Shown: in pieces, positions 1 to 64,000 of the stretch
Position numbering within the stretch: the stretch's first letter is position 1
How the letters are laid out: every line of letters begins with the position of its first letter
Origin: a virus
DNA length: 64,000 bases
Strand: one strand, 5' to 3'
Virus record (IMG/VR): IMGVR_UViG_3300045996_003052
Span: 1 to 64,000 of that record
Program-made: the position numbers and the translations under genes
Notes under the pieces: generated by a model
Database searches by the model: none
Told to the model about the DNA's origin: nothing
The model's input: the letters and a program-made list of their open reading frames with translations, nothing else

Positions 1-1100
1 GGCGATTTGCTGGCGCTCGGACTAACACTCGGAGACTCGCTTGCGGATGGCGACACGGACGCCGACGGCGATTTGCTAGCCGACGGGCTAATACTCGGCG
101 ACTCCGATGCCGACGGACTGACTGACGCTGACGGTGAGACTGATGGCGACTCACTCGCGCTGGGCGATTTCGAAGCGCTCGGTGAAATGCTTGGACTTTC
201 AGATGCCGACGGACTGATCGATGGCGATTCACTCGCGCTCGGTGAAATCGAAGGGGAGAACGCGGTGACTTCAATAATGCGTCGCCGCCAAACCATCCGC
301 GTCGTGCTGCGGAATACGTCGCGATATACATACGGCACGTACCGTACGAACTTTCGAATTGGCGTCGGCGGCATGGTTTCCGACGGACTCACGCTCGCAC
401 TCGGACTAATTGACGCAGACGGACTAATGGACGGGCTTTCACTCGACGACGGCGACGTTGAGGCACTCGGGCTGATCGACGGCGACGCGCTTGCCGACGG
501 AGACACGCTCGGCGATTCGCTCGCGCTGGGACTGACACTAGGGCTGGCGCTCGCGCTCGGCGAGACCGAGGCGCTCGGACTGACCGACGGACTAACGGAG
601 GGTGAATCAGCCGCCACAGCAAAGGGCGTATCGACCCGCGCATTCGTCGCTGCATGATTGAATGTCGGGCCAACCGCACCGCCGTGCGCGTTGTTGTTGG
701 TGACGCGGACTTCCAGGACGAAGCGATCACCCGACGCCCACGTGCCCAGACTCTGACTCGTGAAGGAGAACGTCTTGTCGCCGGTCGTCGCGGTGGATTG
801 TTCGGCTGAGTAGCCGGAGCTGGTCTGGATCGCGCCGCTACTGTCGACACGGTGGAGTTGGACGGCCGCCGTTGTACCGGCGGCGGCAACCGAGACGTTC
901 AAGACGATGCTGTAATCGCCAGTCGCGCCTCCAACACCTGGTATCCCTGCGAGTGTCGCAAAATACCCGCTGCTAGTGCCGCCCGAATTGGTCGCGGTAA
1001 TCGTGTCCGTGCCGCTGGCGGTCTCGTCCAGGATGTGCGTGAACGCCCCGCCGAGAGTGAGATCCGAGGCGCCGTCCTGGAAGCGGAAGGTGCGGGCCAT
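1..1100 (-). CDS. Probable virion protein with beta-rich N-domain and two Ser/Pro (SPSAS-x) repeat tracts; runs off the window end
   Basis: Manually translated from ATG at 1100 (MARTFRFQDGASDLTLGGAF...); open to the window edge. Absent from the ORF track because it has no stop in the window. Repeats at ~373-606 and ~1-260 are separated by an aromatic/basic segment (KFVRYVPYVYRDVFR). Confidence 0.8.
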   Translation of the reverse strand, partial: MARTFRFQDGASDLTLGGAFTHILDETASGTDTITATNSGGTSSGYFATLAGIPGVGGATGDYSIVLNVSVAAAGTTAAVQLHRVDSSGAIQTSSGYSAEQSTATTGDKTFSFTSQSLGTWASGDRFVLEVRVTNNNAHGGAVGPTFNHAATNARVDTPFAVAADSPSVSPSVSPSASVSPSASASPSVSPSASESPSVSPSASASPSISPSASTSPSSSESPSISPSASISPSASVSPSETMPPTPIRKFVRYVPYVYRDVFRSTTRMVWRRRIIEVTAFSPSISPSASESPSISPSASESPSISPSASKSPSASESPSVSPSASVSPSASESPSISPSASKSPSASVSPSASESPSVSPSASKS

Positions 1101-1445
1101 CTAGGGCCGCCTCTCACACGGAGCAGAGGTACCCGGCCACCAATGGCCCACTTTTAGCGCGCGTAACGGCAAGTCAGGCATAAATTCGCGTTGGCGCTCA
1201 TGCTGGCCACCATCGCTGAAAACAATTTCCGTGATCGGATTATGGTCGTATCGAACGGATCCACTACCGACCACAACGCTTCTATTTTCTTCATAGGCCC
1301 AGTAGAGCGACTGGCTTGCGAAGCGCACGATACCTAACGGATCCTGCACTTCGACCACGTCCACACCTTCACCTGGACTCGTCGGCCAGTCCTGAATCGT
1401 ACCGACCCAGGTAGCGCCATCAACATAGTGGACGCGAAGAATCAT
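1101..1445 (-). CDS. Hypothetical protein
   Basis: 114-aa ORF tightly coupled to both neighbours in the minus-strand operon. Confidence 0.65.
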   Translation of the reverse strand: MILRVHYVDGATWVGTIQDWPTSPGEGVDVVEVQDPLGIVRFASQSLYWAYEENRSVVVGSGSVRYDHNPITEIVFSDGGQHERQREFMPDLPLRALKVGHWWPGTSAPCERRP

Positions 1446-1912
1446 CCAATTTCTTCGAAAATAATTTCTCCACTAAGTGGAATGGCTCCACTGGGAGCCG
1501 CCTCAAGGCCGACCACGATTGTGCCTCCGGGCGGCACAATTACGCGCTGCTCCGGTGGGAAAATCAAATGGTAGCCATTTAGCACGTTTTCCCCAGCCCT
1601 GCGGATAACCTCGATGGTGCCGGTTGACGAGGCGCGCGATGTGTTGTTCCGTTCGACGGTCGACGTCGCCGCAGGATCTTGCACGCCTCCTAGTTTGCGT
1701 GGCGTCACGGCCGCACCGCCGCTGCCGGACGTCACGGTGGCTGGAATGCGCTTGACCGCAAACGGCAACTGTTGACTGACCTCGTCGCTGTCGTTCGTGA
1801 TATGCACCTCGTGCACCGCAACGACCACGGCTGCACCAGCTAGAAGCTCGAATAGATCCTGCGCGGCGGACACCGAAACTCCCTCGAAAACGGCGGAATA
1901 CATACGTCCCAT
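1442..1912 (-). CDS. Hypothetical beta-rich protein, possibly virion-associated
   Basis: GGAG Shine-Dalgarno upstream; Ala/Val/Gly/Ser/Thr-rich; lies between repeat-bearing genes. Confidence 0.7.
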   Translation of the reverse strand: MGRMYSAVFEGVSVSAAQDLFELLAGAAVVVAVHEVHITNDSDEVSQQLPFAVKRIPATVTSGSGGAAVTPRKLGGVQDPAATSTVERNNTSRASSTGTIEVIRRAGENVLNGYHLIFPPEQRVIVPPGGTIVVGLEAAPSGAIPLSGEIIFEEIG

Positions 1913-1922
1913 AACTGCTCTC

Positions 1923-3617
1923 CTATCGTGTAAGCATGGCTTTCATGCGCCACCGCCAATATGGTTGATACAGCCATTCCCCCGGTGGTGGGGGACTTGG
2001 TGAAATAGACGCGGACGGTGACACGCTTAAGCTCACGCTCGCACTCGGACTCACCGATGCCGAGGGACTGATTGACGGCGATTCACTCGCGCTTGGACTA
2101 ACGGACGCACTTGGACTTTGTGATGGCGATTCACTAGCGCTTGGAGATTTACTAGCCGACGGCGAAATACTCGGGCTTTCAGACGCACTCGGGCTTTTCG
2201 ACGCCGAAGGGCTGACCGACGGCGACTCTGATGCACTTGGTGAAACCGAGGCCGACGGGGATTTCGACGCCGAGGGCGAAACACTCGGTGACTCACTCGC
2301 GCTGGGACTTTTTGACGCACTCGGGGAGACGCTGGGGCTTTCCGAGGCGCTCGGACTCTTACTGGCGCTCGGCGAAATGCTGGGACTTTCGGACGCGCTT
2401 GGCGATTTCGACGCACTCGGTGATGTCGAGGCCGACGGGCTAACGGATGGACTAACCGACGATGATCCAGCAGCCGCTGGTACGAACTCCACAACCGCCC
2501 AGAGCGCCGAGACTCGCGTATCCGGGTTGCCGTCGGTCGTCTTCGCGCTGATCTGCATCGAGTCTATGGTGGTAGGTGTCCACGCCGCGCCATCCGGATC
2601 GACATAGCGCGTCAGTTTTGATTGCCGACTACCGGCTGTGTCGTCATTGGTGAACCATGAGGTTGATCCCCAAATCACCGCCGAAGCGGATGTAATGGTA
2701 CCGCCTGAGGCTTTCTTGATTTGAGGGAACCAGTTGCTCGCGGCCGAACCTGCCGCGCCGACTTGTGCGTGAACTTCGACGAGCGTGATGGTGTCGCCGG
2801 AACCGATTCCACCGACAGATCCGTTGTCGATGTCCACCCAGACATCGGAAGGATTGACAGGCAGAATCACATAATCGGTAGCATCATTCGGATCGGCTTC
2901 GTCGAGTTGCCCCTCAATCGTGCCGCTGTCGGCCCCGCCGCGTGTCGGTGACCCAGTGTCGGCATCGCCTGCCCCATTGACGCGCAAGTAGCCGACCGAT
3001 CCCACTCCAGGGAGGCCCGTCTGCGTTGACCCACTATTATCGTTTACGGCGAGGTCGTCAAAATACCATTCACCCGTCGTGTTGGCTTCGCTGTTAAGAT
3101 TGCCGCCTAACTGTATGCGCGCTGCCGTAACCGAAAGACTTCGAGTCCCCCCAATGACCTCCACCCCATCCACGAATAGACGCGAACTGTCGGAGATTCC
3201 TAAATCTGTGATGTATTCCAGTTCGATCCGATACTGCTGATTCGTCGCGAGCGCGTCTGCGGCAGCGCCGACTAATCCGTCTTCATCGTAGAGGCGTAGA
3301 ATGCCGTTCTCGTCCAAGGTCACGTACTGTCCTATAGACGCGAACTCGTTTGAAAACTGCAATATACGATTTTCCGCACTGGCGCGCGTGACGACGTATA
3401 AATAGACGCGCGGGAATAATCGGTCGAGACCAGTAGAGGCAAATTGAAACGTGTGCCCCTTGGGCGTGCCGGACGCGAGGCCGCTTATGCCCAGCGATCT
3501 ACTGCCCGTCCGCTTCTGAGTTGTGCTGCTTTGTGTAATGCCACCCTCAAGCGACTGGTGCGCGGGCTCATTCGCCAGCGTCAGGCATTCCCACCCACAG
3601 GTCAGGAGTCGCGCCAT
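1923..3617 (-). CDS. Probable virion/fibre protein with lectin-like beta domains and a ~155-aa C-terminal SPSAS repeat
   Basis: Start re-assigned to ATG 3617 (MARLLTCGWE), because the longer start overlaps the upstream gene. Ends PPPPGEWLYQPYWRWRMKAMLTR. Confidence 0.8.
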   Translation of the reverse strand: MARLLTCGWECLTLANEPAHQSLEGGITQSSTTQKRTGSRSLGISGLASGTPKGHTFQFASTGLDRLFPRVYLYVVTRASAENRILQFSNEFASIGQYVTLDENGILRLYDEDGLVGAAADALATNQQYRIELEYITDLGISDSSRLFVDGVEVIGGTRSLSVTAARIQLGGNLNSEANTTGEWYFDDLAVNDNSGSTQTGLPGVGSVGYLRVNGAGDADTGSPTRGGADSGTIEGQLDEADPNDATDYVILPVNPSDVWVDIDNGSVGGIGSGDTITLVEVHAQVGAAGSAASNWFPQIKKASGGTITSASAVIWGSTSWFTNDDTAGSRQSKLTRYVDPDGAAWTPTTIDSMQISAKTTDGNPDTRVSALWAVVEFVPAAAGSSSVSPSVSPSASTSPSASKSPSASESPSISPSASKSPSASESPSVSPSASKSPSASESPSVSPSASKSPSASVSPSASESPSVSPSASKSPSASESPSISPSASKSPSASESPSQSPSASVSPSASESPSISPSASVSPSASVSLSVSPSASISPSPPPPGEWLYQPYWRWRMKAMLTR

Positions 3618-3624
3618 CGGTGTT

Positions 3625-4080
3625 CTACGGCAGCGGCAGGAACTTCGACAGGAGATCGCCCGGTTGTCCGGCCGCCGCAACTGAGAACGAGTCGCCCGGC
3701 ACGATCTGCCAATAGTGCGTGCAGTTGCGGTTGATGTAGGCTTCTTGGCGCAGCCGCTGTTGCATCTCGGCGCGCGTGGGGTTCTGTCCGGTACCAATCT
3801 CAACCGTCCACCAGAGCGTCGTATCCTGTGAGTATTCGTTCCGCACGACCGCCGGAACATCCGAGTTCAGCATCACGCCGCCCTCGACGAGAATTTGCGG
3901 TGTACCGACGGGCAGTAGCGACTGTTTCAGCCGCCAGCGGTTATAGAGAGGCGGGTTCACGCCGGGTTCGGGGTCGATCCCTTCGATCACGTCGTAGACG
4001 CTGCCCGTCCCGCGAATCGTGCCGATGACCGCGTTACGGGCGTCGGTGTCGTCAATGGTAATCAGGACACAGGCTTTCAT
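3625..4080 (-). CDS. Hypothetical protein
   Basis: AGGAG SD; 151 aa; co-oriented in the operon. Confidence 0.7.
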   Translation of the reverse strand: MKACVLITIDDTDARNAVIGTIRGTGSVYDVIEGIDPEPGVNPPLYNRWRLKQSLLPVGTPQILVEGGVMLNSDVPAVVRNEYSQDTTLWWTVEIGTGQNPTRAEMQQRLRQEAYINRNCTHYWQIVPGDSFSVAAAGQPGDLLSKFLPLP

Positions 4081-4582
4081 CGTCGTGTTCTCCTAAATTT
4101 CCGTTTCCGTTTCCGTTTTCTGACAACACCGGTACGTATTCGTAGAATCCGTGTGTCCCGGTGTGCCTGACTTTGCCCTCGCGAATAAGTCTGAGCATGG
4201 CGTTCTCGATAGGACCGCCGCCCAACAACTTGACGTGTTCGATGATCTCACGGCGGTGCACCGGGCGCGGATTGCCCTGAAGAAAGTTCGCGATCAGATC
4301 CCGGCGCTTCGTCGCCGCGATCACGCAGTCGCGCTGCTTTGAGGCGGCAATAAAAAGCGGAGAAGGACGATGGCCACGCCGTTTCTTCTTGACTGGTTCT
4401 TCTGCCGGACGGTCCTCTGCCGGACGGTCCTTCAGCACAATCTGATTGTTAACCGGCTCGGCCGACACGTAGGCGGGTTTGTCCTCGCCGAACGGCAACT
4501 GGAGTGCTCCGACGAGCTTGCGCACCTCGTCTACCGTGTCGCACTCCACCAGAATGTCGTCCATGCGAACCCTAAATGCCAT
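4052..4582 (-). CDS. Putative winged-helix DNA-binding protein
   Basis: Basic linker followed by a wHTH-like C-terminus (HRREIIEHV...IENAMLRLIREGKVRHTG...YEY). Confidence 0.55.
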   Translation of the reverse strand: MAFRVRMDDILVECDTVDEVRKLVGALQLPFGEDKPAYVSAEPVNNQIVLKDRPAEDRPAEEPVKKKRRGHRPSPLFIAASKQRDCVIAATKRRDLIANFLQGNPRPVHRREIIEHVKLLGGGPIENAMLRLIREGKVRHTGTHGFYEYVPVLSENGNGNGNLGEHDDESLCPDYH

Positions 4583-4586
4583 CAGA

Positions 4587-5606
4587 TCAGCGCCTCACAA
4601 CCGTCATGCTGGCCGTACCAACATTTCCTGAAGTATCCCTTACCTCCACGCGCACCAGGTAGGTGCCAGCAGTGCGGATGGTGGTATACATCGTGTAGCT
4701 GGTGCTCTGATGCGTCAGGTGCGCGGCCTCGACGGCGCCGATGTAGAGGTAGACATGCGCCACGTCTGTGGCGCGGGTCTTCACTGAGAAGTTGAAGTTA
4801 GGCGAGTTGCCAGACCGGCGGTAGGTCAGGTCGTACACGTCTGGAGCCTCGGTGTCAGTCGGCGGTGGCGGTGGCGGAGGTTGTGCCGCGCCTGACTGAG
4901 ACACGTTATACGTGACGGAACTTCCGGCAAAAGCCAGCATCGCCGTGCGCGGCGACGTGGAGGTATTGGGCGCGGCAGTAAAAGAGACGGCCACGCTGCC
5001 CGTGCCGTTGGTCGGGGTGAGTGTCAGCCAGGTCGACGAGTTACCCAAGGACCACTGACAATTCGTAGCCGACGCCTGCACGCCGAAGATACCTTGGCCG
5101 CCGGCGGCCGCAATGGGGTCGGTCGAAACAGGAATATTGAGTGTGAAGGTGCACGGCGGAGGCAGGGGCGGCGGTGTGCCGCCATCGCCATTAACTACAC
5201 GCGACGTTATCGGGCTCCACAGCGTTTCACTGACAACAGTGCCATCAGCCAGCGTCCGGGACGCCTGGATGGCGACTTGCGCTCCGAGCTGATGAGAGCC
5301 GGCCGTGAGCACGATGGGACCGGCGACGAACGGCACGATCCCAGTTACCGGGTCGTAGGTATAGGTCTCGCGATTCGCCGCACCCTCCCAGACCGCCACC
5401 CCGTCCACAGTCACCAGCACCCGCTGGATGGACTGGAGAGTGCCATCTGCCAGCCTGATCGGTTGACACACAATGACGCGCACGGGAACACCTACAGGCG
5501 CAACTAGCGGACTGGTATCTGGACAGGTGTTAAGGGTTTGAGCGGAGATATTACCTGCTAGGGTTAATAAAAGCAGGAGATACCAGAAAACTATTTTTCG
5601 AATCAC
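4587..5606 (-). CDS. Secreted protein with signal peptide, Ig-like domains and a BACON-like domain
   Basis: N-terminal MIRKIVFWYLLLLLTLAGNISA signal peptide; poly-Pro linkers; BACON-like CxW...WLTLTP...G.G.V.FT..PNT...RTA.L....YNVSQ. Confidence 0.7.
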   Translation of the reverse strand: MIRKIVFWYLLLLLTLAGNISAQTLNTCPDTSPLVAPVGVPVRVIVCQPIRLADGTLQSIQRVLVTVDGVAVWEGAANRETYTYDPVTGIVPFVAGPIVLTAGSHQLGAQVAIQASRTLADGTVVSETLWSPITSRVVNGDGGTPPPLPPPCTFTLNIPVSTDPIAAAGGQGIFGVQASATNCQWSLGNSSTWLTLTPTNGTGSVAVSFTAAPNTSTSPRTAMLAFAGSSVTYNVSQSGAAQPPPPPPPTDTEAPDVYDLTYRRSGNSPNFNFSVKTRATDVAHVYLYIGAVEAAHLTHQSTSYTMYTTIRTAGTYLVRVEVRDTSGNVGTASMTVVRR

Positions 5607-7252
5607 TTTACGTTCTCCTGAAGAAACTGCTCAAAGCGTCCCTTCGTGACGCCCCAACCCGGCACCTCGTCAACTAAAGCCCAACCCTCGCAAGCTTTAG
5701 GGTTCCGAAATTCGGACGGATCCCAACGCGACTCGGTCAGGTTCTGGGCGTGGCGAAGATCAACGTTGGGGAACGGACTCATCCATCGCTGCGCGGAATA
5801 GCTATCCACGCCTCGCGGTGGTCGATGGCACCCGGGTTCAAAACCCATCGCCCGAGTAAAACCTTCCCGCTCCACCCGCTCGATACGCTTTCGATAGTGC
5901 TCGATGAGCAATTTACGGTAAGCGCATAGCCCCGATGTCTGCTTCGTGTAATAGAAGACCGCTTGCCCTGTTTTTGTGTCAACTTTGTAGGTATTTTCAT
6001 TGTAGTAAAAGACGTCAGCCTGTGGCGGCGTAAACTCAAAGTGCGACGAGTGGTACAACACGTCGTGCTCACACAGGAAAACAATGTCGGCGTCGGTGGC
6101 CTCAAGGCCAGCGAGAATTTGGCGAAACATCGTCATAGTCCCGCGTTCAAGGGGGACTACGACGTTCCTGCCAAAATCCAGTGGTTTTAACGAAACCGAC
6201 ACCAAGTCGTGTCCGTTAAGGCTGTGCTGCAGCCGCTGCCGCACCGGCGCGGCCAGCTTCTCGTCAAGCCGGCTATCCGTATAATAGATCGCGGCTTTCT
6301 TTAGCGGTTTTCCGGCCACGTCCTCCCACCCTGGTACCGGCGCAAACTTCTTAATAAGCCACTCGAACGGCAATTTCGCGCCCGGCCACTTGTTTTCTAC
6401 CCACAACTGCCGGGAGTATTTACGCGCTTTCTCGACGTCCTTGGCAGGATTCTGGTAAGGAAAGCCAAAGTCACCGCCTTGGGTACGGAACATATGGGCG
6501 TACCAGGTCTTTTTGTTGACCACCTGCCGGCCACCGGAAAGCCAAGACTTGCAGGAAATCTCAACGCCCATCTGGCCCCAAGAACCATGGCGTTCGTCCA
6601 ATCCCCCAAGCTCCCAGTACCGTTTTCTGTGCATGAACCAACAGGCTCCAAGATTGCACATCACGTCAACGATGTCGCCTTGGGCCTCAGGGCGCGACTT
6701 GTAGCCGCCCCAGTACTGAAAATGAAGATCGCGGTCAAATCGCCACGCCTCAGTCATCTTATGTAGGCGCGGCTTCCAAATCATCTCGCGACGCATCCCA
6801 ATTCGCTTGCACAGTGGACACTTTTCAGGAGTCGGCCCCTGATAGATTCGGCCCTGGCAGCCTTTTCCATCGCCCTCGTAGCTGTGGCACACCCAGTCGA
6901 AAGCGTGCAAGTTATACATCCGTGGAATGACTGTCCAGTCACGCTCGCAGTCTGCCATTAACTTAACGTCGAAGCCCTCGTCAACCGAGCAGTGCGCGTC
7001 CAATTTCATGATAAACTTGGACTGCGACAACCACGCTGCCTGATTCGTCGCGCCGCGTTGACCGCGAGGGTTGGCGTTATAAATGACCTGAACCCTTGGG
7101 TCCTGTGGCAATTCAAACCCCGCCACTGCCCACTGCCCGTCAAACACAACGATGACCTCTGTATCTCCCCTAGAATTGTCAAGAACGTCCTTGACAGTTC
7201 GCGCCAGGAACATCTCGTTGCGCGCCGGAATAAGTACAGATAAATCTGCCAC
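5603..7252 (-). CDS. Two-domain GT-A glycosyltransferase; N-domain resembles polypeptide GalNAc-transferase (GT2/GT27-like)
   Basis: LSVLIPARNE start, DAH metal motif, WGQMGVEISCKSWLSGG...AHMFR; second domain with FLCEHDVLY (DxD-like). Confidence 0.85.
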   Translation of the reverse strand: MADLSVLIPARNEMFLARTVKDVLDNSRGDTEVIVVFDGQWAVAGFELPQDPRVQVIYNANPRGQRGATNQAAWLSQSKFIMKLDAHCSVDEGFDVKLMADCERDWTVIPRMYNLHAFDWVCHSYEGDGKGCQGRIYQGPTPEKCPLCKRIGMRREMIWKPRLHKMTEAWRFDRDLHFQYWGGYKSRPEAQGDIVDVMCNLGACWFMHRKRYWELGGLDERHGSWGQMGVEISCKSWLSGGRQVVNKKTWYAHMFRTQGGDFGFPYQNPAKDVEKARKYSRQLWVENKWPGAKLPFEWLIKKFAPVPGWEDVAGKPLKKAAIYYTDSRLDEKLAAPVRQRLQHSLNGHDLVSVSLKPLDFGRNVVVPLERGTMTMFRQILAGLEATDADIVFLCEHDVLYHSSHFEFTPPQADVFYYNENTYKVDTKTGQAVFYYTKQTSGLCAYRKLLIEHYRKRIERVEREGFTRAMGFEPGCHRPPRGVDSYSAQRWMSPFPNVDLRHAQNLTESRWDPSEFRNPKACEGWALVDEVPGWGVTKGRFEQFLQENVK

Positions 7253-7259
7253 GACCTAG

Positions 7260-7433
7260 CTACGCTCCCCCCGCCTGGCGAATTACCTCTTCTCGAAGTT
7301 TTTCACGATAATCTGGCAACAGTTCCTTACAGCTCCCGCAGAGCGGGATGCTGTACTGCCCAATCGGCGGCGTGTGCGTTTTGCCAGCGATACAGTCGTC
7401 GGTTTCCTGCTTGCAAATGAAGCACTTAGCCAT
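7260..7433 (-). CDS. Small zinc-finger protein
   Basis: MAKCFIC...CGSC; start re-assigned to ATG 7433. Confidence 0.5.
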   Translation of the reverse strand: MAKCFICKQETDDCIAGKTHTPPIGQYSIPLCGSCKELLPDYREKLREEVIRQAGGA

Positions 7434-7773
7434 TGACCACCTGCAGAGGAATATATTTTCGGCTACTGTCGCATCGGTCTGAAAACACCATAATGGCGCG
7501 AGACTCGCAGCGATATTCACGGCACAGTTGAGGGCGACGCTCATAGATTCCGCACAGCCCCTCTTCCGTTAACTGATTACACCGGCGCCGAATCTTTACC
7601 TGCCCGTTCGACAGCACAGTAGACATTCGCCGTAACTCCTCAAGGGTCACGCCCCACAGGCCGTGAACTTCAAGGAAGTATTGCCCGTCAATAGTCAGGT
7701 AGAGCTCGGGGAACAAGAGGTGCAGCGGCTCGATGTCTAGGTCTTCGCAGCACTTGGAACAATACTTTGACAC
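7426..7773 (-). CDS. YkgJ-like CxxCC cysteine-cluster (putative Fe-S/Zn) protein
   Basis: CSKCC...RCNQL...CGIYERRPQLCREY signature. Confidence 0.75.
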   Translation of the reverse strand: MSKYCSKCCEDLDIEPLHLLFPELYLTIDGQYFLEVHGLWGVTLEELRRMSTVLSNGQVKIRRRCNQLTEEGLCGIYERRPQLCREYRCESRAIMVFSDRCDSSRKYIPLQVVNG

Positions 7774-7994
7774 CTCGCCTCCCTCCTGGCAGCCTTATCA
7801 GCTCGGCGTGCCGCTTTCCCGCGTACTTTCTTCACAACACGACGGATGACCTGCGTATCGTGGTCGCGTTGGTATATAGTCTGATCACTAGTCTTTAAGT
7901 AGCCTCGGTCCGTCTCGTGCGGTTCATATATGTGGTGAGACCGGCCTTTGCTAGAGAATGTTCGCTCAATAACTTGTCCAGTTTTACTGTCCAA
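7737..7994 (-). CDS. Small basic hypothetical protein
   Basis: 85-aa ORF in the operon; C-terminal KVRGKAARRADK. Confidence 0.5.
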   Translation of the reverse strand: MDSKTGQVIERTFSSKGRSHHIYEPHETDRGYLKTSDQTIYQRDHDTQVIRRVVKKVRGKAARRADKAARREARCQSIVPSAAKT

Positions 7995-7997
7995 GGG

Positions 7998-8648
7998 CTA
8001 CTCCTTCACCCAAAACCAGGAACGCGGACGGTCGCGTTTCTCGCCTTCCTTTACGTCCTTGCGCCCGACGACGAACCACGGGCTAATGAAGAACGCGTCT
8101 GTGTAGGCGTTAACCGCCTGCACTACGTGGCACTGGTACGGCCCAGGACCGCGCCGACAGTAATCGTGGCCAGCCACGATACCGCCCTTCCGCACCTTCT
8201 TCTCCCAGGCGCAGATGTCGTCCATGACCCACGGCAGCCCGTGGTTCGCATCGATATAGACGAAGTCCAATGAAGTGTCCCTGAAATCTCGGGACGCCTC
8301 AACGCTAAACTTACGGATAAACTTTACCCGGCCTTCAAACGGCGCAAGGCGATCTTTCGCCGTAGCCAGGAGGCCGTCGACCTTGGACTGCGTGACGTGG
8401 TCACGGTAGCCCTGGTACGCCTTCCAAGCATCGACGCAAAAAAGTCGCAGGTTAGGATTACGCTTCAGCAGCACTTCAGAGTACTTGCCGGTCTCTACCC
8501 CAAGCTCCACACCCGTCTCATACCCAAGTTCAAAAAATAACGACGCGAGGTCGTCGCGGTCGACGTCAGGGAGCTCGACAGGCTGGCGAGCGTGTTTCGG
8601 GTCCGCTAACTCGTATTTCTTTGTAACATGCCACAACGTGTCAGGCAA
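7998..8648 (-). CDS. Class I SAM-dependent methyltransferase (Methyltransf_24-like, probable sugar O-methyltransferase)
   Basis: GVELGVETG, VDAW, LDFVYIDANH, GGIVAGHDY motifs. Confidence 0.85.
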   Translation of the reverse strand: MPDTLWHVTKKYELADPKHARQPVELPDVDRDDLASLFFELGYETGVELGVETGKYSEVLLKRNPNLRLFCVDAWKAYQGYRDHVTQSKVDGLLATAKDRLAPFEGRVKFIRKFSVEASRDFRDTSLDFVYIDANHGLPWVMDDICAWEKKVRKGGIVAGHDYCRRGPGPYQCHVVQAVNAYTDAFFISPWFVVGRKDVKEGEKRDRPRSWFWVKE

Positions 8649-9531
8649 GCGCTCTCTCCCAGAAACCTTTAATGATTTTCGGCCAGCTAAAGCGCTCGTG
8701 GGCTACCTGAATTTCTTCAGGCCGCACGCGACGGTAGGGCTGTTGAAACAGCGCCACCAGTTGGTCGATGACTTGTTGCCGCGGCAACTCCTCGATGTAC
8801 TCCGCAAGGTCCCCGTACCACTGCTGGTAATGTGGCCGATTGTACAGGACCGGGCGGGCACCGCAGAACAGCCCCTCGACGGCAGGCAGCTCGAAACCTT
8901 CTGTCCGGCGTAGGGGGCAGACGTACCGCACCTGAGACATAACCGACGCCAATTGGTCGTCGCTTATGTCTTGTTGGCAATCGATGTCCATCCCACGGTG
9001 AATAGGGCCACCCAAGTGAAACGCTTTTTTACCTACCAATCGAGTGGCCCAGGCCACCTCCCTAACCCCCTCCGTGAGCCACGACTGCCCGTGGGTCATC
9101 GAGAGGTAGGGGCGACTCCCGTTCAAACTCAACCTATCAAAGAACACACTACCGTGTGCTCCGAGGGGCGCGTGGTAGAACTCCCACGTTCGTTCACGGT
9201 TTTCACCGTCCTCAGCTGCCAAAGCATCAAGGTTGTAGTAGCTCCAAACCAACCTTGAATTTTTCCAAAGTGACCGCCAGTCCTGCGTGCGTGGTTTCTG
9301 CGTACTGCGTAAGCAGTACTGGATAACCGCGTATTTTTTCCCCGCAACCATCAGATCTCGCGCCTCGTTGTGGATCTGCTCACACCTACCGATGACGTGG
9401 AGCACTACGAGGTCCGCCTCGCCGACACGGTCAACGACGTGGACCTCAGGCGGGGCGTACTGCTTTAGGGCAGCTTCCACACGCCTGAGCGAGGGCGACT
9501 TGACCGGCGGTGGTTCGAGATAAACTTTCAA
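8641..9531 (-). CDS. GT-B glycosyltransferase (GT4-like)
   Basis: EGFELPAVE (EX7E) motif and terminal FSW. Confidence 0.8.
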   Translation of the reverse strand: MKVYLEPPPVKSPSLRRVEAALKQYAPPEVHVVDRVGEADLVVLHVIGRCEQIHNEARDLMVAGKKYAVIQYCLRSTQKPRTQDWRSLWKNSRLVWSYYNLDALAAEDGENRERTWEFYHAPLGAHGSVFFDRLSLNGSRPYLSMTHGQSWLTEGVREVAWATRLVGKKAFHLGGPIHRGMDIDCQQDISDDQLASVMSQVRYVCPLRRTEGFELPAVEGLFCGARPVLYNRPHYQQWYGDLAEYIEELPRQQVIDQLVALFQQPYRRVRPEEIQVAHERFSWPKIIKGFWERALA

Positions 9532-9665
9532 ACGTCTCCCTCATCGCGTCGATATAGGACGCGAGCTCCACGGGCATTGGCCCACGGTAGACCAGGTCCT
9601 GGTCCACAAAGACCAAGACCTGGTCGTCGGTCTCCCAAACCACGTAGAAATCGAACACCGTAGCT

Positions 9666-9863
9666 TTAGGTGACGGCCGGCTCGTCCGTGGCGTCGGTGT
9701 CGTCTTCAGGTCGAGTCCAACCATCCGCCTTGTTACGCTCGCGCCATTCTTGGTTGGTGCCCTGCTTCGTCTCCGTCTCCCCAGTCGCTGGATTGACGCG
9801 TGTCCAAGTGCTAAGCTTCTGCTGACCACGCGCCGAGTCGGTACCACGATCTTCTGGCTTCAT
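9666..9863 (-). CDS. Small hypothetical protein
   Basis: Strong AAGGAGG SD upstream of the ATG. Confidence 0.65.
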   Translation of the reverse strand: MKPEDRGTDSARGQQKLSTWTRVNPATGETETKQGTNQEWRERNKADGWTRPEDDTDATDEPAVT

Positions 9864-9882
9864 CCTATCCTCCTTTTTGTTT

Positions 9883-10037
9883 ACGCCGACGAGAATTTAG
9901 CCCCGACGCCGTCTTCCGGCTCTAGGAGCGTGTCTATTCCTACCCAACAGAGACGGGGACATCCGCCCCGCATACCTTGGCACATCCCGCATTCTGCGGG
10001 AGGCGACAAGCGTTGCCTTCATCGTGTATTTCGGCAT
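9883..10037 (-). ncRNA. Candidate structured RNA (multi-hairpin domain)
   Basis: Outer stem 9883-9889/10031-10037 encloses five hairpins; lies between ORFs. Confidence 0.35.
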
Positions 10038-10040
10038 CGA

Positions 10041-10253
10041 TTATTTCCTCCTCAATAGAACGTCATTGAGCTGATCCCGCAGCCTGGCCGCCTCTGGCCG
10101 GGTCATCACCGGCCGCGCGAGAATCTCCAACTTTTCTGAAGGCGTCCCCTCTGAGAAATGCATAAAGATCTCCAGCTTCACGTTGCCGCCCTCCTCGCAC
10201 ACCAGGAGACGACGCCGCCCAAGGCACCTAACCATGTCCTTAAGGTGCGGCAC
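10041..10253 (-). CDS. Small hypothetical protein
   Basis: Overlaps the stop of the upstream glycosyltransferase; SD present. Confidence 0.55.
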   Translation of the reverse strand: MPHLKDMVRCLGRRRLLVCEEGGNVKLEIFMHFSEGTPSEKLEILARPVMTRPEAARLRDQLNDVLLRRK

Positions 10254-11217
10254 CGACGACCTCTTTCTCCCTTTTCGCCGCCTTCAGCGCCTCGGGGCCA
10301 CCAGGAAACCGCGCCTCGTGCCGTAGTTGTTCCCAGTTGGTGGGCCAATGGGGCACGGGCCAGAAGCGCTCAATGAGCCACTTGATGTCGTGGACCCGTT
10401 GGGTCCATTCGTCGAACATCCAGAAGTCAACGGCGGCCTGTGCGCCCCGGGCCATTTCGCCTTTAGAGATAAAGTACCCGCGGCCGTACTCCTTGCCCTT
10501 GTGCAGGTGCGCGTACCACGTCTTCTTATTCACCAGGACGCGTCCGCCGCCCAACCAGGCCTTGAGCCCGATCTCTTGAAATTCTTGCACGAAATTTCCA
10601 TATCGGTCCGTATCTAACGGACCGATATGCCGATTGAAATATTTTCGTTGCATGAACCAACAAGAGCCCTGGGACGACATCTCCTCATCGATAAGGATGT
10701 CTTGACGTTCATGAGCCCGTTTGGTCCAAACGGTCCCATGAAGGCCGACGCCGGGGCGGTCGGCCTCATACGGCCATGACAGGTAGTGGTAGTCGACGGG
10801 TTTCTTGCCAGTTTCCTTGAACTTCCAATTTTCTGGGTCGAGGGAGTACCTACGGGGTACTACCACCGTCTGCCTATCGCATTCTTCCTGGAGGGCTACG
10901 TCGTAGCCCTCGGCAAGCATACAGTGGGCGTCGAGCTTCATTAGGAAATCGCCAGTCGCGACGCGCGCGCACGCGTTGATAACCGTGCGCATCCCCTGCG
11001 GCGCGCCGAAGTGGACGGCGTGAACCCGCGGATCCCGCCAATCTACCTCGTGGGTAGTCCCGTCCCCGTGGGTCACAGGGACAGGCCAATACCCATCGAG
11101 GCCTACCAGAACCTCCACGTCGCCCCGGGCCTTAGCCAGGACGTCGTTGACGGTCCGGGCCATGAACTGCTCGTTGCGCGACGGGATGATGACGGAGACT
11201 TTTAGCGTCTTGGGCAT
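10240..11217 (-). CDS. GT-A glycosyltransferase, ppGalNAc-T-like; paralog of the 5603..7252 N-domain
   Basis: VSVIIPSRNE, KLDAHC, GSCWFM, EIGLKAWLGGGRVLVNKKTWYAHLHK. Confidence 0.85.
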   Translation of the reverse strand: MPKTLKVSVIIPSRNEQFMARTVNDVLAKARGDVEVLVGLDGYWPVPVTHGDGTTHEVDWRDPRVHAVHFGAPQGMRTVINACARVATGDFLMKLDAHCMLAEGYDVALQEECDRQTVVVPRRYSLDPENWKFKETGKKPVDYHYLSWPYEADRPGVGLHGTVWTKRAHERQDILIDEEMSSQGSCWFMQRKYFNRHIGPLDTDRYGNFVQEFQEIGLKAWLGGGRVLVNKKTWYAHLHKGKEYGRGYFISKGEMARGAQAAVDFWMFDEWTQRVHDIKWLIERFWPVPHWPTNWEQLRHEARFPGGPEALKAAKREKEVVGAAP

Positions 11218-11221
11218 ATTT

Positions 11222-11422
11222 TCAATATGCCTTGGACACTAACGTCACTTCAACGTCGCCGACCTGCACCTTGAGGTGGGCGGTGCCGTTGGCGGCCTCC
11301 ACCCACAAGTCCCCGTTAACCCGCTCGCGGGGAGCCATGAGCGTGGGGTTGGAGAGCTTCGTGACTTCCCGTTGGTCCCTAAAGATCTTAGACCGTCGCC
11401 TGGGAGGGCTTGTCTTCGCCAT
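11222..11422 (-). CDS. Small hypothetical protein
   Basis: GGAGGT SD. Confidence 0.6.
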   Translation of the reverse strand: MAKTSPPRRRSKIFRDQREVTKLSNPTLMAPRERVNGDLWVEAANGTAHLKVQVGDVEVTLVSKAY

Positions 11423-11434
11423 CTATTTACCTCC

Positions 11435-11716
11435 CTAGCTCGGTGACACCGAGGCTGACGGGCTCTTAGAAGCTGAAGGTGACTTTGAGGCCGACGGGCT
11501 CTTGCTCAGTGATGGTGACGCGCTCAACGAAGGTGACGGGCTGTGCGACGGTGAAACCGACCGGCTCAAGCTGGCTGATGGGCTCTTTGAAGCCGAGGCT
11601 GATGGGCTCTCTGACGGCGACGCGGAGACGCCGAGGCGGTTCTCTACCTCCGCCATCTTTTCCTCTAGCAGGTCGACGCGGTCGCTAAGTAGCTTGAAGC
11701 GAAATTGCCAAGACAT
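11435..11716 (-). CDS. Small coiled-coil protein with C-terminal SPSAS repeat (first gene of the operon)
   Basis: AGGAG SD; ~28-aa heptad helix followed by ~63 aa of Ser-X repeats ending SASVSPS. Confidence 0.75.
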   Translation of the reverse strand: MSWQFRFKLLSDRVDLLEEKMAEVENRLGVSASPSESPSASASKSPSASLSRSVSPSHSPSPSLSASPSLSKSPSASKSPSASKSPSASVSPS

Positions 11717-11811
11717 GAAGGCTCCTAATTTTCACCGCCTACCGCCTTAGGCGGTAGCGGAGACCATCACCCCGAGGTATTCGGGGCGACACACGGTAGC
11801 CGATTTGACTG

Positions 11812-11840
11812 ACTATATCACGGGCAATTTTGGTTGTACA
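11812..11840 (-). promoter_or_regulatory. Promoter for the leftward glycosylation/virion operon
   Basis: Minus strand TGTACA-N17-TATAGT, followed by a hairpin-rich leader (11735-11790). Confidence 0.6.
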
Positions 11841-12016
11841 ATCCGATTATTAAAATTTTTCCCCCCGGGATTCTCTCTGCCCGATTTGGCTTTTTCGTTC
11901 CCCTGGGGATGTAGGGGGCAACAGTCCCAAAAGTAAAAATTAGTTGGATGTACAACAAAAATTTAATCATAAATTTATATTATCAAATCATAAAAAACAT
12001 TTATGAACGATTTTTG

Positions 12017-12044
12017 TTGCAATACATATTGAAAAATGTAGAAT
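12017..12044 (+). promoter_or_regulatory. Rightward sigma70-type promoter with AT-rich upstream region
   Basis: TTGCAA-N16-TAGAAT, preceded by A/T tracts. Confidence 0.55.
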
Positions 12045-12064
12045 AGTCATGTAAGTAAATTGTG

Positions 12065-12480
12065 TTCTTTGAAAATTAAATAAAACCGATATGACTTTTT
12101 CCGTGTGGAGAATAACATGGCAAAAGCTAGATTATATGCATATAACCCTGACGCGGTAAAAAATGGTGACGCAAAATTGCGCCGCTATGTTGGAGAATTA
12201 AAGGGTCAAGCAAAAGTAGTGCTTGACGAACTCCGACGAAATTTGAAACCACGTCTTGCTGTTGAAATTGAAAAAACGACACCGTTTTTCGAAACCCGTC
12301 AAGAGCGATTTCGCGTAGTTCTGTATTACATTCTTGTTTTTAAATCAAAGGGGATTATTTCTACGTATGACCCAGACGTAGAAAACGAAGATGAAAATGC
12401 GTTCGCAGGTTTGATTCCAACCGACGAAAACTAAAAAATCAAAATCTTTGTCATATCGGTTTTATTTAGTTTTCAAAGAA
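12065..12480. repeat. 31-bp inverted repeat (one mismatch) bracketing one gene; left arm begins with a boxA-like sequence
   Basis: 12065-12095 TTCTTTGAAAATTAAATAAAACCGATATGAC versus 12450-12480 GTCATATCGGTTTTATTTAGTTTTCAAAGAA. Confidence 0.9.
12117..12434 (+). CDS. Winged-helix-like protein, paralog family member 1
   Basis: GGAG SD; KGQAKVVLD...RQ...RVV.YY...FK..GII motif shared with 25161 and 40001. Confidence 0.75.
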   Translation: MAKARLYAYNPDAVKNGDAKLRRYVGELKGQAKVVLDELRRNLKPRLAVEIEKTTPFFETRQERFRVVLYYILVFKSKGIISTYDPDVENEDENAFAGLIPTDEN

Positions 12481-12491
12481 AGGAAAAAAAA

Positions 12492-12617
12492 ATGTTAAAA
12501 ATTACTGATTTTATTCGTGAGATTTCAATTCAGATTTTTGGTGAAGGAAATCGAATTGATGATTTTCTTTGTCAGTGGCAATCAACCCATTATTTTGGAG
12601 GTAAAATTATTTATTAA
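12492..12617 (+). CDS. Small hypothetical protein (41 aa)
   Basis: AAGG SD; MLKITDFIREISIQ...; manual translation. Confidence 0.4.
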   Translation: MLKITDFIREISIQIFGEGNRIDDFLCQWQSTHYFGGKIIY

Positions 12618-12747
12618 AAAATAAAAACATGGCTTAATTTCCCACCAACTAGCCTGCCCCGCACCCCGGGCACCGCGCCCGGGGTCCCACCACCGACCCG
12701 TGGGCGGGGGCCGGCCCGGGTACTAGGGTCGAGGTAAGGAGCGAGGT

Positions 12748-12903
12748 ATGAATCTCACTGTGAACGGCAAGGTCTGGGCCATCGCGTGGATCGAGGTCGG
12801 CGGCTACTGGGAGGCCCGCTGCGGGCACAGGGTCCTCGAAACGTACACCATCGAGGAACTGTGTTACCTTCTTCCCCGCACGTACGTCGCCACGGAGAAC
12901 TGA
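12748..12903 (+). CDS. Small hypothetical protein (51 aa)
   Basis: GAGGT/AAGGAG SD; MNLTVNGKVWAIAWIE...; manual translation. Confidence 0.5.
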   Translation: MNLTVNGKVWAIAWIEVGGYWEARCGHRVLETYTIEELCYLLPRTYVATEN

Positions 12904-13030
12904 GATGACCGGGACCAAGAAACTGTGGTGTTGGAAATGCCGCGTGGAGCGCTGGATGGTCTGGCGCGCGGGGCTGGCTCGGTGTTATGAGTGCCTGCAT
13001 TGCGGGCGGATGACGAGGGGGTAGCCAAGC

Positions 13031-13237
13031 ATGACGGTACGGTTCGAAATGTACAACGGGTCCGATACAGATAACAGGGGCTGGACGGAGTACGTAATCT
13101 ACGACGTGCGTTCCCTGTACTACGACCGCAACGACGCCTGGACGCTGCGTATTTCGGGCGTCTGGCCTTGGACTGGGAAAGAGGAACAGAGTACGTTCTT
13201 CTACAACCCGGTGCGTAACGTGCAAGTCGGGGACTAG
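13031..13237 (+). CDS. Small hypothetical protein
   Basis: GAGGG SD; ends inside a perfect palindrome. Confidence 0.6.
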   Translation: MTVRFEMYNGSDTDNRGWTEYVIYDVRSLYYDRNDAWTLRISGVWPWTGKEEQSTFFYNPVRNVQVGD

Positions 13238-13254
13238 AGTCCCCGACTTGCACG
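13219..13254. repeat. Perfect 17-bp inverted repeat with 2-nt loop (terminator or cruciform)
   Basis: CGTGCAAGTCGGGGACT-AG-AGTCCCCGACTTGCACG. Confidence 0.8.
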
Positions 13255-13543
13255 GGGTGGTAACCTAGGTAGATCCGCAGCGCGTAATTTGCGCGGGCCG
13301 CGCCCTGAAGTCTGCGTTCTGAAACGCCATACTTCGGAAATTAACCGGCATGCCCAAGTAAACCTGGTCATGGTTTTCGGAAATTAACTACCACGCCGTT
13401 GGGCCCTCGAACGGGATATTGGGAAACGATGTCGGAAACAATTTAACCCGCCGTGTCATTTCGATGTTCTCTTCGGGAAATAATGAGTATATAATATTCA
13501 TGATGAGAAATTTATCTCACTTAATTAATCACGGAGGAAAAAC

Positions 13544-13747
13544 ATGGCAAACAGAAACGTGGCAGAGATCCTAAAAATGACGATCAGACAACCGCTTGCG
13601 CGGTTGTCGGAAAGCGAGGCTGCGGAACGGGCCGAGCGGCTACGATTAGCCGGCCACGGGTTCTCGACCGCGAGGCCCCAGAGCGAAACTCCTAAATTTC
13701 AGGAGTTCCGCAAAGACTGGCAACGCATGATGGTGCGGGAGGAATAA
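13544..13747 (+). CDS. Small hypothetical protein
   Basis: GGAGG SD; downstream of TATAAT at 13490. Confidence 0.65.
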   Translation: MANRNVAEILKMTIRQPLARLSESEAAERAERLRLAGHGFSTARPQSETPKFQEFRKDWQRMMVREE

Positions 13748-13748
13748 C

Positions 13749-14069
13749 ATGGATACCAAGAACCTCGATGATCTTCTAGAAAGCGGGGAACCTATCATGG
13801 TCGGCGACATCGAATTCACCTCGGCGGGTTTTCTGGATTACGGAAACAACGACTGTTGGGAGGTTCTCACCCCGAAGGTCCGGCCAGCTAACGCCGACGG
13901 GAACTTCGTTGAGTCCAACTACGACGTCTACTTCATCGAACACCAGGACTACCCGCACCAACTGACCGCTCGCGGTCAGTTTCTTGCGCAGGTGCCTGAC
14001 CAGCACCTCAACACCGTGATCATTCAACTCGGCCAGGTCCTGGCCGAGTACGACAAGGAAGGTGCCTGA
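13749..14069 (+). CDS. Acidic hypothetical protein
   Basis: GGAGG SD; coupled to the previous ORF. Confidence 0.65.
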   Translation: MDTKNLDDLLESGEPIMVGDIEFTSAGFLDYGNNDCWEVLTPKVRPANADGNFVESNYDVYFIEHQDYPHQLTARGQFLAQVPDQHLNTVIIQLGQVLAEYDKEGA

Positions 14070-14301
14070 CCATGGACCTCGTCATTGGGTTCGTATTCCT
14101 GTTCTGTGGGCTCGGTCTCCTTCTTGGGACCGGGCCCCGCCGTAAGGGCTGGGGCCGGAAGCGCCGGCGCGGCAGCGGGGGCACTAGCATGAAGATGTCC
14201 TCGTACCGAAGCACCAAGTCGCGGGGTAAACCGCGGCCAGGAAACTAACTAGTGGGTAGGGCCCAAATGCGGGGTATCAGGAAACGCACGCCGGACCAAT
14301 T

Positions 14302-14964
14302 TCACGTTTCCTGGTGCCCCGGCTCATCATTCGAGGCGTTTTTATCGCCAAATTCATCGCTTTTGGGCTCGCTGGAGGTCCCTGGGTCGCCATTTTCCGC
14401 GGATTGCGGCGCGGGAAACACGGGCCGGGCTACGTCTTTCACCGCATTTTCTACGACTTGCCCCTCTAGGACTGCGTCGAACGGTGACCTCTCGAGCAAT
14501 CTTTTGTCCACAGGGTGGCCTGCGGCGGCCAATCTTTCTAGTAAGGCGCGTGTCTTTTTATATACCTCGACATCAGGTAGGGCGCGCTTATCGTCGACTT
14601 CGACCTTGTGCATCGAGGCCGCGTTCAAACCAAGCAGCTTGGCCCGGCGCTCACAGAGCCGAATAAACGTGTCAACGTGCTCGAGCGAGCCGGCCTCAGC
14701 CTTGTCAGCCACAGCTTGGATCAAGCGATCAAGCCGAGCGAGCTCAAGTTCTAAAACCTGGCCTGCCTCCGCGGCCCGCAGGCGTGCCATTTTTTCAAGT
14801 TCTTGGTTCACGTACTTGTGCGCGGTGCCCAAAGAAACGCCAAGCGTGTCAGCGATGTCTGAATATGAGTATCCCTTTCGTCGTAACTCCAGCGCCTTTC
14901 GTACCACTTGGGGTAATTGCTCAGGGGTCCAAACGCGAATTCCCGGCTCGTTATGTGCGACCAT
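14302..14964 (-). CDS. HTH protein, probable terminase small subunit
   Basis: ALELRRKGYSYSDIADTLGVS HTH, ELELARLDRL helix and ERRAKLLGL, a pattern typical of phage TerS-like HTH proteins. Confidence 0.6.
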   Translation of the reverse strand: MVAHNEPGIRVWTPEQLPQVVRKALELRRKGYSYSDIADTLGVSLGTAHKYVNQELEKMARLRAAEAGQVLELELARLDRLIQAVADKAEAGSLEHVDTFIRLCERRAKLLGLNAASMHKVEVDDKRALPDVEVYKKTRALLERLAAAGHPVDKRLLERSPFDAVLEGQVVENAVKDVARPVFPAPQSAENGDPGTSSEPKSDEFGDKNASNDEPGHQET

Positions 14965-14973
14965 GGTAAGTCA

Positions 14974-15003
14974 ATCGTACAATGCTTTTCATCAGCAAGT
15001 ACA
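14974..15003 (-). promoter_or_regulatory. Promoter for the TerS-like gene
   Basis: Minus strand TGTACT-N18-TACGAT, ~9 nt before the ATG. Confidence 0.45.
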
Positions 15004-15054
15004 ATCCTATTATAAGGCACTTTCCAAACAGAGCAAACCAAAGTGGCCAGAGAC

Positions 15055-15330
15055 CAGTGTAACGTCCAGTGGTGTTACGCATAAATTACCAGGTGTAACA
15101 CGTTACGTTGCGGTGAAACACAACTTATTTCCTGATGTTACGACCCAGTATAAAAAGATAGTGTCTTTTTATTCGGGTAACACGTCAAGATATAGCAATG
15201 TTACATACTTCGTACCCCTAAGTTATTACAACGAAAGGACTTACGTACCAAGATACGTTAAATGTAACAGTAACACTAAGTCCCGAGGAATATGCAGTGT
15301 GCGGTGTGCTCCTAAGTTGTTGATTTCATT
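15055..15330. repeat. Cluster of GTAAC/GTTAC motifs plus an IHF-consensus site; candidate origin or packaging region
   Basis: About 9 GTAAC/GTTAC copies in ~220 bp of AT-rich DNA; reverse-strand AATCAACAACTTA at 15313-15325 matches WATCARNNNNTTR. Confidence 0.5.
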
Positions 15331-15546
15331 ACGTTTGCAGAATAATGAGTGCCCACATAATACTGCGGCGGGACGCACCCCATATGATATGGGGTTATTT
15401 AGATGTGCCGTATTTATAGGGAGTATTAACCCGATGACCGTGGCCGCACACCCCACTTTGGGGCCCCTTAGTATTACAAAATTTCACCGCTTCGGCACTA
15501 AACAAAAGAGTTTACAGCTAGATACAACCACATTATAATAGAGCCT

Positions 15547-16008
15547 ATGATGAAACGCATAGATAAAACGGTTGAACAGATTAACTTAATCAATTATGGT
15601 AGGTTTGAACGCCGACTCGGCGCCTTCTTCGTCTCAGGAATCTCTTTAGATTTCCTGATAAGCGAGGCACTCGAAAAAGGCCGTGAAAGTCGATGCTGGG
15701 TGTGGAAGTCCACCCTAGCAAAGCGCGGGAACTACGTGCTTCCTATGTTGAAGATCATCAACCCATATACTAAGAAGGATGAAAACGTCTATGCTAGACG
15801 ATTTGCCCGCTTTCTTACCTTCAAAGCCTATCCGCCAGTTGGGGCGTGGTTGGTACTTACATGCGGTGAGGAGAAGTGCGTTAACCCAGTTCATTGCATT
15901 GTAAGTGACGCTGAAAATTGGCACGCCGACAAGATGCAAGCGGTAATTACCGACCCTGTATTTGCCGCAGAAATTGCTGCCGCCGGAAAGAAGCAGGAGA
16001 ACAGGTAA
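15547..16008 (+). CDS. HNH-like (beta-beta-alpha metal finger) protein, possibly degenerate
   Basis: CWVW...YARR...TCGEEKCVNPVH; leaderless start 7 nt after TTTACA-N17-TATAAT (15511-15539). Confidence 0.6.
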   Translation: MMKRIDKTVEQINLINYGRFERRLGAFFVSGISLDFLISEALEKGRESRCWVWKSTLAKRGNYVLPMLKIINPYTKKDENVYARRFARFLTFKAYPPVGAWLVLTCGEEKCVNPVHCIVSDAENWHADKMQAVITDPVFAAEIAAAGKKQENR

Positions 16009-16313
16009 TGTTAAAAGTTACTTTGATAACCAGTCCCTTCATAGATGAATTTTTAAAAACTCGTTTCTCACGTGCCGGCTACGCTAACATATTCGACAAC
16101 GTGCTGTCGGTCGAAACCAACGATATCCACATCATATTGACCGTGCTCAGGGAAGACAAAAAACATATCCCGCCACACCCAGATGAAGTTTCTACCGAAG
16201 CTGCCAGACTCACCTACCAGCCAAAATTCATCTCATATGGTTGGAAGCAGGTAGTCCTTAACCTAGAACGGCGGTTCTTCCTAGACACATTTAAGGTAGA
16301 ACGTATGGAGTAA
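16008..16313 (+). CDS. Hypothetical protein
   Basis: TAATG coupling to the upstream gene. Confidence 0.55.
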   Translation: MLKVTLITSPFIDEFLKTRFSRAGYANIFDNVLSVETNDIHIILTVLREDKKHIPPHPDEVSTEAARLTYQPKFISYGWKQVVLNLERRFFLDTFKVERME

Positions 16314-16372
16314 CAATGTACTCGGCTCGAGGCACATTGTTATTTACTTTCGCACCCCGGATGTTATATAAT
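16313..16372 (+). promoter_or_regulatory. Early promoter with upstream ACAATG/CATTGT dyad
   Basis: TTTACT-N18-TATAAT; ~35-bp core nearly identical to 19799-19833. Confidence 0.7.
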
Positions 16373-16420
16373 TATCACAATGAGTTTTTTATTCACCAAC
16401 TGTCACAACGGAGGTAAAAC

Positions 16421-19400
16421 ATGGCAATCGTCTACTTTGAAGTCGAGCCGGAGAGATTAAAGGAAACCGAGGAGTTCGTAGAGAAACGAGGAGGTAAGCT
16501 GTACCACAGCAGCAAGGTCCCGGTGACCCTGGCTACCCAGTCAGACGAGGCCCTCGAAACCATCCTGTCCGATCTCGGGTTCACCCACGAGGACCTGGAG
16601 GACGGTAGGGTCGAGCGGTATAAAACCGGTGAAGAGCGCCTCCTCGAGGAACTTAACGCCGACGACCCCGACAACGAGGTGTCCTACATGCAGGCCAGGC
16701 TCCTGGCCATCAGCCAAAAGCTTGGCGAGTGGCGCGAGTCCGCCAAGCGCCTCGAGAAGCTCGGTGACCCCCTCTCGCCTAAGGACGTCGCGAAGATCGA
16801 GTCCATCGACACACACGCCCTTCAGCTACGCGAGGAGCTTAGCGGGTTGTTTACTTGGAACGGCAACTTCGCAAGGAGGTAAAGCATGGCAACAGACAAG
16901 CAGCGCGAGGTCGCCCGTAAGCTCCTCGAGGAAGACCTCCAGGATTTTGGCGGGTACATCTGTCTCGATGAAGACTGTGAACGTACCGTTCACGTCACGG
17001 TAAGGTGCACGGCCAAGGAGTTCATGGAGTTCTGCGACCAACTAATCAAGGGGTTCCCTGAATTTACTGACGAGTTACTTCCCTGTGACGACAACAACTT
17101 CTGGGGCTGGACGGTCGAAGACATCTGCGAAAACCTATTCGAACTCCACCCCGAACAGGCCGCTAAACTCTATCCCGAAGCACTGTAGAGGAGGAAAACA
17201 TGGCAAAGCGTATGTTCAACGTAAGCGTCGACATCGAAATCGACACGGAGACAGAAAACACGGGAGCGGATCTTGCCGCCAACGTTATCGCGCTCGGGCT
17301 CGATAACGCGATAGGCGGTGCCAATGGAGTTCTGGGGTACGACCTCGAGGTCATGTGGGTCTACTCAGACCCCCACGGTGAGGATGAGGAAGGCGGCCAC
17401 GAGCCAGAAAGAGTGGTGACGCGTGTCAGCTACTAACAAGATCACCTGGCCAGCCTACAAGATCACCGAGACGCGGTCCGTCAACGTGCCGAGCTACCAA
17501 GGGCTCGCGTGCGAGGACTGCGACGGAAACTCGGGCCGCTGGCGTACCTACAACATCGCGGACCTAATCTTTGACAGTCCTGGTAGAACTTACCGGGTCT
17601 GTCAAGAGTGCGCGTGGGTTAACCACGGCGTCCTGGTCGCGCCGGTCTACAACGAGGAGGTTCTATGACTGCGGAACAAAAGGCGAAGGTTCGAGAACTT
17701 GCCGCGCGGCACAACCAACACCCCCAAAAGGGGGTCGGTATTAATGTCCAGGTAACGTGTCAGGTACACTCCGCCGTCTTATTCTTCGGTCTGTCTGAGG
17801 CAGACCTAATGGGTCTGACGGACGAGGAGTTCAACCAACTGTGCTTTGAGACGGCCCAGGACCCATATACCCAGGTCTGTGAGGGGACGTTGGACATGAA
17901 GCACGACGCCGAGTTCGTCAACCGGCGAGATTACGACGAGGAGGAATATTGATGCTTGAAGTCCCGGATTACCCCAACCAGGTCGACTGCGACGATTGCG
18001 GCGACCCCATCATCACCCGGTCGGAGACGGACTCCGACATCTACGCCGACGACAGCACAGACACGCTGTGTCGCCGGTGCTACGTTGAAAACTACCTGCA
18101 GCGCATCATGGAGGCCGTGTACGTGCTGCGGGAGATTGACGTCGACACTATCCCGCTGCAGTCAGCGGTCGGGAACGTGCGCGACGAGGAGGACATCCGC
18201 TCATGATCACTAGTAAGTCAGTTCGTGTTAGTGGCAAGGGCCAGACGGTCAACTTCGTGGAAAGTCTTTGGTACCAGGACAGTACCGACGCCGTCCACGT
18301 CCTTCGCGTTAAAATCCACAACGACAGCTACCGTGACCAGTCGTGGGGCAAGGTAGAGCGGTGGGACGGCACGCAGTGGCACGAGGTCGCGTCCATCAAC
18401 GGCGCGGAATTTAGCATGGAGCTTGGTATCGGTTACAAGCCGCGAACTATCACCGCCGCCGACTTTTGGCAGGACCGCGACCACCTGCTGCAGCTCGCCC
18501 AGGAGGTGCTGCTAGGATGACAGTCACGTTGATTACCAAAGACGGTAACGCCGTCGTCTACAACCACGTCGTCGCGATCGAACACGACGATCGGACCATT
18601 ACAGTAACGCTGCCACGCGGTGTCTTCCACGTAGCGCCGCGTCAGTTCTATGAGGATACGTACTATGTGGACTAAGGAGGACTTCTAATGGCGAACCTAT
18701 ATAAGGCCGACGGCACGGTGTCCGTCGTGACCCCCTCAAAGGGGTCGCGATGGACGCTTGGTGAGCTCCAGGGACACGTTGGTGGGTGCATCGAGCTGAT
18801 GCCCGGCCTGCGAAAAGTCCGCGTCATTATGAACCAGGAGGCCGCCCTCCGTGGACTGCCGGTCAACCGGCGAGCCACGGACCTCGTTTTGGAGCTCTTA
18901 GCCACCACCCCGGCACCGCTGAGGTACGTGCCGGTAATTCGCGGCGACGTCCTGGTGCTCACGCCAGGGGAGAGGATGTAGGTTCGTGATACAAACAAAC
19001 CTGCTTGGCCGGTACGTCATCGATGCAGGCGAAAGTGATAGGGCTCCCAGGCACGAGGTCGTTGGTGTTTTCATCGAGGACGGTGTACCGGTGCTGATAC
19101 TTATGACTTCTAACGGGTACCTAATGACGGAAATCGCTAGCCGGAATCGCGTGGTTCCGCTGCGGGAGGTGACGGGTGAAGAGCAGAGATGAAGACCACC
19201 CACGTCGCACTGACCTACTTCAGGAAGACCGGCAAGTACTACGCCGGTGGCGAAATCGACTTACCGTACAATGTCGATAAGCCGTTGATGTTCCACGAGA
19301 CGCTTCAGCAGGTCGTAGACCTGCTGAACAGCGGGCAACGCCCAGGCCTAGTTGACGGCATGGGCTTCGACGTTTTGGTCACGGTCTATACTGAGTATGG

Positions 19401-19757
19401 CCCGCTACCGCACCTCTTTGTCCGGGACGTCGACGGGTACGTCGGCCAGCGGTCGCTACGTGTCAAGGAGGAGGACCCAGGATGAAGACCATCTTCAAAT
19501 ACGAGTTCAATATCACGGACGAGTTTTTCTTGACACTGCCTAAGGACGCCATAGTATTAACCGTGCAAACGCAACGCAATGTTCCGGTACTTTGGGCGCT
19601 GGTCGATCCCGAAGCGCCGACAGAGAACCGGTACTTCGCGCTTAGAGGGACCGGGCACAATGCGGACGACTTGGAAGAGAACAAGGACGCCCACTACGTG
19701 GGTACGTTCCAAATGCAAGGTGGCGCGCTCGTCTTTCACCTATTCGAGCGGTATTAA
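16421..19757 (+). other. Array of small coupled early genes (16421, 16886, 17200, 17423, 17665, 17949, 18203, 18688, 18986, 19189, 19482)
   Basis: Successive short plus-strand ORFs with GGAGG SDs or stop/start overlaps, mostly acidic; typical phage host-takeover region. Confidence 0.75.
18688..18981 (+). CDS. DUF3846-like phage protein
   Basis: TLGELQGHVGGCIE...LPVNRRAT...IRGDVLV pattern. Confidence 0.6.
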   Translation: MANLYKADGTVSVVTPSKGSRWTLGELQGHVGGCIELMPGLRKVRVIMNQEAALRGLPVNRRATDLVLELLATTPAPLRYVPVIRGDVLVLTPGERM

Positions 19758-19762
19758 AGTTC

Positions 19763-19831
19763 CATTGTGTCCCGTCCGTTAGGGGACGGGGCACAATGTT
19801 ATTTACTTTCGCGCCCCGTATGTTATATAAT
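19763..19831 (+). promoter_or_regulatory. Hairpin plus early promoter
   Basis: CATTGTGTCCCGTCC...GGACGGGGCACAATG hairpin, then TTTACT-N18-TATAAT. Confidence 0.7.
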
Positions 19832-20112
19832 TACTATAGGAGGTGAAAACGTGGCACAGAAGTGTAGGACCGAAGAGATTACCCGCAGGATGGTCACCGA
19901 CGACTTCTCCTGGCCGCAGCTCGTCCTGCCGCTAAAGCGGTGGACCCACGACCGCGTCGTGGAACACGCGTACCTATGTGACCCAGTTCCTTTGGGTCAC
20001 AAAGTCATGATCTACGTCGGGAACATGTGGGCGCCCAACCCCAAGAAGGACCCGGCGATCTTGTACGACAGCGTGGACGCCTTCATTGAGGCCGGCTGGG
20101 AGGTGGACTGAC

Positions 20113-20961
20113 ATGCCGGCTCACTGGCTCCCACAGCCGGAAACCTCGGCGCAGCTCCTCGCCCGACTCGTCCACCATGGTGGGCGTGTACTAGTCGTCG
20201 GCGGCGGCACGGAGAACTTGCCCGACGTCTACACCCGCCACCCGCAACTCGTCTTTTGGGATGATGAGTCCCAGACTCATCATCACAAAGAGGTACCGGC
20301 TAACGTCAAGGCGATCCTCTGGAACCGCTGGATTTCGCACTCGACCGTCGCGCGCCTCAATGACGTCGTCAACAGGCGCCGCCTGTTGAAGTTCCCAATG
20401 CTTCGGACCGCGGAAATCAAGGAACTACTTAAGGAAATCGTCTACTTACAGCCGACGGTGTCGGCTGCAAAGGAGGTACGCGTGGTAGAACAAGAACATG
20501 AGGTCGTGGAACGTCCGGCACCAAAACAGCGGCTCGGGTCGCTAAAGGACTTCGTCCGCCAAAACTACGACAGATCGCGCGACTACTCGCAGGTTGGTGA
20601 GAAGACGAAGGAGTCTGACCGCCTACTTCCCCTCGTAGCGGCCGCGGGGCTCACGACCACGCCAGCTTCCCTGGCTGAATGCGTCCGGATGGTCATCAAA
20701 GAGTCCGGCGCGCCGCTGCCTCGGTCCTCGTCAACCCCTAAGGCGCCAGCGACGGTCGCTAAGCGAGTTGTTCGGACACGCCAGACACCGTCGCCCAAGG
20801 CGGCGGGGTCTGACGACTTCGAGCAGCTTGATAAGCTCATCGACGACGCCATCACAGCGCTCAAGCTGGTGCAGGAACACATGCCGCGCGTTCGGTTGGA
20901 AACCGAACGCTTACGGGACCTCAAGACCAAGGTCATCGCGATGTTGCAGGGAGGTGGCTAA
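20113..20961 (+). CDS. Hypothetical protein with N-terminal alpha/beta domain and C-terminal coiled coil
   Basis: GGAGG SD before ATG 20113. Confidence 0.6.
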   Translation: MPAHWLPQPETSAQLLARLVHHGGRVLVVGGGTENLPDVYTRHPQLVFWDDESQTHHHKEVPANVKAILWNRWISHSTVARLNDVVNRRRLLKFPMLRTAEIKELLKEIVYLQPTVSAAKEVRVVEQEHEVVERPAPKQRLGSLKDFVRQNYDRSRDYSQVGEKTKESDRLLPLVAAAGLTTTPASLAECVRMVIKESGAPLPRSSSTPKAPATVAKRVVRTRQTPSPKAAGSDDFEQLDKLIDDAITALKLVQEHMPRVRLETERLRDLKTKVIAMLQGGG

Positions 20962-21503
20962 TGCGGCTACAGCTAAGGCGTCGGGAGTTTACGACCGCGT
21001 CCTCAGACCCCACGGTCGTCGTCGAGTACGAGGACAGAGCCGTCCACGTCAAAATCACCGAGTTCCAAAACGTGTACCGCACCGAGCCTACGGACCCACG
21101 GGCACCTGGTTGTGGCGAACTTGTTCAAGCACTCGGCGAGACGCTGCACCGGACGCTGGAGGAGCTGCACTGTAGCCATTTCGATGAATCTCATCGAAAT
21201 GACTACGTGGAGCACCTAGAGCAACAGCTCCGTGAAATTCGCCACCGCGCGGTCTGCGAACTCCTAGCTGACCGCGGCCTAGTCGCGAGCTACGAGTACC
21301 CCGGGTACGTCCACGTGTCCAAAGACACGGGGGCGTACTGGGCGTTTGGTATCAACCAGGAAGGCCAGGACGCCAGCGTCTGGACCGGGCAGCTGCACGA
21401 CTCGATGGGTGACGTCGTGGGGCTATTTGAGCGTCAGTTTCCTGACGCCAACGACGTTAAGGCGATCGCCGACGCCCTCGCGGAGGAGGTGAGAAAGTCA
21501 TGA
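20961..21503 (+). CDS. Hypothetical protein
   Basis: TAATG coupling. Confidence 0.65.
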   Translation: MRLQLRRREFTTASSDPTVVVEYEDRAVHVKITEFQNVYRTEPTDPRAPGCGELVQALGETLHRTLEELHCSHFDESHRNDYVEHLEQQLREIRHRAVCELLADRGLVASYEYPGYVHVSKDTGAYWAFGINQEGQDASVWTGQLHDSMGDVVGLFERQFPDANDVKAIADALAEEVRKS

Positions 21504-21838
21504 AGCTCTGGACCTACGAAGTAAGGGCGGTGAATCCAGAAGAGCGGGATGACGACGGGCTGTGGTGGCCGCGTAAGGTGTGGGGTACGAAGGAGGAGGC
21601 TCGGGCTGCCGCTGACCAATACTCACGGTCGGAGTGGGAGGGGAATCGAGACCTAGAGGGGGAGCTTCCAGGTCTCGAGGACTTTAAGCCGCTAGTTTGG
21701 TCTTTAGCTATTAATGAACCAAATGGTGATGAATTTGCGGAAGACGAATACAACGGCGACGAGTTCACGCTAGTCGTCGTTGCCTGGGAGCCCCAGGCAA
21801 TTATCGTAAAGGGGTACAATGATCACGAAAATGCGTAG
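21500..21838 (+). CDS. Acidic hypothetical protein
   Basis: ATGA overlap and SD. Confidence 0.65.
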   Translation: MKLWTYEVRAVNPEERDDDGLWWPRKVWGTKEEARAAADQYSRSEWEGNRDLEGELPGLEDFKPLVWSLAINEPNGDEFAEDEYNGDEFTLVVVAWEPQAIIVKGYNDHENA

Positions 21839-22025
21839 TGTCTCCGTGCCCGCTGCCAGGGACACTCTCTGGCAGCAGGCGCAAGTCCTCGCGCGTCGGC
21901 GCGGGATCTCTATGTCTAAGTTCGTCCTCGACTGCGTCGAGAAAGAAGTAAAGCGCGCGGAAATCCCCGACGCCTACCTACTAGAGCCGGACGACGAGGA
22001 CTTGGAGCCGGAAAGTGTCGACTGA
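21819..22025 (+). CDS. Ribbon-helix-helix-like DNA-binding protein
   Basis: RSVSVP...LWQQAQVLARRRGISMSKFV pattern. Confidence 0.55.
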   Translation: MITKMRSVSVPAARDTLWQQAQVLARRRGISMSKFVLDCVEKEVKRAEIPDAYLLEPDDEDLEPESVD

Positions 22026-22026
22026 A

Positions 22027-22086
22027 ACAATGCGCCACGTTCGCGTTAAAAAGTAGTGTACTTCCGTGCCCCGGGAGTTATATAAT
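22027..22086 (+). promoter_or_regulatory. Early promoter
   Basis: ACAATG-N24-TGTACT-N18-TATAAT. Confidence 0.7.
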
Positions 22087-22455
22087 AGCTATAGGAGGTA
22101 AAAATCGGATGTCCATCAATGAAAAGCGGTTGACTGAGGTGCTTGATGCGTGGCAACGTCTACGCGATAAGGCCCATGATCGTAACCTCAACCTAATAGT
22201 TGGGGAGGTGGCGCTTCTCGTGTTGGCCGCGGCGGTACACGAGCTCGATGACTCATTGTCAGTATATTTACCGAATGCCGGCCGTGGCGATTAACGAGGA
22301 GGTTCCCAAGTCACCGGCCCACGATGAAGAGGCCGAAGGCCAGCCGGCGTGGCCGGCGGACTTCGACCAGTACGAGGTACCATACAACTACGACAACGAG
22401 CTACCTGATGGCGAGGAGCTCATCGAACGGCGGAAAGAGTGGGAGGGGGAGTAAC

Positions 22456-22950
22456 ATGGCAAATCAGGTAGAAGCGCTCCGGCAGGCTACGGCCTGCCTG
22501 GACGAGTACGAGCAAGAGCTTCGAAAGCGAATCGAGCGGCTAAAGGACTTCAAGGCACTTCAGCAGATCGTCGTCGAGCTACTTCAGCGGTTCCCAGAGC
22601 CAATGGCAGGGGACGAGTTCTACAACTCACCTGAGGTACGTACGAGTTTTAACCTGGATGCCGGTACCCACCAGGCACTTATGGTGAACCGCGACTGCAA
22701 GTCGATCCAAGAGGTCATAGAACCGCTACGCTTTCTACGAAAGCGGCTGGGAAAGTACGAGGTCACGGACGACCCCGACTTTAAGCGGCGGATCTACAAA
22801 TTCAACGTCGACGGCTGTGCCTTGGTCTTCCAGGCATTCTTTTGGGCTAGTGAGGACCAGCTTTGCAAGTACGTCCAGATCGGCGTCAAGGAGGAGCCGG
22901 TGTTTAAGCTGCGGTGTGCCGGCCAGGAGGTGACGGATGAGGTTTCCTGA
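22456..22950 (+). CDS. Hypothetical protein
   Basis: GGGGAG SD before ATG 22456. Confidence 0.6.
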   Translation: MANQVEALRQATACLDEYEQELRKRIERLKDFKALQQIVVELLQRFPEPMAGDEFYNSPEVRTSFNLDAGTHQALMVNRDCKSIQEVIEPLRFLRKRLGKYEVTDDPDFKRRIYKFNVDGCALVFQAFFWASEDQLCKYVQIGVKEEPVFKLRCAGQEVTDEVS

Positions 22951-23110
22951 CGGCTCAGCCGTGCGGCGAGGTGCTGGGCTACGACAACGGGGTCTACCTA
23001 GTCAGCATCTTTGAGGAGTACCGCGAGGCGGATGACGTGGACGGCCTCGTGGAGGTGCCGCCTGAACAGCTTGAACTGCTTGACGAGGAAGACTTCGCAG
23101 ACTGGAGTGA

Positions 23111-23491
23111 ATGATGAAACCAACTCGTGAACAAGTACAACAGTTCGTCGACGACGCGGCGGCCGACGGCTGGCAGGTTAAGGCGATATACCGTAACGAT
23201 TTGGGTGACATAAAGCTGTCGAGGGATGGCTTCATCGTACACGCGTATCTCGATCCAAATCGTTTGGATTCTCGCACACCGCAGCTCTCGGCCTGGGGCC
23301 CGGACGGCCTGGCGATTTCCCCCGTGCCGATGCCATACAGCATGACAAGGTTTCTAGAAACCTTGACGTATTGCAGCCACTGTGGTGCCAAAGGCGTCGA
23401 GACCTTCAGGTACAGTTTCGCCGGCCGGGCTTGCTCTCAATGTTTACCGGCACTGAAGGCGGAGCACGAGAAGCCGGGGTGGACTAACTAA
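23111..23491 (+). CDS. Hypothetical protein with C-terminal Zn ribbon
   Basis: CSHC...CSQC. Confidence 0.6.
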   Translation: MMKPTREQVQQFVDDAAADGWQVKAIYRNDLGDIKLSRDGFIVHAYLDPNRLDSRTPQLSAWGPDGLAISPVPMPYSMTRFLETLTYCSHCGAKGVETFRYSFAGRACSQCLPALKAEHEKPGWTN

Positions 23492-23493
23492 TT

Positions 23494-23802
23494 ATGAAAC
23501 CAATAAATGAGTGCAAGACCGTCCGCGAGCTGCTCGCTGGCGAATCTCGCTGGACGACTCGGTACTACGCGCGGGACAACGGCGGCTACGGTATCTTTCC
23601 AAAAAGCACACACGCCGTATGTTTCTGCCTCTCTGGGGCAGTCCTTCGAATTTATGGTGAAGGCGAGGCGGCCTACGCCGTTAACGACCGTTTACTGGTG
23701 GCCATCCACAAACGTACACGTGAGGCTATAGGGGTCGCGACGTTTAATGATGTACACGGCTACAAGGCCGTCATGGCGGTGGTCAAGGAGGCCGGCGTTT
23801 AA
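23494..23802 (+). CDS. Conserved phage hypothetical protein (DUF6197-like)
   Basis: W...YAR...AVCFCLSGA...FND pattern. Confidence 0.55.
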   Translation: MKPINECKTVRELLAGESRWTTRYYARDNGGYGIFPKSTHAVCFCLSGAVLRIYGEGEAAYAVNDRLLVAIHKRTREAIGVATFNDVHGYKAVMAVVKEAGV

Positions 23803-23825
23803 TGGCCACGCCTATGTTCCTTAGG

Positions 23826-23849
23826 TATGCCTAGGGATCCCTAGGCATA
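23826..23849. repeat. Perfect 24-bp palindrome
   Basis: TATGCCTAGGGATCCCTAGGCATA, intergenic. Confidence 0.8.
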
Positions 23850-23928
23850 ACCAAGTGAATACAAAGGCATGGTACGTGATAGTAACGATAACGTACCCGC
23901 TTAATTTCAAAGGGGAGGTGTAGGGCAT

Positions 23929-24606
23929 ATGGGCTGTGACATCCACATTGCGATTCAACGCCAAGAAGGCGACGGTACGTGGCGCGAGGTCATCTACCAA
24001 GACGAACTGTATGATTTTCAGAAAGAGCAGGGAGATAAGCCAGTTGACGGAATTCCCGTCGCGCCTCGGGTATTCCACGGGCGTAACTACGACCTGTTTG
24101 CTATCCTCGCCAATGTCCGCAACGGTCGAGGTTTTGCCGGCATTAAGACGGGCGACGGTTGGCCGTCTATCGCGTCGGACCGGGGCTGGCCAAGCGACTT
24201 CATCGAGCCGGCGCCCAACCCAGCGTACCTAGAGGACGGGCCGCGGTACATGGGCGACCACTCGTTCACTTGGATCTCCCTTGACGAACTGAAGGCGTTT
24301 GACTGGGACGGGAACACGTCAACGCTTTGTGGCGTCGTTTCAGCAAAAGAGTATGAAAAGTTGAAGGGGGAGCCGCCAGAGTCGTATTGTGCCGGGGTCG
24401 ATGGTCCTGGAATCTTTACGTACACTGAAAGTCAGTACCTTAACGCGAAGCTACACGGTGCGCTAGCTCCCAAGCCGCACGTTAGGGTCGAGTGGCAAGA
24501 GTCGGCACGGTCAGCGACGTACGACTGGCCTGGCAAGGTTATCCCGTGGCTTGAACAGCTCGCCGGCGGCCGTCCGCTCCGGCTTATCCTGGGGTTTGAC
24601 AGCTAA
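23929..24606 (+). CDS. Conserved phage hypothetical protein ('MGCDIH' family)
   Basis: MGCDIH...RNYDLFAILANVRN...DHSFTW...RLILGFDS. Confidence 0.7.
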   Translation: MGCDIHIAIQRQEGDGTWREVIYQDELYDFQKEQGDKPVDGIPVAPRVFHGRNYDLFAILANVRNGRGFAGIKTGDGWPSIASDRGWPSDFIEPAPNPAYLEDGPRYMGDHSFTWISLDELKAFDWDGNTSTLCGVVSAKEYEKLKGEPPESYCAGVDGPGIFTYTESQYLNAKLHGALAPKPHVRVEWQESARSATYDWPGKVIPWLEQLAGGRPLRLILGFDS

Positions 24607-24826
24607 TGGTAAAGAAAGAATCAATTAGGGTACCACGAATGCTTCGGGTAGAGAGCATTATCTTTAAGCGTTCTCAAAAAAGCCCGGAGGAGGCCGGCCT
24701 CCTGATTAATGAGGGAGAGGGTCCGATCATCGACATGTTGGGGAAGGTGGTTCCTGCGCCAATTTGGAGCTGGAATCCTGACCACGAATTTACCTTCATC
24801 TACCGCCCACAGGACAGGAGGTTCAA

Positions 24827-25033
24827 ATGACTACAAATGAAGTGAATAGGCCCACGGTGAAGCTCATCGGTGCCGACGGCAACGTCTTCAACATCCTCGG
24901 CCTCTGTATGAGGGCCGCCAGGAAGGCTGGGTGGCCAAAAAAGCGGGTCGACGAGTTCGTCGGCCGCTGTACCAGCTCCGGCAGCTACGACGCGGTCCTC
25001 GGCATCGTCATGGAAGAATTCGAGGTCGAGTAA
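24827..25033 (+). CDS. Conserved small phage protein
   Basis: KLIGADGNVFNILG motif; AGGAGG SD. Confidence 0.65.
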   Translation: MTTNEVNRPTVKLIGADGNVFNILGLCMRAARKAGWPKKRVDEFVGRCTSSGSYDAVLGIVMEEFEVE

Positions 25034-25041
25034 GCGTCGAA

Positions 25042-25100
25042 ACAATGTGCAGCGATCAGGACAAAAAGTATTGTACATCAGAGCAAATTTAAGATACAAT
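25042..25100 (+). promoter_or_regulatory. Early promoter
   Basis: ACAATG-N24-TGTACA-N17-TACAAT; leader hairpin TTGACCACA/TGTGGTCAA. Confidence 0.7.
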
Positions 25101-25160
25101 AGTTCTTGAAGATTGAGCTTGACCACAATTTTTGTGGTCAACAACAAGGAGGGTAGAAAA

Positions 25161-25757
25161 ATGGCAACAGTAAGACGGTACAGCGTTCACAAGGTGCCCG
25201 AAGACAAGGTGTTCAAGGGGCAGCCGAAGGTCATCATGGACCACCTGGCGAAGCACCCGCGGTCAACCGTGGCCGAGATGGCGAAGGTCCTAACCTTCGA
25301 GGGGTCGCGGCAGGCGCCGGAACGTGTCATCGCGTTCTACATGACGACCTTCAAGAAGACCGGCCTCGTCAAGGCCGAGGAAGAGGTCGTCGAGGACACA
25401 GCCGGTAAGGCCGCGGAGGCCGACTCTGGCGAGGAGGACGAGGCCGACGAGGACGAACAGGATGAAAACGGCGAGATCAACGAAGAGAGGCTACCCGTTG
25501 AGGAACGGGTAGCCTACCACGAGGAACTCTCTGCCGCCGAGCCGTCGCCTGGGGGCAAGTACGACGGCCTCAAGATGACCGAGGCAGTTTTACGGGTCCT
25601 TAAGTCCCGGAAAACTGCCAACGCGGAGGACATCGCCAAGTACCTAGTAGAAAACGGGTACCAGGCGCAGCCGAAGCAGGTCACCGGCGCGCTCATCAAC
25701 CTCATCAAGCAGGGGGTCGCGAAGAAAGGCGATCTCAATACCTACTCCCTCAAGTAG
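25161..25757 (+). CDS. Tandem winged-helix protein with acidic linker, paralog family member 2
   Basis: AAGGAGG SD; KGQPKVIMD...RQAPERVIAFY...FKKTGLV, then a second wHTH-like domain. Confidence 0.75.
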   Translation: MATVRRYSVHKVPEDKVFKGQPKVIMDHLAKHPRSTVAEMAKVLTFEGSRQAPERVIAFYMTTFKKTGLVKAEEEVVEDTAGKAAEADSGEEDEADEDEQDENGEINEERLPVEERVAYHEELSAAEPSPGGKYDGLKMTEAVLRVLKSRKTANAEDIAKYLVENGYQAQPKQVTGALINLIKQGVAKKGDLNTYSLK

Positions 25758-26000
25758 GTAGCCATGGCGAGGCGCTCTTGGCGAAATTTTTTGGAGCCGG
25801 CGGCTCCAAAGAAGCCCGAAAAACACGGACCGTATTCCGTTCTTCCGGCGCATCCCGGAAGGACGGAACGCGCTGCGGACATCTACGCAAACCACGCGAG
25901 GCTGGAGGAGGCCGCAGCTCAACTGCGGCTCTCCTCCGACCTCTATTGTCTCCAAGCGGCTACCCTGGTCGAAGCGGCCCTCGAGGTCTTGCAAGAGGGT

Positions 26001-26393
26001 CTAGTTAACTTGTGCGGCAAAAAGCCGAAAAACAAGCCAAATGACCCAACAGACTAACGCAAAGACGAGAATGTTGGCTGCGCAAACGAGTTGGTATAAC
26101 GCCTCGAGCATGAGCCGCTCGTTGGGGTACTTGTTGCCAGCAATTGCGGTGCGGAGGCGAGACGTTAGCGGGTCCTTCATGATAACGGATAGTACTACGA
26201 ATAATTCGGGTTGTACACCTTCGTTGACTAATGTCTTAGGGACATTAGTCAACGATGCTCCTAAGCGCAACGCAAAGCCATCGGGCGCAAGCGGGCCGTG
26301 GGTGTCTAATGGTAGCCTATGGTCAAAATTACCTTCGTTGCCTAGCGCCAGCGGCTCTGCTTTAAGTCGGTCGAGGCCCAATGTATGAGACAT
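26001..26393 (-). CDS. Hypothetical protein on the opposite strand
   Basis: 130-aa ORF with hydrophobic C-terminus; the overlapping plus-strand ORF is Ser-rich and shadow-like. Confidence 0.4.
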   Translation of the reverse strand: MSHTLGLDRLKAEPLALGNEGNFDHRLPLDTHGPLAPDGFALRLGASLTNVPKTLVNEGVQPELFVVLSVIMKDPLTSRLRTAIAGNKYPNERLMLEALYQLVCAANILVFALVCWVIWLVFRLFAAQVN

Positions 26394-26449
26394 TGTGCCT
26401 CGAGCGGGTTAAAAAGAGGTATACTTCTGGGCAAAACGGGTGTTATAAT
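26389..26449 (+). promoter_or_regulatory. Early promoter
   Basis: ACATTG-N24-TATACT-N18-TATAAT. Confidence 0.65.
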
Positions 26450-26456
26450 TATTTTT

Positions 26457-26553
26457 GTGGGTGAATATCTGCTATCGGTTGACCGTGCTTGGGTTTCCGC
26501 CATGTTATCCTTGGAGCGCGTTGACCTTTTGTGGGGTTCACCCACCCTTTTTT
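26457..26553 (+). ncRNA. Candidate small RNA or attenuator leader
   Basis: Starts ~7 nt after the -10; 5' GTGGGTGAA pairs with 3' TTCACCCAC, followed by a T6 tract. Confidence 0.4.
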
Positions 26554-26567
26554 CTAAAAGGAGACAG

Positions 26568-26807
26568 ATGAGATTTCAAAATGGCGATCGGGTATTTGTC
26601 AAAGAGTGCGTTACGAAGGATAAAATCTGCCCTGCGCTTATCGGCACCGTCGTTCATGACTATGGGGAATGCGTTGAAGTCCGGTTAGACAGAGTGGTAA
26701 CGGATGTGCCGGGTGTTGGGGACGTTGTCCAATGGACGGACCCAGAAGATAAAGTTCAAGACTTTTTGCACGAATTCCTCGTGCCTATTGTTGGGGAGTC
26801 GAAGTGA
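26568..26807 (+). CDS. Small SH3/KOW-like protein
   Basis: AAGGAG SD; MRFQNGDRVFVK...GTVV...VEVRLD. Confidence 0.55.
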   Translation: MRFQNGDRVFVKECVTKDKICPALIGTVVHDYGECVEVRLDRVVTDVPGVGDVVQWTDPEDKVQDFLHEFLVPIVGESK

Positions 26808-27241
26808 ACTGCGCGAATTGCGGTAACTCCATCCCTGAAGCCCGGCAGCTAGCGCTGCCTGGCGAGACTTGGTGCCGCGACTGTGTCGAGGCAGATGGGG
26901 ACGTGGAGCGCGTCCGCGGTGCCATGACGTGGGAACACAAGACGGCACCGACGCTAGTCCTTGGCCACGCGGCGGACATCATCCGCGGGTATGACCGCCG
27001 CGGGTTCCACGCGGCGCTGCCCATGAACTCGCCCAACAACCCGCGCATGCAAGCCTCAGCTGCGAAGCAGCAAGACTTGAAGGATTTGCGGAGTATTATG
27101 CGGGAAGAAGAAACTCCCGCAAAGACTTATGACGACGTCCCTCGTGCCCGGTGCCACCCAGATCGTCCAAAAGTTGGGACTAGCGGCAAGTGCTACGAGT
27201 GCGCGGTCAAGTGGTATGAGGAGCGAGCTCGTGTCCGGTAA
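26804..27241 (+). CDS. TraR/DksA-type C4 zinc-finger protein
   Basis: CANCGNSIPEARQLALPG..WCRDC. Confidence 0.7.
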   Translation: MNCANCGNSIPEARQLALPGETWCRDCVEADGDVERVRGAMTWEHKTAPTLVLGHAADIIRGYDRRGFHAALPMNSPNNPRMQASAAKQQDLKDLRSIMREEETPAKTYDDVPRARCHPDRPKVGTSGKCYECAVKWYEERARVR

Positions 27242-28130
27242 CCTACACTATACTGACGTGTGTCGGTGCAATCACTATCGTGCAGTACATCTCAACGGAC
27301 GATGCATAGGATGGACATCACCATATGTCAGTGGATGTACCTGTATTGAATTCCAAATTGTCAATCCCACGCCCGCCCTCCGGGAGCAGATCGAACAAGA
27401 GATTGAGGATACTGAAAGCTTGCCCGAACTCGGGGCGACATCACAACAGCAGTATTTCGAACAGTGCGGGCGTATGGCTGGCCTTCGATGGGTGCTAGAT
27501 CTACTGGCGTCCTCCGGCCCCGTCGTCGCCGCGCCGCCAAAACAGGGAGAGGTGCTCCTACATCTCTCGCCAGAGAATGACCGCTGGAACAAGATGGCGC
27601 TCGGGATTCGTGACGCCGATGTGCCCGCCGCGGTCGTCGTGCCGTCCCGAGAGACGCCGCCGCAGGGGTTTGCAGCGTTACGTGGGGCGATTCCGGCTGA
27701 GGAATCAGACGAGGATTTTAATGCCGCCTGTGCGTCGCTGCGGGACACCACGTCTCCCGCGTCCTCCCTGTCACGAGCGGCGCTGGAACGCCCGAAGATT
27801 ATTTGCCTCTGCGGTTCGACAAAATTCATCGACCATTTCGCGATCCAGACATGGGAACTGGAACTAACAGGCGCGATTGTGCTTGGCTGCACGTTGCTGC
27901 CGTCATGGTATTGCCCGGTGCGCGATCACTTTGCAGAACTGCAAGGCGTGAAGGGGCAGCGAGACGAGCATCACCTGCGCAAGATCGATCTTGCCGACGA
28001 AGTGCTCGTGCTGAACATTGGCGGCTACATCGGTGAATCGACGCGGAATGAAATCGCCTACGCCACGAAAACCGGCAAGCCCGTGCGCTATTTGGAACCA
28101 CTGGCGGCTCCAGAGAGACGAGACGAGTAG
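27129..28130 (+). CDS. Mosaic protein with C-terminal nucleoside 2-deoxyribosyltransferase-like domain; true start probably ~27231
   Basis: KIICLCGSTKF...HLRKIDLADEVLVLNIGGYIGESTRNEIAYA. Confidence 0.6.
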   Translation: MTTSLVPGATQIVQKLGLAASATSARSSGMRSELVSGNLHYTDVCRCNHYRAVHLNGRCIGWTSPYVSGCTCIEFQIVNPTPALREQIEQEIEDTESLPELGATSQQQYFEQCGRMAGLRWVLDLLASSGPVVAAPPKQGEVLLHLSPENDRWNKMALGIRDADVPAAVVVPSRETPPQGFAALRGAIPAEESDEDFNAACASLRDTTSPASSLSRAALERPKIICLCGSTKFIDHFAIQTWELELTGAIVLGCTLLPSWYCPVRDHFAELQGVKGQRDEHHLRKIDLADEVLVLNIGGYIGESTRNEIAYATKTGKPVRYLEPLAAPERRDE

Positions 28131-28440
28131 TGAAGTGAGTAACCTGAGTTATGGCGATCTCGTCACCATTATACGGGCGTTTGAACGACTCTACCCAACG
28201 CCTCCACGGTTCAGGATACGTCCAAGTGAGTACGTATCCGAAGACACTTGTTACCGGCTACAGATCCCGGCCGAGTTTGCTGAGTTTGATAAATGCGACG
28301 TTCTGTATGTGCTTCATCCCGATACATTGTTCGATTTACGTCAGCGCGGATTTACTGACGAAGAACTCAGTGTGGCGTTAGAGGAATTGTCAAAGCGGAC
28401 GTCAGAAGGGTCTAGCGCGCGGCTGCGCGGGTAAAGGACA

Positions 28441-28860
28441 TTGAGTCGAATCAAGATCACTAAAACGCCGATCTACCTTTACGTCGTCACCTGCGAATCT
28501 CCAAACCATTACTATGTGGGGATTTCGGCCGACGTGAAGCATCGGTTTCGTAAGCATCGCATGGGAAAGGGGTCGGCTTTCACCGCTAAGTGCGGGGCGA
28601 AATCGGTCGAGGTGGTAGGAACGTATCAGACACAAGAAGAAGCGGAAGCGGCTGAGAAGGCCTACACCTTGTCACTGCGAGAGAGGACAGGCGGTGTCGT
28701 CGCCGGCGGAGGGCGCTGTTGGGCAAAGTGGGGCATTGAGGAAGGCAGGGCGAGGGGTATGAGTCCGGTGGTGAAGACCGCATGGGTCTGTATCGACGGC
28801 CAGTGGAAAGCGATTGCAACGTGCGCGGACGGTTCTTACTTCACGCTGTGGCCAAAGTAG
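28441..28860 (+). CDS. GIY-YIG nuclease
   Basis: IYLYVV...YYVGISADVKHRFRKH..GKGS.FT...AE. Confidence 0.8.
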   Translation: MSRIKITKTPIYLYVVTCESPNHYYVGISADVKHRFRKHRMGKGSAFTAKCGAKSVEVVGTYQTQEEAEAAEKAYTLSLRERTGGVVAGGGRCWAKWGIEEGRARGMSPVVKTAWVCIDGQWKAIATCADGSYFTLWPK

Positions 28861-28904
28861 AGCAGTCTTCAGGCCCACAGGCCCAGAAGGAAGGTTAGTG
28901 AAAG

Positions 28905-29020
28905 ATCGCGGGAAGCTCCGGAGCTCCAAATGGTCCTTCAGCTCGGACCTAGACTAGAGCCAGGGCGTCCAACGAGCTGCGCCGTGTGAGGTGAGAAACA
29001 CTCACCGGGGCTTCCCCGAT
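28905..29020 (+). ncRNA. Candidate structured RNA: four-way junction with possible kissing loop
   Basis: Long closing stem, three internal hairpins; loop CAGCTC(G) is complementary to loop (C)GAGCTG. Confidence 0.45.
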
Positions 29021-29052
29021 GCAAGGAGCAGAGCAGGAGTCACGAATTATTT

Positions 29053-30751
29053 ATGCCTAACCAATTTACTTTTAATGTCGAATTTGAGTTCGATACGTCC
29101 GCAGCGTGTCTAAGTCTGCAAAATGTATTTAATGACGCGATGGACAAAGCGATGAAGCTAGAAGGGGTTACGTCTAAAGGAGCGACGACCGGAGCCACTG
29201 GATGGGACGATGGCACTCGGCCGAGTAACTATCGCGAAGGTCCAAAGTGGGAAGTTATTCCAGAGACGGGCGCGCGTGGAGCGCACCCATGAGCCTACTG
29301 TTAACCGACCACGAGCGTGAACGCTTCGCCGCCTACCTTGAAGCCGAGGCGGAATCGGCGGACGGGATTGCGGCGCAGATGGAAACCATCCGCACCCATG
29401 AAGCGATCATTAAACGGTTTCGCCTTGAAGCGATTGCTGCGAGGATTATCGCCGCAAAACTTCGCGCGACAGAATCATTTACCTGTGGCGCCCGAAAGGA
29501 CACCCTAACGCATGAGCCGCGAACCTGAACCTGAAATGGAAATTATCCTGCGGTTGTTGCCGTGGACGCATTGGGACGTCAAGCAGCAGTCGCGCGTCTG
29601 CCTGTTTTGCAATCGCGTCGATACCATCTGTGTCGCTGAACCGTGCCTCGGTCGCATGCGCGAGATCAAACGGAAAGGCCAGCCATGATCCCCGAGTCAC
29701 CCGCTATTGCGGAACGCCTGAAAGAACTCGCGCAGGAATATTGGGGTGAGGACGAGAACGGTGAATGTGCTCATAAGAAGCCGGAAGCCGAGCAACATAA
29801 ACTCGACACGCTTTGGGCTGAGAACCCGGTGGAATGCCTCACGCGATTAGCCGCCTATGCCTATCAACTCGGACTCGCTGCCGCCGAGGCCCGCCTCGTG
29901 ACCCTCGAACGGGAACGGGAAGAGTTGAAAGATGGACCGCCAAATCCTGTCGAATTATTGCGCGGCGATTCTAGTCTGCGGCAGCTAAATTGGGATAGCT
30001 ATGGCGCGCCGTCGGTCACCAATGAAGCATTAGACGCCGCTGCGCGGTTGATAAGTCGATTGGCAGCCGTTCCCACAGTGCTCGGCGGCGTGCAATTAGA
30101 AGTTCACAGCGATGGCTGGGATATAGAGATCGAAATCGGCCCGAACGGGTTACCAGAAAGCGCCTACGTTAAGGGGCCGAAAGAAGAAGAAGAATCACAA
30201 CTCACCGAGGCCCAGGACACGATCGCCCGACTCCAGCAGGAACTTGAAGAATGGCGGGAGGCGCTAGCGCGACAGAAATCCAATGGGGAGTGGGAAACTC
30301 CAACGGAAGTGGCGAACAGTTTAGCGGCATCGCATAAGACAATAGGCCGGACACTTAGAACTGCCGAAGCCACCCTCCGTGTGGCCGAGGCACGGCTGCG
30401 CGAGTACGGGCAACATAAAAGAGGCTGTGCCGTGTGGATTTGCGGTAACTGCGGCGCTCGCGGCATTTATTTTGGCGGCAAACTATGCTGTACAAGTTGT
30501 GAGAAATTCAGCGAACAGTCCTGCACCTGCGGATTCGTCATCGAGGGGCGCACGACGGAGCCGCGAGGATGACTTTGCAAATGCATTTGCTCTTGTTGCT
30601 GGCCGAAGCCCTGATCGATCACCTCGAAGGCAACGACGGCTTCTCGCACGGCGCTTACGGGATCGGCACCCCGGCGTATCATACCCGGCACGAACGCGTC
30701 ACAGAATTGCGGTGGATGGTCGAAGAACTTAAAAAACTAGGGTCGGCGTAA
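29053..30751 (+). other. Cluster of hypothetical genes (29053, ~29289, ~29686, 30569)
   Basis: Coupled plus-strand ORFs, including a mosaic coiled-coil/Zn-finger protein. Confidence 0.55.
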
Positions 30752-30758
30752 AAAGGTG

Positions 30759-30787
30759 TGTACAGCGAGAACTTCGCAAATTATAAT
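30759..30787 (+). promoter_or_regulatory. Promoter producing a probable leaderless mRNA
   Basis: TGTACA-N17-TATAAT; ATG 6 nt later at 30794. Confidence 0.65.
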
Positions 30788-30793
30788 AGGGGT

Positions 30794-31153
30794 ATGGAAA
30801 TACTAACCCCCGTTGACGAGGTAAGCGAGAGCCTCGCGTTGCTGGCCCCTAAGTTAGATGGGGAATCCGCGCAGCCACAGGAGCTTGACGATGAGCCACA
30901 ACAAATCGCGCGTTTGCTAGAGCGACAGAACGTCACGTATGACCCAGTCTGGGAAGCCACGGAACGCTGTTACCCGCAATGGTTGCCAGTGCGCTGTAAC
31001 TCCCTTCGCCGGGCCATTCTTCTAGCGAGCTCCGCGACGCAACACCGCACCCGGGCATTTACGGTGCAACGGAGGGGGCGACTGGTATGTCTACGACTAA
31101 TTCCGAAGGAAATCTCATCCAGCGAGGGGCACGAGCTTGTGCATACTGCTTGA
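30794..31153 (+). CDS. Hypothetical protein
   Basis: Start re-assigned to the ATG downstream of the promoter. Confidence 0.55.
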   Translation: MEILTPVDEVSESLALLAPKLDGESAQPQELDDEPQQIARLLERQNVTYDPVWEATERCYPQWLPVRCNSLRRAILLASSATQHRTRAFTVQRRGRLVCLRLIPKEISSSEGHELVHTA

Positions 31154-31261
31154 CACTAATCAAGCAGTATTATTGCCATCACCACGACGCTATTTGGGTT
31201 ACGCGTAAGAACGGCGACTTCTTTATGCGGTGTATGGATTGTCTGTACGAAAGCCCCGACG

Positions 31262-32761
31262 TTGTTATCAGTCGATCCCGCCAAGTTTAAGACTCCGGCG
31301 TACCAGCACCAAATAGAGGGCGTTGAGTTCTTAGTCAACCGCCCCTACGCGGCGTTATTTGACCAGCCAGGCGTCGGCAAATCAAAGCAGGTCGTTGACG
31401 CCGCTTGTCTCTTGTTCATAGAACAAGAGATAAGCGGCGTCGTCGTGGTTTGTCCCGCTGGAGCAAAGCGGGTATGGACCAACCTCCGCATCGGCGAGGT
31501 CGCGAAGCACGTCTGGGTTGATTCCGTGATGAACGAGTGGGACTCAAGTTCTGATGAAATCAGAACTAAAGTCGGTAAGCTTACCTGGACCGTGGTCAGT
31601 TACGAGTGCCTGCGGGTAGCTAACAACGTTACGCGCCTGATGAAGGCCCTTAAGGGTCGACAGGTTCTAATCGTCGCGGACGAAAGCATCAAGATTAAGG
31701 GCCATAAATCGCAACAGACGGTCGGAGCGCTTAGGCTCCGACAGGCTTGTAACCGTGCCTATATCTTGAACGGGACGCCAACGGGTGGAAATCCGTTAGA
31801 TTTGTACTGCCAGATGGAGTTCCTCTCGCCCCAGATCCTTCGGTGCGACAGCTTCTACCAATTCCGTAACAGACACGCTATCATCCAGCAGGCTAGGACA
31901 AAGGCTGGAAAAAAGTACCCAACGATCATCGGGTATACTCGCCTCGAGGTCCTTAAGAACCAAATCAAGCCCTACGCCATCAGGCGGTTGAGGAAGAACT
32001 GTCTCGATTTGCCGCAGAAAATCTACTACATCCGTGAAGTACCGTTTACTGAGTCCAGTTGGGCTCAGTATAAGGAAATGCGCGACCGGATGATCGTGGA
32101 GCTAAGCGGCCCCGACGTCGTCGTGGCGCGGCAAGCCATCGTCAAGAACATCCGGCTGCGCCAGCTTACGTCAGGCTTTATTGGTGGCCTGGAATCAACT
32201 GGTGGCGAAGCGGTTACAAGTTCGGAAAAGATGGACTTTGTGCTCGATCAGATCGATGACCTGATTGAGCAGGAGATTAACCCCGCTATCATTATTTGGG
32301 TTTACTTCACGTTTGAGTCGGAGCAGTATTACGCGCGTCTGAAGGATAAATACCCAACCGTGAGAATTCGCGGTGGCATTAAGCAGGAGGAGCGGAACTT
32401 TGCCGAGGAGGCCTTCAACGCCGATAGCGGGGATATGACTAGTGGGAGGCCAGTCATATTGCTTGGGCAGCCGCAGGCGGGTGGCCTAGGGCTGACCCTA
32501 ACCCGCAGCCACCACGTCTTTTACAGTTCCCAAGACTATAACCTGGTCACTCGCATTCAGTCAGAAGACCGCGTTGATCGCCCAGGACAACTTGCTAGTC
32601 CGAATATCTACGACGTGCTCGTTACAGGGCCGCAGGGCCAACGGACCATCGACCACGTTATCTATAAGGCCTTAAAGACGAAAGACGACATGGCGACGTG
32701 GACGGCAGCTGATTGGGTGCGGGCCATTGGCGACGAGTCGCCGGAGGAGTTTTTGTTTTGA
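31262..32761 (+). CDS. SNF2-like superfamily 2 helicase
   Basis: PGVGKS Walker A, VADES, LNGTP, GLGLTL, QSEDRVDRPGQ. Confidence 0.9.
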   Translation: MLSVDPAKFKTPAYQHQIEGVEFLVNRPYAALFDQPGVGKSKQVVDAACLLFIEQEISGVVVVCPAGAKRVWTNLRIGEVAKHVWVDSVMNEWDSSSDEIRTKVGKLTWTVVSYECLRVANNVTRLMKALKGRQVLIVADESIKIKGHKSQQTVGALRLRQACNRAYILNGTPTGGNPLDLYCQMEFLSPQILRCDSFYQFRNRHAIIQQARTKAGKKYPTIIGYTRLEVLKNQIKPYAIRRLRKNCLDLPQKIYYIREVPFTESSWAQYKEMRDRMIVELSGPDVVVARQAIVKNIRLRQLTSGFIGGLESTGGEAVTSSEKMDFVLDQIDDLIEQEINPAIIIWVYFTFESEQYYARLKDKYPTVRIRGGIKQEERNFAEEAFNADSGDMTSGRPVILLGQPQAGGLGLTLTRSHHVFYSSQDYNLVTRIQSEDRVDRPGQLASPNIYDVLVTGPQGQRTIDHVIYKALKTKDDMATWTAADWVRAIGDESPEEFLF

Positions 32762-32771
32762 GGGCACTAAC

Positions 32772-32847
32772 TAACCTGAACGAGGTAAATAATTACCTCG
32801 TTCAGGTTAAAAAGTGGTGTACAACTTGTGGTTTCGGGGACTATAAT
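32772..32847 (+). terminator. 17-bp perfect hairpin followed directly by a promoter
   Basis: TAACCTGAACGAGGTAA-ATAA-TTACCTCGTTCAGGTTA, then TGTACA-N18-TATAAT. Confidence 0.6.
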
Positions 32848-32854
32848 AATACCA

Positions 32855-33079
32855 ATGGAAACGCTTGACTTTAGCGGTGAAACGATTCGCGTTACCAATA
32901 AATCGGGCTTTAGGTACGACAAGTTGCCAATGCTGTCGTATGCCCCGGTAGTCTACGACCGCCTCGCCGACGCTTATAATCGGCGAGATTGGCGCGAGAT
33001 GAACCGCCTCGGGGCGCGGTGGTGGGACCCCTACGGCGAGCGCTGGCACAAATTTGGACCAAATTTTTGGGATGCCTAA
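32855..33079 (+). CDS. Small hypothetical protein (leaderless)
   Basis: ATG 7 nt after the -10 element. Confidence 0.5.
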   Translation: METLDFSGETIRVTNKSGFRYDKLPMLSYAPVVYDRLADAYNRRDWREMNRLGARWWDPYGERWHKFGPNFWDA

Positions 33080-33147
33080 GTCATTGAATATCAAGGACTT
33101 AGGCCCGTTAAAAAAGAGTGTACTGATAGAAATTCGGGGAATATAAT
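33075..33147 (+). promoter_or_regulatory. Dyad of IHF-like sites plus promoter for replication genes
   Basis: CCTAAGTCATTGAATATCAAGGACTTAGG contains TATCAAGGACTTA; then TGTACT-N17-TATAAT. Confidence 0.6.
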
Positions 33148-33176
33148 GGTTAATTTGCCATTTAGAAGGGAGAGCC

Positions 33177-33662
33177 GTGCCTGGACAGTTCACACCGTTT
33201 AGGGGGAAGCTGGAGAAGGTTCAAGAAGACCCAGAACGTCAAGAGAAGCTAAATGCCATCAAGGCGGACCTTGATAGCAAGAAGATGGGCGAGGTGGCGG
33301 AAGAGTACCGCGCGTACTACGACCGCAAGGAGAAGCTGAAGGAGGAGGAGTCTGAAGTCCAACTTCAGCTAGACGCGCGGATCCAGCTGCTCGTCGCTAA
33401 CCTAGAAGCGGCTGGGCTGGAGCAAGTTCGAACTAACGACGGCGGCACCACCCTCTTCATTAAGGACGACGTCTACTGCTCCCAGGAAAACCGCGAGGTG
33501 TTCCTCAATTGGATCAGGGAGACCAACAAGGAGGAAATGTTGACGGTGCACTACTCGACGATGAGCGCGATGGCGAAGGACGCGCTCCAGAAAGGCAGGC
33601 CGCTGCCTCCTGGCCTCAAGGCGTACTTTAAGCAGACAATCGGCATCCGGCGGAATAAGTAA
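33177..33662 (+). CDS. Conserved phage replication-module coiled-coil protein
   Basis: Coiled-coil N-terminus, then F..W...VH..T...LPPG; usual position upstream of an SSB-like gene. Confidence 0.7.
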   Translation: MPGQFTPFRGKLEKVQEDPERQEKLNAIKADLDSKKMGEVAEEYRAYYDRKEKLKEEESEVQLQLDARIQLLVANLEAAGLEQVRTNDGGTTLFIKDDVYCSQENREVFLNWIRETNKEEMLTVHYSTMSAMAKDALQKGRPLPPGLKAYFKQTIGIRRNK

Positions 33663-33672
33663 AGGAGACGGC

Positions 33673-34467
33673 ATGGCGAAGACCGACCTAGAAAAACCTG
33701 GCACCACGGCAATCGACATTCAAAAATCACGGCCCGAGTTTCTAAAGGAGCGCGAGGGGAAAGAGATTCGGGGACTCGAGGAGGTTGGCTCCGACGAGAT
33801 GGTGCTGCCGCGGCTGACCCTGACGCAGGGAACGACGCCGCAGCGGCAAGAGGCGAACGCAAGCTTCATCCCCAACCTCAAGGAAGGCGACTTCTTCAAC
33901 TCCCTCACGAAACAAATCTATGGGCGGCGCGTTGTGGTGATGCCGCTACTCTTCAGAAAGTCGCGCATCTACTTTAAAGACATCAACGAGGGCGGTGGCT
34001 TGATCTGCCGCGCACCCCACGGCAATGACTGCCAGCTAAATGCGGGCGGCCTGTGCCTCCACTCCCGCTGGCAGGCTGATGGCACGCCGCCGGCGTGCAC
34101 GGAGTTCTACAACTACGCGTGCCTGCTGTATCCTAGCAACGAGCCCATCGTAGTGAGCTTGAAGGTGACCGGCATTCGTGCCGGTAAGGAGTGGAACAGC
34201 AAGATGCGGATGCGTGGTGCCGACCCGTTCGCTGGACTTTATGAGATTAAGTCCATCCAAGTGCCCAACAAAACCCGCCAGCTGTATTGGACGTATCAAA
34301 TCGACAACGCGGTCGAGGACGGTGGTTGGGTGAGCAACGACCAGTTCCAATACAACGAGAAGCAGTACATGCTTTGGTCAGAGAACCTTGATACTGGCAA
34401 GGCGAAGGTCGACGAGTCAACGCTTTCAGAAGAACAATTTGCGATGCGTGACGCTGCTGAAATGTAA
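33673..34467 (+). CDS. Putative single-stranded DNA-binding protein
   Basis: LPRLTLTQ..TPQ...EGDFFNS motif, acidic tail, position before the primase. Confidence 0.55.
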   Translation: MAKTDLEKPGTTAIDIQKSRPEFLKEREGKEIRGLEEVGSDEMVLPRLTLTQGTTPQRQEANASFIPNLKEGDFFNSLTKQIYGRRVVVMPLLFRKSRIYFKDINEGGGLICRAPHGNDCQLNAGGLCLHSRWQADGTPPACTEFYNYACLLYPSNEPIVVSLKVTGIRAGKEWNSKMRMRGADPFAGLYEIKSIQVPNKTRQLYWTYQIDNAVEDGGWVSNDQFQYNEKQYMLWSENLDTGKAKVDESTLSEEQFAMRDAAEM

Positions 34468-34496
34468 GGCAAATACATTTGTAAAATGTTAATGTA

Positions 34497-35996
34497 ATGC
34501 GTGAAGACCTACTTGAAAAGTTCAAGGAACTTTTTAAGGGGGAAAATCGCGCCTACGGGCAGTGGCACCCAACGGACGGTCCCAGTACAAAACATGGGGC
34601 CGTCCCTACTTCAGCATATGAAGCGCACCTAACAGGCAGGGTAGGCTTAGGTATTGTTCCGGTCAATGAAAGCGGGCTATGTCGTTTCGGAGCAATTGAC
34701 ATTGACGTCGACACCATTGACCACAGCGAGTTGTACCGAAAGATTGAGGGGCGAAAGATGCCCCTTAACGTGTGCCGCAGTAAATCTGGGGCGGCGCACG
34801 TTTACCTATTTACGAAAGAACCTGGGTTGCCGGCGGCGGCAATCCAGCAGGTGTTGCAGAAGTGGGCGGGGGTGCTCGGTTACCCGACGGCGGAGATTTT
34901 TCCTAAACAGACACGCCTAGGCGCAAAAAACATCGGGAGCTGGATTAACCTGCCGTATTTCGGCGGGGACGATACGACCCGATACGCCGTAGGTCCCACT
35001 GGGGCGAGAAGTCTTGAAGACTTCTTGGATACCGTAGTCTATTACGATGCCGTTAACGGCGTCGTAATAGACGAAGCATCAACAACCCTGAAAGGCATGC
35101 CACCGTGTCTCACCGCATTGTGTGAACAGGGAATTGGGCAGGGGTTTAGGAACCAGGCGCTGTTCAACTTCGCAATCTTCTATAGGAAATCGGACCCAGG
35201 TAACTGGGCGGAGGCAACCCAGAAATTGAATAAGGAGTACTTTAGCCCGCCACTCGACTACCGCGAGGTGTCAGGTATCGTGGACTCTATCGGCAGGACG
35301 AAGTACCAATACCTTTGCGAGCAGTCACCCATTAGGGAACATTGCAACCGCGCAGTTTGCGAGACGCTGGTCTTTGGCGTGGGCAACAAGCCGTGGCATG
35401 AGGACGGGAGCTTCGACGACTTCGTCACGAGCAATTGTCGCAAGTTCTTATCAGACCCACCGCGCTACCTGGTCGAGGTTAACGGCCAAGACGTGACGCT
35501 AGAGTGGGATGACCTGTTTAATTTCCGGAACTTCAAAAGTAGCGTCGGTCAGAAGCTGAATATCATCATCCCAAACCTTAAGCAGCCTCAGTGGGAGCAG
35601 CAACTTCGCGAGCTGCTGTCGAAGAAGGTCGACATCGAGGCGCCTGAGGACGCCAGCACGATGGGCATCGTGCTTGAGAAGTTCGGCGAGTTCCTGACCC
35701 TCCGCGAACGTGCGTCGGAAAAGGAAGACCTACTTAAGGGGTTACCGATCCAAGTGGGCGAGGAGGTCATGTTCCGCGCCTCAGACTTTAAGCGGTACCT
35801 CCAGACCTATAAGCTGGACAAGGAAAACCTCCAAGACGTCTTCCTCGTACTGCGCCGCCAGGGCTGCCGCCACCACACGATGCGCGTCAAGGGCAAGGTT
35901 ACCCGGGTTTGGGCGTACCCGCTCAACCAGACAAACGAGCAGACTGAGGTCTTCTCGGCCGTCGACTTTAAGAACGATTTCGGCGAGGAGATGTGA
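34497..35996 (+). CDS. AEP-type primase with PriCT-like domain
   Basis: FGAIDID, RSKSGAAHVYLF, EIFPKQ, INLPY, GFRNQALF. Confidence 0.85.
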   Translation: MREDLLEKFKELFKGENRAYGQWHPTDGPSTKHGAVPTSAYEAHLTGRVGLGIVPVNESGLCRFGAIDIDVDTIDHSELYRKIEGRKMPLNVCRSKSGAAHVYLFTKEPGLPAAAIQQVLQKWAGVLGYPTAEIFPKQTRLGAKNIGSWINLPYFGGDDTTRYAVGPTGARSLEDFLDTVVYYDAVNGVVIDEASTTLKGMPPCLTALCEQGIGQGFRNQALFNFAIFYRKSDPGNWAEATQKLNKEYFSPPLDYREVSGIVDSIGRTKYQYLCEQSPIREHCNRAVCETLVFGVGNKPWHEDGSFDDFVTSNCRKFLSDPPRYLVEVNGQDVTLEWDDLFNFRNFKSSVGQKLNIIIPNLKQPQWEQQLRELLSKKVDIEAPEDASTMGIVLEKFGEFLTLRERASEKEDLLKGLPIQVGEEVMFRASDFKRYLQTYKLDKENLQDVFLVLRRQGCRHHTMRVKGKVTRVWAYPLNQTNEQTEVFSAVDFKNDFGEEM

Positions 35997-36149
35997 TGGT
36001 CTTTATGCCACAGCAGCCGTTTTTCTTAATTTGCCCACATTGCACAAATAACGACCCTACGATGTTTTCGTTACTAGGTTACCTAATGAGTAGCAAGGGA
36101 CGGATGTACCTCTGCGAGGTTTGTTCGCGCGCATTTAAGGTGCTGGACG

Positions 36150-36593
36150 ATGATACAGCTAACAGATAGGCAAATAGAACGTTTTTGGTCCCGTGTTAAT
36201 AAAACAGAAAGTTGTTGGCTTTGGACCCATACATTATTAGAAAATAGATACGGAATGTTTGGTGGCAAACCAGCACACCGAGTAGCATGGATGATTACCA
36301 ATGGAGAAATTATTAACGGTCTGCACGTGCTTCACAAGTGCGATGTAGGAATATGTGTTAGACCAGATCACTTGTTTTTAGGTACGCATACAGATAATAT
36401 GCAAGACATGATCAAGAAAGATCGTGCCCACTATTTAAGTGGTGAAAGTAATCGTGCAAGTAAATTAACAAGGTTACAAGTAGACGAAATAAGAAGAATT
36501 CGTAATCATACTACTTTAGACCAGTTATCGCGCCAATTTAATGTTTCAGTATCTACCGTAATGAATGTTATTCATTTCAGAACATGGCGATAG
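36150..36593 (+). CDS. Free-standing HNH homing endonuclease
   Basis: CWLW...AHRVAW...VLHKCD...CVRPDHLFLGT..DNMQD; AT-rich; inserted between primase and helicase. Confidence 0.9.
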   Translation: MIQLTDRQIERFWSRVNKTESCWLWTHTLLENRYGMFGGKPAHRVAWMITNGEIINGLHVLHKCDVGICVRPDHLFLGTHTDNMQDMIKKDRAHYLSGESNRASKLTRLQVDEIRRIRNHTTLDQLSRQFNVSVSTVMNVIHFRTWR

Positions 36594-38086
36594 AAACCTT
36601 GAAAGTGTTTGGGGCACCTGGTTGCGGGAAAACCTTTAAGCTCCTAGAACTGTTTGAGAAAGAATTAAAAGAAACTGCACCTGATCGCATTGCCTTTGTA
36701 ACATTTACAAGGGCAGCCAGGGCCGAAGTACTTAGTCGTACAAGTTTAGTAGAAGATGAGTTGCCTTATATTCGTACGCTTCATTCATTATGTTACCGAC
36801 TACTCAAAGTCCATCATGAAGACTTGGTTTCGCCAAAAGACTTAAAGGAATTCGGTAAAAAGATTGGGGTAGTGTTAACTGGGTACATGCCTGAATTAAC
36901 TAGCTTAGACATCATTGATGGTGGCGCTTTCAAACAGCCTACAAAAGCAGACCGATTATTACAGCTAAATCATTTAGGTCGGCACCGTGGTTTGAAATTA
37001 AGGGAAACATTGCGGGATGCGCCTGTTGAACTTGATTTTGCGTTTGCTAAATGGTTTACTGAGGCGTATCGTGATTGGAAGACGCAGAAAGGATTATTGG
37101 ACTATACCGATTTGCTAACTGAATACTTAAACCGCGGTCCAGAACTTGATGCTGATATTTTATTTGTAGATGAGAGCCAAGATTTAAGCTGGCTACAATG
37201 GGCCGTAGTAAGAAAGCTAGGACGCAATGTTAAGCGTCGGTACCTTTCGGGGGATGATGATCAGACAATTTTTTCGTGGTGCGGTGCCTCGGCTGAACTT
37301 TTTCTAACGGAGCCATGCGATGACTACTTGGTCCTTCCCCAGTCTTACCGCATTCCTGAGACGGTGCACCGGCTTTCTCAAAGCATTATCAGGAGAGTCA
37401 GGGTCCGACAACCTAAGGAATTTAGGTCCCGCGACGTCCCCGGCTTCGTCAAGCCCACCGGAAATCTTTCTCCAAAGCTCCTGAACCAAGGTGGGACGAG
37501 TCTGGTACTGTTCCGAAACCATCATCGCGGCGCCGAATTATCTAAGGTACTCCAGGATGACGGGGTTCCCTTTCTCGGCAACTATTCACCCCTTAGTAAG
37601 CGAGATGTTGTTCTCGCCCTCGAAGGATGGTGGCGGATTTCCAAAGATAACCCAGTTACCACCGAACAAGCACGAGCCATGGTCTCGTTTGCCAGCGACC
37701 GCTACCTGCAGCCTGGTGCGCGGACGCGCACCAGTGGACACGGTGGAGAATTTGCCGCGTCTGCTTTCTTTACTGTTGACGCCTTAGCTCTTCCCTGGTA
37801 CCAGCTAATGCCGCGGATTCCACAGCTCGGATACCTAGAACGCGCAGTCCAACGGTATGGTTGGAAGGATACCTTGGCACCTCGAACCCAGTTAATGTCG
37901 ATTCACCAGAGCAAGGGCCGGGAGGCCGACACGGTTATTCTAGACCTAGAGTTCGCGCGCCGGACCTACGACGCGTACCTCAACAACCCGGACGACGAAC
38001 ACCGCGTCTTGTATGTGGCGGTTACACGTACAAGAGAGCGTTTGTATACTTTATTACCAAGCGGACCGATGCATTATCAGCTATGA
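36584..38086 (+). CDS. UvrD/Rep-like superfamily 1 helicase
   Basis: GAPGCGKT, VDESQD, GDDDQTIF, QSYR, SIHQSKGRE, YVAVTR. Confidence 0.9.
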   Translation: MAIETLKVFGAPGCGKTFKLLELFEKELKETAPDRIAFVTFTRAARAEVLSRTSLVEDELPYIRTLHSLCYRLLKVHHEDLVSPKDLKEFGKKIGVVLTGYMPELTSLDIIDGGAFKQPTKADRLLQLNHLGRHRGLKLRETLRDAPVELDFAFAKWFTEAYRDWKTQKGLLDYTDLLTEYLNRGPELDADILFVDESQDLSWLQWAVVRKLGRNVKRRYLSGDDDQTIFSWCGASAELFLTEPCDDYLVLPQSYRIPETVHRLSQSIIRRVRVRQPKEFRSRDVPGFVKPTGNLSPKLLNQGGTSLVLFRNHHRGAELSKVLQDDGVPFLGNYSPLSKRDVVLALEGWWRISKDNPVTTEQARAMVSFASDRYLQPGARTRTSGHGGEFAASAFFTVDALALPWYQLMPRIPQLGYLERAVQRYGWKDTLAPRTQLMSIHQSKGREADTVILDLEFARRTYDAYLNNPDDEHRVLYVAVTRTRERLYTLLPSGPMHYQL

Positions 38087-38421
38087 CGAAAAAAGAAATC
38101 ATAAATCGAGTTCAAGAAATATTACACGGCATAGACAAAGATGAGGTGGAAGAACCAGACGGGTGGTGGGAGACAGGCGCTGGGGCTGAATTTGGCAAGG
38201 AACGCCTTAACTTGATAATAGAACTTCTTCAACGTGAATTACCATGACTAAAATCATTAAACAGATAAGGGCTTACGAGGACGAAACTGTCGTAATTGTC
38301 TGGACGCTTAACGACAGGAGCGTATACGAACAGACGGTAACCCCTCCGCCTAAACCGACGAGGGAAGCGCGCGTCGCGAAGGAGGACTTACCAGATCCTC
38401 GACCGATTAACCCAGGTTGGT

Positions 38422-38481
38422 AACTTTATGTTGCGAACGGGACAATAAAGTATTTACAAAATAAATTTTTTATTGTAAAAT
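38422..38481 (+). promoter_or_regulatory. Promoter with upstream dyad
   Basis: ACTTTA...TAAAGT dyad, then TTTACA-N17-TAAAAT. Confidence 0.6.
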
Positions 38482-38529
38482 TATCCTAATGTAAAAATAA
38501 TTTTTACATTTTTATATTAGGAGGACAGA

Positions 38530-38844
38530 ATGGCTGATCAAGGGTTTGAGGTCGTACAGCGGCCACGTGGCGGAGGAAACGTACCAGACGCGCTGATGAA
38601 GGCACTAATCGAGACGGTAAATACCGACAAGGCGGTACGTGTCAAGCTAGACGGACACGCGGCGTTCACGAACTGGCAGGCGACGATTCGCGCGCGATTG
38701 CGCACAGATCACCAGCTGCGGTTGCGGACGAAGTTCAACAAGGCGAACAACGTGGTCACAGCGTGGGTTGAGAAGTTCGACCCCCGGGAAACGGGAGAGG
38801 GCATGACAGATGAGGACCTTGGCGTATCCGAAGATAAGTCCTAA
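38530..38844 (+). CDS. Hypothetical protein
   Basis: AGGAGG SD. Confidence 0.7.
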   Translation: MADQGFEVVQRPRGGGNVPDALMKALIETVNTDKAVRVKLDGHAAFTNWQATIRARLRTDHQLRLRTKFNKANNVVTAWVEKFDPRETGEGMTDEDLGVSEDKS

Positions 38845-39658
38845 GTTCGATCCGCACGCGCCGAGTCCCAGGATGTTCTGGGAGTTCTGCGCAATTCGGA
38901 TGGACGAGTGGTGGAACCGACACGAGGGGCTAGGGCCGCCGTATACGGCGGACCCAGCCCTCCAACGCTACGTAGGAGATATACCAAATGTCTTTAGGGA
39001 ACTCGACGAGCCGAACATCTACCTCCATAACTGCATCAACGGCCAAGGTACGGGGGTGGCGTTATTTGGGGCCGTGGCCTTTAGACTCACTAATAAAATT
39101 GGTATACATCAAGGTTTTGGCGGGGTCCCACGTCCAGATCAATATCCAGCTTGGCGGGAATATTTCCTTGATGCACGTAGTCGAGGCGTCACAGCTTATA
39201 CGCGAATATTTCAAACTCCAACAACGACGCAGTACCTTGAGACGCTTGGCGAGCTTGCAGAAGGAATGCCTGCCATCGCTGCTCAAATTGATGCGTGTAC
39301 AACGCTCCACGACGCGTACCACGTCATTAACAAGATTAACCGCGTCCGGAATTTCTTCGCGTGGCAAGTCTGCGCGGACATGCTCGAGGCCAAGGCGCTG
39401 AACTACGACGAGAACTCTTGGTGCTACCTCGGGCCGGGACCGCTTCACTGCTTCCACTTGATCTTTGGGCGGCGGTTTTCGCAGAGCGAGGCGCTGGGGA
39501 TCGCTCGCCGAATGCATGAGGTTCAGCACAGGGCCTTGGCGAATACCCTTGTACCTTGGCGGTTACCTCCAGGGTACAAGGAGCTTACGCTAAAGAACAT
39601 CGAGCACGCCGCCTGTGAATATTATAGATGGGTCAAAGCGCACTGGAGGATACTATAA
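38810..39658 (+). CDS. aGPT-Pplase1-like (5-hmdU DNA kinase helical domain family) base-hypermodification protein
   Basis: FW.F...R.......G..PPYT.DP.L..Y....NVFRELD, FR..N, F.AWQV.AD, GPGP, IEH..CEY.RW. Confidence 0.7.
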   Translation: MRTLAYPKISPKFDPHAPSPRMFWEFCAIRMDEWWNRHEGLGPPYTADPALQRYVGDIPNVFRELDEPNIYLHNCINGQGTGVALFGAVAFRLTNKIGIHQGFGGVPRPDQYPAWREYFLDARSRGVTAYTRIFQTPTTTQYLETLGELAEGMPAIAAQIDACTTLHDAYHVINKINRVRNFFAWQVCADMLEAKALNYDENSWCYLGPGPLHCFHLIFGRRFSQSEALGIARRMHEVQHRALANTLVPWRLPPGYKELTLKNIEHAACEYYRWVKAHWRIL

Positions 39659-39659
39659 A

Positions 39660-39917
39660 ATGCAAAATCTTCGGATGAAAGAGTACCTAGAGAACGGAAG
39701 CTGCCTGGACGTTAATGCTGTGGGCGTACCGGTGGAGGGGTTTGAGGGGGTTGCCTGGGAGCTCAAGAAATTCTTGGACGGCTACGACTACTGCGACGCG
39801 AAGAATGAGCGGTGGATGTGGAGCATCGGACAGCGCGTCACTGATAGCCGTATTTTTGCGGCTACAGACACGAGGTTCTACGCGAACCCGATGTTCAAAT
39901 GCCTGTGGTTGCGGTAA
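39660..39917 (+). CDS. Hypothetical protein
   Basis: DYCD....WMWSIG...FKCLWLR; SD upstream. Confidence 0.6.
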   Translation: MQNLRMKEYLENGSCLDVNAVGVPVEGFEGVAWELKKFLDGYDYCDAKNERWMWSIGQRVTDSRIFAATDTRFYANPMFKCLWLR

Positions 39918-40000
39918 GTAAAAAAAGATGAGTCTACGGCGCATTATTTTGTGTACAAGCGGAGGGTAACATGATAGAGTTACCTACATTGAGAGAGGGA

Positions 40001-40603
40001 ATGTTGGTACGCTACCCAAATAATTCCATTTGGTATGTGGACTACATCAGCCCCTCAGGCGCCTACGTCATACCCATCACTGGGTACGAGACGGAGATCG
40101 TCACATCTGCTCGCAAGGGACGAAAGCGAGCAGCTGTAGTGAAATATCCTGCTCCGCAGGTAATTTCACTACACTCCGTACTCGAGGTGCTTGACCCAAC
40201 TTCCTTCAACGTGAAGGACATCATGAGGAGAGTTATGGCGAGAAAAGCAGCAAACGAAGGTGGCGTGGCGGAGATGGATCCGGGAGCAACGGTAGAAGGC
40301 GCGAAGGCGGAGCGGGCGCCACGCACCACGCAGAAGTACGTGCGCACGACAAAAGAAGCCAAGGAGATGCGCGGCCAGGGCCGCGTGGTCCTCGACTTCC
40401 TGAACGCGACGACTGAACCGAAGTCGGTCGCCGAGGTGACCGAAGCGGTCAAGGGCGCGATTGGCGGCAAGCAGGCGCCGGAGCGGGTGGTTGGCTACTA
40501 CCTGACACGCTTCAAGCGCGATGGCCTGGTCAATGTCGTGAAGTCCGACGGCACGTCCACCCCAGGAGCTGGGGTGGAGGGCCTCGAGTCAGTAAACGCG
40601 TAA
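40001..40603 (+). CDS. Winged-helix-like protein, paralog family member 3 (possible internal start 40235)
   Basis: RGQGRVVLD...KQAPERVVGYY...FKRDGLV; behind TGTACA-N17-TAGAGT (39952-39980). Confidence 0.7.
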   Translation: MLVRYPNNSIWYVDYISPSGAYVIPITGYETEIVTSARKGRKRAAVVKYPAPQVISLHSVLEVLDPTSFNVKDIMRRVMARKAANEGGVAEMDPGATVEGAKAERAPRTTQKYVRTTKEAKEMRGQGRVVLDFLNATTEPKSVAEVTEAVKGAIGGKQAPERVVGYYLTRFKRDGLVNVVKSDGTSTPGAGVEGLESVNA

Positions 40604-40627
40604 ATCCCGCACAGGGAGGTACGCAAT

Positions 40628-40656
40628 TCGGGAGGGGGAAACCCCTCCCGATTTTC
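40628..40656 (+). terminator. Intrinsic terminator
   Basis: TCGGGAGGGG-GAAA-CCCCTCCCGA followed by TTTT. Confidence 0.75.
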
Positions 40657-40672
40657 GTTTAAGGAGGACCAC

Positions 40673-40936
40673 GTGGCAAAGTGCTTAAAGTGCGACCAAT
40701 GTGGTCTTGTTTCAGGCGCAACTTTCGACAGCAAGGCGTGGGGGTTTCTCAAGGTAAGTTTTGACGATAACTTTGTTCAAACATATAATGAAAATGGAAC
40801 CCCGTTGGATTTTTGCAGCCTTCGCTGCCTTTCGAATTGGGCTAATTCTAAGGTTGCCCATGAGGAGAACAAAGATGGCGTTAAAGATCAAGTGCTACAA
40901 AGACGCCCGGGGCGAGTTCCGTTGGACGGCGCTTGA
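40673..40936 (+). CDS. Small zinc-finger protein
   Basis: CDQC...DFCSLRC. Confidence 0.55.
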   Translation: MAKCLKCDQCGLVSGATFDSKAWGFLKVSFDDNFVQTYNENGTPLDFCSLRCLSNWANSKVAHEENKDGVKDQVLQRRPGRVPLDGA

Positions 40937-41093
40937 CGGCAACAACAAGGTCATCGCGGACGGGAGCGAAGGGTACAGCACAGAACGTAATTTGGTGTTG
41001 GCGCTCAAGAACACGCTGGCCGAGTTTCGCGAACCCGTGAAATTTGTCGGCTTTCAAATTCCGCTTCAAGCGAAGCGGACACCGGAGCTATGA
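40875..41093 (+). CDS. DUF1508/YegP-like protein
   Basis: YKDARGEFRW...NNKVIADGSEGY. Confidence 0.75.
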   Translation: MALKIKCYKDARGEFRWTALDGNNKVIADGSEGYSTERNLVLALKNTLAEFREPVKFVGFQIPLQAKRTPEL

Positions 41094-41183
41094 CAATGAC
41101 CACAGTCATTGTCATTGCCACGTTTATCGCCGTCTTCCTGGTCGTGTACTTCGTCGGCCGAAGGCTTGCGGGTTAAAAAAAGA

Positions 41184-41212
41184 TGTACATCACGATAATC
41201 TCGTGATATAAT
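41184..41212 (+). promoter_or_regulatory. Promoter with a palindromic spacer
   Basis: TGTACA-TCACGAtaatcTCGTGA-TATAAT. Confidence 0.65.
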
Positions 41213-41247
41213 CTTCTTATGAATCTTAGGCGTTCAGAACCAACAAG

Positions 41248-42528
41248 ATGTTAAACGAACAACCACAGCGAAGTAAGCGTGTCAGGGAAGACCGACGCTT
41301 CGACAAGACGCAGCTCAAGGCCGCTGGACACGGGAGGACTGTGAACCGAGATTACGGATCCCATGCCTTGCGGTGGAACTTTGTTGTTAATGAGGTAAAC
41401 AAGCCTATGGAAGAAGCGTTAGGATTCTGGGCAGCTGGCCTTATTGACGGCGAAGGCTGCTTCGACATCAGGGTCTCTCGAGAAGGTCGAAATTCACTAC
41501 AGTTTATTTTTCAGCTAGGGTTACGAGCTGACGATGAAGAAACTATAGAGCTTTTGCGCAACCTCCTGAAGGTTGGTAAGATTAGCGACCAACAAAACGA
41601 ACGTATTACCAACGCCAAACCGATTAAAATGCTAACGGTTTGTAGTCTTGAAGATTGTCTTGTTCTCAGAGACTTCTTTCTCGACGCGCCGTTGCGTTCT
41701 AAGAAACGTTTCGACTTTGCAGTATGGGCTGAAGCGTTAACAGCCTTTGAAGTCCACAAGAAAACCAATTATCAGCTTACTGACGAGCTGATGTCGAAGA
41801 TGGAAAACTACCAGAAGGAGTTAAGAGAAGGCAGAAAATTTCCATCAACCGCTCTTCCACCCAGGAAAGACTACATTAAGGATACTTTTCTACGTTGGGG
41901 CTGGGCAGCCCGACAAATCAAGCAGGGAGAGTCCATTCTCGACGTAGGTTGTGGGCAAGATCAGCCGCTACTGTACGTTCTCGCTTCACGGAAACAAACC
42001 GTCCCCGACGTGTACGTTGGGGTCGATTTAAACCGGATCGTGAAGAAATCGGCCTGCAGGTGGGCCGACATTTACGACGAGTTCGACTTCGTTAACAACG
42101 GCAGGTGGCTGATCGACAACGAGAAGGGCTACACGCCCTTCGACAAGGCGGTGTGCTTTGAGGTTATTGAACACATGGCTCCCGAAGACGGAATTAAGTT
42201 ATTGGAAACCCTTCACTACTGCCTACGTCAAGGGGGTATTCTCTTCCTATCCACACCCGTGTTTGATGGTTATCGTGCCGCTAACCACATCCATGAGTAC
42301 ACCATCCCAGAACTCAGCGCTACGATTCAAAATTCAGGTTTTCGAGTTCAACGTCGAATTGGTACGTTTGCTTCTAAGCCTGAAATTCGACCGGTCTTAG
42401 ATGAGCACGAGAGGGCTGTCTACGAACGGCTAGAGGAGTGGTTCGGCGGCGACGTCCTGTCGACGATCTTCGCATCCCTCCACCCTGACCAGAGCAGGAA
42501 TAACCTCTGGGTTTGCGAGCGCGTATGA
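41248..42528 (+). CDS. Class I SAM methyltransferase interrupted in-frame by a LAGLIDADG endonuclease domain
   Basis: WAAGLIDGEGCF motif in the insert; ILDVGCG, YVGVD, FEVIEH, LSTP, HIHEY in the methyltransferase. Confidence 0.85.
   Translation: MLNEQPQRSKRVREDRRFDKTQLKAAGHGRTVNRDYGSHALRWNFVVNEVNKPMEEALGFWAAGLIDGEGCFDIRVSREGRNSLQFIFQLGLRADDEETIELLRNLLKVGKISDQQNERITNAKPIKMLTVCSLEDCLVLRDFFLDAPLRSKKRFDFAVWAEALTAFEVHKKTNYQLTDELMSKMENYQKELREGRKFPSTALPPRKDYIKDTFLRWGWAARQIKQGESILDVGCGQDQPLLYVLASRKQTVPDVYVGVDLNRIVKKSACRWADIYDEFDFVNNGRWLIDNEKGYTPFDKAVCFEVIEHMAPEDGIKLLETLHYCLRQGGILFLSTPVFDGYRAANHIHEYTIPELSATIQNSGFRVQRRIGTFASKPEIRPVLDEHERAVYERLEEWFGGDVLSTIFASLHPDQSRNNLWVCERV
41377..41898 (+). mobile_element. 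LAGLIDADG homing endonuclease insertion (522 nt, in frame)
   Basis: Bounded by a duplicated DY..LRW peptide; has its own GAGGT SD and ATG at 41407; AT-richer than the flanks. Confidence 0.65.
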
Positions 42529-42977
42529 GGTTCTGTACACCGCATTGGACAAAGCTGCGTGAGGCTATCGACAGCCGTGGCCTGACACCGTTCATCGCTA
42601 AGGACGGGAAGGTCGCTACAAAGCAGCTCATCAAACAGCTTGAGGACCAAGACGTCACGAAAGCCACGTTCGACCCACTAATGTCGGCGCACTGGGCCAT
42701 TGCGGGAAATACTATGAGCCTAATTGACCAGACTGGCAACAACCCGCTGTACTTGCTGGCGGGTGAAGAGGCGCCGGAAGACCCGGTTAAAGGTTATCCT
42801 GGCTTTGAAAGCCGAACGTGGCCCCGGTGCCCGCTGTGTTACATCAACCTGGCACATGAGGTCTCGTGCACGAACCCTAAGTGTATGCTAGACAAACAGC
42901 ACGGTTACGATTGGATGATCGAACGCGCGGCGGACGACGCACTCGCACGGGCGCGCGAATTTGGACTGATAGCTTAA
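42525..42977 (+). CDS. Hypothetical protein
   Basis: ATGA overlap; MRFCTPHW...FDPLM...CPLC. Confidence 0.65.
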   Translation: MRFCTPHWTKLREAIDSRGLTPFIAKDGKVATKQLIKQLEDQDVTKATFDPLMSAHWAIAGNTMSLIDQTGNNPLYLLAGEEAPEDPVKGYPGFESRTWPRCPLCYINLAHEVSCTNPKCMLDKQHGYDWMIERAADDALARAREFGLIA

Positions 42978-42989
42978 CGGAGGGGATTC

Positions 42990-43190
42990 ATGAATGGAAA
43001 AATCGCGCGGCTCGTCAAGGACAAAGGGTTCGGGTTTATTAAGGCAGGTGGGTCAGACTACTTCTTCCATCGGTCATCGGTCAAAGGCGTCGCCTTTGAG
43101 GACCTGAAGGAAGGTGCTGAGGTAACGTTCGAGGAAGCGGAAGGTGCGAAAGGGCCGCGGGCCGAGGACGTCTACCTCCGGGACAACTAG
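42990..43190 (+). CDS. csp: Cold-shock domain protein
   Basis: KGFGFI (RNP1), YFFHRS (RNP2), KGPRAEDV. Confidence 0.9.
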   Translation: MNGKIARLVKDKGFGFIKAGGSDYFFHRSSVKGVAFEDLKEGAEVTFEEAEGAKGPRAEDVYLRDN

Positions 43191-43194
43191 GGCT

Positions 43195-44124
43195 ATGATT
43201 TGCATTTTGGAGGGACCGGACGGAAGCGGCAAGACCACGCTAGCGAGGCACCTTGAAAAAAACTATAGCTTTCAATACCGACATATGGGGCCGCCAAGCG
43301 GCATACCGCCGCTTCAAGAGTATGGACGCGCTCTTTACGACGCTGCTTGCGGAGGTGGAGACGTCGTCTTCGACCGCCTACACGTTGGCGAGCGGGTTTA
43401 CGGACCAACACTTAGAGGTGTTGATTTACTTGGGCGAGGGGGTGAGGTTCTCATTCACCGTTTGCTCACCGCCTATGGGGCCCGACTTGTCTTCTGCCTT
43501 CCACCGTACAGTGTCGCGTTTGAAAACTGGCTCGAGCGCCACCAAGGTGGCGCCGAACTCATCAAGAAAAGTCAAACCTACGAGCAAGTCTACTACGCGT
43601 ACAAGGCGCTGAGCAACGACTTATTCTATGCCGACTCCGTCTGGTGGGACTATACGCTACAGCCTATGGAGCTCGCGGCAAAGACGTTGTTAACCTTCGA
43701 CGCGAAACGCCCGCGGTGTCCCGAGGGCGTGGTGGGAAGTCCAAACCCACAATTTTTATTCGTGGGGGAACAGGCAAACCAGGAGTACCTAGACATTCCG
43801 TTCTTCGCGCTTGACAACTCCAGCCACTTCCTAAACTCCTGCATCAAAGATGCAGGATTTCAGGAAAGAGACATTGCTCTTGTTAACGCTAAGGCTTTGG
43901 ATGGCGCTAAAGCACCCCTAGGCGCAATTTATATGGCCCTTAGGGAACCGAAAGTTATAGCTCTAGGGTCACATGCATCTCACGCGTTAAAAGCCCAAGG
44001 GGTCACGCACCATAAACTCCCGCATCCAAGTTATTGGAAGCGCTTTCACAGCTCGAGGCCCGACGAGTATGTCCGACAGCTCCGAGAAATTCGTATCAAC
44101 TCCTACCACGTTCAGCGCGCGTGA
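43195..44124 (+). CDS. dNMP/thymidylate kinase fused to a uracil-DNA-glycosylase-like domain
   Basis: LEGPDGSGKTT and FDR; C-domain FLFVGEQ...VIALG...LPHPSYW. Confidence 0.75.
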   Translation: MICILEGPDGSGKTTLARHLEKNYSFQYRHMGPPSGIPPLQEYGRALYDAACGGGDVVFDRLHVGERVYGPTLRGVDLLGRGGEVLIHRLLTAYGARLVFCLPPYSVAFENWLERHQGGAELIKKSQTYEQVYYAYKALSNDLFYADSVWWDYTLQPMELAAKTLLTFDAKRPRCPEGVVGSPNPQFLFVGEQANQEYLDIPFFALDNSSHFLNSCIKDAGFQERDIALVNAKALDGAKAPLGAIYMALREPKVIALGSHASHALKAQGVTHHKLPHPSYWKRFHSSRPDEYVRQLREIRINSYHVQRA

Positions 44125-44968
44125 ATTTCACACGGCCTGGGATGAACTGCTACGTTACCTGTTTTACCATGGCCAGACCGCGAGTCCTCGCGGGCTGACC
44201 ATCAAAGAACAGCTAAACGTCACAATTCATGTCAGAGACGCGTACCGAAACATCCTAGTCAACCCGTCGCGCAATATCGGTTACCGCGCAATGGTGGCCG
44301 AGTGGCTGTGGATTGCCGGCGGTTTCAACGACCTTGAATCGCTGGCCCAGTACAACGCAAACTACCGTAAGTTTAGCGACGACGGTGAGACGTTATACGG
44401 CGCATACGGCCCCAGGATTAGACTGAACTGGGGCGTTGTGCGCGATCAGTTGAATACTGATCGCGACACACGGCAGGCCTACCTGCCAATCTGGGGACCG
44501 GACACCAGGCGCAACACGAAGGACACGCCTTGCACGTTGGGGATGCAATTTCTAATTCGAGGCGGACAACTGCACCTGACGGTAGGGATGCGAAGTTCTG
44601 ACGCGTGGCTAGGCTTACCGAACGATTTCTACGTGTTCTCACAGCTGCAGAACGAGATGGCTGCGGCGTTAACGGTTCCAATAGGCTCACTGACGTTGAA
44701 CCTAGGATCATCGCACCTCTACGAAACTAACTTTAACCTAGTTGAACAGTCGTTCGAACACGAAAGCCGCACAATCAGAACCCCAAGTTTTAGCTATGCT
44801 ATTGAATTTTTGCCTGAACTATATCGACGTTTTCAGACAATGTCGGGTACACAGATGTCGGTTGGAGGAGAAACGATATGGGACCTCTACGCGAAGATCT
44901 TAGTGACCCCCAGTCGGGTGGACGCCTTAGCCTTGTTGAAGAAGATCGAAAAAATGACGGACGACTAG
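44069..44968 (+). CDS. Thymidylate synthase homolog with Asp at the specificity position (dCMP hydroxymethylase/methylase-like)
   Basis: YGPR, DTRQA, DTPCT (catalytic Cys), MRSSDAWLGLPND, SSHLY. Confidence 0.8.
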   Translation: MSDSSEKFVSTPTTFSAREFHTAWDELLRYLFYHGQTASPRGLTIKEQLNVTIHVRDAYRNILVNPSRNIGYRAMVAEWLWIAGGFNDLESLAQYNANYRKFSDDGETLYGAYGPRIRLNWGVVRDQLNTDRDTRQAYLPIWGPDTRRNTKDTPCTLGMQFLIRGGQLHLTVGMRSSDAWLGLPNDFYVFSQLQNEMAAALTVPIGSLTLNLGSSHLYETNFNLVEQSFEHESRTIRTPSFSYAIEFLPELYRRFQTMSGTQMSVGGETIWDLYAKILVTPSRVDALALLKKIEKMTDD

Positions 44969-45387
44969 ACATCCACGAGTACTACCTACAAATGCTCTCC
45001 TTGGTCGCGTCGCGGTCCACCTGCCGACGACGTGCCGTCGCCGCCATCATTACGGACCACAAGGGCATGGTCCTGTCAACCGGCTACAACGGTGTGCCGC
45101 GAGGTATTGCGCACTGCCTCGTGAACCCGTGTCCCGGTGTCAGCGACCGTCCAGGCGACTCATCGCGGTGTGAAGCGGTTCACGCCGAAGTCAACAGCAT
45201 CGTCCAGTGCGCGGACCTTAGCCGCGCGACGATCATGTATGTCTCTTGCACGCCTTGTTTTAGCTGCGCGAAGATGATTCTCAACACGCCGATAAAAGTA
45301 GTTAGGTGCGTAGAGGCGTACGCTGACAGGTCGGGCATTGAGATGCTAAGTCGTGGTGGTATTCAAGTTTTCGTAGGCCGTGGCTAA
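44878..45387 (+). CDS. dCMP deaminase
   Basis: RSTC.RR.V, TGYNG, HAE, PCFSC. Confidence 0.9.
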   Translation: MGPLREDLSDPQSGGRLSLVEEDRKNDGRLDIHEYYLQMLSLVASRSTCRRRAVAAIITDHKGMVLSTGYNGVPRGIAHCLVNPCPGVSDRPGDSSRCEAVHAEVNSIVQCADLSRATIMYVSCTPCFSCAKMILNTPIKVVRCVEAYADRSGIEMLSRGGIQVFVGRG

Positions 45388-45523
45388 GGAAACGGATCTT
45401 GCTTGGGCCGCTGGCTTTTTTGACGGAGAAGGTTGCACTCTGTTTAGAATAACCAAGTACAATGGTCGCTTTCTTTCAGTGCAAATTACGCAAAAATATG
45501 TTTTAAACATCAAATTAATTTAA
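45380..45523 (+). pseudogene. Truncated LAGLIDADG endonuclease remnant
   Basis: Manual translation MAKETDLAWAAGFFDGEGC...; stops after 47 aa. Confidence 0.75.
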
Positions 45524-45562
45524 AACCGAATTGTAAACGTAGACAGATACCGGAATTTTTAA

Positions 45563-47404
45563 GTGAAGCCATCAGCTAATCAAGGATCGCTTTTTGTTCG
45601 AGAATCAATTTCTGGGTGGCGTGCGCCTGAAGTATTTCCTGAAATAGACTCAAGGTACACGCGTATTGGATTTGATACAGAAACTTCCCACAAAGGGTGG
45701 CGTGACCCAAAAAATAAAGTCGTCGGAGTTTCTTTAGCTTTAGAAGATGGCCGGGATTTCTATTTCCCGTGGGGACATCTTGGAGGTGGTAACTTAGATA
45801 AAAGTAGAGTTCTAAACTTCCTGAGCAAGACCCTCAAAGGTAAGACCTTAGTTTGCGCAGAAGCGAAGCACGAGATCCAGATGATGCGCCGGGAGGGCGT
45901 AGACTTCGAGGCTATGGGGTGTGCCATCCGAGAGGTTCAATACCCGCCCGCTCTATTATCTGACGCGCGGCGTTCTTTTCAGCTTAACGACTTAGCCAAG
46001 GACTTCCTTGGCCGCGAAAAGATCGACCTAGACGCGGCAAAGATCTGGGAAATGCCAGCTAGCGAAGTTGGCCCGTACGCCGAACTCGATGCCCGCCTAA
46101 ACCTAGACCTAGACACCGTATACGCACCGCTTATTCAAGAGCAAGACCTTGGAAAGGTTCTACAACTAGAATACGACCTGATCTACTGCGTTTGTGAGAT
46201 GGAGCGGAACGGAGTCCCGCTCGACGTACCTAAGCTAGCGCGTTGGCGCCGAGAGGCAGGGCAGCGGTGGGACCAGGCAGTCTACCAAGTCCACCGCGAC
46301 AGCGGGCTGAAACTCAACTTTAACTCGCCGCTCCAAGTAGCGCAGCTCTTTGACAAGCTCGGTCTTGAGTATCCCAAGACAGCGGGTACGAAGCAGCACC
46401 CTGAAGGTTTTCCAAGCTTCACCGACGCCTTCTTGTCGGACATCGACCACCCCCTGGTGCAGTCAGTGCGCCGGGCTAAAGCCGTCGATTCGTTGCGAAC
46501 CAAATACCTTGACAAGTACTGGGACGCACTAGTTGACGGCTACCTCCACTACAACCTTCACCAGCTGAAGGCAAACGAGTATGGTACTATCTCGGGAAGA
46601 TTCTCTTCAAGTAGCGTTAATATTCAACAGGTGTTTGATCCAGAACGACAAGAAGATAAGCTGGGCTTCATGGAGTGGCTCATCCGCGAACTTTTCTTGC
46701 CAGTACCTCCCAGGACACCTGGGAGATACTGGTGGGTTAAGCTCGACGCGTCCCAAATTGAATTTCGACTCTTTGTGCACTACTCGCGGTCTGCGCGGCT
46801 TATTAAGCGATTTTGTGAAGACCGTGGGGTCGACTTCCATCAAATGGTCGCCGACCTTTGCCGTATCAAGCGTAAGCCCGCCAAGAATATCAATTTCGGA
46901 AAACTATTTGGCATGGGCCGAGAAAAAATGGCGCGTCAGCTTGGACTACCGCAAGATGAAGCTGACAGTCTATTTGATCAGTACAACGCGATGTTTCCCG
47001 AAACCCAGGAGCTGATGAACGCCACAATGTCCCTGGCTAAGGCGCGCGGCTATGTGAAAACGAGACTCGGACGCCGAGCTCGTTTTCCCGACGGGGAGCG
47101 CCTGCATTCTGCCTTAAATAGGGTGATTCAAGGCAGTGCGGCAGACGTACTGAAGCTAAAGCTGTTGGAGGTCTACAACAACCGCAAGTTCTTCGACATC
47201 CATAAGCTGCTGTTCACAGTCCACGACGACATCAACATCGCGACCCAGAACCTACGACGGGTTCGAGACATTAAAGAATGTCTCGAAGCCCCCATACCCA
47301 ACCTGCCGTTTCGCGTCCCCATCCTGTGGGACGCGGACGTTGGTCCTAATTGGGCGGTTAACTACCGCGAGAAGCAGCAGACCAAACTAAGGAGGGCTGC
47401 GTGA
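45563..47404 (+). CDS. polA: Family A DNA polymerase with 3'-5' exonuclease domain
   Basis: FDTET, SGRFSSS, DASQIEFR, RKPAKNINFG, IQGSAAD, VHDD. Confidence 0.92.
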   Translation: MKPSANQGSLFVRESISGWRAPEVFPEIDSRYTRIGFDTETSHKGWRDPKNKVVGVSLALEDGRDFYFPWGHLGGGNLDKSRVLNFLSKTLKGKTLVCAEAKHEIQMMRREGVDFEAMGCAIREVQYPPALLSDARRSFQLNDLAKDFLGREKIDLDAAKIWEMPASEVGPYAELDARLNLDLDTVYAPLIQEQDLGKVLQLEYDLIYCVCEMERNGVPLDVPKLARWRREAGQRWDQAVYQVHRDSGLKLNFNSPLQVAQLFDKLGLEYPKTAGTKQHPEGFPSFTDAFLSDIDHPLVQSVRRAKAVDSLRTKYLDKYWDALVDGYLHYNLHQLKANEYGTISGRFSSSSVNIQQVFDPERQEDKLGFMEWLIRELFLPVPPRTPGRYWWVKLDASQIEFRLFVHYSRSARLIKRFCEDRGVDFHQMVADLCRIKRKPAKNINFGKLFGMGREKMARQLGLPQDEADSLFDQYNAMFPETQELMNATMSLAKARGYVKTRLGRRARFPDGERLHSALNRVIQGSAADVLKLKLLEVYNNRKFFDIHKLLFTVHDDINIATQNLRRVRDIKECLEAPIPNLPFRVPILWDADVGPNWAVNYREKQQTKLRRAA

Positions 47405-47564
47405 CAGCAACAGAAGAACAAGAAATGCATGAACTTGCATTACAGCTAGCAAACCTAACTTTTGGTTCAGGGTGGGAGGCAATGCGATATATGGCGATTG
47501 CCCAAGTAATGGAAAAGCTTGCTGAATACTGCGCGGTACGGTGTAAAAAGTGTGAAGGATCAAA

Positions 47565-48026
47565 ATGACGAAGCTAGCGTACAACGAGAGCTATTGGACG
47601 CGCCAGCTAATGGCGTACCTAGCTGAGAAACACCGCGACTGGCTCTGTTATAAGCTCGCCGACACGTTTACGTCGGGTATTCCTGACGTCCACGTAGCGG
47701 CAGAAGGGATGGCAACGTGGCTAGAGCTAAAGGTACTGCGGCCAAAGCAAAGTGTATCTGACCGCATTAAGATGCGGTCCGACAGGCACGCGAAGCTTCA
47801 ACTGCACGATATGTGTAAGATTGAAGATAATGGCGTCAACGCTGCGTACCTCTTCTTTTTTCCGCTTGGCGACCTTCACTACGTCGTGCTTAAACCGAGT
47901 ACCGTAAAGGAATGGGTCGACGTTGGAGATAGTCTAAGCTATCAGGAACTTTATCGTGATTCGTACGACGACTTCGTAAAGGTATCGAATTTCTGCGGAG
48001 GTGAGTACAGTGCGCTTCAATTTTGA
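47565..48026 (+). CDS. PD-(D/E)xK nuclease / Holliday junction resolvase-like
   Basis: E...GIPD....WLELK...Q. Confidence 0.75.
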   Translation: MTKLAYNESYWTRQLMAYLAEKHRDWLCYKLADTFTSGIPDVHVAAEGMATWLELKVLRPKQSVSDRIKMRSDRHAKLQLHDMCKIEDNGVNAAYLFFFPLGDLHYVVLKPSTVKEWVDVGDSLSYQELYRDSYDDFVKVSNFCGGEYSALQF

Positions 48027-48561
48027 CGACGTCGGCGATTTTCACCGAAAGTTTGGGCTTCACAACGTAACATACACCGCCGCAGAACCGGTAGAGTACA
48101 CTGATGACCTGATTAAATTCAGGCTTAAATTCCTACTGGAGGAGCTCCAGGAGATCGTGGAGGGCTGCGGCTACTGCGTCGCGCACGTCAGTGAACCTCA
48201 GGGCGGTTCCCACCTTGAGGCTGTCAAGAAACCCAACGGTAGCATGAAACACGAGGCCGTCTTCGACGGCCTCTTGGACCTGGCGTACGTGACCTTTGGC
48301 ATGGCGCACGTCCTCGGGTACCCGTGGCAGGACGGTTGGGACGAGGTGCAACGCGCCAACATTACGAAGGAACGCTGCGGCATCAACCACACGTACATAG
48401 ATTCAGGACACCAAGACTATGAAGGATGCGTTTCTTGCGGTAAACCACGCGAACAACATTCACTGCGCGGCTCAGCCTACGACGTCATTAAGCCGCGAGG
48501 TTGGCATGCGCCGGACATCAAGAGCATCCTAAAGCGCGTCGGATTTATCTTGGGTGGCTAG
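48001..48561 (+). CDS. MazG-like/PRA-PH all-alpha NTP pyrophosphohydrolase
   Basis: V.DFH.KF, EELQE, DGLLDLAYV, EVQRANITK, KP.GW.APD. Confidence 0.85.
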   Translation: MSTVRFNFDDVGDFHRKFGLHNVTYTAAEPVEYTDDLIKFRLKFLLEELQEIVEGCGYCVAHVSEPQGGSHLEAVKKPNGSMKHEAVFDGLLDLAYVTFGMAHVLGYPWQDGWDEVQRANITKERCGINHTYIDSGHQDYEGCVSCGKPREQHSLRGSAYDVIKPRGWHAPDIKSILKRVGFILGG

Positions 48562-48566
48562 AAAAA

Positions 48567-48604
48567 ATAGGGGTACAATGACACTATTGTCATTTTACCC
48601 CTAT
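48567..48604. terminator. Hairpin between convergent transcription units
   Basis: ATAGGGGTACAATGACA-CTAT-TGTCATTTTACCCCTAT. Confidence 0.7.
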
Positions 48605-48619
48605 GCGTTCCACAAGGGT

Positions 48620-48850
48620 TTACCCAGGAATCATCTCGCGCATGCGCGCGATGTCCTCGTCCAGGGCCGACGCGTTGGCCCTGAGCTTCGCTTCCAGCAT
48701 ATCCGCCAGTTCCGTTCCAGACGGCCCTGAGCCGGTGACTCCCTTTATGATCGCCGCAATGGCGACTACTGTTGACACGACGAGCGGAATTGCCGTGTTA
48801 GCGTTGATGAGCGTTTCAGTAAGGTCAGTAAGAACCCTGTTGATGTTCAT
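48620..48850 (-). CDS. Small membrane protein of the lysis module
   Basis: One hydrophobic helix plus a coiled coil. Confidence 0.55.
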   Translation of the reverse strand: MNINRVLTDLTETLINANTAIPLVVSTVVAIAAIIKGVTGSGPSGTELADMLEAKLRANASALDEDIARMREMIPG

Positions 48851-48851
48851 G

Positions 48852-49313
48852 TTAGGCGCTCTCCTTTAACTTGGCAATCTCGACCAGGGTGGTAGTGATG
48901 GTTTTTTGGGCCGCGCGAATTAAGTCAACAAGCTGTTGCGCGGAACCGCTTATCGGTACGCCGGCGATGACCACCGACATGTCCTGGCTAACGTTCTCCA
49001 AGATGACCAAAGCCTTGTCGACCAGGGAGAGGTCGGGGTTATTGACGTCGATCAAGCGCAAGATCCCCGGTAACGGTTCCAAGGCCGCGTTTACGGCCTT
49101 GAGGCGTTCAAGAACAGCAATCCCCTGCTCCGGCGTCAAGGCCTTCTGGTCGACCAGCGCCGTCGTCGCCTTCCTGACCTCGTCTACCGACTGCGCCACG
49201 GCTAGGCCAGTCTGCCCAGTCAATGTCACGACCCGGTTTCCATCGCAACTTGCCCCCATGGCCGCGTAAGCGGCCATGGCTATCAACACGAAACTGGCAA
49301 TTCTTTTTCTCAT
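48852..49313 (-). CDS. Lipoprotein of the lysis module (spanin-like candidate)
   Basis: Signal peptide with MGASC lipobox-like motif; helical body; AAGGAGG SD. Confidence 0.6.
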   Translation of the reverse strand: MRKRIASFVLIAMAAYAAMGASCDGNRVVTLTGQTGLAVAQSVDEVRKATTALVDQKALTPEQGIAVLERLKAVNAALEPLPGILRLIDVNNPDLSLVDKALVILENVSQDMSVVIAGVPISGSAQQLVDLIRAAQKTITTTLVEIAKLKESA

Positions 49314-49324
49314 TCCGTCCTCCT

Positions 49325-49711
49325 TTAGGTAATTTTCTTCGACGCCTTGACGTCGTGTGTCGGCATCTCCTGCGGCTTCCTGGTACCTTCGTACACGAGC
49401 TGCTGAAGTCCAAAGATACTAGCCCAGTCGAACGTTGTGAATCCAGCCCACATAGTGTTAACGTTAGGAAACGCGATGTTTAGGTCCCAACCTCCGGTGG
49501 TGGGGTTTGCTGCGAACGCCCAGTTAATACCTACTGCGGTAACCAAGGAAAGAAACGCGGCAACAAGCCGGTACGCCCAGACGTCAGCGGCTGGAAAGTT
49601 CTTAACCGAGTTTCGGTACCATTCCTGGCGCTTCAACCACTTCATAAGAAAGTACACGACCGCTGCCGCCGCCGACATCTGCTGAAACGTAAGTCCCGGT
49701 ACTGTATCCAT
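49325..49711 (-). CDS. Holin-like membrane protein
   Basis: Two to three hydrophobic segments and a charged C-terminus; near the endolysin. Confidence 0.55.
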   Translation of the reverse strand: MDTVPGLTFQQMSAAAAVVYFLMKWLKRQEWYRNSVKNFPAADVWAYRLVAAFLSLVTAVGINWAFAANPTTGGWDLNIAFPNVNTMWAGFTTFDWASIFGLQQLVYEGTRKPQEMPTHDVKASKKIT

Positions 49712-49724
49712 GCTGTCCTCCTAG

Positions 49725-51011
49725 TTAACGTACAAGCCGCACAAGTGAATTGCTAGGTCCCCAAACTTCTTCTTTGCGCCAGCCATTCATGGCCTTTGGC
49801 TCTAACGGGCCGCACCGAACACTTACCGCTCGGTTGTCGTGAAGAGACGTGTAGGTCCAAATAGGCTGGCCGTTGATGTCCACATCATCAACCGGACTGT
49901 CGTGGTTCTCGCTGTGGTTGTATTCACCCGTTTGCCACTCTGGTCCTATCTTGTTCCACACGTGTTCAACAATGGCGTCAAGACAGGTGGACTGTAATCC
50001 CGCTGGGATGCGTCCCCACTTTCCATCCTCGCAGTGGTAGGTGCTTCCCGGGGTCCAGAGCGCGCAAACACCGTGGTGCCACACGCTTTCCCGCGGCGCG
50101 GTGTTCGGGTCATTCTTGCCACCGGGGTAGTTGAAACCCGGCTCAACGATCTTGGCTGGCTCGTCAGAAATCGTAGGGCGCTTGAACTTTTCCTGAAACT
50201 CCTGCGCGTGTCGCGCCTTTCTGTGCCAGGCGCTGTCTCGTAGTGTGTGAATTGTACAGTATTTACCCTGTGGAGCGTTTTGGCTTCGCGCGTCGTTGTA
50301 GAAGAAGCCGTAGTCCCCACAGGACCAAAGCACGTCGTAACGGTTCACTGAACCAATGCCTAATAGGTCAATCCGGTTCACGTGAGGTTCGTTTGCATCT
50401 TCAATGAAGACGTTGTCGTGGTCCTTAGCAATATCGTACGCAGCTTGAAGAGACTGCCGCGCTCCGTCAAACGCCATGCATAGCGGCACAAATTCGCAAT
50501 AGATACCGAACCCAGCGAGTGTCTTAAAGAACTCTCCCAGCCGGTTGTATGAAAACCCAGCGTTGTAGTCTGGCGTTTCAAGCCAGGGAAGCCGTCCAAA
50601 AACACGCACGACATTTATGCCCTTCTGTTGAAAGAAAGTCAGATCGAAACGGATGTCCTCACCACGAAGAAACTTGCGATACCCTAAGAACCAAGAGTAA
50701 CCGTGCCAGGAGAAGAGCGAACCGTCCGGCTTCCTAAATGTCTTTTCCGACACAGACAGCTTGGCAATTTGACCTGGCGCGGGAGGACCCGGCTCACCAT
50801 AATCTACAGGGTCGACGCCGATTTCTTCCAGCACCCGCCTCACCGGTTTCTTGTCGACCAGGCGCCGCCACGCCATGTCCCCGATTTTTTCAAACAGATG
50901 CTCTACCTGGTCGTCGCTGAGTTCCTTTGGAAACGACTCAGGGTTCTTGTGGCGCCACGCTCGACCGATGCGGCGAATTTCGTCGAACACAAATTTACCG
51001 TAGTCCACCAA
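49725..51011 (-). CDS. Clan GH-A (GH5-like) TIM-barrel glycoside hydrolase
   Basis: GINVVRVF, DANEP (acid/base), TIH, ISDEP (nucleophile), TYH. Confidence 0.65.
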   Translation of the reverse strand: MVDYGKFVFDEIRRIGRAWRHKNPESFPKELSDDQVEHLFEKIGDMAWRRLVDKKPVRRVLEEIGVDPVDYGEPGPPAPGQIAKLSVSEKTFRKPDGSLFSWHGYSWFLGYRKFLRGEDIRFDLTFFQQKGINVVRVFGRLPWLETPDYNAGFSYNRLGEFFKTLAGFGIYCEFVPLCMAFDGARQSLQAAYDIAKDHDNVFIEDANEPHVNRIDLLGIGSVNRYDVLWSCGDYGFFYNDARSQNAPQGKYCTIHTLRDSAWHRKARHAQEFQEKFKRPTISDEPAKIVEPGFNYPGGKNDPNTAPRESVWHHGVCALWTPGSTYHCEDGKWGRIPAGLQSTCLDAIVEHVWNKIGPEWQTGEYNHSENHDSPVDDVDINGQPIWTYTSLHDNRAVSVRCGPLEPKAMNGWRKEEVWGPSNSLVRLVR

Positions 51012-51048
51012 TCACCTCCTTTCGTAACCTCCCACCTAAAGCGGGAAG

Positions 51049-51594
51049 TTACGAACAGATAATGCGCTGTAGCTTAGTTGTGCGGTTCCACCAACCCAGG
51101 GTCCAGATACGTTGTGACGGTTTCTTAGCAATTAGCCGCTGCATAAATTCCTCGCGGTACGTCATGAGCCTGAACGCCAGCAGCAGCTTGTCGTCAAACA
51201 GGTTATACGTGCCTAATGTAATCGGACCAATTACGCCGTCACGGTTGTCCATCCCCATCGCCGCCTGTAAGTCGGAGATCGCCGTCACCTGGCCGCTGTG
51301 GAAACCGTAGTCGTAGGTCACCAACTGGACCTTCCAGTTGGTGATGTCCGAAATCCGCGGCTCCTTCATAAACACTCTAACGCCGCAAGACACCGCCTCA
51401 TCAATTGTCAGATTCTTTACGTCCGCCTTAGTGACTACCAAATTGGGATTGCCGGAAACGAGTCGGCGGTAATACTGGATCGTGCGTAACGTAAAGCCAA
51501 ATTTCGTCGCTCCCCCGGTATCTAGGGGGTGGTCAGTGTAAAGTTTCCCTTCAAACGTGTCGATAACAAACCTAACGATGGCAGTGGGGGTCAC
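51049..51594 (-). CDS. Endolysin, glycoside hydrolase family 108
   Basis: FEG..YTDHP.D.GGATKFG, DGVIGP.T, GWWNR. Confidence 0.88.
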   Translation of the reverse strand: MTPTAIVRFVIDTFEGKLYTDHPLDTGGATKFGFTLRTIQYYRRLVSGNPNLVVTKADVKNLTIDEAVSCGVRVFMKEPRISDITNWKVQLVTYDYGFHSGQVTAISDLQAAMGMDNRDGVIGPITLGTYNLFDDKLLLAFRLMTYREEFMQRLIAKKPSQRIWTLGWWNRTTKLQRIICS

Positions 51595-51731
51595 CGCAGT
51601 AGCCTTATAACGATCAGGATCAGCGCTAGTACCACTAGCACGTGGACCAGGGAACCGCCTACGGGCACAACGAACGCCCCCGCAAGCCAGAGGATGAACA
51701 GAATCAGCGCGATAAGTAGTAGTGGGTCCAT
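51591..51731 (-). CDS. Small two-helix membrane protein (DUF5670/lmo0937-like)
   Basis: Manual translation MDPLLLIALILFILWLAGAFVVPVGGSLVHVLVVLALILIVIRLLR; GTGA overlap with the endolysin. Confidence 0.7.
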   Translation of the reverse strand: MDPLLLIALILFILWLAGAFVVPVGGSLVHVLVVLALILIVIRLLR

Positions 51732-51753
51732 GTCAGCTCTCCTTTTCCTACTG

Positions 51754-52248
51754 TCAATGTTGCTGTCTTAGAAGGTAGGTGTTCATCGCTTCAATTAAGC
51801 GGTCAATCTTTCGATCCTGTGCGCGCAGCCGTGCGCTCATCTCCGAGGTTTGTTTCACCGAGACAGCCGAGAGATCCTTCGTTTCCTCGACCGCGACCGC
51901 GCGATCGTAATTCGTGGTTGCATTTAATTCTTGCCACGCTTCAATATTCTGAAGCCTATTATGGATGTCTTCATGCTGCTTACGCATGAGTTCGGTCCGC
52001 TTTGCAAATTCGGCTAGGTCTGCAGTTGTCTGTTGGAACCGGCCTCCTGCGAGAAAAATCATGAGAATGACCCATAAGATGCGGTCAAGCGTAATATTTC
52101 GAGAAAGCCATTCAGTTAACGTTGACCCATTCTTCTTTAGTGCCTGAAGGCCGATGTTATGTCGAATGGCGTCGTCAACAACAGCGTGCAGCCAACGCTC
52201 CTGCTCTTCTTGGTTACGTCGATCTGGATTGTCGGGTTTCTCAGTCAA
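51754..52248 (-). CDS. Single-pass membrane coiled-coil protein
   Basis: ILWVILMIFLAGG transmembrane segment followed by heptads. Confidence 0.6.
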   Translation of the reverse strand: MTEKPDNPDRRNQEEQERWLHAVVDDAIRHNIGLQALKKNGSTLTEWLSRNITLDRILWVILMIFLAGGRFQQTTADLAEFAKRTELMRKQHEDIHNRLQNIEAWQELNATTNYDRAVAVEETKDLSAVSVKQTSEMSARLRAQDRKIDRLIEAMNTYLLRQQH

Positions 52249-52272
52249 GACAACCTCGCGAAATATTTCTAT

Positions 52273-55200
52273 TCATGTCGCAACCCTTACCATGTCCCAG
52301 GCCGTCAAAATTATCTGCTCCTCACCAAGGTTTGGGTTGATGAGGTGCCGCAGAATGAGAACTTGTGACTCCGACGCAGGGCGCAAACTGTTCCAATGGT
52401 CTACAAGTATCCGATCGCCAAGTTCATCATGCAGCGCCGTTAAATCTTGAGACGGCATTGGTATAGAGTAATGAATAGGCGCTTTTCGGTAACAGCTAAT
52501 AAAGTTTGACATCGCGGCTAGCGCTGTTGCAGGGTCCCTCGTACAATACAGCTGTAACGTCTCCGTCGGTTCATAAACTCTTCGTTGACCTTGAGTTCCA
52601 TGAGCTTGCTGCGACGGAATGTCCTCAACAGGCCCTTGGTCTAATACCCTAAACTGCCGTAGGTCTGTGTCCCAATCAAAGTCGTAATATAGCCGATTTA
52701 CGCGTTGTGAAGGAACCGGTGTTCCTTGCGGTAACGATTCTAGGTTATAAGGGAACTTATAGAGTCGCCCGGTGGTTAACGAAGCAGTCGTATACGGTAG
52801 TACAGGGAATGGTTGACCGAAATGATTTACCCCCATCAATGCGCCAAACGTTGAAAAGAATCGGCGAATAAATTCGCGAAGCGTCATAGGCTCGTCAATG
52901 CACCAGGCGCCTAAAAAGCCAATATCGTTACCTATTAAAGTTTTAGAAATTTGTTGCGCGCGTTCGTACATTGTAGTTTGGAGCACTGGTCGACTATCTA
53001 CGTATGTTTCAAGGGTGTGCATGTCCCCGCGCCGATAACCCTTGCCCCTATCCTTAAAAACGAACTCGTTAAAAAACAGTTGGAGCTGGTAGAAAGCTTG
53101 CGTAACTACCAAATTGTTCGTGCCGCGATAACCGCAAACGTTAAACGCAATCGTGACGGTTTCATCAATGTGGTGCTGCAGCCTAGGTCCCCGGATTAAA
53201 GCTGCGGTAAACCGAAACACCTCCCCATCCGAGTTTGCCTTCTCAATCCATGGGTTGGGAAACGGCCACTGCGGACTAGTCGGTAAAATGTACTCTACGC
53301 CTTCAAGGGACGGGTCCATTGGCGCCCGCGTCGGTTGTGCCTCAGGTGCCAGGTTTGAGGCATATGGGGTATCCTTAATCGTAACTTCACCAATGGACAC
53401 CACGATCATCCCCCAATAATCATCAACGGTACCAGAAACGGCCGTTGACTCAATCGGCGGGCTATAGCTCTTCGCGTGGTCTACGTCTGTAGTAGTCGGC
53501 GTTGGCGCTGGTTTCGCGCCATCGTTATAGTACGCGCGGTCGGGTTGCGTAGTACCTTGTCCGTATCCGTAATACGATTCATCTAGCCAGCTGGTAGGTG
53601 GACTTGTGTATCGCCCCCACCAGCGAACTTTGTTTTCGTCATTGGGTCCGGCGTCAAAATCGCACCGCATCTTTACGTAGTTACTCAAACCCAACGCAGC
53701 GTCTGTTGGGGCGTTCCGCACGACTAAAACGTCAGAAACGCGCGACTCGCCGTAAGGCGTAATGACGGACGCAAAAAAATACCTTGTTTGATCGCCTTCA
53801 GGGCCTACAAGTTCGTATTGAAGGTTACTGGGTGGTGGAACCATGGGCGGTGGTGTTGGGTCAATCTCACCGCCACCACCGATGCGATACATCCCAGTAT
53901 ATTTCCCTGGAATCAAACCCTTATCTGCTCGCAAACCATCAGCTGACTTAGACCCTACGTCGTTATGTTCGCCTAAAACAATAGGGTAATATAGCACTGA
54001 ATCTTCAGGTAAATTTTCGTGCTCGTCACCAATCGGGATCGCCAAGTCCCGCTCCAAGTTAAACGCGGAGAACTCAGAACCTATAATGTCGATGACCTCG
54101 AACGACACGATGCGTTCGTCGAGCAGCTGCGGGTGACCCGCTAAAATTCCCCTGAAGACCGTCCACGGTTCTAGGCCAGCCTCCAAGCCCTCGTCCGACA
54201 GCAGTAGGATGTCGCCCTCCCAGCCATCCCAGTACGACGTCTCCTCATCAGTCAGGAGTCCTCTGATAAGGCCGTCTTCGTCTGATACTACCACGGTTAT
54301 CCTGGTGACCTCGAACGCGCCGTTCGGCGTGGAGAGCGCCCGATCAATTTGCGAAATACTAATCAGGCGATCTTCCTTCCAGGAACCCGGCAGTGACTTG
54401 GGCTGGTACGACCACTCGAAAATGTCGGTACCAGCCGACATAGGGTTACGTTCAGCCCGTAATCTAAACCAGAAATTCGGACGTTTGGGGGTGGGCGGCG
54501 CTGATGGCGACGGTGAAGTGCTAGCTGATGGTGACACCGACGCAGATGGTGTTGGTGACGGCGACGGGGACCTTGACGGCGAAGCGCTAGCTGAGGGTGA
54601 GATCGACTGCGATGGCGAGACCGAGGGTGAAAGGCTAGGCGATAACGAAGCGGAAGGCGACCTCGAGGGCGATGGTGACTCGGAGGCAGACGGCGACTGT
54701 GATGCTGAAGGTGAAGGAGTCGGCGATGGCGAAGCCGAGGGCGACAGGGAGGCTGACTGGGAGATGCTCGCGCTTGGCGATTGTGACGGCGACTGTGACG
54801 CTGAGGGCGACTTTGAGGCGCTTGGTGACTCAGACGCCGATGGCGATTCAGAGGCCGACGGAGAAAGAGACGGAGACGGCGTTGGCGATGGCGACGCAGA
54901 GGGCGATAAGGACGCCGAGGGTGAAGTAGACTTTGACGCAGACGGCGACTTAGACGCCGAGGGCGACTTCGACGCGCTAGGAGACTTTGACGCCGACGTT
55001 GAAGGAGACTTTGACGCCGACGGTGACTTAGACGCGCTAGGAGAAATCGAGGGGGAAGAACTAGCTGACGGCGAAATTGATGCCGATGGTGAGCTACCAG
55101 AAATACCAGCTGCTACGTAGCCAACAAAGGCCGCGACACCATCAGCGGTATCCGCTACTATAGTAAATCCGCCGCTATCAAACGATTGAAGGTCGTGTTC

Positions 55201-56304
55201 TGCGACAATTGCCGTAGCATCGTTTTGGTCAAGAAAGACAACTACCTGGTCGTGCGATACGGCCGTTCCAGCCGTTACGTCGGCGGTGGCGTCGGCGTCA
55301 GAAGTAGCGTGGGCACCGCGTTGTGTCGTAGAACTAGCGGCCCCCATGCTCCATTCGTCAGTGGATGACGGCGTATCGCTAGCAGATTCCGCTCGGTGTG
55401 CGGAAACACAAAGCAATGCGTTAGGTTGAAACCCAAACCCCGAGGGTGCCGTCGTACCTCCGCCAGTAGTTGGAGTTGTAAAGTTACCAACTTTCCAATT
55501 TCCGCCTTTAATGGCAAGGTAAAGATACGGTCTATTTGTAAGCGTGCGTTCAGCGTAGTTTAGACGGAATCCGTTAACTAGCATCGACGTAATCGATGCC
55601 CGTACGTTTATTACGGAAACCGTTGAATTATGCATCGCGATCACGCCGCCGGAGCGCATATACGATGCTGTATTCGCCGCCGCTACGTTGCCACCTTGGC
55701 TACCGCTCGCACAAACCCATTGGTTAAGTGCCCCGTCACAGGCACCTATCATCAACAGACCTGTACCTGTGGGGGCTGGAAGCGTGGCACTTGCAACGTT
55801 ACCAGCTCCGAGTAGCAGCACTAAGTCGGGTTGAAAACCTGGGGCGGTAACGTCAACGTCACCAGTTGCCGCAGGTTCGAGGGTAATTCCGACAGCTAAG
55901 TTAGTGATGGCACCGGCTAAGGCGAGGTAGTGGATTCGCTGGTCCCTAGGAAACGCGTCGATAACTTCTAAGGTAAAGCCACCGGCATCAAACGATTTTA
56001 GGCGCGCGGAACCATCGATGGTAGTCGTGAAACTAACAGAAACAACGCACCCTTCATCGGTCTGCGCGGCGTTTGAATCGGTAGCGGTATTGCCGTCATC
56101 AGAGTTTGAACAAATCGCGTAATTAGACCCAACCCCGATAGTCCAGCCGATATGTCGAAATATATCCTCACCGCCGACGGCGTCAGACGTTTCGGTACGG
56201 CCGGAAGACCAAAAAATTACGCAAGTCGGCTGAAATCCTAGACCCGCGACGACAATGTCGCTTGTACCAGTGCCTGTATTGAACGACCCAACGCGGCTAC
56301 TCAT
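52273..56304 (-). CDS. Large tail tip/hub protein with beta-rich N-domain and a ~200-aa SPSAS repeat linker
   Basis: 1343 aa; located after the tape measure and Dit; repeat at ~54500-55100. Confidence 0.8.
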   Translation of the reverse strand: MSSRVGSFNTGTGTSDIVVAGLGFQPTCVIFWSSGRTETSDAVGGEDIFRHIGWTIGVGSNYAICSNSDDGNTATDSNAAQTDEGCVVSVSFTTTIDGSARLKSFDAGGFTLEVIDAFPRDQRIHYLALAGAITNLAVGITLEPAATGDVDVTAPGFQPDLVLLLGAGNVASATLPAPTGTGLLMIGACDGALNQWVCASGSQGGNVAAANTASYMRSGGVIAMHNSTVSVINVRASITSMLVNGFRLNYAERTLTNRPYLYLAIKGGNWKVGNFTTPTTGGGTTAPSGFGFQPNALLCVSAHRAESASDTPSSTDEWSMGAASSTTQRGAHATSDADATADVTAGTAVSHDQVVVFLDQNDATAIVAEHDLQSFDSGGFTIVADTADGVAAFVGYVAAGISGSSPSASISPSASSSPSISPSASKSPSASKSPSTSASKSPSASKSPSASKSPSASKSTSPSASLSPSASPSPTPSPSLSPSASESPSASESPSASKSPSASQSPSQSPSASISQSASLSPSASPSPTPSPSASQSPSASESPSPSRSPSASLSPSLSPSVSPSQSISPSASASPSRSPSPSPTPSASVSPSASTSPSPSAPPTPKRPNFWFRLRAERNPMSAGTDIFEWSYQPKSLPGSWKEDRLISISQIDRALSTPNGAFEVTRITVVVSDEDGLIRGLLTDEETSYWDGWEGDILLLSDEGLEAGLEPWTVFRGILAGHPQLLDERIVSFEVIDIIGSEFSAFNLERDLAIPIGDEHENLPEDSVLYYPIVLGEHNDVGSKSADGLRADKGLIPGKYTGMYRIGGGGEIDPTPPPMVPPPSNLQYELVGPEGDQTRYFFASVITPYGESRVSDVLVVRNAPTDAALGLSNYVKMRCDFDAGPNDENKVRWWGRYTSPPTSWLDESYYGYGQGTTQPDRAYYNDGAKPAPTPTTTDVDHAKSYSPPIESTAVSGTVDDYWGMIVVSIGEVTIKDTPYASNLAPEAQPTRAPMDPSLEGVEYILPTSPQWPFPNPWIEKANSDGEVFRFTAALIRGPRLQHHIDETVTIAFNVCGYRGTNNLVVTQAFYQLQLFFNEFVFKDRGKGYRRGDMHTLETYVDSRPVLQTTMYERAQQISKTLIGNDIGFLGAWCIDEPMTLREFIRRFFSTFGALMGVNHFGQPFPVLPYTTASLTTGRLYKFPYNLESLPQGTPVPSQRVNRLYYDFDWDTDLRQFRVLDQGPVEDIPSQQAHGTQGQRRVYEPTETLQLYCTRDPATALAAMSNFISCYRKAPIHYSIPMPSQDLTALHDELGDRILVDHWNSLRPASESQVLILRHLINPNLGEEQIILTAWDMVRVAT

Positions 56305-57167
56305 GATATCCAGGACTCGGGATCAATGAGGTCGGGAGCCATTGGTACTGTGCCCAGACCGTCACAAGTAGGGTACCAAGTAGGGTCGGTAGCGATTGGC
56401 AAATTTCCAACAACTCCGGTAGTATCATCGTCGCGTTTCGCTGCGTTCGTACCGTCGCTACAGCACTCCGTAGAACTAACTACCGTAGATTCAGGCAAGC
56501 TTGTAGTTGGAGCCGCTGAGGGTGACGCCGAGGACGACGGTGACTTTGACGCTGACGGTGACTTTGACGCTGACGGTGATTTTGACGCCGAAGGGGACCG
56601 CGTTGGGGAAGGGGACGCCGACGGCGAACCTGATGCGGATGGCGACTTTGACGGCGATCCGCCAATCGACGCATACTCCCACTGCACGCGAACAGTAAAC
56701 CCCTGAATTTGAAATGTTCGGTGGCTGCTGGAAAACAAGACGTTCCCGTTTATTACCTTTACGACGGTACCCCAACGGTAAGAAAAAACTTCTGCCCTAG
56801 TAAACGGTACTCCCGACCATGGGTTATAGTGCTGATACGGCGGCACCCATAGATAATTTAGGCGTCCGTAATCCTGACAAGAAATTTCATTATCGCCGTA
56901 ACCCTCTCCCGCAACATCGACGCTTTCTGCGTCAACAGACACCGTCGGTGCGAGGCAAAAGTTAGAAAAATTTACAGGAATGTACCCGGGAACAAAGGAG
57001 CCTGCGCAGAGCGTCATGCCAAGACCCGTAATAATGGCGTCGACAGGAACGTCTCCGTAGTCAGGCAACGTATAGGTGACGTAGTCCCAGGTCTTGATCT
57101 CTTCCGGCGCCATTGTTTGCGAAGGAACTTCTACGCCAACGGCAACGGGGATGTCGGTAAAAGGCAT
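56301..57167 (-). CDS. Tail protein with an internal SPSAS repeat
   Basis: Coupled to both neighbours; repeat at ~56510-56660. Confidence 0.75.
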   Translation of the reverse strand: MPFTDIPVAVGVEVPSQTMAPEEIKTWDYVTYTLPDYGDVPVDAIITGLGMTLCAGSFVPGYIPVNFSNFCLAPTVSVDAESVDVAGEGYGDNEISCQDYGRLNYLWVPPYQHYNPWSGVPFTRAEVFSYRWGTVVKVINGNVLFSSSHRTFQIQGFTVRVQWEYASIGGSPSKSPSASGSPSASPSPTRSPSASKSPSASKSPSASKSPSSSASPSAAPTTSLPESTVVSSTECCSDGTNAAKRDDDTTGVVGNLPIATDPTWYPTCDGLGTVPMAPDLIDPESWIS

Positions 57168-57904
57168 TAGGCGTTATTCCACTCGATGCGGGCAAATTCT
57201 AGAAAGTTTAAGGTTATATCATAAGTTTCAGGATTCTGCTTCACAAAGTCGAACCCAAGAAACTTAACAACGAAGCAGTCGTTTATCTCCAGGTCTGGCA
57301 CAATGACTGAAGGTTTAACGCCGTTATAGGTCTGTTCCTCCCAAAGCTGAATAGCTTCATACTGCGCCTTAGTGACGGTAACGTCAAAGCTGTGGCGCCA
57401 ACGGTTTTGTCGCGGGCTATAACCCGGCACGCTGCTCCAGCCCTGGGGAGAAGTCACGTGGTATTCTTTCACGCGACGGCCACCGGGCTTCGTACCACGC
57501 GTTAGTTCAAGCGCTTGGCCAGCAAACACCTCGCCAATAGTTACGGGGTTGGAGTTTGCTGTGACTGAAAATACTAAGCTTGAAACTGCCGCCAGGGAGA
57601 CTGATGTCCAAGGGTTTTTACAAATATTGTCTCCTCGCCGATTAACTACGAGGTTAGCTGACACACCGCCGCTAACCGCGATAGTCTGGCCATTGTCAAG
57701 GTTACAGTTAGAAACTGCCACAAAATTAACGTTACCAGAACCGGTAACCGTCCACGCGTTAGTGCCGCTGGTCGCTCGCGCGGGTCGCCCGGGACGTCCG
57801 TCGGTTAACCAAGAGCGTTGGTGCTTTGGGTCAATGGTTCCGCCAGAAACTGTGGCATAAAGAGTAACCATGTTACCCGGTGGAAGGTACAGAAAGAGTG
57901 CCAT
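57167..57904 (-). CDS. Distal tail (Dit-like) protein
   Basis: Immediately downstream of the tape measure; beta-rich. Confidence 0.6.
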   Translation of the reverse strand: MALFLYLPPGNMVTLYATVSGGTIDPKHQRSWLTDGRPGRPARATSGTNAWTVTGSGNVNFVAVSNCNLDNGQTIAVSGGVSANLVVNRRGDNICKNPWTSVSLAAVSSLVFSVTANSNPVTIGEVFAGQALELTRGTKPGGRRVKEYHVTSPQGWSSVPGYSPRQNRWRHSFDVTVTKAQYEAIQLWEEQTYNGVKPSVIVPDLEINDCFVVKFLGFDFVKQNPETYDITLNFLEFARIEWNNA

Positions 57905-60900
57905 TACCGCCGTACCCCGCGAACAAGCGACTCGAAGTGTTCGTAGGTTTTACCACCGTCATGCACCGCGCCAAGTACCCCAGGCGCAAGTTTCTTCTTA
58001 ATCATCTCGATTTCTTCGCCCAGGGTAAAGGTCTTAATATTCATATCACCGTTCCAAACCATCCCAGCGCCTTGAATTGCAGTCTGCCGCGCGATGCTGT
58101 CAGATTGTTCAAGTACCCTGTTAATACCTAGCTTATCCGCCGTAAACTCAGGGGCAAGTTCGGGCACGAGCTTCATGCGATTGATGAGGGAGTCCATGGC
58201 CAAGGAGCCATCCCTCGCGAACGCCAGCATATCTTTGCGTGACTTATTTAACAGGGGTGACCATTCCTTTAGTCCACCTGGAGAGCTCCCAAAGGAAACC
58301 CCGTCAACCGCTGCCTGAGCATCCCTAGCGGCATCAACGGCGGCGTCTCCCCAGTCCTGCCACTGCCCCTCGGCACGGTCGAGGGCACCAGAGACATCCT
58401 TAACTTTGCGGTGCGCCTCCTCAGCGGCCTGGGCCGCTCTCTTGGCCTGAATCTCTGCCTCATTACCCATCTTCTTCCAAGCTTCAGGAAGATCGCCGCC
58501 AACCGCCTTAATAATGGCTCCAAGACCCTCCATCAGGATGTCGTTGGTCGTAATCTGCTTATCCTTTATGATGCCCTCCTCGCGGGCTTGGGCGATAAGC
58601 TTCGCGGTCTCGTCGTCGATCACCTCACCGCGTTCCTCGTGGGCGAGGATAACGGACTCAAGGAAGCCCTTCATCTGTTGGAGCGACTCACTCTCGGTAA
58701 AGCCGGCGGCCTTCAGCTTCGCGTAAGTCTCCAGGCCCTGGGCTTGGAGGTCAGCAAACCCTTCCGCGTCAAGCGCGCGGAGGTTAATGGACGCCACCAA
58801 GATGTCATTCAGGCCCTGGGCCTGCTCAAGCAGCGGGCGATTAATCTCAACCAGCTCACGCCAACGCTTCAGCTTATCAAATGCCTTGCTGCCATTCAGC
58901 CCGAGAATTTCCTGTACTTTTGCAAGCTTGTCAACCGAGGCACCAATCGCGTCGATGGCCTCAACGGGAGATTTTCCTTCAGCGACCATCGCGTTGAAAG
59001 TGCGTAATGTGATTCGGTTAAGCCTGTCGAACTCAACTTGGCCCTCCTTAGCGATCTTATCAAGTTGCTCAGCCGCCTCTTTTTGCGTCTGCGACAAACC
59101 CTTAAATTGGTGTTGAAGGGTCTTAAGCTTCTCCTCAAGTTGAGAAAGATTCTCACGCTGCTTTCGCGTCAGCTCCCCGAGCTTGTCCTTATCTTTCAGG
59201 TCCTTTATCTCGGCCTCAAGCAGGAAGATTTCCTTCGTAAGCCCCTTAACGTAGTTTCCACCAGTCTTAAAGGCGTCTTCCCCGGCCTTACCAAACAAGC
59301 CACCCTCTAGGTTAGCATTGGCGGAGTTAGCCGCCTCGCCAAGCTTAATAATCTTATCAGCAAAACCGTCAATAACCTTAGTTGTGCCCCCAGCAAGTTT
59401 CGTCACCTGGGCATCGAGCAGGTCGGTAACCGCTTGGATCTCTAGGCCCTCGCGCTTTGTAAGGTCAATAAGCTCGCGGAACTGGCTGTTCCACATTCCG
59501 CCGGCCTTCTCAAAGGTCTTAGCGAGGTCAGGGATAACCTCGTTAAGGGACTTCGCCGCCTCCTCGGAGGTAATGATGCCGCGTTCAAGGAAAACAAATA
59601 GGTCGCGTGTTTTCGCAATCCACTTATTGACGTTGGCCGTAGTGACGCCGCCAGCTTCTTCAATAACCGCCTTAAGGTGTAACCCGGTAGCAGCCATTCG
59701 GTCGCCGAGACGTTTCGCGTCGGCTGTAATCTTATCGATCAATCCATCGGAGAACGCTTGCCCGTACTCGCGGCCAAGGTCCGCGGCGACCTTCTTCTCC
59801 ATCGACGGCCCAGTAAACAACCTCTTAATGCCCTTGGCAATGGGTCCAGCAAGCATACCAATGATGGGCCCAATAAGTGGAATCATGTTAAGCACGCCTC
59901 TAGCAATTCCACCTAGCAGTCCTGCTTTTGAAGCAATTCCACCGCCCGCGGAGCCGCCTGTTAAGGCGTCGCTCATTTTCTTACCAAGGCCACCGCCCTC
60001 CATGCTAAATAATTTTGGTCCAAGAACGTTACCAATAGCCGCGCTGATGGTGTTCATTACGTTGCCGCCGCCGGAAAACGCACTGAGTAGCGCTTGCGGT
60101 AACGTTTTAGTGAGTTCCGTAATAGTAGAACCCCACGTACTTTTAACCTTATCAGTAGCAGCGACGTGGGCTCTACCAATTGCTGAAGCCGCCTCCATCC
60201 ACTCTGTTTCAAAACCCTGAACCATAGGGCCAAGCTTAGCCATGGCCTCTTCGTATTCAGTGTCAAGCAGCGCTAGCCGGTCTTCTCGGCCATTATCCAT
60301 CAGCTTAAAGTACTTTTTATCAAATTCAGTCTTTAAGCTAAGCATTCTTTCCTGAACTTCACCCATCTTTGTGATATGGGCCTCGAGGTCCTCGTTGCCC
60401 TGCTTGATGTTCGCCAAAGTCTCGCGGTACGCGCGGAACGAGTCAGACCAAGACGCCACCATCGCCGGTACCTTCAAATTAAACGCGTGGGACCGGTCAT
60501 TGGCGTCTTGGATGGCCGCACCGAATTCGCGCAGTACTTCTTCAAACGGAATATCCTTAGGTAAAAGTTGTAAAACGCGTTCAAGATTTTCAACGTTCTT
60601 AATGAACTTATCGCGTACAGGTAACGCCTTCTCCATGGCGTCAACCCAGCGGTTAATTGAGTCAGGAACAGCAGTACCAAATACCTGGGACCGATTGCTA
60701 ACGTCGGTAATTGCGGCGCCGTATTCCTTAATAACGGTGGCAGCAGGTACCCCATTCTTTTCCGCCATTTCCAAGGCGGCGGCAAGTTCTGCAGTTTTCT
60801 TAAGCAGCGCGTCCCGCTGCTTGCTACCGGCCTCAAGCGTCTGGTTAAGCTCGTCTTCCGTGCTCTCCCACTTATGGAGCCCGGTTATGGTACCGTCTAC

Positions 60901-62958
60901 CACGGTACTGTAGTCGGCCTGTTCCTTCTTAGCGCGCTCCATGTTCTCACGAAGCTGCTTAAGGAACTGCCCAGTCTGATCAAGCGCATTAAACAACTTG
61001 CCTTGACCGTTAGCCCAGTCGATTGAAGTCTTTAGCGCCTGCTTATTCCGCTCAATGAGCCCGTCTTGGGTCATGATGAACAGCTCGGCGTCCGTCCTCA
61101 TGTCCCGCCACATTCGGCGAGCGTTGCCAAATGAAAGTACTTCTCGCGCCGCGGCAAAGTCGCGGACGACTGCCGCCAACCCCTTAGACGTTTGCGAAAG
61201 AAGTAAGCTGAATTCGTTCCAGCCTTTCAGGACCCCCGCCAGCACTTGGAGGCTTACGCGGCCAAACGGAACTAAAGCCTCCGCGGCACGCACGGTAAAG
61301 ATTGCTACATCCTCAATTAAGCCCACTATGCGGCTAATGTTATCAGCGCTCGTCTTACCGAACGTCTGGGAAAATAAAGTACCGATGTGGAACAGTGCCT
61401 CGCGAAGCACAGGAGAAAGGTTAACGGCAAGCGCGAGTTTATTTACCCAGTTCGTCCAGTGGACCTGCATGATTTGCATGCGGTCAGACAACGTGAGCGT
61501 AAAGTCGCCGAGGTTCTTAAGATGTTCCTCAATCTTCTTGAGCGACATCTCATAAAAGGCTTGCACGCGGTTTGCCGCGGTCATCGCCTCAACGGTCGTG
61601 TGGTGGGCCTTCGCCCACTCGCGGTTAGCCTCACCGACCTTAACGATGATGCCGAGGTTGTCCAAGATGCGCGGAGACACACGGCCAAGGGCCAGGACGA
61701 GGTCGTCCATCGCACGCGGTGCCTCAATGCCCATGGCGCGGCCAAGCTTGATGGCCGCCTCACCAAGGAGTCCGAATTTCTCCGGCGTCACCTCGAGACC
61801 GAACAACATCGCGCGGTTGGCCTGCCGCATTAAGTCGAAGTCGGTAATAAGGCCGCGTGTCTTTTCCCGAGCAACCTCAATGGTACGGCCACCAAGCTGA
61901 CCAATGGCGTTTTGGAGGCGGAAGAAGCCCTCGGAAATCATCTGCACCTTAGAGCCTTGGGCACCAAGCTCAATAACTGTGCTAATAATTCCGGTGACGC
62001 TATCCTTAATAAATCCGAGAGTCTTAACAACAGCCTGGGCGGCTAGGTCGGCTAGGGTAATTGCCCCAGTAAGCCTAAAGAAGGCCCGGTCAAAGAAGGC
62101 ACCAGTTTTCGTAGCCTCCGTACCTATCTTACTTGTTTCAACGGCTAGCTTCTTCGTCTCATCCGCAAGCTTTTGAAGTGCGGCTGGAGCTTGCTGTCCA
62201 AGAGCCTGATACTTCGCGACGGCTTCAGTAACGACCTGATTGACTCGGCGCTGCTCGCTCTCGGTAAGTTTTGCCGCACTACCTACCCTAGCGACAGCCG
62301 CCGCCATGTTATTGGCAGCACTAATCGTTTTAGAACCGCTAAACTCAGCGTAAAGTCTGTTAATTTCGCGTTGCGTCGCTGAAAGGCCTTGGGTCGCTTT
62401 CTGTAGCGCGATGAGCTGAGTAGGAGCGGTTCTTCCAAGCGCTTGGTACTTGGCAATTGCCTCGTTAACGGCGGCACTAACTGCGCGAGTATCAGCAGCG
62501 GTAAGCTTAGACGCGCCGCCGATCTCCCGAACAGCCTTGACGTAATTGAGAGCGTGGGTAATGGTCTTTGTACCACTTACCTGCTCAAGTTCCTTTGCAT
62601 AGCTCTTAGTAGCGGCAGTAACCTGCCTTGTCGCCTCAAAAAGTTCCCTTAGCGCTTTTGGAGCCCGTTGACCTAGGGCGGCGTACTTAGCGAGTGCCTC
62701 TTCAAGAACGCGGTTGGCCTGGCGGGACTCGTCGGCGGTAAGCTTAGAGGCTCCGCCAACTTCTCGAATGGCCTGGATGATGGCTTGGGATTGCCGAATA
62801 ATCCGGTCGCCAGAAAACTGGTTGTAGGCTTTATTGACGTTGGCGAAGGCCTGGGTAAACTCCGAAGCTACCTTAAGGTACTCATTACGAAGTTTGACAA
62901 CTTCGCGAAGAGCCTGGGTAACTTCAGCAGTTATCCGGAGTGTAACTTCATCAGCCAA
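57904..62958 (-). CDS. Tape measure protein
   Basis: 1684 aa, helical Ala/Leu-rich; three N-terminal ~80-aa repeats (GGASKLT...AKYQALG); ILDNLGI; follows the chaperones. Confidence 0.92.
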   Translation of the reverse strand: MADEVTLRITAEVTQALREVVKLRNEYLKVASEFTQAFANVNKAYNQFSGDRIIRQSQAIIQAIREVGGASKLTADESRQANRVLEEALAKYAALGQRAPKALRELFEATRQVTAATKSYAKELEQVSGTKTITHALNYVKAVREIGGASKLTAADTRAVSAAVNEAIAKYQALGRTAPTQLIALQKATQGLSATQREINRLYAEFSGSKTISAANNMAAAVARVGSAAKLTESEQRRVNQVVTEAVAKYQALGQQAPAALQKLADETKKLAVETSKIGTEATKTGAFFDRAFFRLTGAITLADLAAQAVVKTLGFIKDSVTGIISTVIELGAQGSKVQMISEGFFRLQNAIGQLGGRTIEVAREKTRGLITDFDLMRQANRAMLFGLEVTPEKFGLLGEAAIKLGRAMGIEAPRAMDDLVLALGRVSPRILDNLGIIVKVGEANREWAKAHHTTVEAMTAANRVQAFYEMSLKKIEEHLKNLGDFTLTLSDRMQIMQVHWTNWVNKLALAVNLSPVLREALFHIGTLFSQTFGKTSADNISRIVGLIEDVAIFTVRAAEALVPFGRVSLQVLAGVLKGWNEFSLLLSQTSKGLAAVVRDFAAAREVLSFGNARRMWRDMRTDAELFIMTQDGLIERNKQALKTSIDWANGQGKLFNALDQTGQFLKQLRENMERAKKEQADYSTVVDGTITGLHKWESTEDELNQTLEAGSKQRDALLKKTAELAAALEMAEKNGVPAATVIKEYGAAITDVSNRSQVFGTAVPDSINRWVDAMEKALPVRDKFIKNVENLERVLQLLPKDIPFEEVLREFGAAIQDANDRSHAFNLKVPAMVASWSDSFRAYRETLANIKQGNEDLEAHITKMGEVQERMLSLKTEFDKKYFKLMDNGREDRLALLDTEYEEAMAKLGPMVQGFETEWMEAASAIGRAHVAATDKVKSTWGSTITELTKTLPQALLSAFSGGGNVMNTISAAIGNVLGPKLFSMEGGGLGKKMSDALTGGSAGGGIASKAGLLGGIARGVLNMIPLIGPIIGMLAGPIAKGIKRLFTGPSMEKKVAADLGREYGQAFSDGLIDKITADAKRLGDRMAATGLHLKAVIEEAGGVTTANVNKWIAKTRDLFVFLERGIITSEEAAKSLNEVIPDLAKTFEKAGGMWNSQFRELIDLTKREGLEIQAVTDLLDAQVTKLAGGTTKVIDGFADKIIKLGEAANSANANLEGGLFGKAGEDAFKTGGNYVKGLTKEIFLLEAEIKDLKDKDKLGELTRKQRENLSQLEEKLKTLQHQFKGLSQTQKEAAEQLDKIAKEGQVEFDRLNRITLRTFNAMVAEGKSPVEAIDAIGASVDKLAKVQEILGLNGSKAFDKLKRWRELVEINRPLLEQAQGLNDILVASINLRALDAEGFADLQAQGLETYAKLKAAGFTESESLQQMKGFLESVILAHEERGEVIDDETAKLIAQAREEGIIKDKQITTNDILMEGLGAIIKAVGGDLPEAWKKMGNEAEIQAKRAAQAAEEAHRKVKDVSGALDRAEGQWQDWGDAAVDAARDAQAAVDGVSFGSSPGGLKEWSPLLNKSRKDMLAFARDGSLAMDSLINRMKLVPELAPEFTADKLGINRVLEQSDSIARQTAIQGAGMVWNGDMNIKTFTLGEEIEMIKKKLAPGVLGAVHDGGKTYEHFESLVRGVRR

Positions 62959-62976
62959 CTAAGGGGTCTGGGTACG

Positions 62977-63175
62977 CTATTTTCCGTGTAGCTTGGCAAC
63001 CTGGCGTCCCCAGTCCTCCCCTATCCTTTCACAGGCTGCGTCCAAATCAATGGCAAACATCTTCTCACGCAGAGATAGCTTTTCGTTCGGGTAAATCCAA
63101 GAGCTCGGCTTCTGGCCGTACCGGCGCCCCAACCGGTCGAGCATGAGCAGCAGCAAGCGGCTGCGGCCCACGAAA
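62977..63175 (-). CDS. Tail assembly chaperone frameshift extension (gpGT-like)
   Basis: +1 frame ORF FVGRSRLLLL...RYGQKPS...IDLDAA, entered at TTTCGT. Confidence 0.65.
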
Positions 63176-63640
63176 TTCGGTAGCCTCGTCCTTATTAATG
63201 ACTGGGGCCTCCTTCTCCTCACCCTCGGGTGAAGCGTAGAAAATCCCCAGGAGCTGATCGGACGTCAACATTGTTACCGGAATATGCTCGGGGTTACCGT
63301 CATCCTCCTGCACGATGACAGGTTTCACGACGTGGATTATGGCATACTGGCGCATCGCGTCCAGCATGTCCCTCATCAAGGTTTTATCCACCTGGGCATA
63401 CTGCTCTAATTGAGTTTGCGGCGGCAATCCATCCGCCTTACGTTTCTCCGCGTTGGCCGCCAGCTGGGCCTCAAAATTCATCGCGGAGTCCAGCATAGGT
63501 AACGGCATCGCATTGTTCAGGAGCATAGTCATCATGTCCATGCGACGCAACTCGACGGTTAAAGTGCTGTCGATTTTGACGGTGAAAGTGAACCTACGCC
63601 GGAAATCTGCCGCCGACGTAGGTTTAAGCTGCTCTGCCAT
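63065..63640 (-). CDS. Tail assembly chaperone (gpG-like)
   Basis: Lies between the tail tube and tape measure genes; GGAGG SD. Confidence 0.75.
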   Translation of the reverse strand: MAEQLKPTSAADFRRRFTFTVKIDSTLTVELRRMDMMTMLLNNAMPLPMLDSAMNFEAQLAANAEKRKADGLPPQTQLEQYAQVDKTLMRDMLDAMRQYAIIHVVKPVIVQEDDGNPEHIPVTMLTSDQLLGIFYASPEGEEKEAPVINKDEATEFRGPQPLAAAHARPVGAPVRPEAELLDLPERKAISA

Positions 63641-63667
63641 GGTCTCGCCTCCAAGGCCTGTTTGAGT

Positions 63668-64000
63668 TTACGCCGACGGCGACACTGAAGCCGAAGGTGA
63701 CTGGGACCCAGATGGTGATTGTGTTGCCGAGGATGAAGCTGACGGCGACGGCGATGACACGCCAAACGTAGCCGCCGCCTTCTCACGACTTAGCTGAAAG
63801 ATCTGATCGCCTCGGGTACGCGTCGTATCCGGCAGGCACTGGAACATGACGGCGTAGGTGCTGGGCGCGGTACGACTATAGGTCAGCGGCATCGCGTTAA
63901 TGGAGATGCACTTGTACGCCACAAGAATCTCGTAGGCGCCGGCGATGTCGCGTCGAGCCGACGATAAGAAAATCGTCGTATAGAGAGGCGCGATGATGCT
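63668..64000 (-). CDS. Major tail tube protein, C-terminal part, ending in a Ser/Pro extension
   Basis: Frame is open to the window edge; position upstream of the chaperone; ends SSPSPSASSSATQSPSGSQSPSASVSPSA. Confidence 0.7.
   Translation of the reverse strand, partial: SIIAPLYTTIFLSSARRDIAGAYEILVAYKCISINAMPLTYSRTAPSTYAVMFQCLPDTTRTRGDQIFQLSREKAAATFGVSSPSPSASSSATQSPSGSQSPSASVSPSA

What the first reader, a model, noticed from the sequence alone, without database searches (positions are those of the whole stretch)
1..11840. Candidate phage-encoded mucin/SRRP-type O-glycosylation system that coats the virion
Seen in sequence: one leftward operon carries two paralogous GT-A enzymes (10240-11217 and 5603-7252, the latter with a second GT domain), a GT4 (8641-9531) and a SAM methyltransferase (7998-8648), plus three proteins with long SPSAS[K/E/V/T] tracts (11435, 1923, 1-1100). 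The same tract recurs in three tail genes at the other end of the window (52273, 56301, and the tail tube C-terminus at 63668). Established: eukaryotic ppGalNAc-Ts glycosylate Ser/Thr/Pro-rich mucin domains; Gram-positive serine-rich repeat adhesins (SASx) are glycosylated by GT4 enzymes; some mycobacteriophages O-glycosylate C-terminal serines of capsid and tail tube. Inference: this phage has grafted dedicated acceptor tracts (hundreds of Ser) onto many structural proteins and encodes initiating, extending and methyl-capping enzymes. The result would be a bottle-brush glycocalyx, far more extensive than single-site virion glycosylation. No sugar-nucleotide synthesis genes were seen, so donors would be host-derived.
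Basis: partly seen in the sequence, partly recalled or inferred. Interest (0 to 1): 0.93.

Follow-up and report, generated by a model that had tools for sequence, protein, structure and literature searches.

The report
Phage mucin-like serine-tract glycosylation cassette
An uncultivated 75.7-kb tailed phage puts long Ser-Pro-Ser-Ala-Ser tracts on its tail tube, tail tip and fibre-like proteins and encodes soluble sugar-adding enzymes most like the animal enzymes that start mucin glycosylation, so it probably sugar-coats parts of its own particle, although no chemistry has been done.

Summary
Six minus-strand proteins carry about 1,190 residues of alternating-serine tract (606 Ser, 11 Thr). The cluster at 5.6-11.2 kb encodes two paralogous GT-A enzymes, a divergent third GT-A domain, a GT4-fold enzyme and a class I SAM methyltransferase, all soluble.

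A profile of the two paralogs matches only polypeptide GalNAc-transferases (GT27) over the whole catalytic domain (E 8e-16), with the D-x-H and distal His metal ligands invariant.

Comparative evidence supports the enzyme-substrate reading:
- Serine tracts occur in 22 of 30 viral loci holding the transferase, against 1 of 119 random viral loci.
- All five complete transferase-bearing records have tracts.
- In the 46 positive viral and MAG loci the nearest carrier gene lies a median 853 bp away, always on the same strand.
- Five records with related tail modules lack both enzyme and tracts.
- A link to DNA modification was not supported.

Only the cassette is shared between these otherwise unrelated phages. 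No sugar transfer has been shown, the capsid protein has no tract, and carrier roles rest on synteny.

The nearest described precedent, mycobacteriophage virion glycosylation, uses enzymes with no detectable sequence similarity. This scan has already reported the same system on at least eight other genomes. I found no published description in five literature searches.

The parts
11435..11716 (-). 93-aa mini-protein: about 30-aa N-terminal helical segment plus a 63-aa alternating-Ser tract (32 Ser). It is the first gene of the leftward block.
10240..11217 (-). GT27-like GT-A glycosyltransferase (325 aa, catalytic domain only, soluble). Candidate initiating peptide O-glycosyltransferase.
   Evidence: Pfam GT2 4e-11. 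The only PDB sequence hits are ppGalNAc-Ts. The family profile matches ppGalNAc-T1 at E 8e-16 over positions 3-255 of 288, with D96, H98 and H237 invariant. No TM segment.
8641..9531 (-). GT4-type GT-B glycosyltransferase (296 aa) with an invariant EX7E motif. Accessory: present in only 12 of 111 related loci.
7998..8648 (-). Class I SAM methyltransferase (Methyltransf_24), co-conserved with the transferases. Candidate sugar O-methyltransferase.
   Evidence: Pfam 1.2e-14. Present in 80 of 111 loci.
7426..7773 (-). CxxCxxCC (PF03692) metal-binding small protein inside the cassette. Role unknown; conserved in 1 locus only.
6323..7252 (-). N-domain (residues 1-310) of the 549-aa protein: second GT27-like GT-A paralog, about 38% identical to 10240-11217.
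5603..6322 (-). C-domain (residues 311-549) of the 549-aa protein: divergent GT-A fold with an invariant E-x-D motif. This family also occurs as standalone 210-260-aa paralogs in other cassettes.
4587..5606 (-). Signal-peptide-bearing BACON + Big_13 protein. Its start overlaps the stop of the 549-aa transferase by 4 nt. Not conserved in other cassettes.
1923..3617 (-). 564-aa carrier. The N-domain is homologous to the Streptomyces phage Hiyaa-type 'minor tail protein'. It is followed by a 156-aa Ser tract and a short aromatic/basic C-terminus.
1..1100 (-). N-terminal 366 aa of a 991-aa mucin-like carrier that continues in frame into genome 73740-75615. It has a 165-aa globular head, about 727 tract residues and a 50-aa C-terminal domain.
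52273..56304 (-). 1,343-aa tail-tip/hub protein: extra 415-aa N-domain, then a 186-aa Ser tract (about 54499-55056), then the conserved tail-tip domain. Relatives of 737-1008 aa start at the conserved domain and have no tract.
56301..57167 (-). 288-aa tail-module protein with an internal 41-aa Ser tract (about 56535-56657).
   Evidence: role by synteny
63668..64000 (-). C-terminal part of the 231-aa tail tube protein (gene ends at genome 64363), with a C-terminal Ser-rich extension. The nearest relatives are 189-203 aa long.

Best explanation
This is a phage-encoded protein O-glycosylation module.

Proposed mechanism (inferred): late in infection, soluble cytoplasmic GT27-like GT-A enzymes (10240-11217 and the N-domain of 5603-7252) transfer a sugar from a host nucleotide-sugar onto serine hydroxyls. 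The acceptors are the (S-x)n tracts, mostly SPSAS-x and SPS-V/I, carried by at least six late proteins: the tail tube C-terminus, two tail-tip proteins, a minor-tail-like protein, a 991-aa fibre-like protein and a 93-aa mini-protein.

The divergent GT-A C-domain and the GT4-fold enzyme then extend the glycan, and the Methyltransf_24 enzyme O-methylates it. The result would be stiff, hydrophilic, protease-resistant glycan-covered stalks and a furred tail.

Shown here:
- the tracts;
- the enzyme folds and families;
- conservation of the metal-ligand motif;
- solubility of the enzymes;
- genomic co-occurrence and co-absence of enzymes and tracts.

Inferred:
- the acceptor being the tract;
- the sugar identity and the order of enzyme action;
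- the methyl cap;
- virion incorporation of the non-tail carriers;
- the biological benefit.
For: 1. GT27 likeness. The profile of 29 family members hits 14 ppGalNAc-T sequences first (E 8e-16 to 6e-11) over nearly the whole catalytic domain. Generic GT2 enzymes align only over the first ~84-120 positions. D96, H98 and H237 are invariant and E215 nearly so.

2. Forward association. Alternating-Ser tracts of at least 20 aa occur in 22 of 30 GT-bearing IMG/VR loci (0.48 Mb) against 1 of 119 random IMG/VR loci (1.10 Mb), Fisher p = 1e-18. In MAG loci the figure is 24 of 78, p = 3e-10. All 5 complete GT-bearing records have tracts, including one whose tract lies more than 10 kb from the GT.

3. 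Tight linkage. In the 46 positive loci the nearest carrier ORF is a median 853 bp from a GT, within 2 kb in 36, and on the same strand in all 46.

4. Reverse association. A repeat-only query found a new complete record carrying two GT homologs (E 1.7e-114 and 8.6e-92). The single random-control positive is a 38%-complete fragment with the same kind of tract.

5. Co-absence. Six contigs share the tape-measure, 245-aa and tail-tip genes with this phage. None of the six has the GT. The five whose whole records were examined (214 kb) have no tract. Their tail-tip proteins, and seven further homologs, start at the conserved domain. Hiyaa-type phages have the minor-tail N-domain but no tract and no GT.

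6. Mobility. Only the cassette genes are shared with the 111 related loci, which span GC 27-68%. The enzymes therefore travel with tracts on unrelated backbones and on non-homologous carrier proteins.

7. The enzymes have no TM segment. The cassette heads the same-strand block that contains the packaging, head, tail and lysis genes.

8. Precedent. Mycobacteriophages with a methyltransferase plus glycosyltransferase cluster glycosylate the capsid and tail-tube C-termini (Freeman et al. 2023, as cited in PMC12363180, PMC11600133 and PMC12619734).
Against: - No biochemical evidence exists. Neither the donor nor the acceptor is known.
- GT2-type enzymes usually act on non-protein acceptors. The resemblance to GT27 is remote (single-sequence E only 1e-4 to 2e-3), and the lectin domain and membrane anchor are missing.
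- ppGalNAc-Ts generally prefer Thr (my own knowledge), whereas these tracts are almost Thr-free.
- 8 of 30 viral loci and 54 of 78 MAG loci show no tract within 10 kb of the GT. Many are fragments, but some members may use other acceptors.
- The major capsid protein carries no tract.
- Virion roles of the 991-aa, 564-aa and 93-aa carriers are inferred from gene position and one annotated homolog.
- Loci in the association tests are not all independent. At least three groups are near-duplicates (L001/L002, L004/L005/L012, L006/L007).
Confidence: 0.7

Rival explanations
1. The glycosyltransferase and methyltransferase cassette builds or alters a non-protein glycan, such as a host envelope polysaccharide, lipid-linked sugar or small molecule. 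On this view the serine tracts are unmodified flexible spacers of fibre proteins, and the two features merely travel together as a 'fibre plus host-surface remodelling' module.
For: - Pfam and NCBIfam see only generic GT2 similarity below family cut-offs.
- Most characterised GT2 and GT4 enzymes act on glycans or lipids.
- Ser/Pro-rich linkers occur without glycosylation in many proteins (my own knowledge).
- 54 of 78 MAG loci show no tract near the GT.
Against: - The full-length catalytic-domain similarity is specifically to peptide-modifying GT27 enzymes.
- The enzymes are soluble, with no membrane segment of the kind expected for lipid-linked acceptors.
- Tracts are absent from backbone relatives that lack the GT.
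- Carriers sit a median 853 bp from the GT, always on the same strand, although the carriers are non-homologous.
Confidence: 0.13
2. The tracts are glycosylated by the cassette, but the main carriers (the 991-aa, 564-aa and 93-aa proteins) are not virion parts. They would be infection-stage products such as secreted or cell-associated decoys or matrix proteins, so the system does not decorate the particle beyond the tail proteins.
For: - These three genes lie upstream of the terminase gene, outside the canonical head-to-tail order.
- They have no family assignment beyond one 'minor tail protein' annotation.
- Carriers in other phages matched no structural PHROG.
Against: - Three carriers are clearly in the tail module. 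One of them is the tail tube protein. Another is the tail-tip protein, whose relatives sit next to tape-measure genes.
- None of the carriers has a signal peptide or TM segment evident in the sequence.
- The Hiyaa homolog lies between the capsid and head-to-tail adaptor genes.
Confidence: 0.1
3. The transferases glycosylate hypermodified phage DNA. This phage also encodes a thymidylate-synthase-fold enzyme and other pyrimidine-modification candidates.
For: A Thymidylat_synt-family gene is present at 44147-44773. An earlier first-reader note (e1-6024279) proposes a hypermodification pathway. Phage GTs that glycosylate DNA are well known (cited in PMC12619734).
Against: - None of 30 GT-bearing records, including 5 complete genomes, has a thymidylate-synthase-family gene.
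- The cassette lies in the late structural block, not in the rightward DNA-metabolism block.
- The cassette's association is with the serine tracts.
Confidence: 0.03

Closest known systems
Eukaryotic polypeptide N-acetylgalactosaminyltransferases (CAZy GT27; e.g. PDB 1XHB, 2FFU, 5NQA), initiators of mucin-type O-glycosylation
   Same: - GT-A catalytic domain with the D-x-H motif, the distal His metal ligand and the Gal/GalNAc-T-like E..E..W..GG..H block, aligned over about 250 residues.
- Presumed acceptors are dense Ser/Pro-rich tandem repeats.
- Pro lies at +1, +3 or -1 of the serines, which resembles the known Pro preference of ppGalNAc-Ts (my own knowledge; inference).
   Different: - No ricin-type lectin domain, no membrane anchor, and a cytoplasmic rather than Golgi location.
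- Only about 20% identity.
- The tracts are almost purely Ser, with almost no Thr.
- The donor sugar is unknown.
- It is encoded by phages and MAG contigs rather than by eukaryotes.
Mycobacteriophage virion glycosylation (Che8, Corndog, Myrna; Freeman et al. 2023, Cell Host Microbe, as cited in PMC12363180, PMC11600133 and PMC12619734)
   Same: A phage-encoded methyltransferase plus several glycosyltransferases sit in the structural-gene region (Corndog gp35-38). The tail tube carries a C-terminal acceptor. Donors are presumably host-derived.
   Different: - No detectable sequence similarity between the enzymes: phmmer scores are 3.4 bits or less, and tblastn of both GTs finds nothing in 50,697 cultured phage genomes.
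- The acceptors here are long tandem tracts (16 to about 727 residues) on six proteins, not short C-terminal tails.
- The capsid protein has no tract.
Serine-rich repeat glycoproteins of Gram-positive bacteria (GspB, Fap1, SraP, PsrP) with GtfA/GtfB
   Same: Alternating-serine repeats (S-A/V/E-S-x) are modified in the cytoplasm by soluble glycosyltransferases before export or assembly. A GT4-fold enzyme is present here, and pneumococcal GtfA (4PQG) is among its structural matches (rank 31).
   Different: - The conserved core here is the GT27-like GT-A pair, not GtfA/GtfB. The GT4-fold enzyme is in only 12 of 111 loci.
- The carriers are phage tail and fibre proteins.
- No LPXTG anchor is visible in the carrier sequences.
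- No accessory Sec genes were identified in the cluster, although they were not specifically searched for.

Membership tests
CAZy GT27 (polypeptide GalNAc-transferase) | GT-A catalytic domain with a D-x-H Mn-binding motif | tested here: met
   LDAHC is present in both paralogs. D96 and H98 are invariant in 29 family members and align to the DAHC of GalNAc-T1.
CAZy GT27 (polypeptide GalNAc-transferase) | Gal/GalNAc-T motif and the distal His metal ligand | tested here: met
   The 'QEaQEIglKtWLSGG...WYAH' block aligns to 'GGENLEISFRIWQCGG...HVGH'. W234 and H237 are invariant and E215 nearly so.
CAZy GT27 (polypeptide GalNAc-transferase) | Closest characterised relatives are GT27 over the full catalytic domain | tested here: met
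   The top 14 PDB sequences for the family profile are all ppGalNAc-Ts (E 8e-16 to 6e-11), covering at least positions 3-213 and up to 3-258 of 288. Other GT2 enzymes mostly align only over the first ~84-120 positions.
CAZy GT27 (polypeptide GalNAc-transferase) | C-terminal ricin-type lectin domain and type II membrane anchor | tested here: not met
   One protein is 325 aa of catalytic domain only. The 549-aa paralog carries a GT-A domain instead. There is no Pfam lectin hit and no TM segment.
CAZy GT27 (polypeptide GalNAc-transferase) | Transfers GalNAc from UDP-GalNAc to Ser/Thr of a polypeptide | not testable with these tools
   This needs an enzyme assay. Only genomic association with Ser tracts supports a peptide acceptor.
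Mycobacteriophage virion glycosylation system (Freeman 2023) | Phage-encoded methyltransferase plus glycosyltransferase cluster in the virion-gene region | tested here: met
   The cassette at 5603-11217 heads the same-strand late block. Corndog gp35-38 has the same layout.
Mycobacteriophage virion glycosylation system (Freeman 2023) | Enzymes homologous to Che8/Corndog glycosyltransferases | tested here: not met
   phmmer against Corndog gp35-38 gives 3.4 bits or less. No tblastn hit in the INPHARED phage collection.
Mycobacteriophage virion glycosylation system (Freeman 2023) | Acceptor serines at the C-termini of the capsid and tail tube subunits | tested here: inconclusive
   The tail tube has a C-terminal Ser tract. 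The major capsid protein (genome 66261-67181) has none.
Mycobacteriophage virion glycosylation system (Freeman 2023) | Glycans demonstrated on virion proteins | not testable with these tools
   The phage is uncultivated and no particles are available.
Serine-rich repeat glycoprotein (SRRP) / GtfAB system | Long alternating-serine repeat regions | tested here: met
   1,189 tract residues, 51% Ser, with Ser at every second position.
Serine-rich repeat glycoprotein (SRRP) / GtfAB system | GtfA/GtfB (GT4) as the conserved initiating enzyme pair | tested here: not met
   A GT4-fold enzyme exists here but is present in only 12 of 111 related loci. The conserved core is the GT-A pair plus the methyltransferase.
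Serine-rich repeat glycoprotein (SRRP) / GtfAB system | Accessory Sec export and LPXTG cell-wall anchoring of the carrier | tested here: not met
   The carrier sequences show no signal peptide and no LPXTG. The carriers include tail tube and tail-tip proteins. SecA2/SecY2 were not specifically searched for.

The most novel reading that the evidence does not exclude
A mucin-type protein O-glycosylation system exists outside eukaryotes. In it, a mobile cassette of soluble GT27-like initiators, novel GT-A extenders and a sugar methyltransferase, together with dedicated serine-repeat 'glycan tags', moves between unrelated phages, many apparently of Patescibacteria/CPR and other uncultivated hosts. 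The tags can be grafted onto any virion protein, giving phages glycan-brush fibres and tails. The enzyme family could also bear on the evolutionary origin of eukaryotic ppGalNAc-Ts.
Probability: 0.55. Interest if true: 0.9.

Novelty: new variant of a known kind. Interest (0 to 1): 0.8.

Why it matters
Virion protein glycosylation by phage-encoded enzymes is so far documented only in mycobacteriophages, at short C-terminal sites.

The evidence here points to a different and much more extensive system:
- The enzymes' nearest characterised relatives start animal mucin glycosylation.
- The acceptors are dedicated tracts hundreds of residues long.
- The module is mobile, recurring in at least 263 sequence clusters of the core enzyme and more than 100 fetched loci.

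If the chemistry is confirmed, four things follow:
- a new class of soluble bacterial-world peptide O-glycosyltransferases with a simple portable acceptor tag, useful for glyco-engineering;
- an explanation for the abundant low-complexity serine arrays in metagenomic phage proteins;
- a new factor in phage stability, adsorption and immune or defence evasion;
- a prokaryotic-virus comparison point for the origin of GT27.

The 93-aa mini-protein plus the 325-aa enzyme make the question directly testable in E. coli.

Tried and rejected
- DNA-glycosylation reading. It was tested through co-occurrence with thymidylate-synthase-family genes: 0 of 30 GT-bearing records, with a positive control in this phage's own genome. 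Rejected as the main explanation.
- Orthology with the Corndog cassette. Rejected.
- Cultured relatives of the GTs. None found in 50,697 phage genomes.
- Close relatives of this phage. Searches with the single-sequence tail-tip domain and the capsid protein found nothing in IMG/VR. An alignment-based query then found six tail-module relatives.
- Repeat-only search for tract-bearing contigs. It was largely defeated by the low-complexity filter: 244 pattern matches, only 2 confirmed. P(GT | tract) therefore rests on very few cases.
- PHROG and Pfam scans of carrier proteins from other phages and of this phage's tail proteins. They gave almost nothing, so carrier roles rest on synteny, one annotated homolog and ESM Atlas leads.
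- NCBIfam gave only sub-threshold GT2 hits.
- The methyltransferase has no informative PDB sequence match, so its sugar-methylating role is inferred from co-conservation and the Corndog analogy.
- The promoter and terminator scan was no better than shuffled sequence.
- The Freeman 2023 paper is not held and is cited second-hand.

Full report
**What the window is.**
The window is bases 1-64000 of a 75,742-bp IMG/VR virus record that is flagged as having direct terminal repeats.

Genes from 11716 down to 1 lie on the minus strand, and so do genes from 75742 down to about 48850. On a circular map they form one same-strand block with this order:
- a 93-aa Ser-tract protein;
- the glycosyltransferase/methyltransferase cluster;
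- a BACON-domain protein;
- a minor-tail-like Ser-tract protein;
- a giant Ser-tract protein;
- large terminase (genome 71668-73293), portal, protease, major capsid (66261-67181) and connector proteins;
- tail tube (63668-64363);
- a 1,684-aa tape-measure-sized protein;
- three tail-tip genes;
- endolysin (51049-51594).

The rightward block from 12.1 to 48.5 kb holds the early and DNA-metabolism genes.

**The observation.**
A six-frame scan finds SPS-x-S-x arrays only in minus-strand frames that are continuous with globular domains. The carriers are:

| Carrier | Coordinates | Tract residues |
|---|---|---|
| 93-aa mini-protein | 11435-11716 | 63 |
| 564-aa minor-tail-like protein | 1923-3617 | 156 |
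| 991-aa giant protein | 1-1100, continuing into genome 73740-75615 | 727 |
| 1,343-aa tail-tip protein | 52273-56304 | 186 |
| 288-aa tail-module protein | 56301-57167 | 41 |
| 231-aa tail tube protein | 63668-64363 | 16 by the strict regex, about 30 by eye |

The 564-aa protein most likely starts at 3617, because MARLLTCGWE matches the Hiyaa homolog's N-terminus. The giant protein is obtained by reading across the 127-bp 'DTR', which lies inside the repeat and keeps the frame.

In total there are 1,189 tract residues with 606 Ser and only 11 Thr. All six serine codons are used, and no exact 18-mer recurs more than three times in 2 kb. The peptide pattern, not the DNA repeat, is therefore what is conserved. 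The plus-strand ORF at 1-657 is an antisense shadow of the repeat.

**The enzymes.**
- *GT-A paralogs.* 10240-11217 (325 aa) and residues 1-310 of 5603-7252 are Pfam Glycos_transf_2 and about 38% identical to each other.
  - As single sequences, almost their only PDB matches are polypeptide GalNAc-transferases, at modest E-values of 1e-4 to 2e-3.
  - A profile of 29 family members raises this to 8e-16. The first 14 hits are all ppGalNAc-Ts, aligned over nearly the whole catalytic domain, whereas ordinary GT2 enzymes align mostly over the N-terminal nucleotide-binding part.
  - The D-x-H motif (D96, H98), the distal His (H237) and W234 are invariant.
- *Third GT-A domain.* Residues 311-549 of the 549-aa protein form a family with no Pfam or PDB sequence match. 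It also occurs as standalone paralogs of about 210-260 aa in other cassettes.
  - It has an invariant E-x-D motif.
  - It folds with pLDDT 93 into a GT-A fold whose structural neighbours are all nucleotide-sugar enzymes.
- *GT4-fold enzyme.* 8641-9531 has an invariant EX7E motif. It folds with pLDDT 93 into a GT-B fold that matches GT4 enzymes (ManT, BshA, GlgM, PglA, MshA, PimA, and also the SRRP enzyme GtfA) at TM about 0.7.
- *Methyltransferase.* 7998-8648 is a Methyltransf_24 class I SAM methyltransferase.
- None of these proteins has a transmembrane segment.
- The genome has no NTP_transferase, Epimerase or DegT family gene, so donors must come from the host.

**Are enzymes and tracts linked?**
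A search for relatives of the 325-aa enzyme returned 30 IMG/VR loci (32-60% identity, GC 33-67%) and 78 loci in GTDB species genomes, all of them MAG contigs.
- *Shared genes.* The only genes of this phage shared with these loci are the cassette genes: both GT-A paralogs in 111 loci, the methyltransferase in 80 and the GT4-fold enzyme in 12.
- *Forward test.* Using a strict detector ((S-x) repeated at least 6 times, merged, at least 20 residues), tracts are present in:
  - 22 of 30 viral GT loci;
  - 24 of 78 MAG loci;
  - 1 of 119 random IMG/VR loci drawn with an arbitrary 14-mer.
  - Fisher p = 1e-18 for the viral loci and 3e-10 for the MAG loci.
- *Whole records.* Fetching the whole records turned two of the eight negative viral loci positive. 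All five complete GT-bearing records then carry tracts.
- *Control positive.* The one positive control locus is a 38%-complete fragment with the same type of tract.
- *Distance and strand.* In the 46 positive loci the nearest carrier ORF lies a median 853 bp from a GT gene and is on the same strand in every case.
- *Reverse test.* A query made only of repeat sequence recovered one new complete 45-kb record, which carries two GT homologs.
- *No fusions.* No GT among 150 cluster representatives is fused to a tract.

**Co-absence on the same backbone.**
- Homologs of the conserved C-terminal domain of the tail-tip protein (33-37% identity, 758-1008 aa) all start at that domain. They have neither the 415-aa N-terminal module nor the tract.
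- Six IMG/VR contigs share the tape-measure, 245-aa and tail-tip genes with this phage. None of them has the GT27-like enzyme, and one of these records is 100% complete.
- The five of these whose whole records were examined (214 kb) contain no alternating-serine tract. The query genome gives 27 regex matches.
- Streptomyces phages of the Hiyaa group have the N-domain of the 564-aa carrier, followed by other domains and no tract. They have no GT homolog either.

**The DNA-modification rival.**
The phage has a thymidylate-synthase-fold gene. No such gene exists in any of the 30 GT-bearing records, so the cassette does not track that pathway.

**Comparison with known systems.**
- *Mycobacteriophages.* These are the published precedent for phage-encoded virion glycosylation. 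In Corndog, a methyltransferase and three glycosyltransferases sit among the structural genes (PMC11600133 and PMC12363180). The layout is analogous, but the enzymes share no detectable similarity, and no cultured phage genome has a homolog of the GT27-like enzymes.
- *SRRPs.* The tracts resemble the serine-rich repeats of Gram-positive adhesins, but the GT4 component is accessory here.
- *GT27.* The enzymes meet the catalytic-motif criteria for GT27 but lack the lectin domain and the membrane anchor. I therefore describe them as GT27-like and do not file them as members.
- *Literature.* Five full-text searches found no description of this system. That search is not exhaustive.
- *This scan.* It has already reported the same system on at least eight other genomes, with the same reading. 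Those notes are unverified AI notes and I did not count them as evidence.

**Size of the family.**
The 325-aa enzyme has 263 50%-identity clusters at E <= 1e-30 and 579 at E <= 1e-10 among 1.84 billion representatives. Some proteins in the family have up to three tandem GT27-like domains.

**Verdict.**
I put 0.7 on cytoplasmic O-glycosylation, probably with methylation, of the serine tracts of late and virion proteins by this cassette. The phrase 'coats the virion' should be narrowed to the tail tube, the tail tip and the fibre-like proteins.

Noticed in passing
window 1-127 and genome 75616-75742: The 127-bp 'direct terminal repeat' lies entirely inside the serine-repeat coding sequence, and the reading frame continues across it. 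The DTR call may be an assembly artefact of a circularly permuted genome, and the true tract length may differ if the repeat was collapsed.
   Followed up: partly
window 4587-5606 (-): A protein with a Sec-type signal peptide, a BACON domain and a Big_13 domain. Its start overlaps the stop of the 549-aa transferase by 4 nt. It is not conserved in other cassettes. It could be a glycan-binding virion or secreted protein.
   Followed up: partly
window 7426-7773 (-): A CxxCxxCC (PF03692) putative Zn/Fe-binding protein lies between the methyltransferase and the 549-aa transferase. It has a homolog in only one other locus (L008).
   Followed up: partly
window about 1923-1995, about 255-375 and about 54440-54500 (-): Each long tract ends in a Pro-rich hinge followed by an aromatic/basic segment: PPPPGEWLYQPYWRWRMKAMLTR, PPTPIRKFVRYVPYVYRDVF... 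and PPTPKRPNFWFRLRAERNP. In the tail-tip protein this segment is the start of the conserved domain. In the other two proteins it might be a docking strand.
   Followed up: no
L170-L247 (GTDB species genomes): All 78 genome hits of the GT family are MAG contigs and none is from an isolate. Most are labelled Patescibacteria/CPR (Saccharibacteria, Woesebacteria, Zambryskibacteria, Daviesbacteria and others). There are also 'Gammaproteobacteria' MAGs, Anaerolineae (the best hit, 54% identity), Planctomycetota and two archaeal bins. Whether these are phage contigs, prophages or cellular loci was not resolved.
   Followed up: partly
L001, L002, L004, L005, L012: Beside the GT cassette these low-GC phage loci also carry Thr/Pro-rich tracts (TTTPAPTTT...). 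This suggests that some cassettes may use a second, more classically mucin-like type of acceptor.
   Followed up: no
P0019-P0021, P0026, P0033: Some family members are 1,050-1,350-aa proteins with three tandem GT27-like domains. Other cassettes hold up to four standalone paralogs of the novel GT-A C-domain and two or three methyltransferases. This implies variable, possibly complex glycans.
   Followed up: no
window 44147-44773 (+): A thymidylate-synthase-family gene (E 2.6e-18) lies in the rightward block, where another first-reader note proposes a pyrimidine hypermodification pathway. It is unrelated to the GT cassette by co-occurrence.
   Followed up: partly
window 1-657 (+): A long antisense ORF (GDSLALGLTLGD...) is produced by the reverse complement of the serine repeat. 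It is a shadow frame, not a gene.
   Followed up: yes

Follow-up and report, generated by a model that had tools for sequence, protein, structure and literature searches.

Two glycosyltransferases of an uncultivated 75-kb phage have the GT-A fold and are homologous to the eukaryotic polypeptide GalNAc-transferases (ppGalNAc-Ts) of family GT27. The explanation that we favour, and consider probable, is that this soluble GT27-like pair glycosylates the tract serines of late-module proteins. The window, i.e. the whole stretch of DNA analyzed, comprises 64,000 nucleotides of the phage record, and both enzymes are encoded on its minus strand. The short enzyme (P0002, 325 aa; 10240..11217) consists of the catalytic domain only and was identified by motifs, conservation, profiles and structural model. 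The long enzyme (P0001, 549 aa; 5603-7252) carries a GT27-like N-terminal domain (residues 1-310; 6323..7252, minus strand) recognized by motifs, profiles and model.

The earlier note had reported D-A-H-C in place of DxD, a loop resembling WGGENxE with W-x-x-G-G after it, and a His further downstream; all were found in both open reading frames. The motifs of P0002 are D96-A-H98-C99 (DxH D96/H98, 10924-10932), G184-SCWFM, E215-IGLKAWLGGG-225 and A236-HLHK-240 (C-terminal His H237, 10507-10509), with the loop F209-V-Q-E212-F-Q-E215. In P0001 they are D85-A-H87-C88 (DxH D85/H87, 6992-7000), G202-ACWFMHRKRYWELGGLDERHGSWGQMGVEISCKSWLSGG-241 and A252-HMFR-256 (C-terminal His H253, 6494-6496), with the loop W225-G-Q-M-G-V-E231 followed by A-H-M-F-R-T-Q-G-G-D-F-G-F-P-Y; all these sites lie on the minus strand. 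HMMER aligned the motif stretches residue for residue with GalNAc-T2 'dvwggenleisfrvwqcgg...vghvfrk'. Every homologue (76/76 short-form, 50/50 long-form) retains the Asp and His of DxH as well as the C-terminal His; the motifs are therefore not due to chance. In ppGalNAc-Ts these residues are the three Mn ligands. The phage enzymes share with GT27 the metal site of DxH and C-terminal His, as well as the xxE-I-S/G-xx-W-xx-G-G segment and H-x-F-R. A further likeness is that neither enzyme has an acid where inverting GT-A enzymes have their catalytic base; this position, N335 in GalNAc-T2, aligns with F213 in the short and G229 in the long enzyme.

The loop difference noticed earlier (WGQM versus FVQE) is real and subfamily-specific across the 76 short-form and 50 long-form homologues. 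The long-form loop reads W (50/50), G (50/50), Q (48/50), M (42/50), G (50/50), then E (50/50), while the short-form loop has F in 49/76 and retains the two Glu positions of WGGENxE in 70/76 and 65/76. Compared with the WGGE of GT27, the phage short form has F-x-Q-E, with Phe replacing Trp in most short enzymes, and the long form W-G-Q-M, with Met replacing the first Glu. On sequence grounds, the short and long forms are two old paralogue clades that differ in the sugar-side loop. The proposal of different donors or sequential steps would be consistent with two such clades, each with its own loop.

To place the enzymes, we performed the comparison of GT27 and GT2 proposed in the earlier note with models and profiles; it favoured GT27 over the polysaccharide/LPS enzymes of GT2. 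When the family profile was compared with the PDB, the 14 best distinct sequences were ppGalNAc-Ts aligned over positions 3-254 (E 5e-20 to 3e-14), whereas GT2 chains covered approximately positions 3-100 only (E 3e-11 or weaker). Thus, the whole catalytic domain was matched only by GT27 chains, and GT2 chains matched only the nucleotide-binding half. Single-sequence PDB matches were almost all ppGalNAc-Ts, with one weak GT2 chain (E 0.35). The AlphaFold models have a pLDDT of 94.5 (short) and 91.7 (long), and each Foldseek match listed, down to rank 49, was a GT27 structure. With VIA-align, the short enzyme scored Z 26.4 and 25.6 against GT27 structures and 18.4 against the best GT2 structure, the match to GalNAc-T1 (Z 26.4) having an rmsd of 2.8 A across 269 residues; the long enzyme scored 25.8 and 24.1 against GT27 and 18.9 against the next chain. 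Both models matched GalNAc-T1 and TgGalNAc-T3, and the GT27 catalytic domain is their best structural match (Z 24-26). The closest known GT27 enzymes are GalNAc-T1, T2, T4, T7, T10, T12, PGANT9 and Toxoplasma GalNAc-T3. Bacterial GT2 enzymes (SpsA, the chondroitin polymerase K4CP, TarP/TarS, WrtF) share the GT-A fold (Z 15-19) and PF00535, which matches the nucleotide-binding half of the two phage enzymes (E 8e-15 and 4e-11). However, the GT2 profile match stops near residue 100, and the phage enzymes differ in having DxH, not DxD, and no acid at the catalytic-base position.

Sequence identity to GT27 is 16-22%, and neither protein was matched by PF02709 or PF11397 (the latter up to E 1). No hydrophobic segment, lectin domain or membrane anchor was detected in P0001 or P0002. 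We therefore call the enzymes GT27-like, short of formal CAZy membership. In contrast to GT27 enzymes, which reside in the Golgi and possess a ricin-type lectin domain, a type II anchor and a stem, both phage enzymes are predicted to be soluble and cytoplasmic. The description of the pair as protein-acceptor O-glycosyltransferases without a lectin domain therefore held for the missing domain; the protein acceptor is inferred, as the GT27-like fold alone does not prove a peptide acceptor. GT60, the protist polypeptide alpha-GlcNAc-transferases (PF11397), includes Gnt1, a cytoplasmic enzyme acting on Skp1. Like the phage enzymes, GT60 enzymes lack a lectin domain and some are soluble and cytoplasmic; they differ in that PF11397 misses both phage proteins, and the matches included no solved GT60 structure. 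In the ESM Atlas, phage clusters carrying PF11397 occur among the nearest neighbours of P0002, which we treat as a lead only. According to PMC7185993, only GT27 and GT60 carry DxH instead of DxD.

The long enzyme contains two parts that are absent from GT27. A Cys4 zinc-ribbon-like insert (approximately residues 118-150; 6803..6901, minus strand), also absent from the short enzyme, has cysteines C122, C132, C145 and C148 that are invariant or almost so among long-form homologues; its weak eL37-like matches (E 0.35-0.9) are a lead only. Separately, one homologue is labelled 'ribosomal protein L37E' by a source. The C-terminal domain (residues 312-549; 5603..6319, minus strand) did not match PDB sequences, but its model matched IspD-type chains over residues 315-546 (Z 11.4-12.2). 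It has a conserved E395-H396-D397 and no GxGxR loop, and occurs elsewhere as free-standing viral proteins of about 220 aa and in bacterial GT2+Methyltransf_24 fusions. This model suggests a second nucleotide-diphospho-sugar-transferase-like fold, probably a further glycosyltransferase.

Neighbouring minus-strand genes differ in their conservation among 40 loci picked by the enzyme (cassette loci). A SAM methyltransferase (7998..8648; Pfam Methyltransf_24, E 1.2e-14) has homologues in 28/40 cassette loci, 17/80 tract-picked loci and 0/80 random loci. It forms the conserved cassette core together with the short and long enzymes, and this third member is probably an O-methylase of the glycan. An accessory gene (8641..9531) shows weak signals (phrog_2170, E 1e-3; an MshA-type chain, E 0.022, residues 186-244) of a possible GT-B (GT4-like) glycosyltransferase and has a homologue in 6/40 cassette loci. 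The operon also encodes a metal-binding protein of the CxxCxxCC (YkgJ) type (7426..7773; PF03692, E 4.5e-7), which has a homologue in 1/40. A BACON/Ig protein (4587..5606; PF13004, E 1.8e-9) with a hydrophobic, signal-peptide-like N-terminus, whose gene start overlaps the long-enzyme stop, has none in the 40.

Six late-module proteins of this phage together contain 1,219 residues of (Ser-x)n tract, e.g. SPSASVSPS, with serine at every second residue. They are encoded in the minus-strand late module, along with terminase, portal, protease, capsid and neck. The product of the operon's first gene (11435..11716) is a candidate minimal acceptor: its 93 aa comprise a helical N-terminus and a (Ser-x)n tail of 63 residues. 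A 645-aa late protein (phrog_14065; 1923..3860) has its tract at residues 466-623 (1992-2465), which is matched by NCBIfam MSCRAMM and 'serine-rich protein' models. In a 991-aa ORF the tract makes up 734/991 residues; its 5' part lies at 1..1100 and it continues over the record junction into genome positions 75615-73740, the record having a terminal repeat of 127 bp. Two tail-module proteins of 1,343 aa (52273..56304) and 288 aa (56301..57167) have tracts at residues 405-602 (54499-55092) and 171-218 (56514-56657). Lastly, a 231-aa Ig-domain protein (phrog_2175, E 7e-7; 3' part at 63668..64000, full gene 63668-64363, adjoining the neck gene) ends in a (Ser-x)n tail at residues 204-231 (63671-63754). 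Tract serines are encoded by a mixture of AGY and TCN codons and DNA tandem repeats are weak, which indicates selection on the tracts at the protein level.

Enzyme and tract are linked in both directions. Among the 40 enzyme-picked loci, 26 contain a tract, in 26/26 on the same strand and at a median distance of 0.9 kb; 14/40 have none within the available locus DNA. Conversely, the enzyme family was found in 23/47 viral records picked only for tracts versus 0/49 random records (Fisher p 1.9e-9, kinship ignored), and in 5/8 versus 0/16 of those at least 90% complete. It is absent from some complete tract-bearing genomes, e.g. G001 and G042. Genes of this phage outside the cassette have homologues in at most 2/120 loci each; with almost no other shared genes, the carrier phages are unrelated. 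Because this two-way link is strong, we infer a protein acceptor.

Late in infection, the enzymes would bind Mn2+ and a nucleotide sugar and move the sugar onto serine hydroxyls of the SPSASxSPSVSx tracts of the six late-module proteins, probably by retaining transfer giving an alpha linkage. One GT27-like enzyme would start the chain; its extension and O-methylation would fall to the other, to the long enzyme's extra C-terminal transferase-like domain and to the Methyltransf_24 enzyme. We lean slightly towards the N-domain of the long enzyme as the putative initiator, because its H-M-F-R-T-Q-G-G-x-F-G-F-P-Y is invariant and closest to GalNAc-T2 GHVFRKQHPYTFP. Tail proteins and other proteins of the virion would thereby acquire stiff 'bottle-brush' segments that are hydrophilic and resist proteases.

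Alternatively, the GT27-like enzymes might only extend a chain whose first sugar comes from the GT4-like ORF 8641-9531 or a host enzyme, by analogy with the serine-rich-repeat adhesins of Gram-positive bacteria, in which a GT-B enzyme (GtfA/B) adds the first sugar. The weak GT-B signals of this ORF, the departure of both sugar-side loops from WGGENxE and the presence of SRRP-pathway GT-A enzymes (5hea GalT1) among the weaker PDB matches would fit this. However, the rarity of the GT4-like gene in cassette loci, whose conserved core consists of the short and long enzymes and the methyltransferase, and a whole-domain match to initiating polypeptide transferases, not elongating GT2 enzymes, make it unlikely; as the hosts are diverse, one common host initiator is also unlikely. 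Many phage GT2 enzymes have host-envelope acceptors, and it is conceivable, if quite unlikely, that the acceptor is a host-envelope polysaccharide, teichoic acid, LPS or a lipid carrier and the serine tracts are unrelated linkers. Pfam and NCBIfam labels for both enzymes are of GT2 type only, source databases annotate homologues as 'cell wall biosynthesis', and some MAG loci contain sugar-nucleotide and envelope genes. Yet both enzymes lack a membrane segment, the cassette genes scanned include no flippase or GtrA/GtrC-type families, the best GT2 structures score 7-8 Z units below GT27, and same-strand coupling within about 1 kb in unrelated phages is hard to account for on this reading.

T-even and other phages glycosylate hydroxymethyl-pyrimidine DNA bases, and the genome studied here carries a gene with the thymidylate-synthase fold (PF00303; 44147-44773). 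Hypermodified DNA as the acceptor is nevertheless highly improbable here: PF00303 was detected in this genome and 10/14 control genomes but in 0/10 other carrier genomes at least 90% complete, none of 36 carrier records contains a homologue of a 282-aa ORF (38810-39658), and the cassette comes first on the late structural strand, away from replication genes. DNA glycosylation is thus unlikely as the conserved role of the enzymes.

Glycosylation of tract serines by the GT27-like pair would have counterparts elsewhere. In Gram-positive bacteria, serine-rich-repeat and SD-repeat proteins include Fap1, GspB and PsrP with GtfA/B, and Clf and Sdr with SdgA/B; there, GT-B (GT4) enzymes add the first sugar, and export runs via an accessory Sec system. 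The phage system resembles the adhesins in alternating Ser-x tracts of hundreds of residues and in dedicated cytoplasmic glycosyltransferases encoded beside the substrate, but its conserved enzymes are GT27-like GT-A and its putative substrates are phage proteins. According to PMC12619734 and PMC12363180 (after Freeman et al. 2023), the mycobacteriophages Che8, Corndog and Myrna glycosylate their virions with phage-encoded glycosyltransferases of the late region, and the glycans are described on the C-terminal ends of the subunits of capsid and tail tube. The C-terminal (Ser-x)n tail of the tail-module Ig-domain protein resembles this; the putative acceptors here differ in being six proteins whose tracts are tens to hundreds of residues long, and a tblastn search of 50,697 GenBank phage records with both enzymes gave no match. 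The literature searched describes no such phage system of enzyme and tract.

The family is large, mostly viral and found solely in metagenomes, and it is the nearest known prokaryote-side relative of the eukaryotic polypeptide GalNAc-transferases. The likely phage acceptors are, as in GT27, long Ser/Pro-rich, mucin-like tracts, although Ser-only at alternating positions and not Thr-rich PTS repeats. The closest solved relatives of both phage enzymes are the enzymes with which animals initiate mucin glycans, and because the phage pair travels with virion proteins rich in alternating serine, it probably serves to coat the phage's own particle with sugar.

The two putative glycosyltransferase ORFs both lie on the minus strand, at 5603-7252 (549 aa, P0001, here the long enzyme) and 10240-11217 (325 aa, P0002, the short enzyme). 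They are paralogues, as the earlier note had assumed, with 48% and 39% identity across the two halves of the catalytic domain. In Pfam they matched only the generic GT2 model over the nucleotide-binding half: PF00535 scored above its cut-off (55.5 and 43.5 bits) and in the long enzyme spans residues 5-111 only. PHROGs contained no family for either enzyme, and NCBIfam returned only GT2 equivalogs far below cut-off. Neither PF02709 (Glyco_transf_7C) nor PF11397 (GT60) matched either protein at E values up to 1. PF02709 is present in one 59%-identical homologue (P0068) and in one neighbouring ESM Atlas cluster (52% of its members), and the near neighbours in the Atlas include phage clusters with PF11397 and PF02709, which we take as a lead only. 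Single-sequence searches of the PDB matched almost exclusively ppGalNAc-transferases, the exception being one weak GT2 chain (E 0.35). A profile of the short form, made from 76 homologues, aligned with GT27 chains across positions 3-254 (E 5e-20 to 3e-14), whereas GT2 chains (K4CP, 3bcv, 6p61, GalT1 and SpsA) were matched over approximately positions 3-100 only, at E 3e-11 or weaker. The long-form profile showed the same pattern. The family is large: at 90% identity it comprises more than 3,300 and more than 5,400 clusters, and at 50% there are 838 representatives. Some relatives (P0128-P0130, P0135 and P0142) are 1,050-1,350 aa long and match over three stretches, with two or three GT27-like domains fused in the one chain.

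Structure prediction with AlphaFold gave confident models (pLDDT 94.5 for the short and 91.7 for the long enzyme). When the short enzyme was searched with Foldseek, GT27 structures occupied all listed ranks to 49, with a best E value of 4e-15. Exhaustive structural alignment against 48,161 representative chains placed the same model closest to mouse GalNAc-T1 (Z 26.4, rmsd 2.8 A over 269 residues) and Toxoplasma GalNAc-T3 (Z 25.6), compared with 18.4 for the best GT2 structure, K4CP. For the N-terminal domain of the long enzyme, Z was 25.8 and 24.1 to GT27 and 18.9 to the next structure. The comparison between GT27 and GT2 proposed in the earlier note thus came out on the side of GT27 for both enzymes (Z 24.1-26.4 versus 18.4-18.9), and the catalytic GT-A domain is nearest to GT27 in both sequence and structure. 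The ricin lectin domain is indeed absent: the short enzyme stops after the catalytic domain, and the C-terminal domain of the long enzyme is not a beta-trefoil. Neither protein has a type II anchor or stem; the first strand begins at residues 4-7, and 19-residue hydropathy peaks at 0.97 and 0.78 in the two enzymes.

All of the motif strings reported from the sequence were found, namely DAHC and GACWFM...WGQMGVEISCKSWLSGG...AHMFR in the long enzyme, and DAHC and GSCWFM...EIGLKAWLGGG...AHLHK in the short one. According to Taujale et al. (PMC7185993), GT27 and GT60 have DxH in place of DxD, and in GT27 a C-terminal His serves as a metal ligand. The DxH of the phage family aligns with 'ldshc' and 'ldahc' of GalNAc-T2 and T1 and is invariant in both forms (D96/H98 in 76/76 short, D85/H87 in 50/50 long). 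The same holds for the C-terminal His at the third Mn ligand position of GHVFR (H237, 76/76; H253, 50/50), which aligns with the His of 'vghvfr' in GalNAc-T1 and T2; F255 and R256 are likewise present in 50/50 long forms. Besides Met1, D96, H98 and H237 are the only invariant columns among the 76 short homologues, while in the 50 long homologues D85, H87 and H253 are invariant among many others. Both the homology to GT27 and the metal site are evident.

From the equivalent of the GT27 motif WGGENxE-I-S-F-R-x-W-x-C-G-G, both forms retain the E-I-S/G...W-L-x-G-G portion. At WGGENxE itself, the short form retains two Glu (70/76 and 65/76) with Phe replacing Trp, and the long form retains W-G and the second Glu in 50/50 with Met replacing the first Glu. 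The loop difference between the paralogues noticed earlier is thereby borne out, as W-G-Q-M-G-x-E in the long and F-x-Q-E-x-x-E in the short form. The position aligned with the Asn of WGGEN is the catalytic-base site in inverting GT-A enzymes. It corresponds to F213 in the short enzyme (A, P or F across the family) and G229 in the long enzyme (50/50), so that neither form has a carboxylate there. Judged from these alignments, the missing carboxylate would fit retaining chemistry. Overall, sequence comparison and models suggest that both enzymes work like GT27, their closest known relatives.

In a joint tree, the N-terminal domains of the 50 long forms separate cleanly from the 76 short forms with a support of 0.992. 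Two further features distinguish the long enzyme. A Cys4 insert at approximately residues 118-150 (window 6803-6901) lies inside the GT-A domain and occurs in the long enzyme only; it is weakly eL37-like, and one homologue is annotated as 'ribosomal protein L37E'. The second domain, residues 312-549, contains a conserved E-H-D and is predicted to adopt a nucleotide-sugar-transferase-like fold, based on a Z of about 12 to IspD-type chains in the whole-protein model and on the Atlas. A PDB sequence search with this domain gave no match. The same domain type also occurs free-standing in viruses and within bacterial GT2+Methyltransf_24 fusions.

Several features of GT27 were not found here: the lectin domain, the membrane anchor, PF02709 and the full WGGENxE. 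We therefore file the enzymes as a GT27-like sister family and not as members of GT27. From GT2 (PF00535) they differ in carrying DxH instead of DxD, and in having F, A, P or G where an inverting enzyme has its acidic catalytic base. The Gram-positive SRRP system has a GT-B initiating pair (GtfA/GtfB) next to an alternating-Ser substrate; putative substrates with alternating Ser are present here, together with only one weak GT4-like ORF, found in 6/40 loci. Virion glycosylation is known from the phages Che8, Corndog and Myrna (PMC12619734, PMC12363180). The enzymes of the Che8/Corndog-type mycobacteriophages have no detectable sequence similarity to the two described here, and tblastn against 50,697 GenBank phage records gave no match at E 1e-5 (long enzyme) or 1e-2 (short enzyme); megablast likewise found none. 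Our literature search yielded no account of phage enzymes resembling GT27 or of glycosylated Ser-x tracts in phages, 'GT27' in one virome paper being just an entry in an automated CAZy table (PMC9602057).

We then considered the genomic setting. The 75,742-bp record has a terminal repeat of 127 bp that is crossed by an ORF, so a circular or circularly permuted genome is the best reading; physical genome ends at the record ends are ruled out by the same observation, and the 'direct terminal repeat' is taken to be an assembler overlap. In the closed record, the ORF running from 1100 to 1 and on from 75615 to 73740 encodes one 991-aa protein, 74% of which is (Ser-x)n tract, with Ser at every second residue (window 1-1100; genome 73740-75742, corresponding to L285:11740-13742). 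The late block lies on the minus strand from about 11716 down to 1 and then from 75615 down to about 48852. It is headed by a putative glycosylation operon in the order 93-aa tract protein, short enzyme, possible GT4-like ORF, Methyltransf_24 enzyme, CxxCxxCC protein, long enzyme and BACON/Ig protein, followed by terminase, portal, protease, capsid, neck and tail genes. The BACON and Ig-like protein (4587-5606) has a signal-peptide-like N-terminus and overlaps the stop of the long enzyme; since it has no homologue in the 40 loci with the cassette (the two enzymes, Methyltransf_24 and neighbours), it probably lies outside the conserved system. No convincing gene was called in a stretch of some 500 bases that separates the GT4-like ORF from a 70-aa ORF (window 9446-10040), and ORF 9446-9847 has an implausible Arg-rich N-terminus, its true start probably being further in. 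Promoter and terminator scans performed no better than shuffles. Elsewhere in the window, a 426-aa ORF at 41248-42528 matches an HNH endonuclease (phrog_5046) as well as methyltransferases.

Six proteins of the late block carry tracts, 1,219 residues in total, and one of them is an Ig-domain tail-module protein with a tract tail at its end. The alternate positions are occupied by Pro (38%), Ala (24%) and Val (13%). The Ser codons are a mixture of AGY and TCN and tandem repeats at the DNA level (TRF) are weak, which indicates that the tracts are maintained at the protein level. Together with the long same-strand ORFs, this rules out DNA repeat artefacts.

To assess how general the link between enzyme and tract is, a tract was scored as a (Ser-x) run of at least eight units. 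The short enzyme picked 40 loci (30 from IMG/VR and 10 MAG contigs; 599 kb), of which 26 contain a tract (10,064 tract residues). Both enzyme queries match in 40/40, with a full-length long form in 17/40 and the methyltransferase in 28/40. Conversely, a degenerate tract-encoding DNA pattern picked 80 loci (732 kb), 71 with a tract and 30 with the enzyme. Among 80 control loci picked with an arbitrary 14-mer (648 kb), two had a tract (48 tract residues) and none the enzyme. The nearest tract lies on the strand of the enzyme in 26/26 enzyme-picked loci at a median distance of 0.9 kb, and in 30/30 tract-picked loci with enzyme at 0.7 kb. On whole records, the enzyme was found in 23/47 tract-picked (5/8 among those at least 90% complete) and in 0/49 random records (0/16 at the same completeness). 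Fisher tests, in which the kinship of records is ignored, gave p-values of 1.9e-9 (23/47 versus 0/49) and 4e-14 (26/40 versus 2/80). Outside the cassette, hardly any gene of this phage has a homologue in these loci (at most 2/120 for any one gene), indicating that the carriers are otherwise unrelated. SPSAS-type tracts also occur where this enzyme family is missing, namely in a complete phage of 45 kb, in a giant-virus bin and in a provirus (records G001, G039 and G042; loci L047, L088 and L092), so tracts can exist with other partners or none.

The cassette loci on MAG contigs (L034-L043) were binned with Peribacteria, Planctomycetota, Nanoarchaeota, Gammaproteobacteria, Daviesbacteria, Woesebacteria, Saccharibacteria, Levybacteria and Phycisphaerae. 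Some are phage-like, with Mu F, capsid, connector and tube genes, and others are cellular-like, with TatC, MerR and sugar-nucleotide enzymes. The cellular-type genes include DegT aminotransferase, epimerase/dehydratase and a C-methyltransferase, a hint that some carriers use amino or deoxy sugars as donors.

The earlier note had proposed protein-acceptor O-glycosyltransferases. The results support this, and the genomic coupling to the tracts makes polypeptide Ser the probable acceptor. A less likely reading is that the enzymes glycosylate phage DNA, as this phage encodes a thymidylate-synthase-fold protein (PF00303 at 44147-44773, E 2.6e-18; the Pfam model matches ORF 44069-44968, not ORF 38810-39658). 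However, PF00303 was found in this genome and in 10/14 controls but in none of 10 further carrier genomes of at least 90% completeness, and no homologue of ORF 38810-39658 was seen among 36 carrier records. An envelope glycan as acceptor would agree with the generic GT2 match, but neither enzyme has a membrane segment, a flippase-type family was not found among the cassette genes scanned, and GT2 structures score well below GT27. The GT27-like enzymes may also act in elongation only; against this, the sole other candidate initiator (8641-9531) is present in just 6/40 loci.

Mucin-type O-glycosylation started by DxH GT-A enzymes is regarded as eukaryotic and Golgi-based. Here, we find soluble, lectin-less relatives in phage genomes beside proteins of up to 74% Ser-x repeat, a pairing that recurs in unrelated uncultivated phages. 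A tentative, and on balance doubtful, extension would make this widespread phage lineage, which also occurs on contigs from bins of candidate-phyla bacteria and of a nanoarchaeon, the prokaryote-side sister, or the source, of the polypeptide O-glycosyltransferases that eukaryotes have in GT27 and GT60. With the (Ser-x)n tracts it would form a self-contained cytoplasmic 'mucin-type' O-glycosylation system. If so, virus particles of bacteria would bear mucin-like glycoprotein brushes and this chemistry would not be solely eukaryotic in origin. The proposed peptide glycosylation lends itself to a direct test, since it would need just a single small operon and a putative natural substrate of 93 residues. 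Should it hold, glycoprotein brushes would be present on many environmental phages, with possible effects on adsorption, stability and aggregation as well as on recognition by immune systems or grazers. The family would then offer both a minimal route to mucin-like glycoproteins in the bacterial cytoplasm and an outgroup for tracing how GT27 and GT60 arose.
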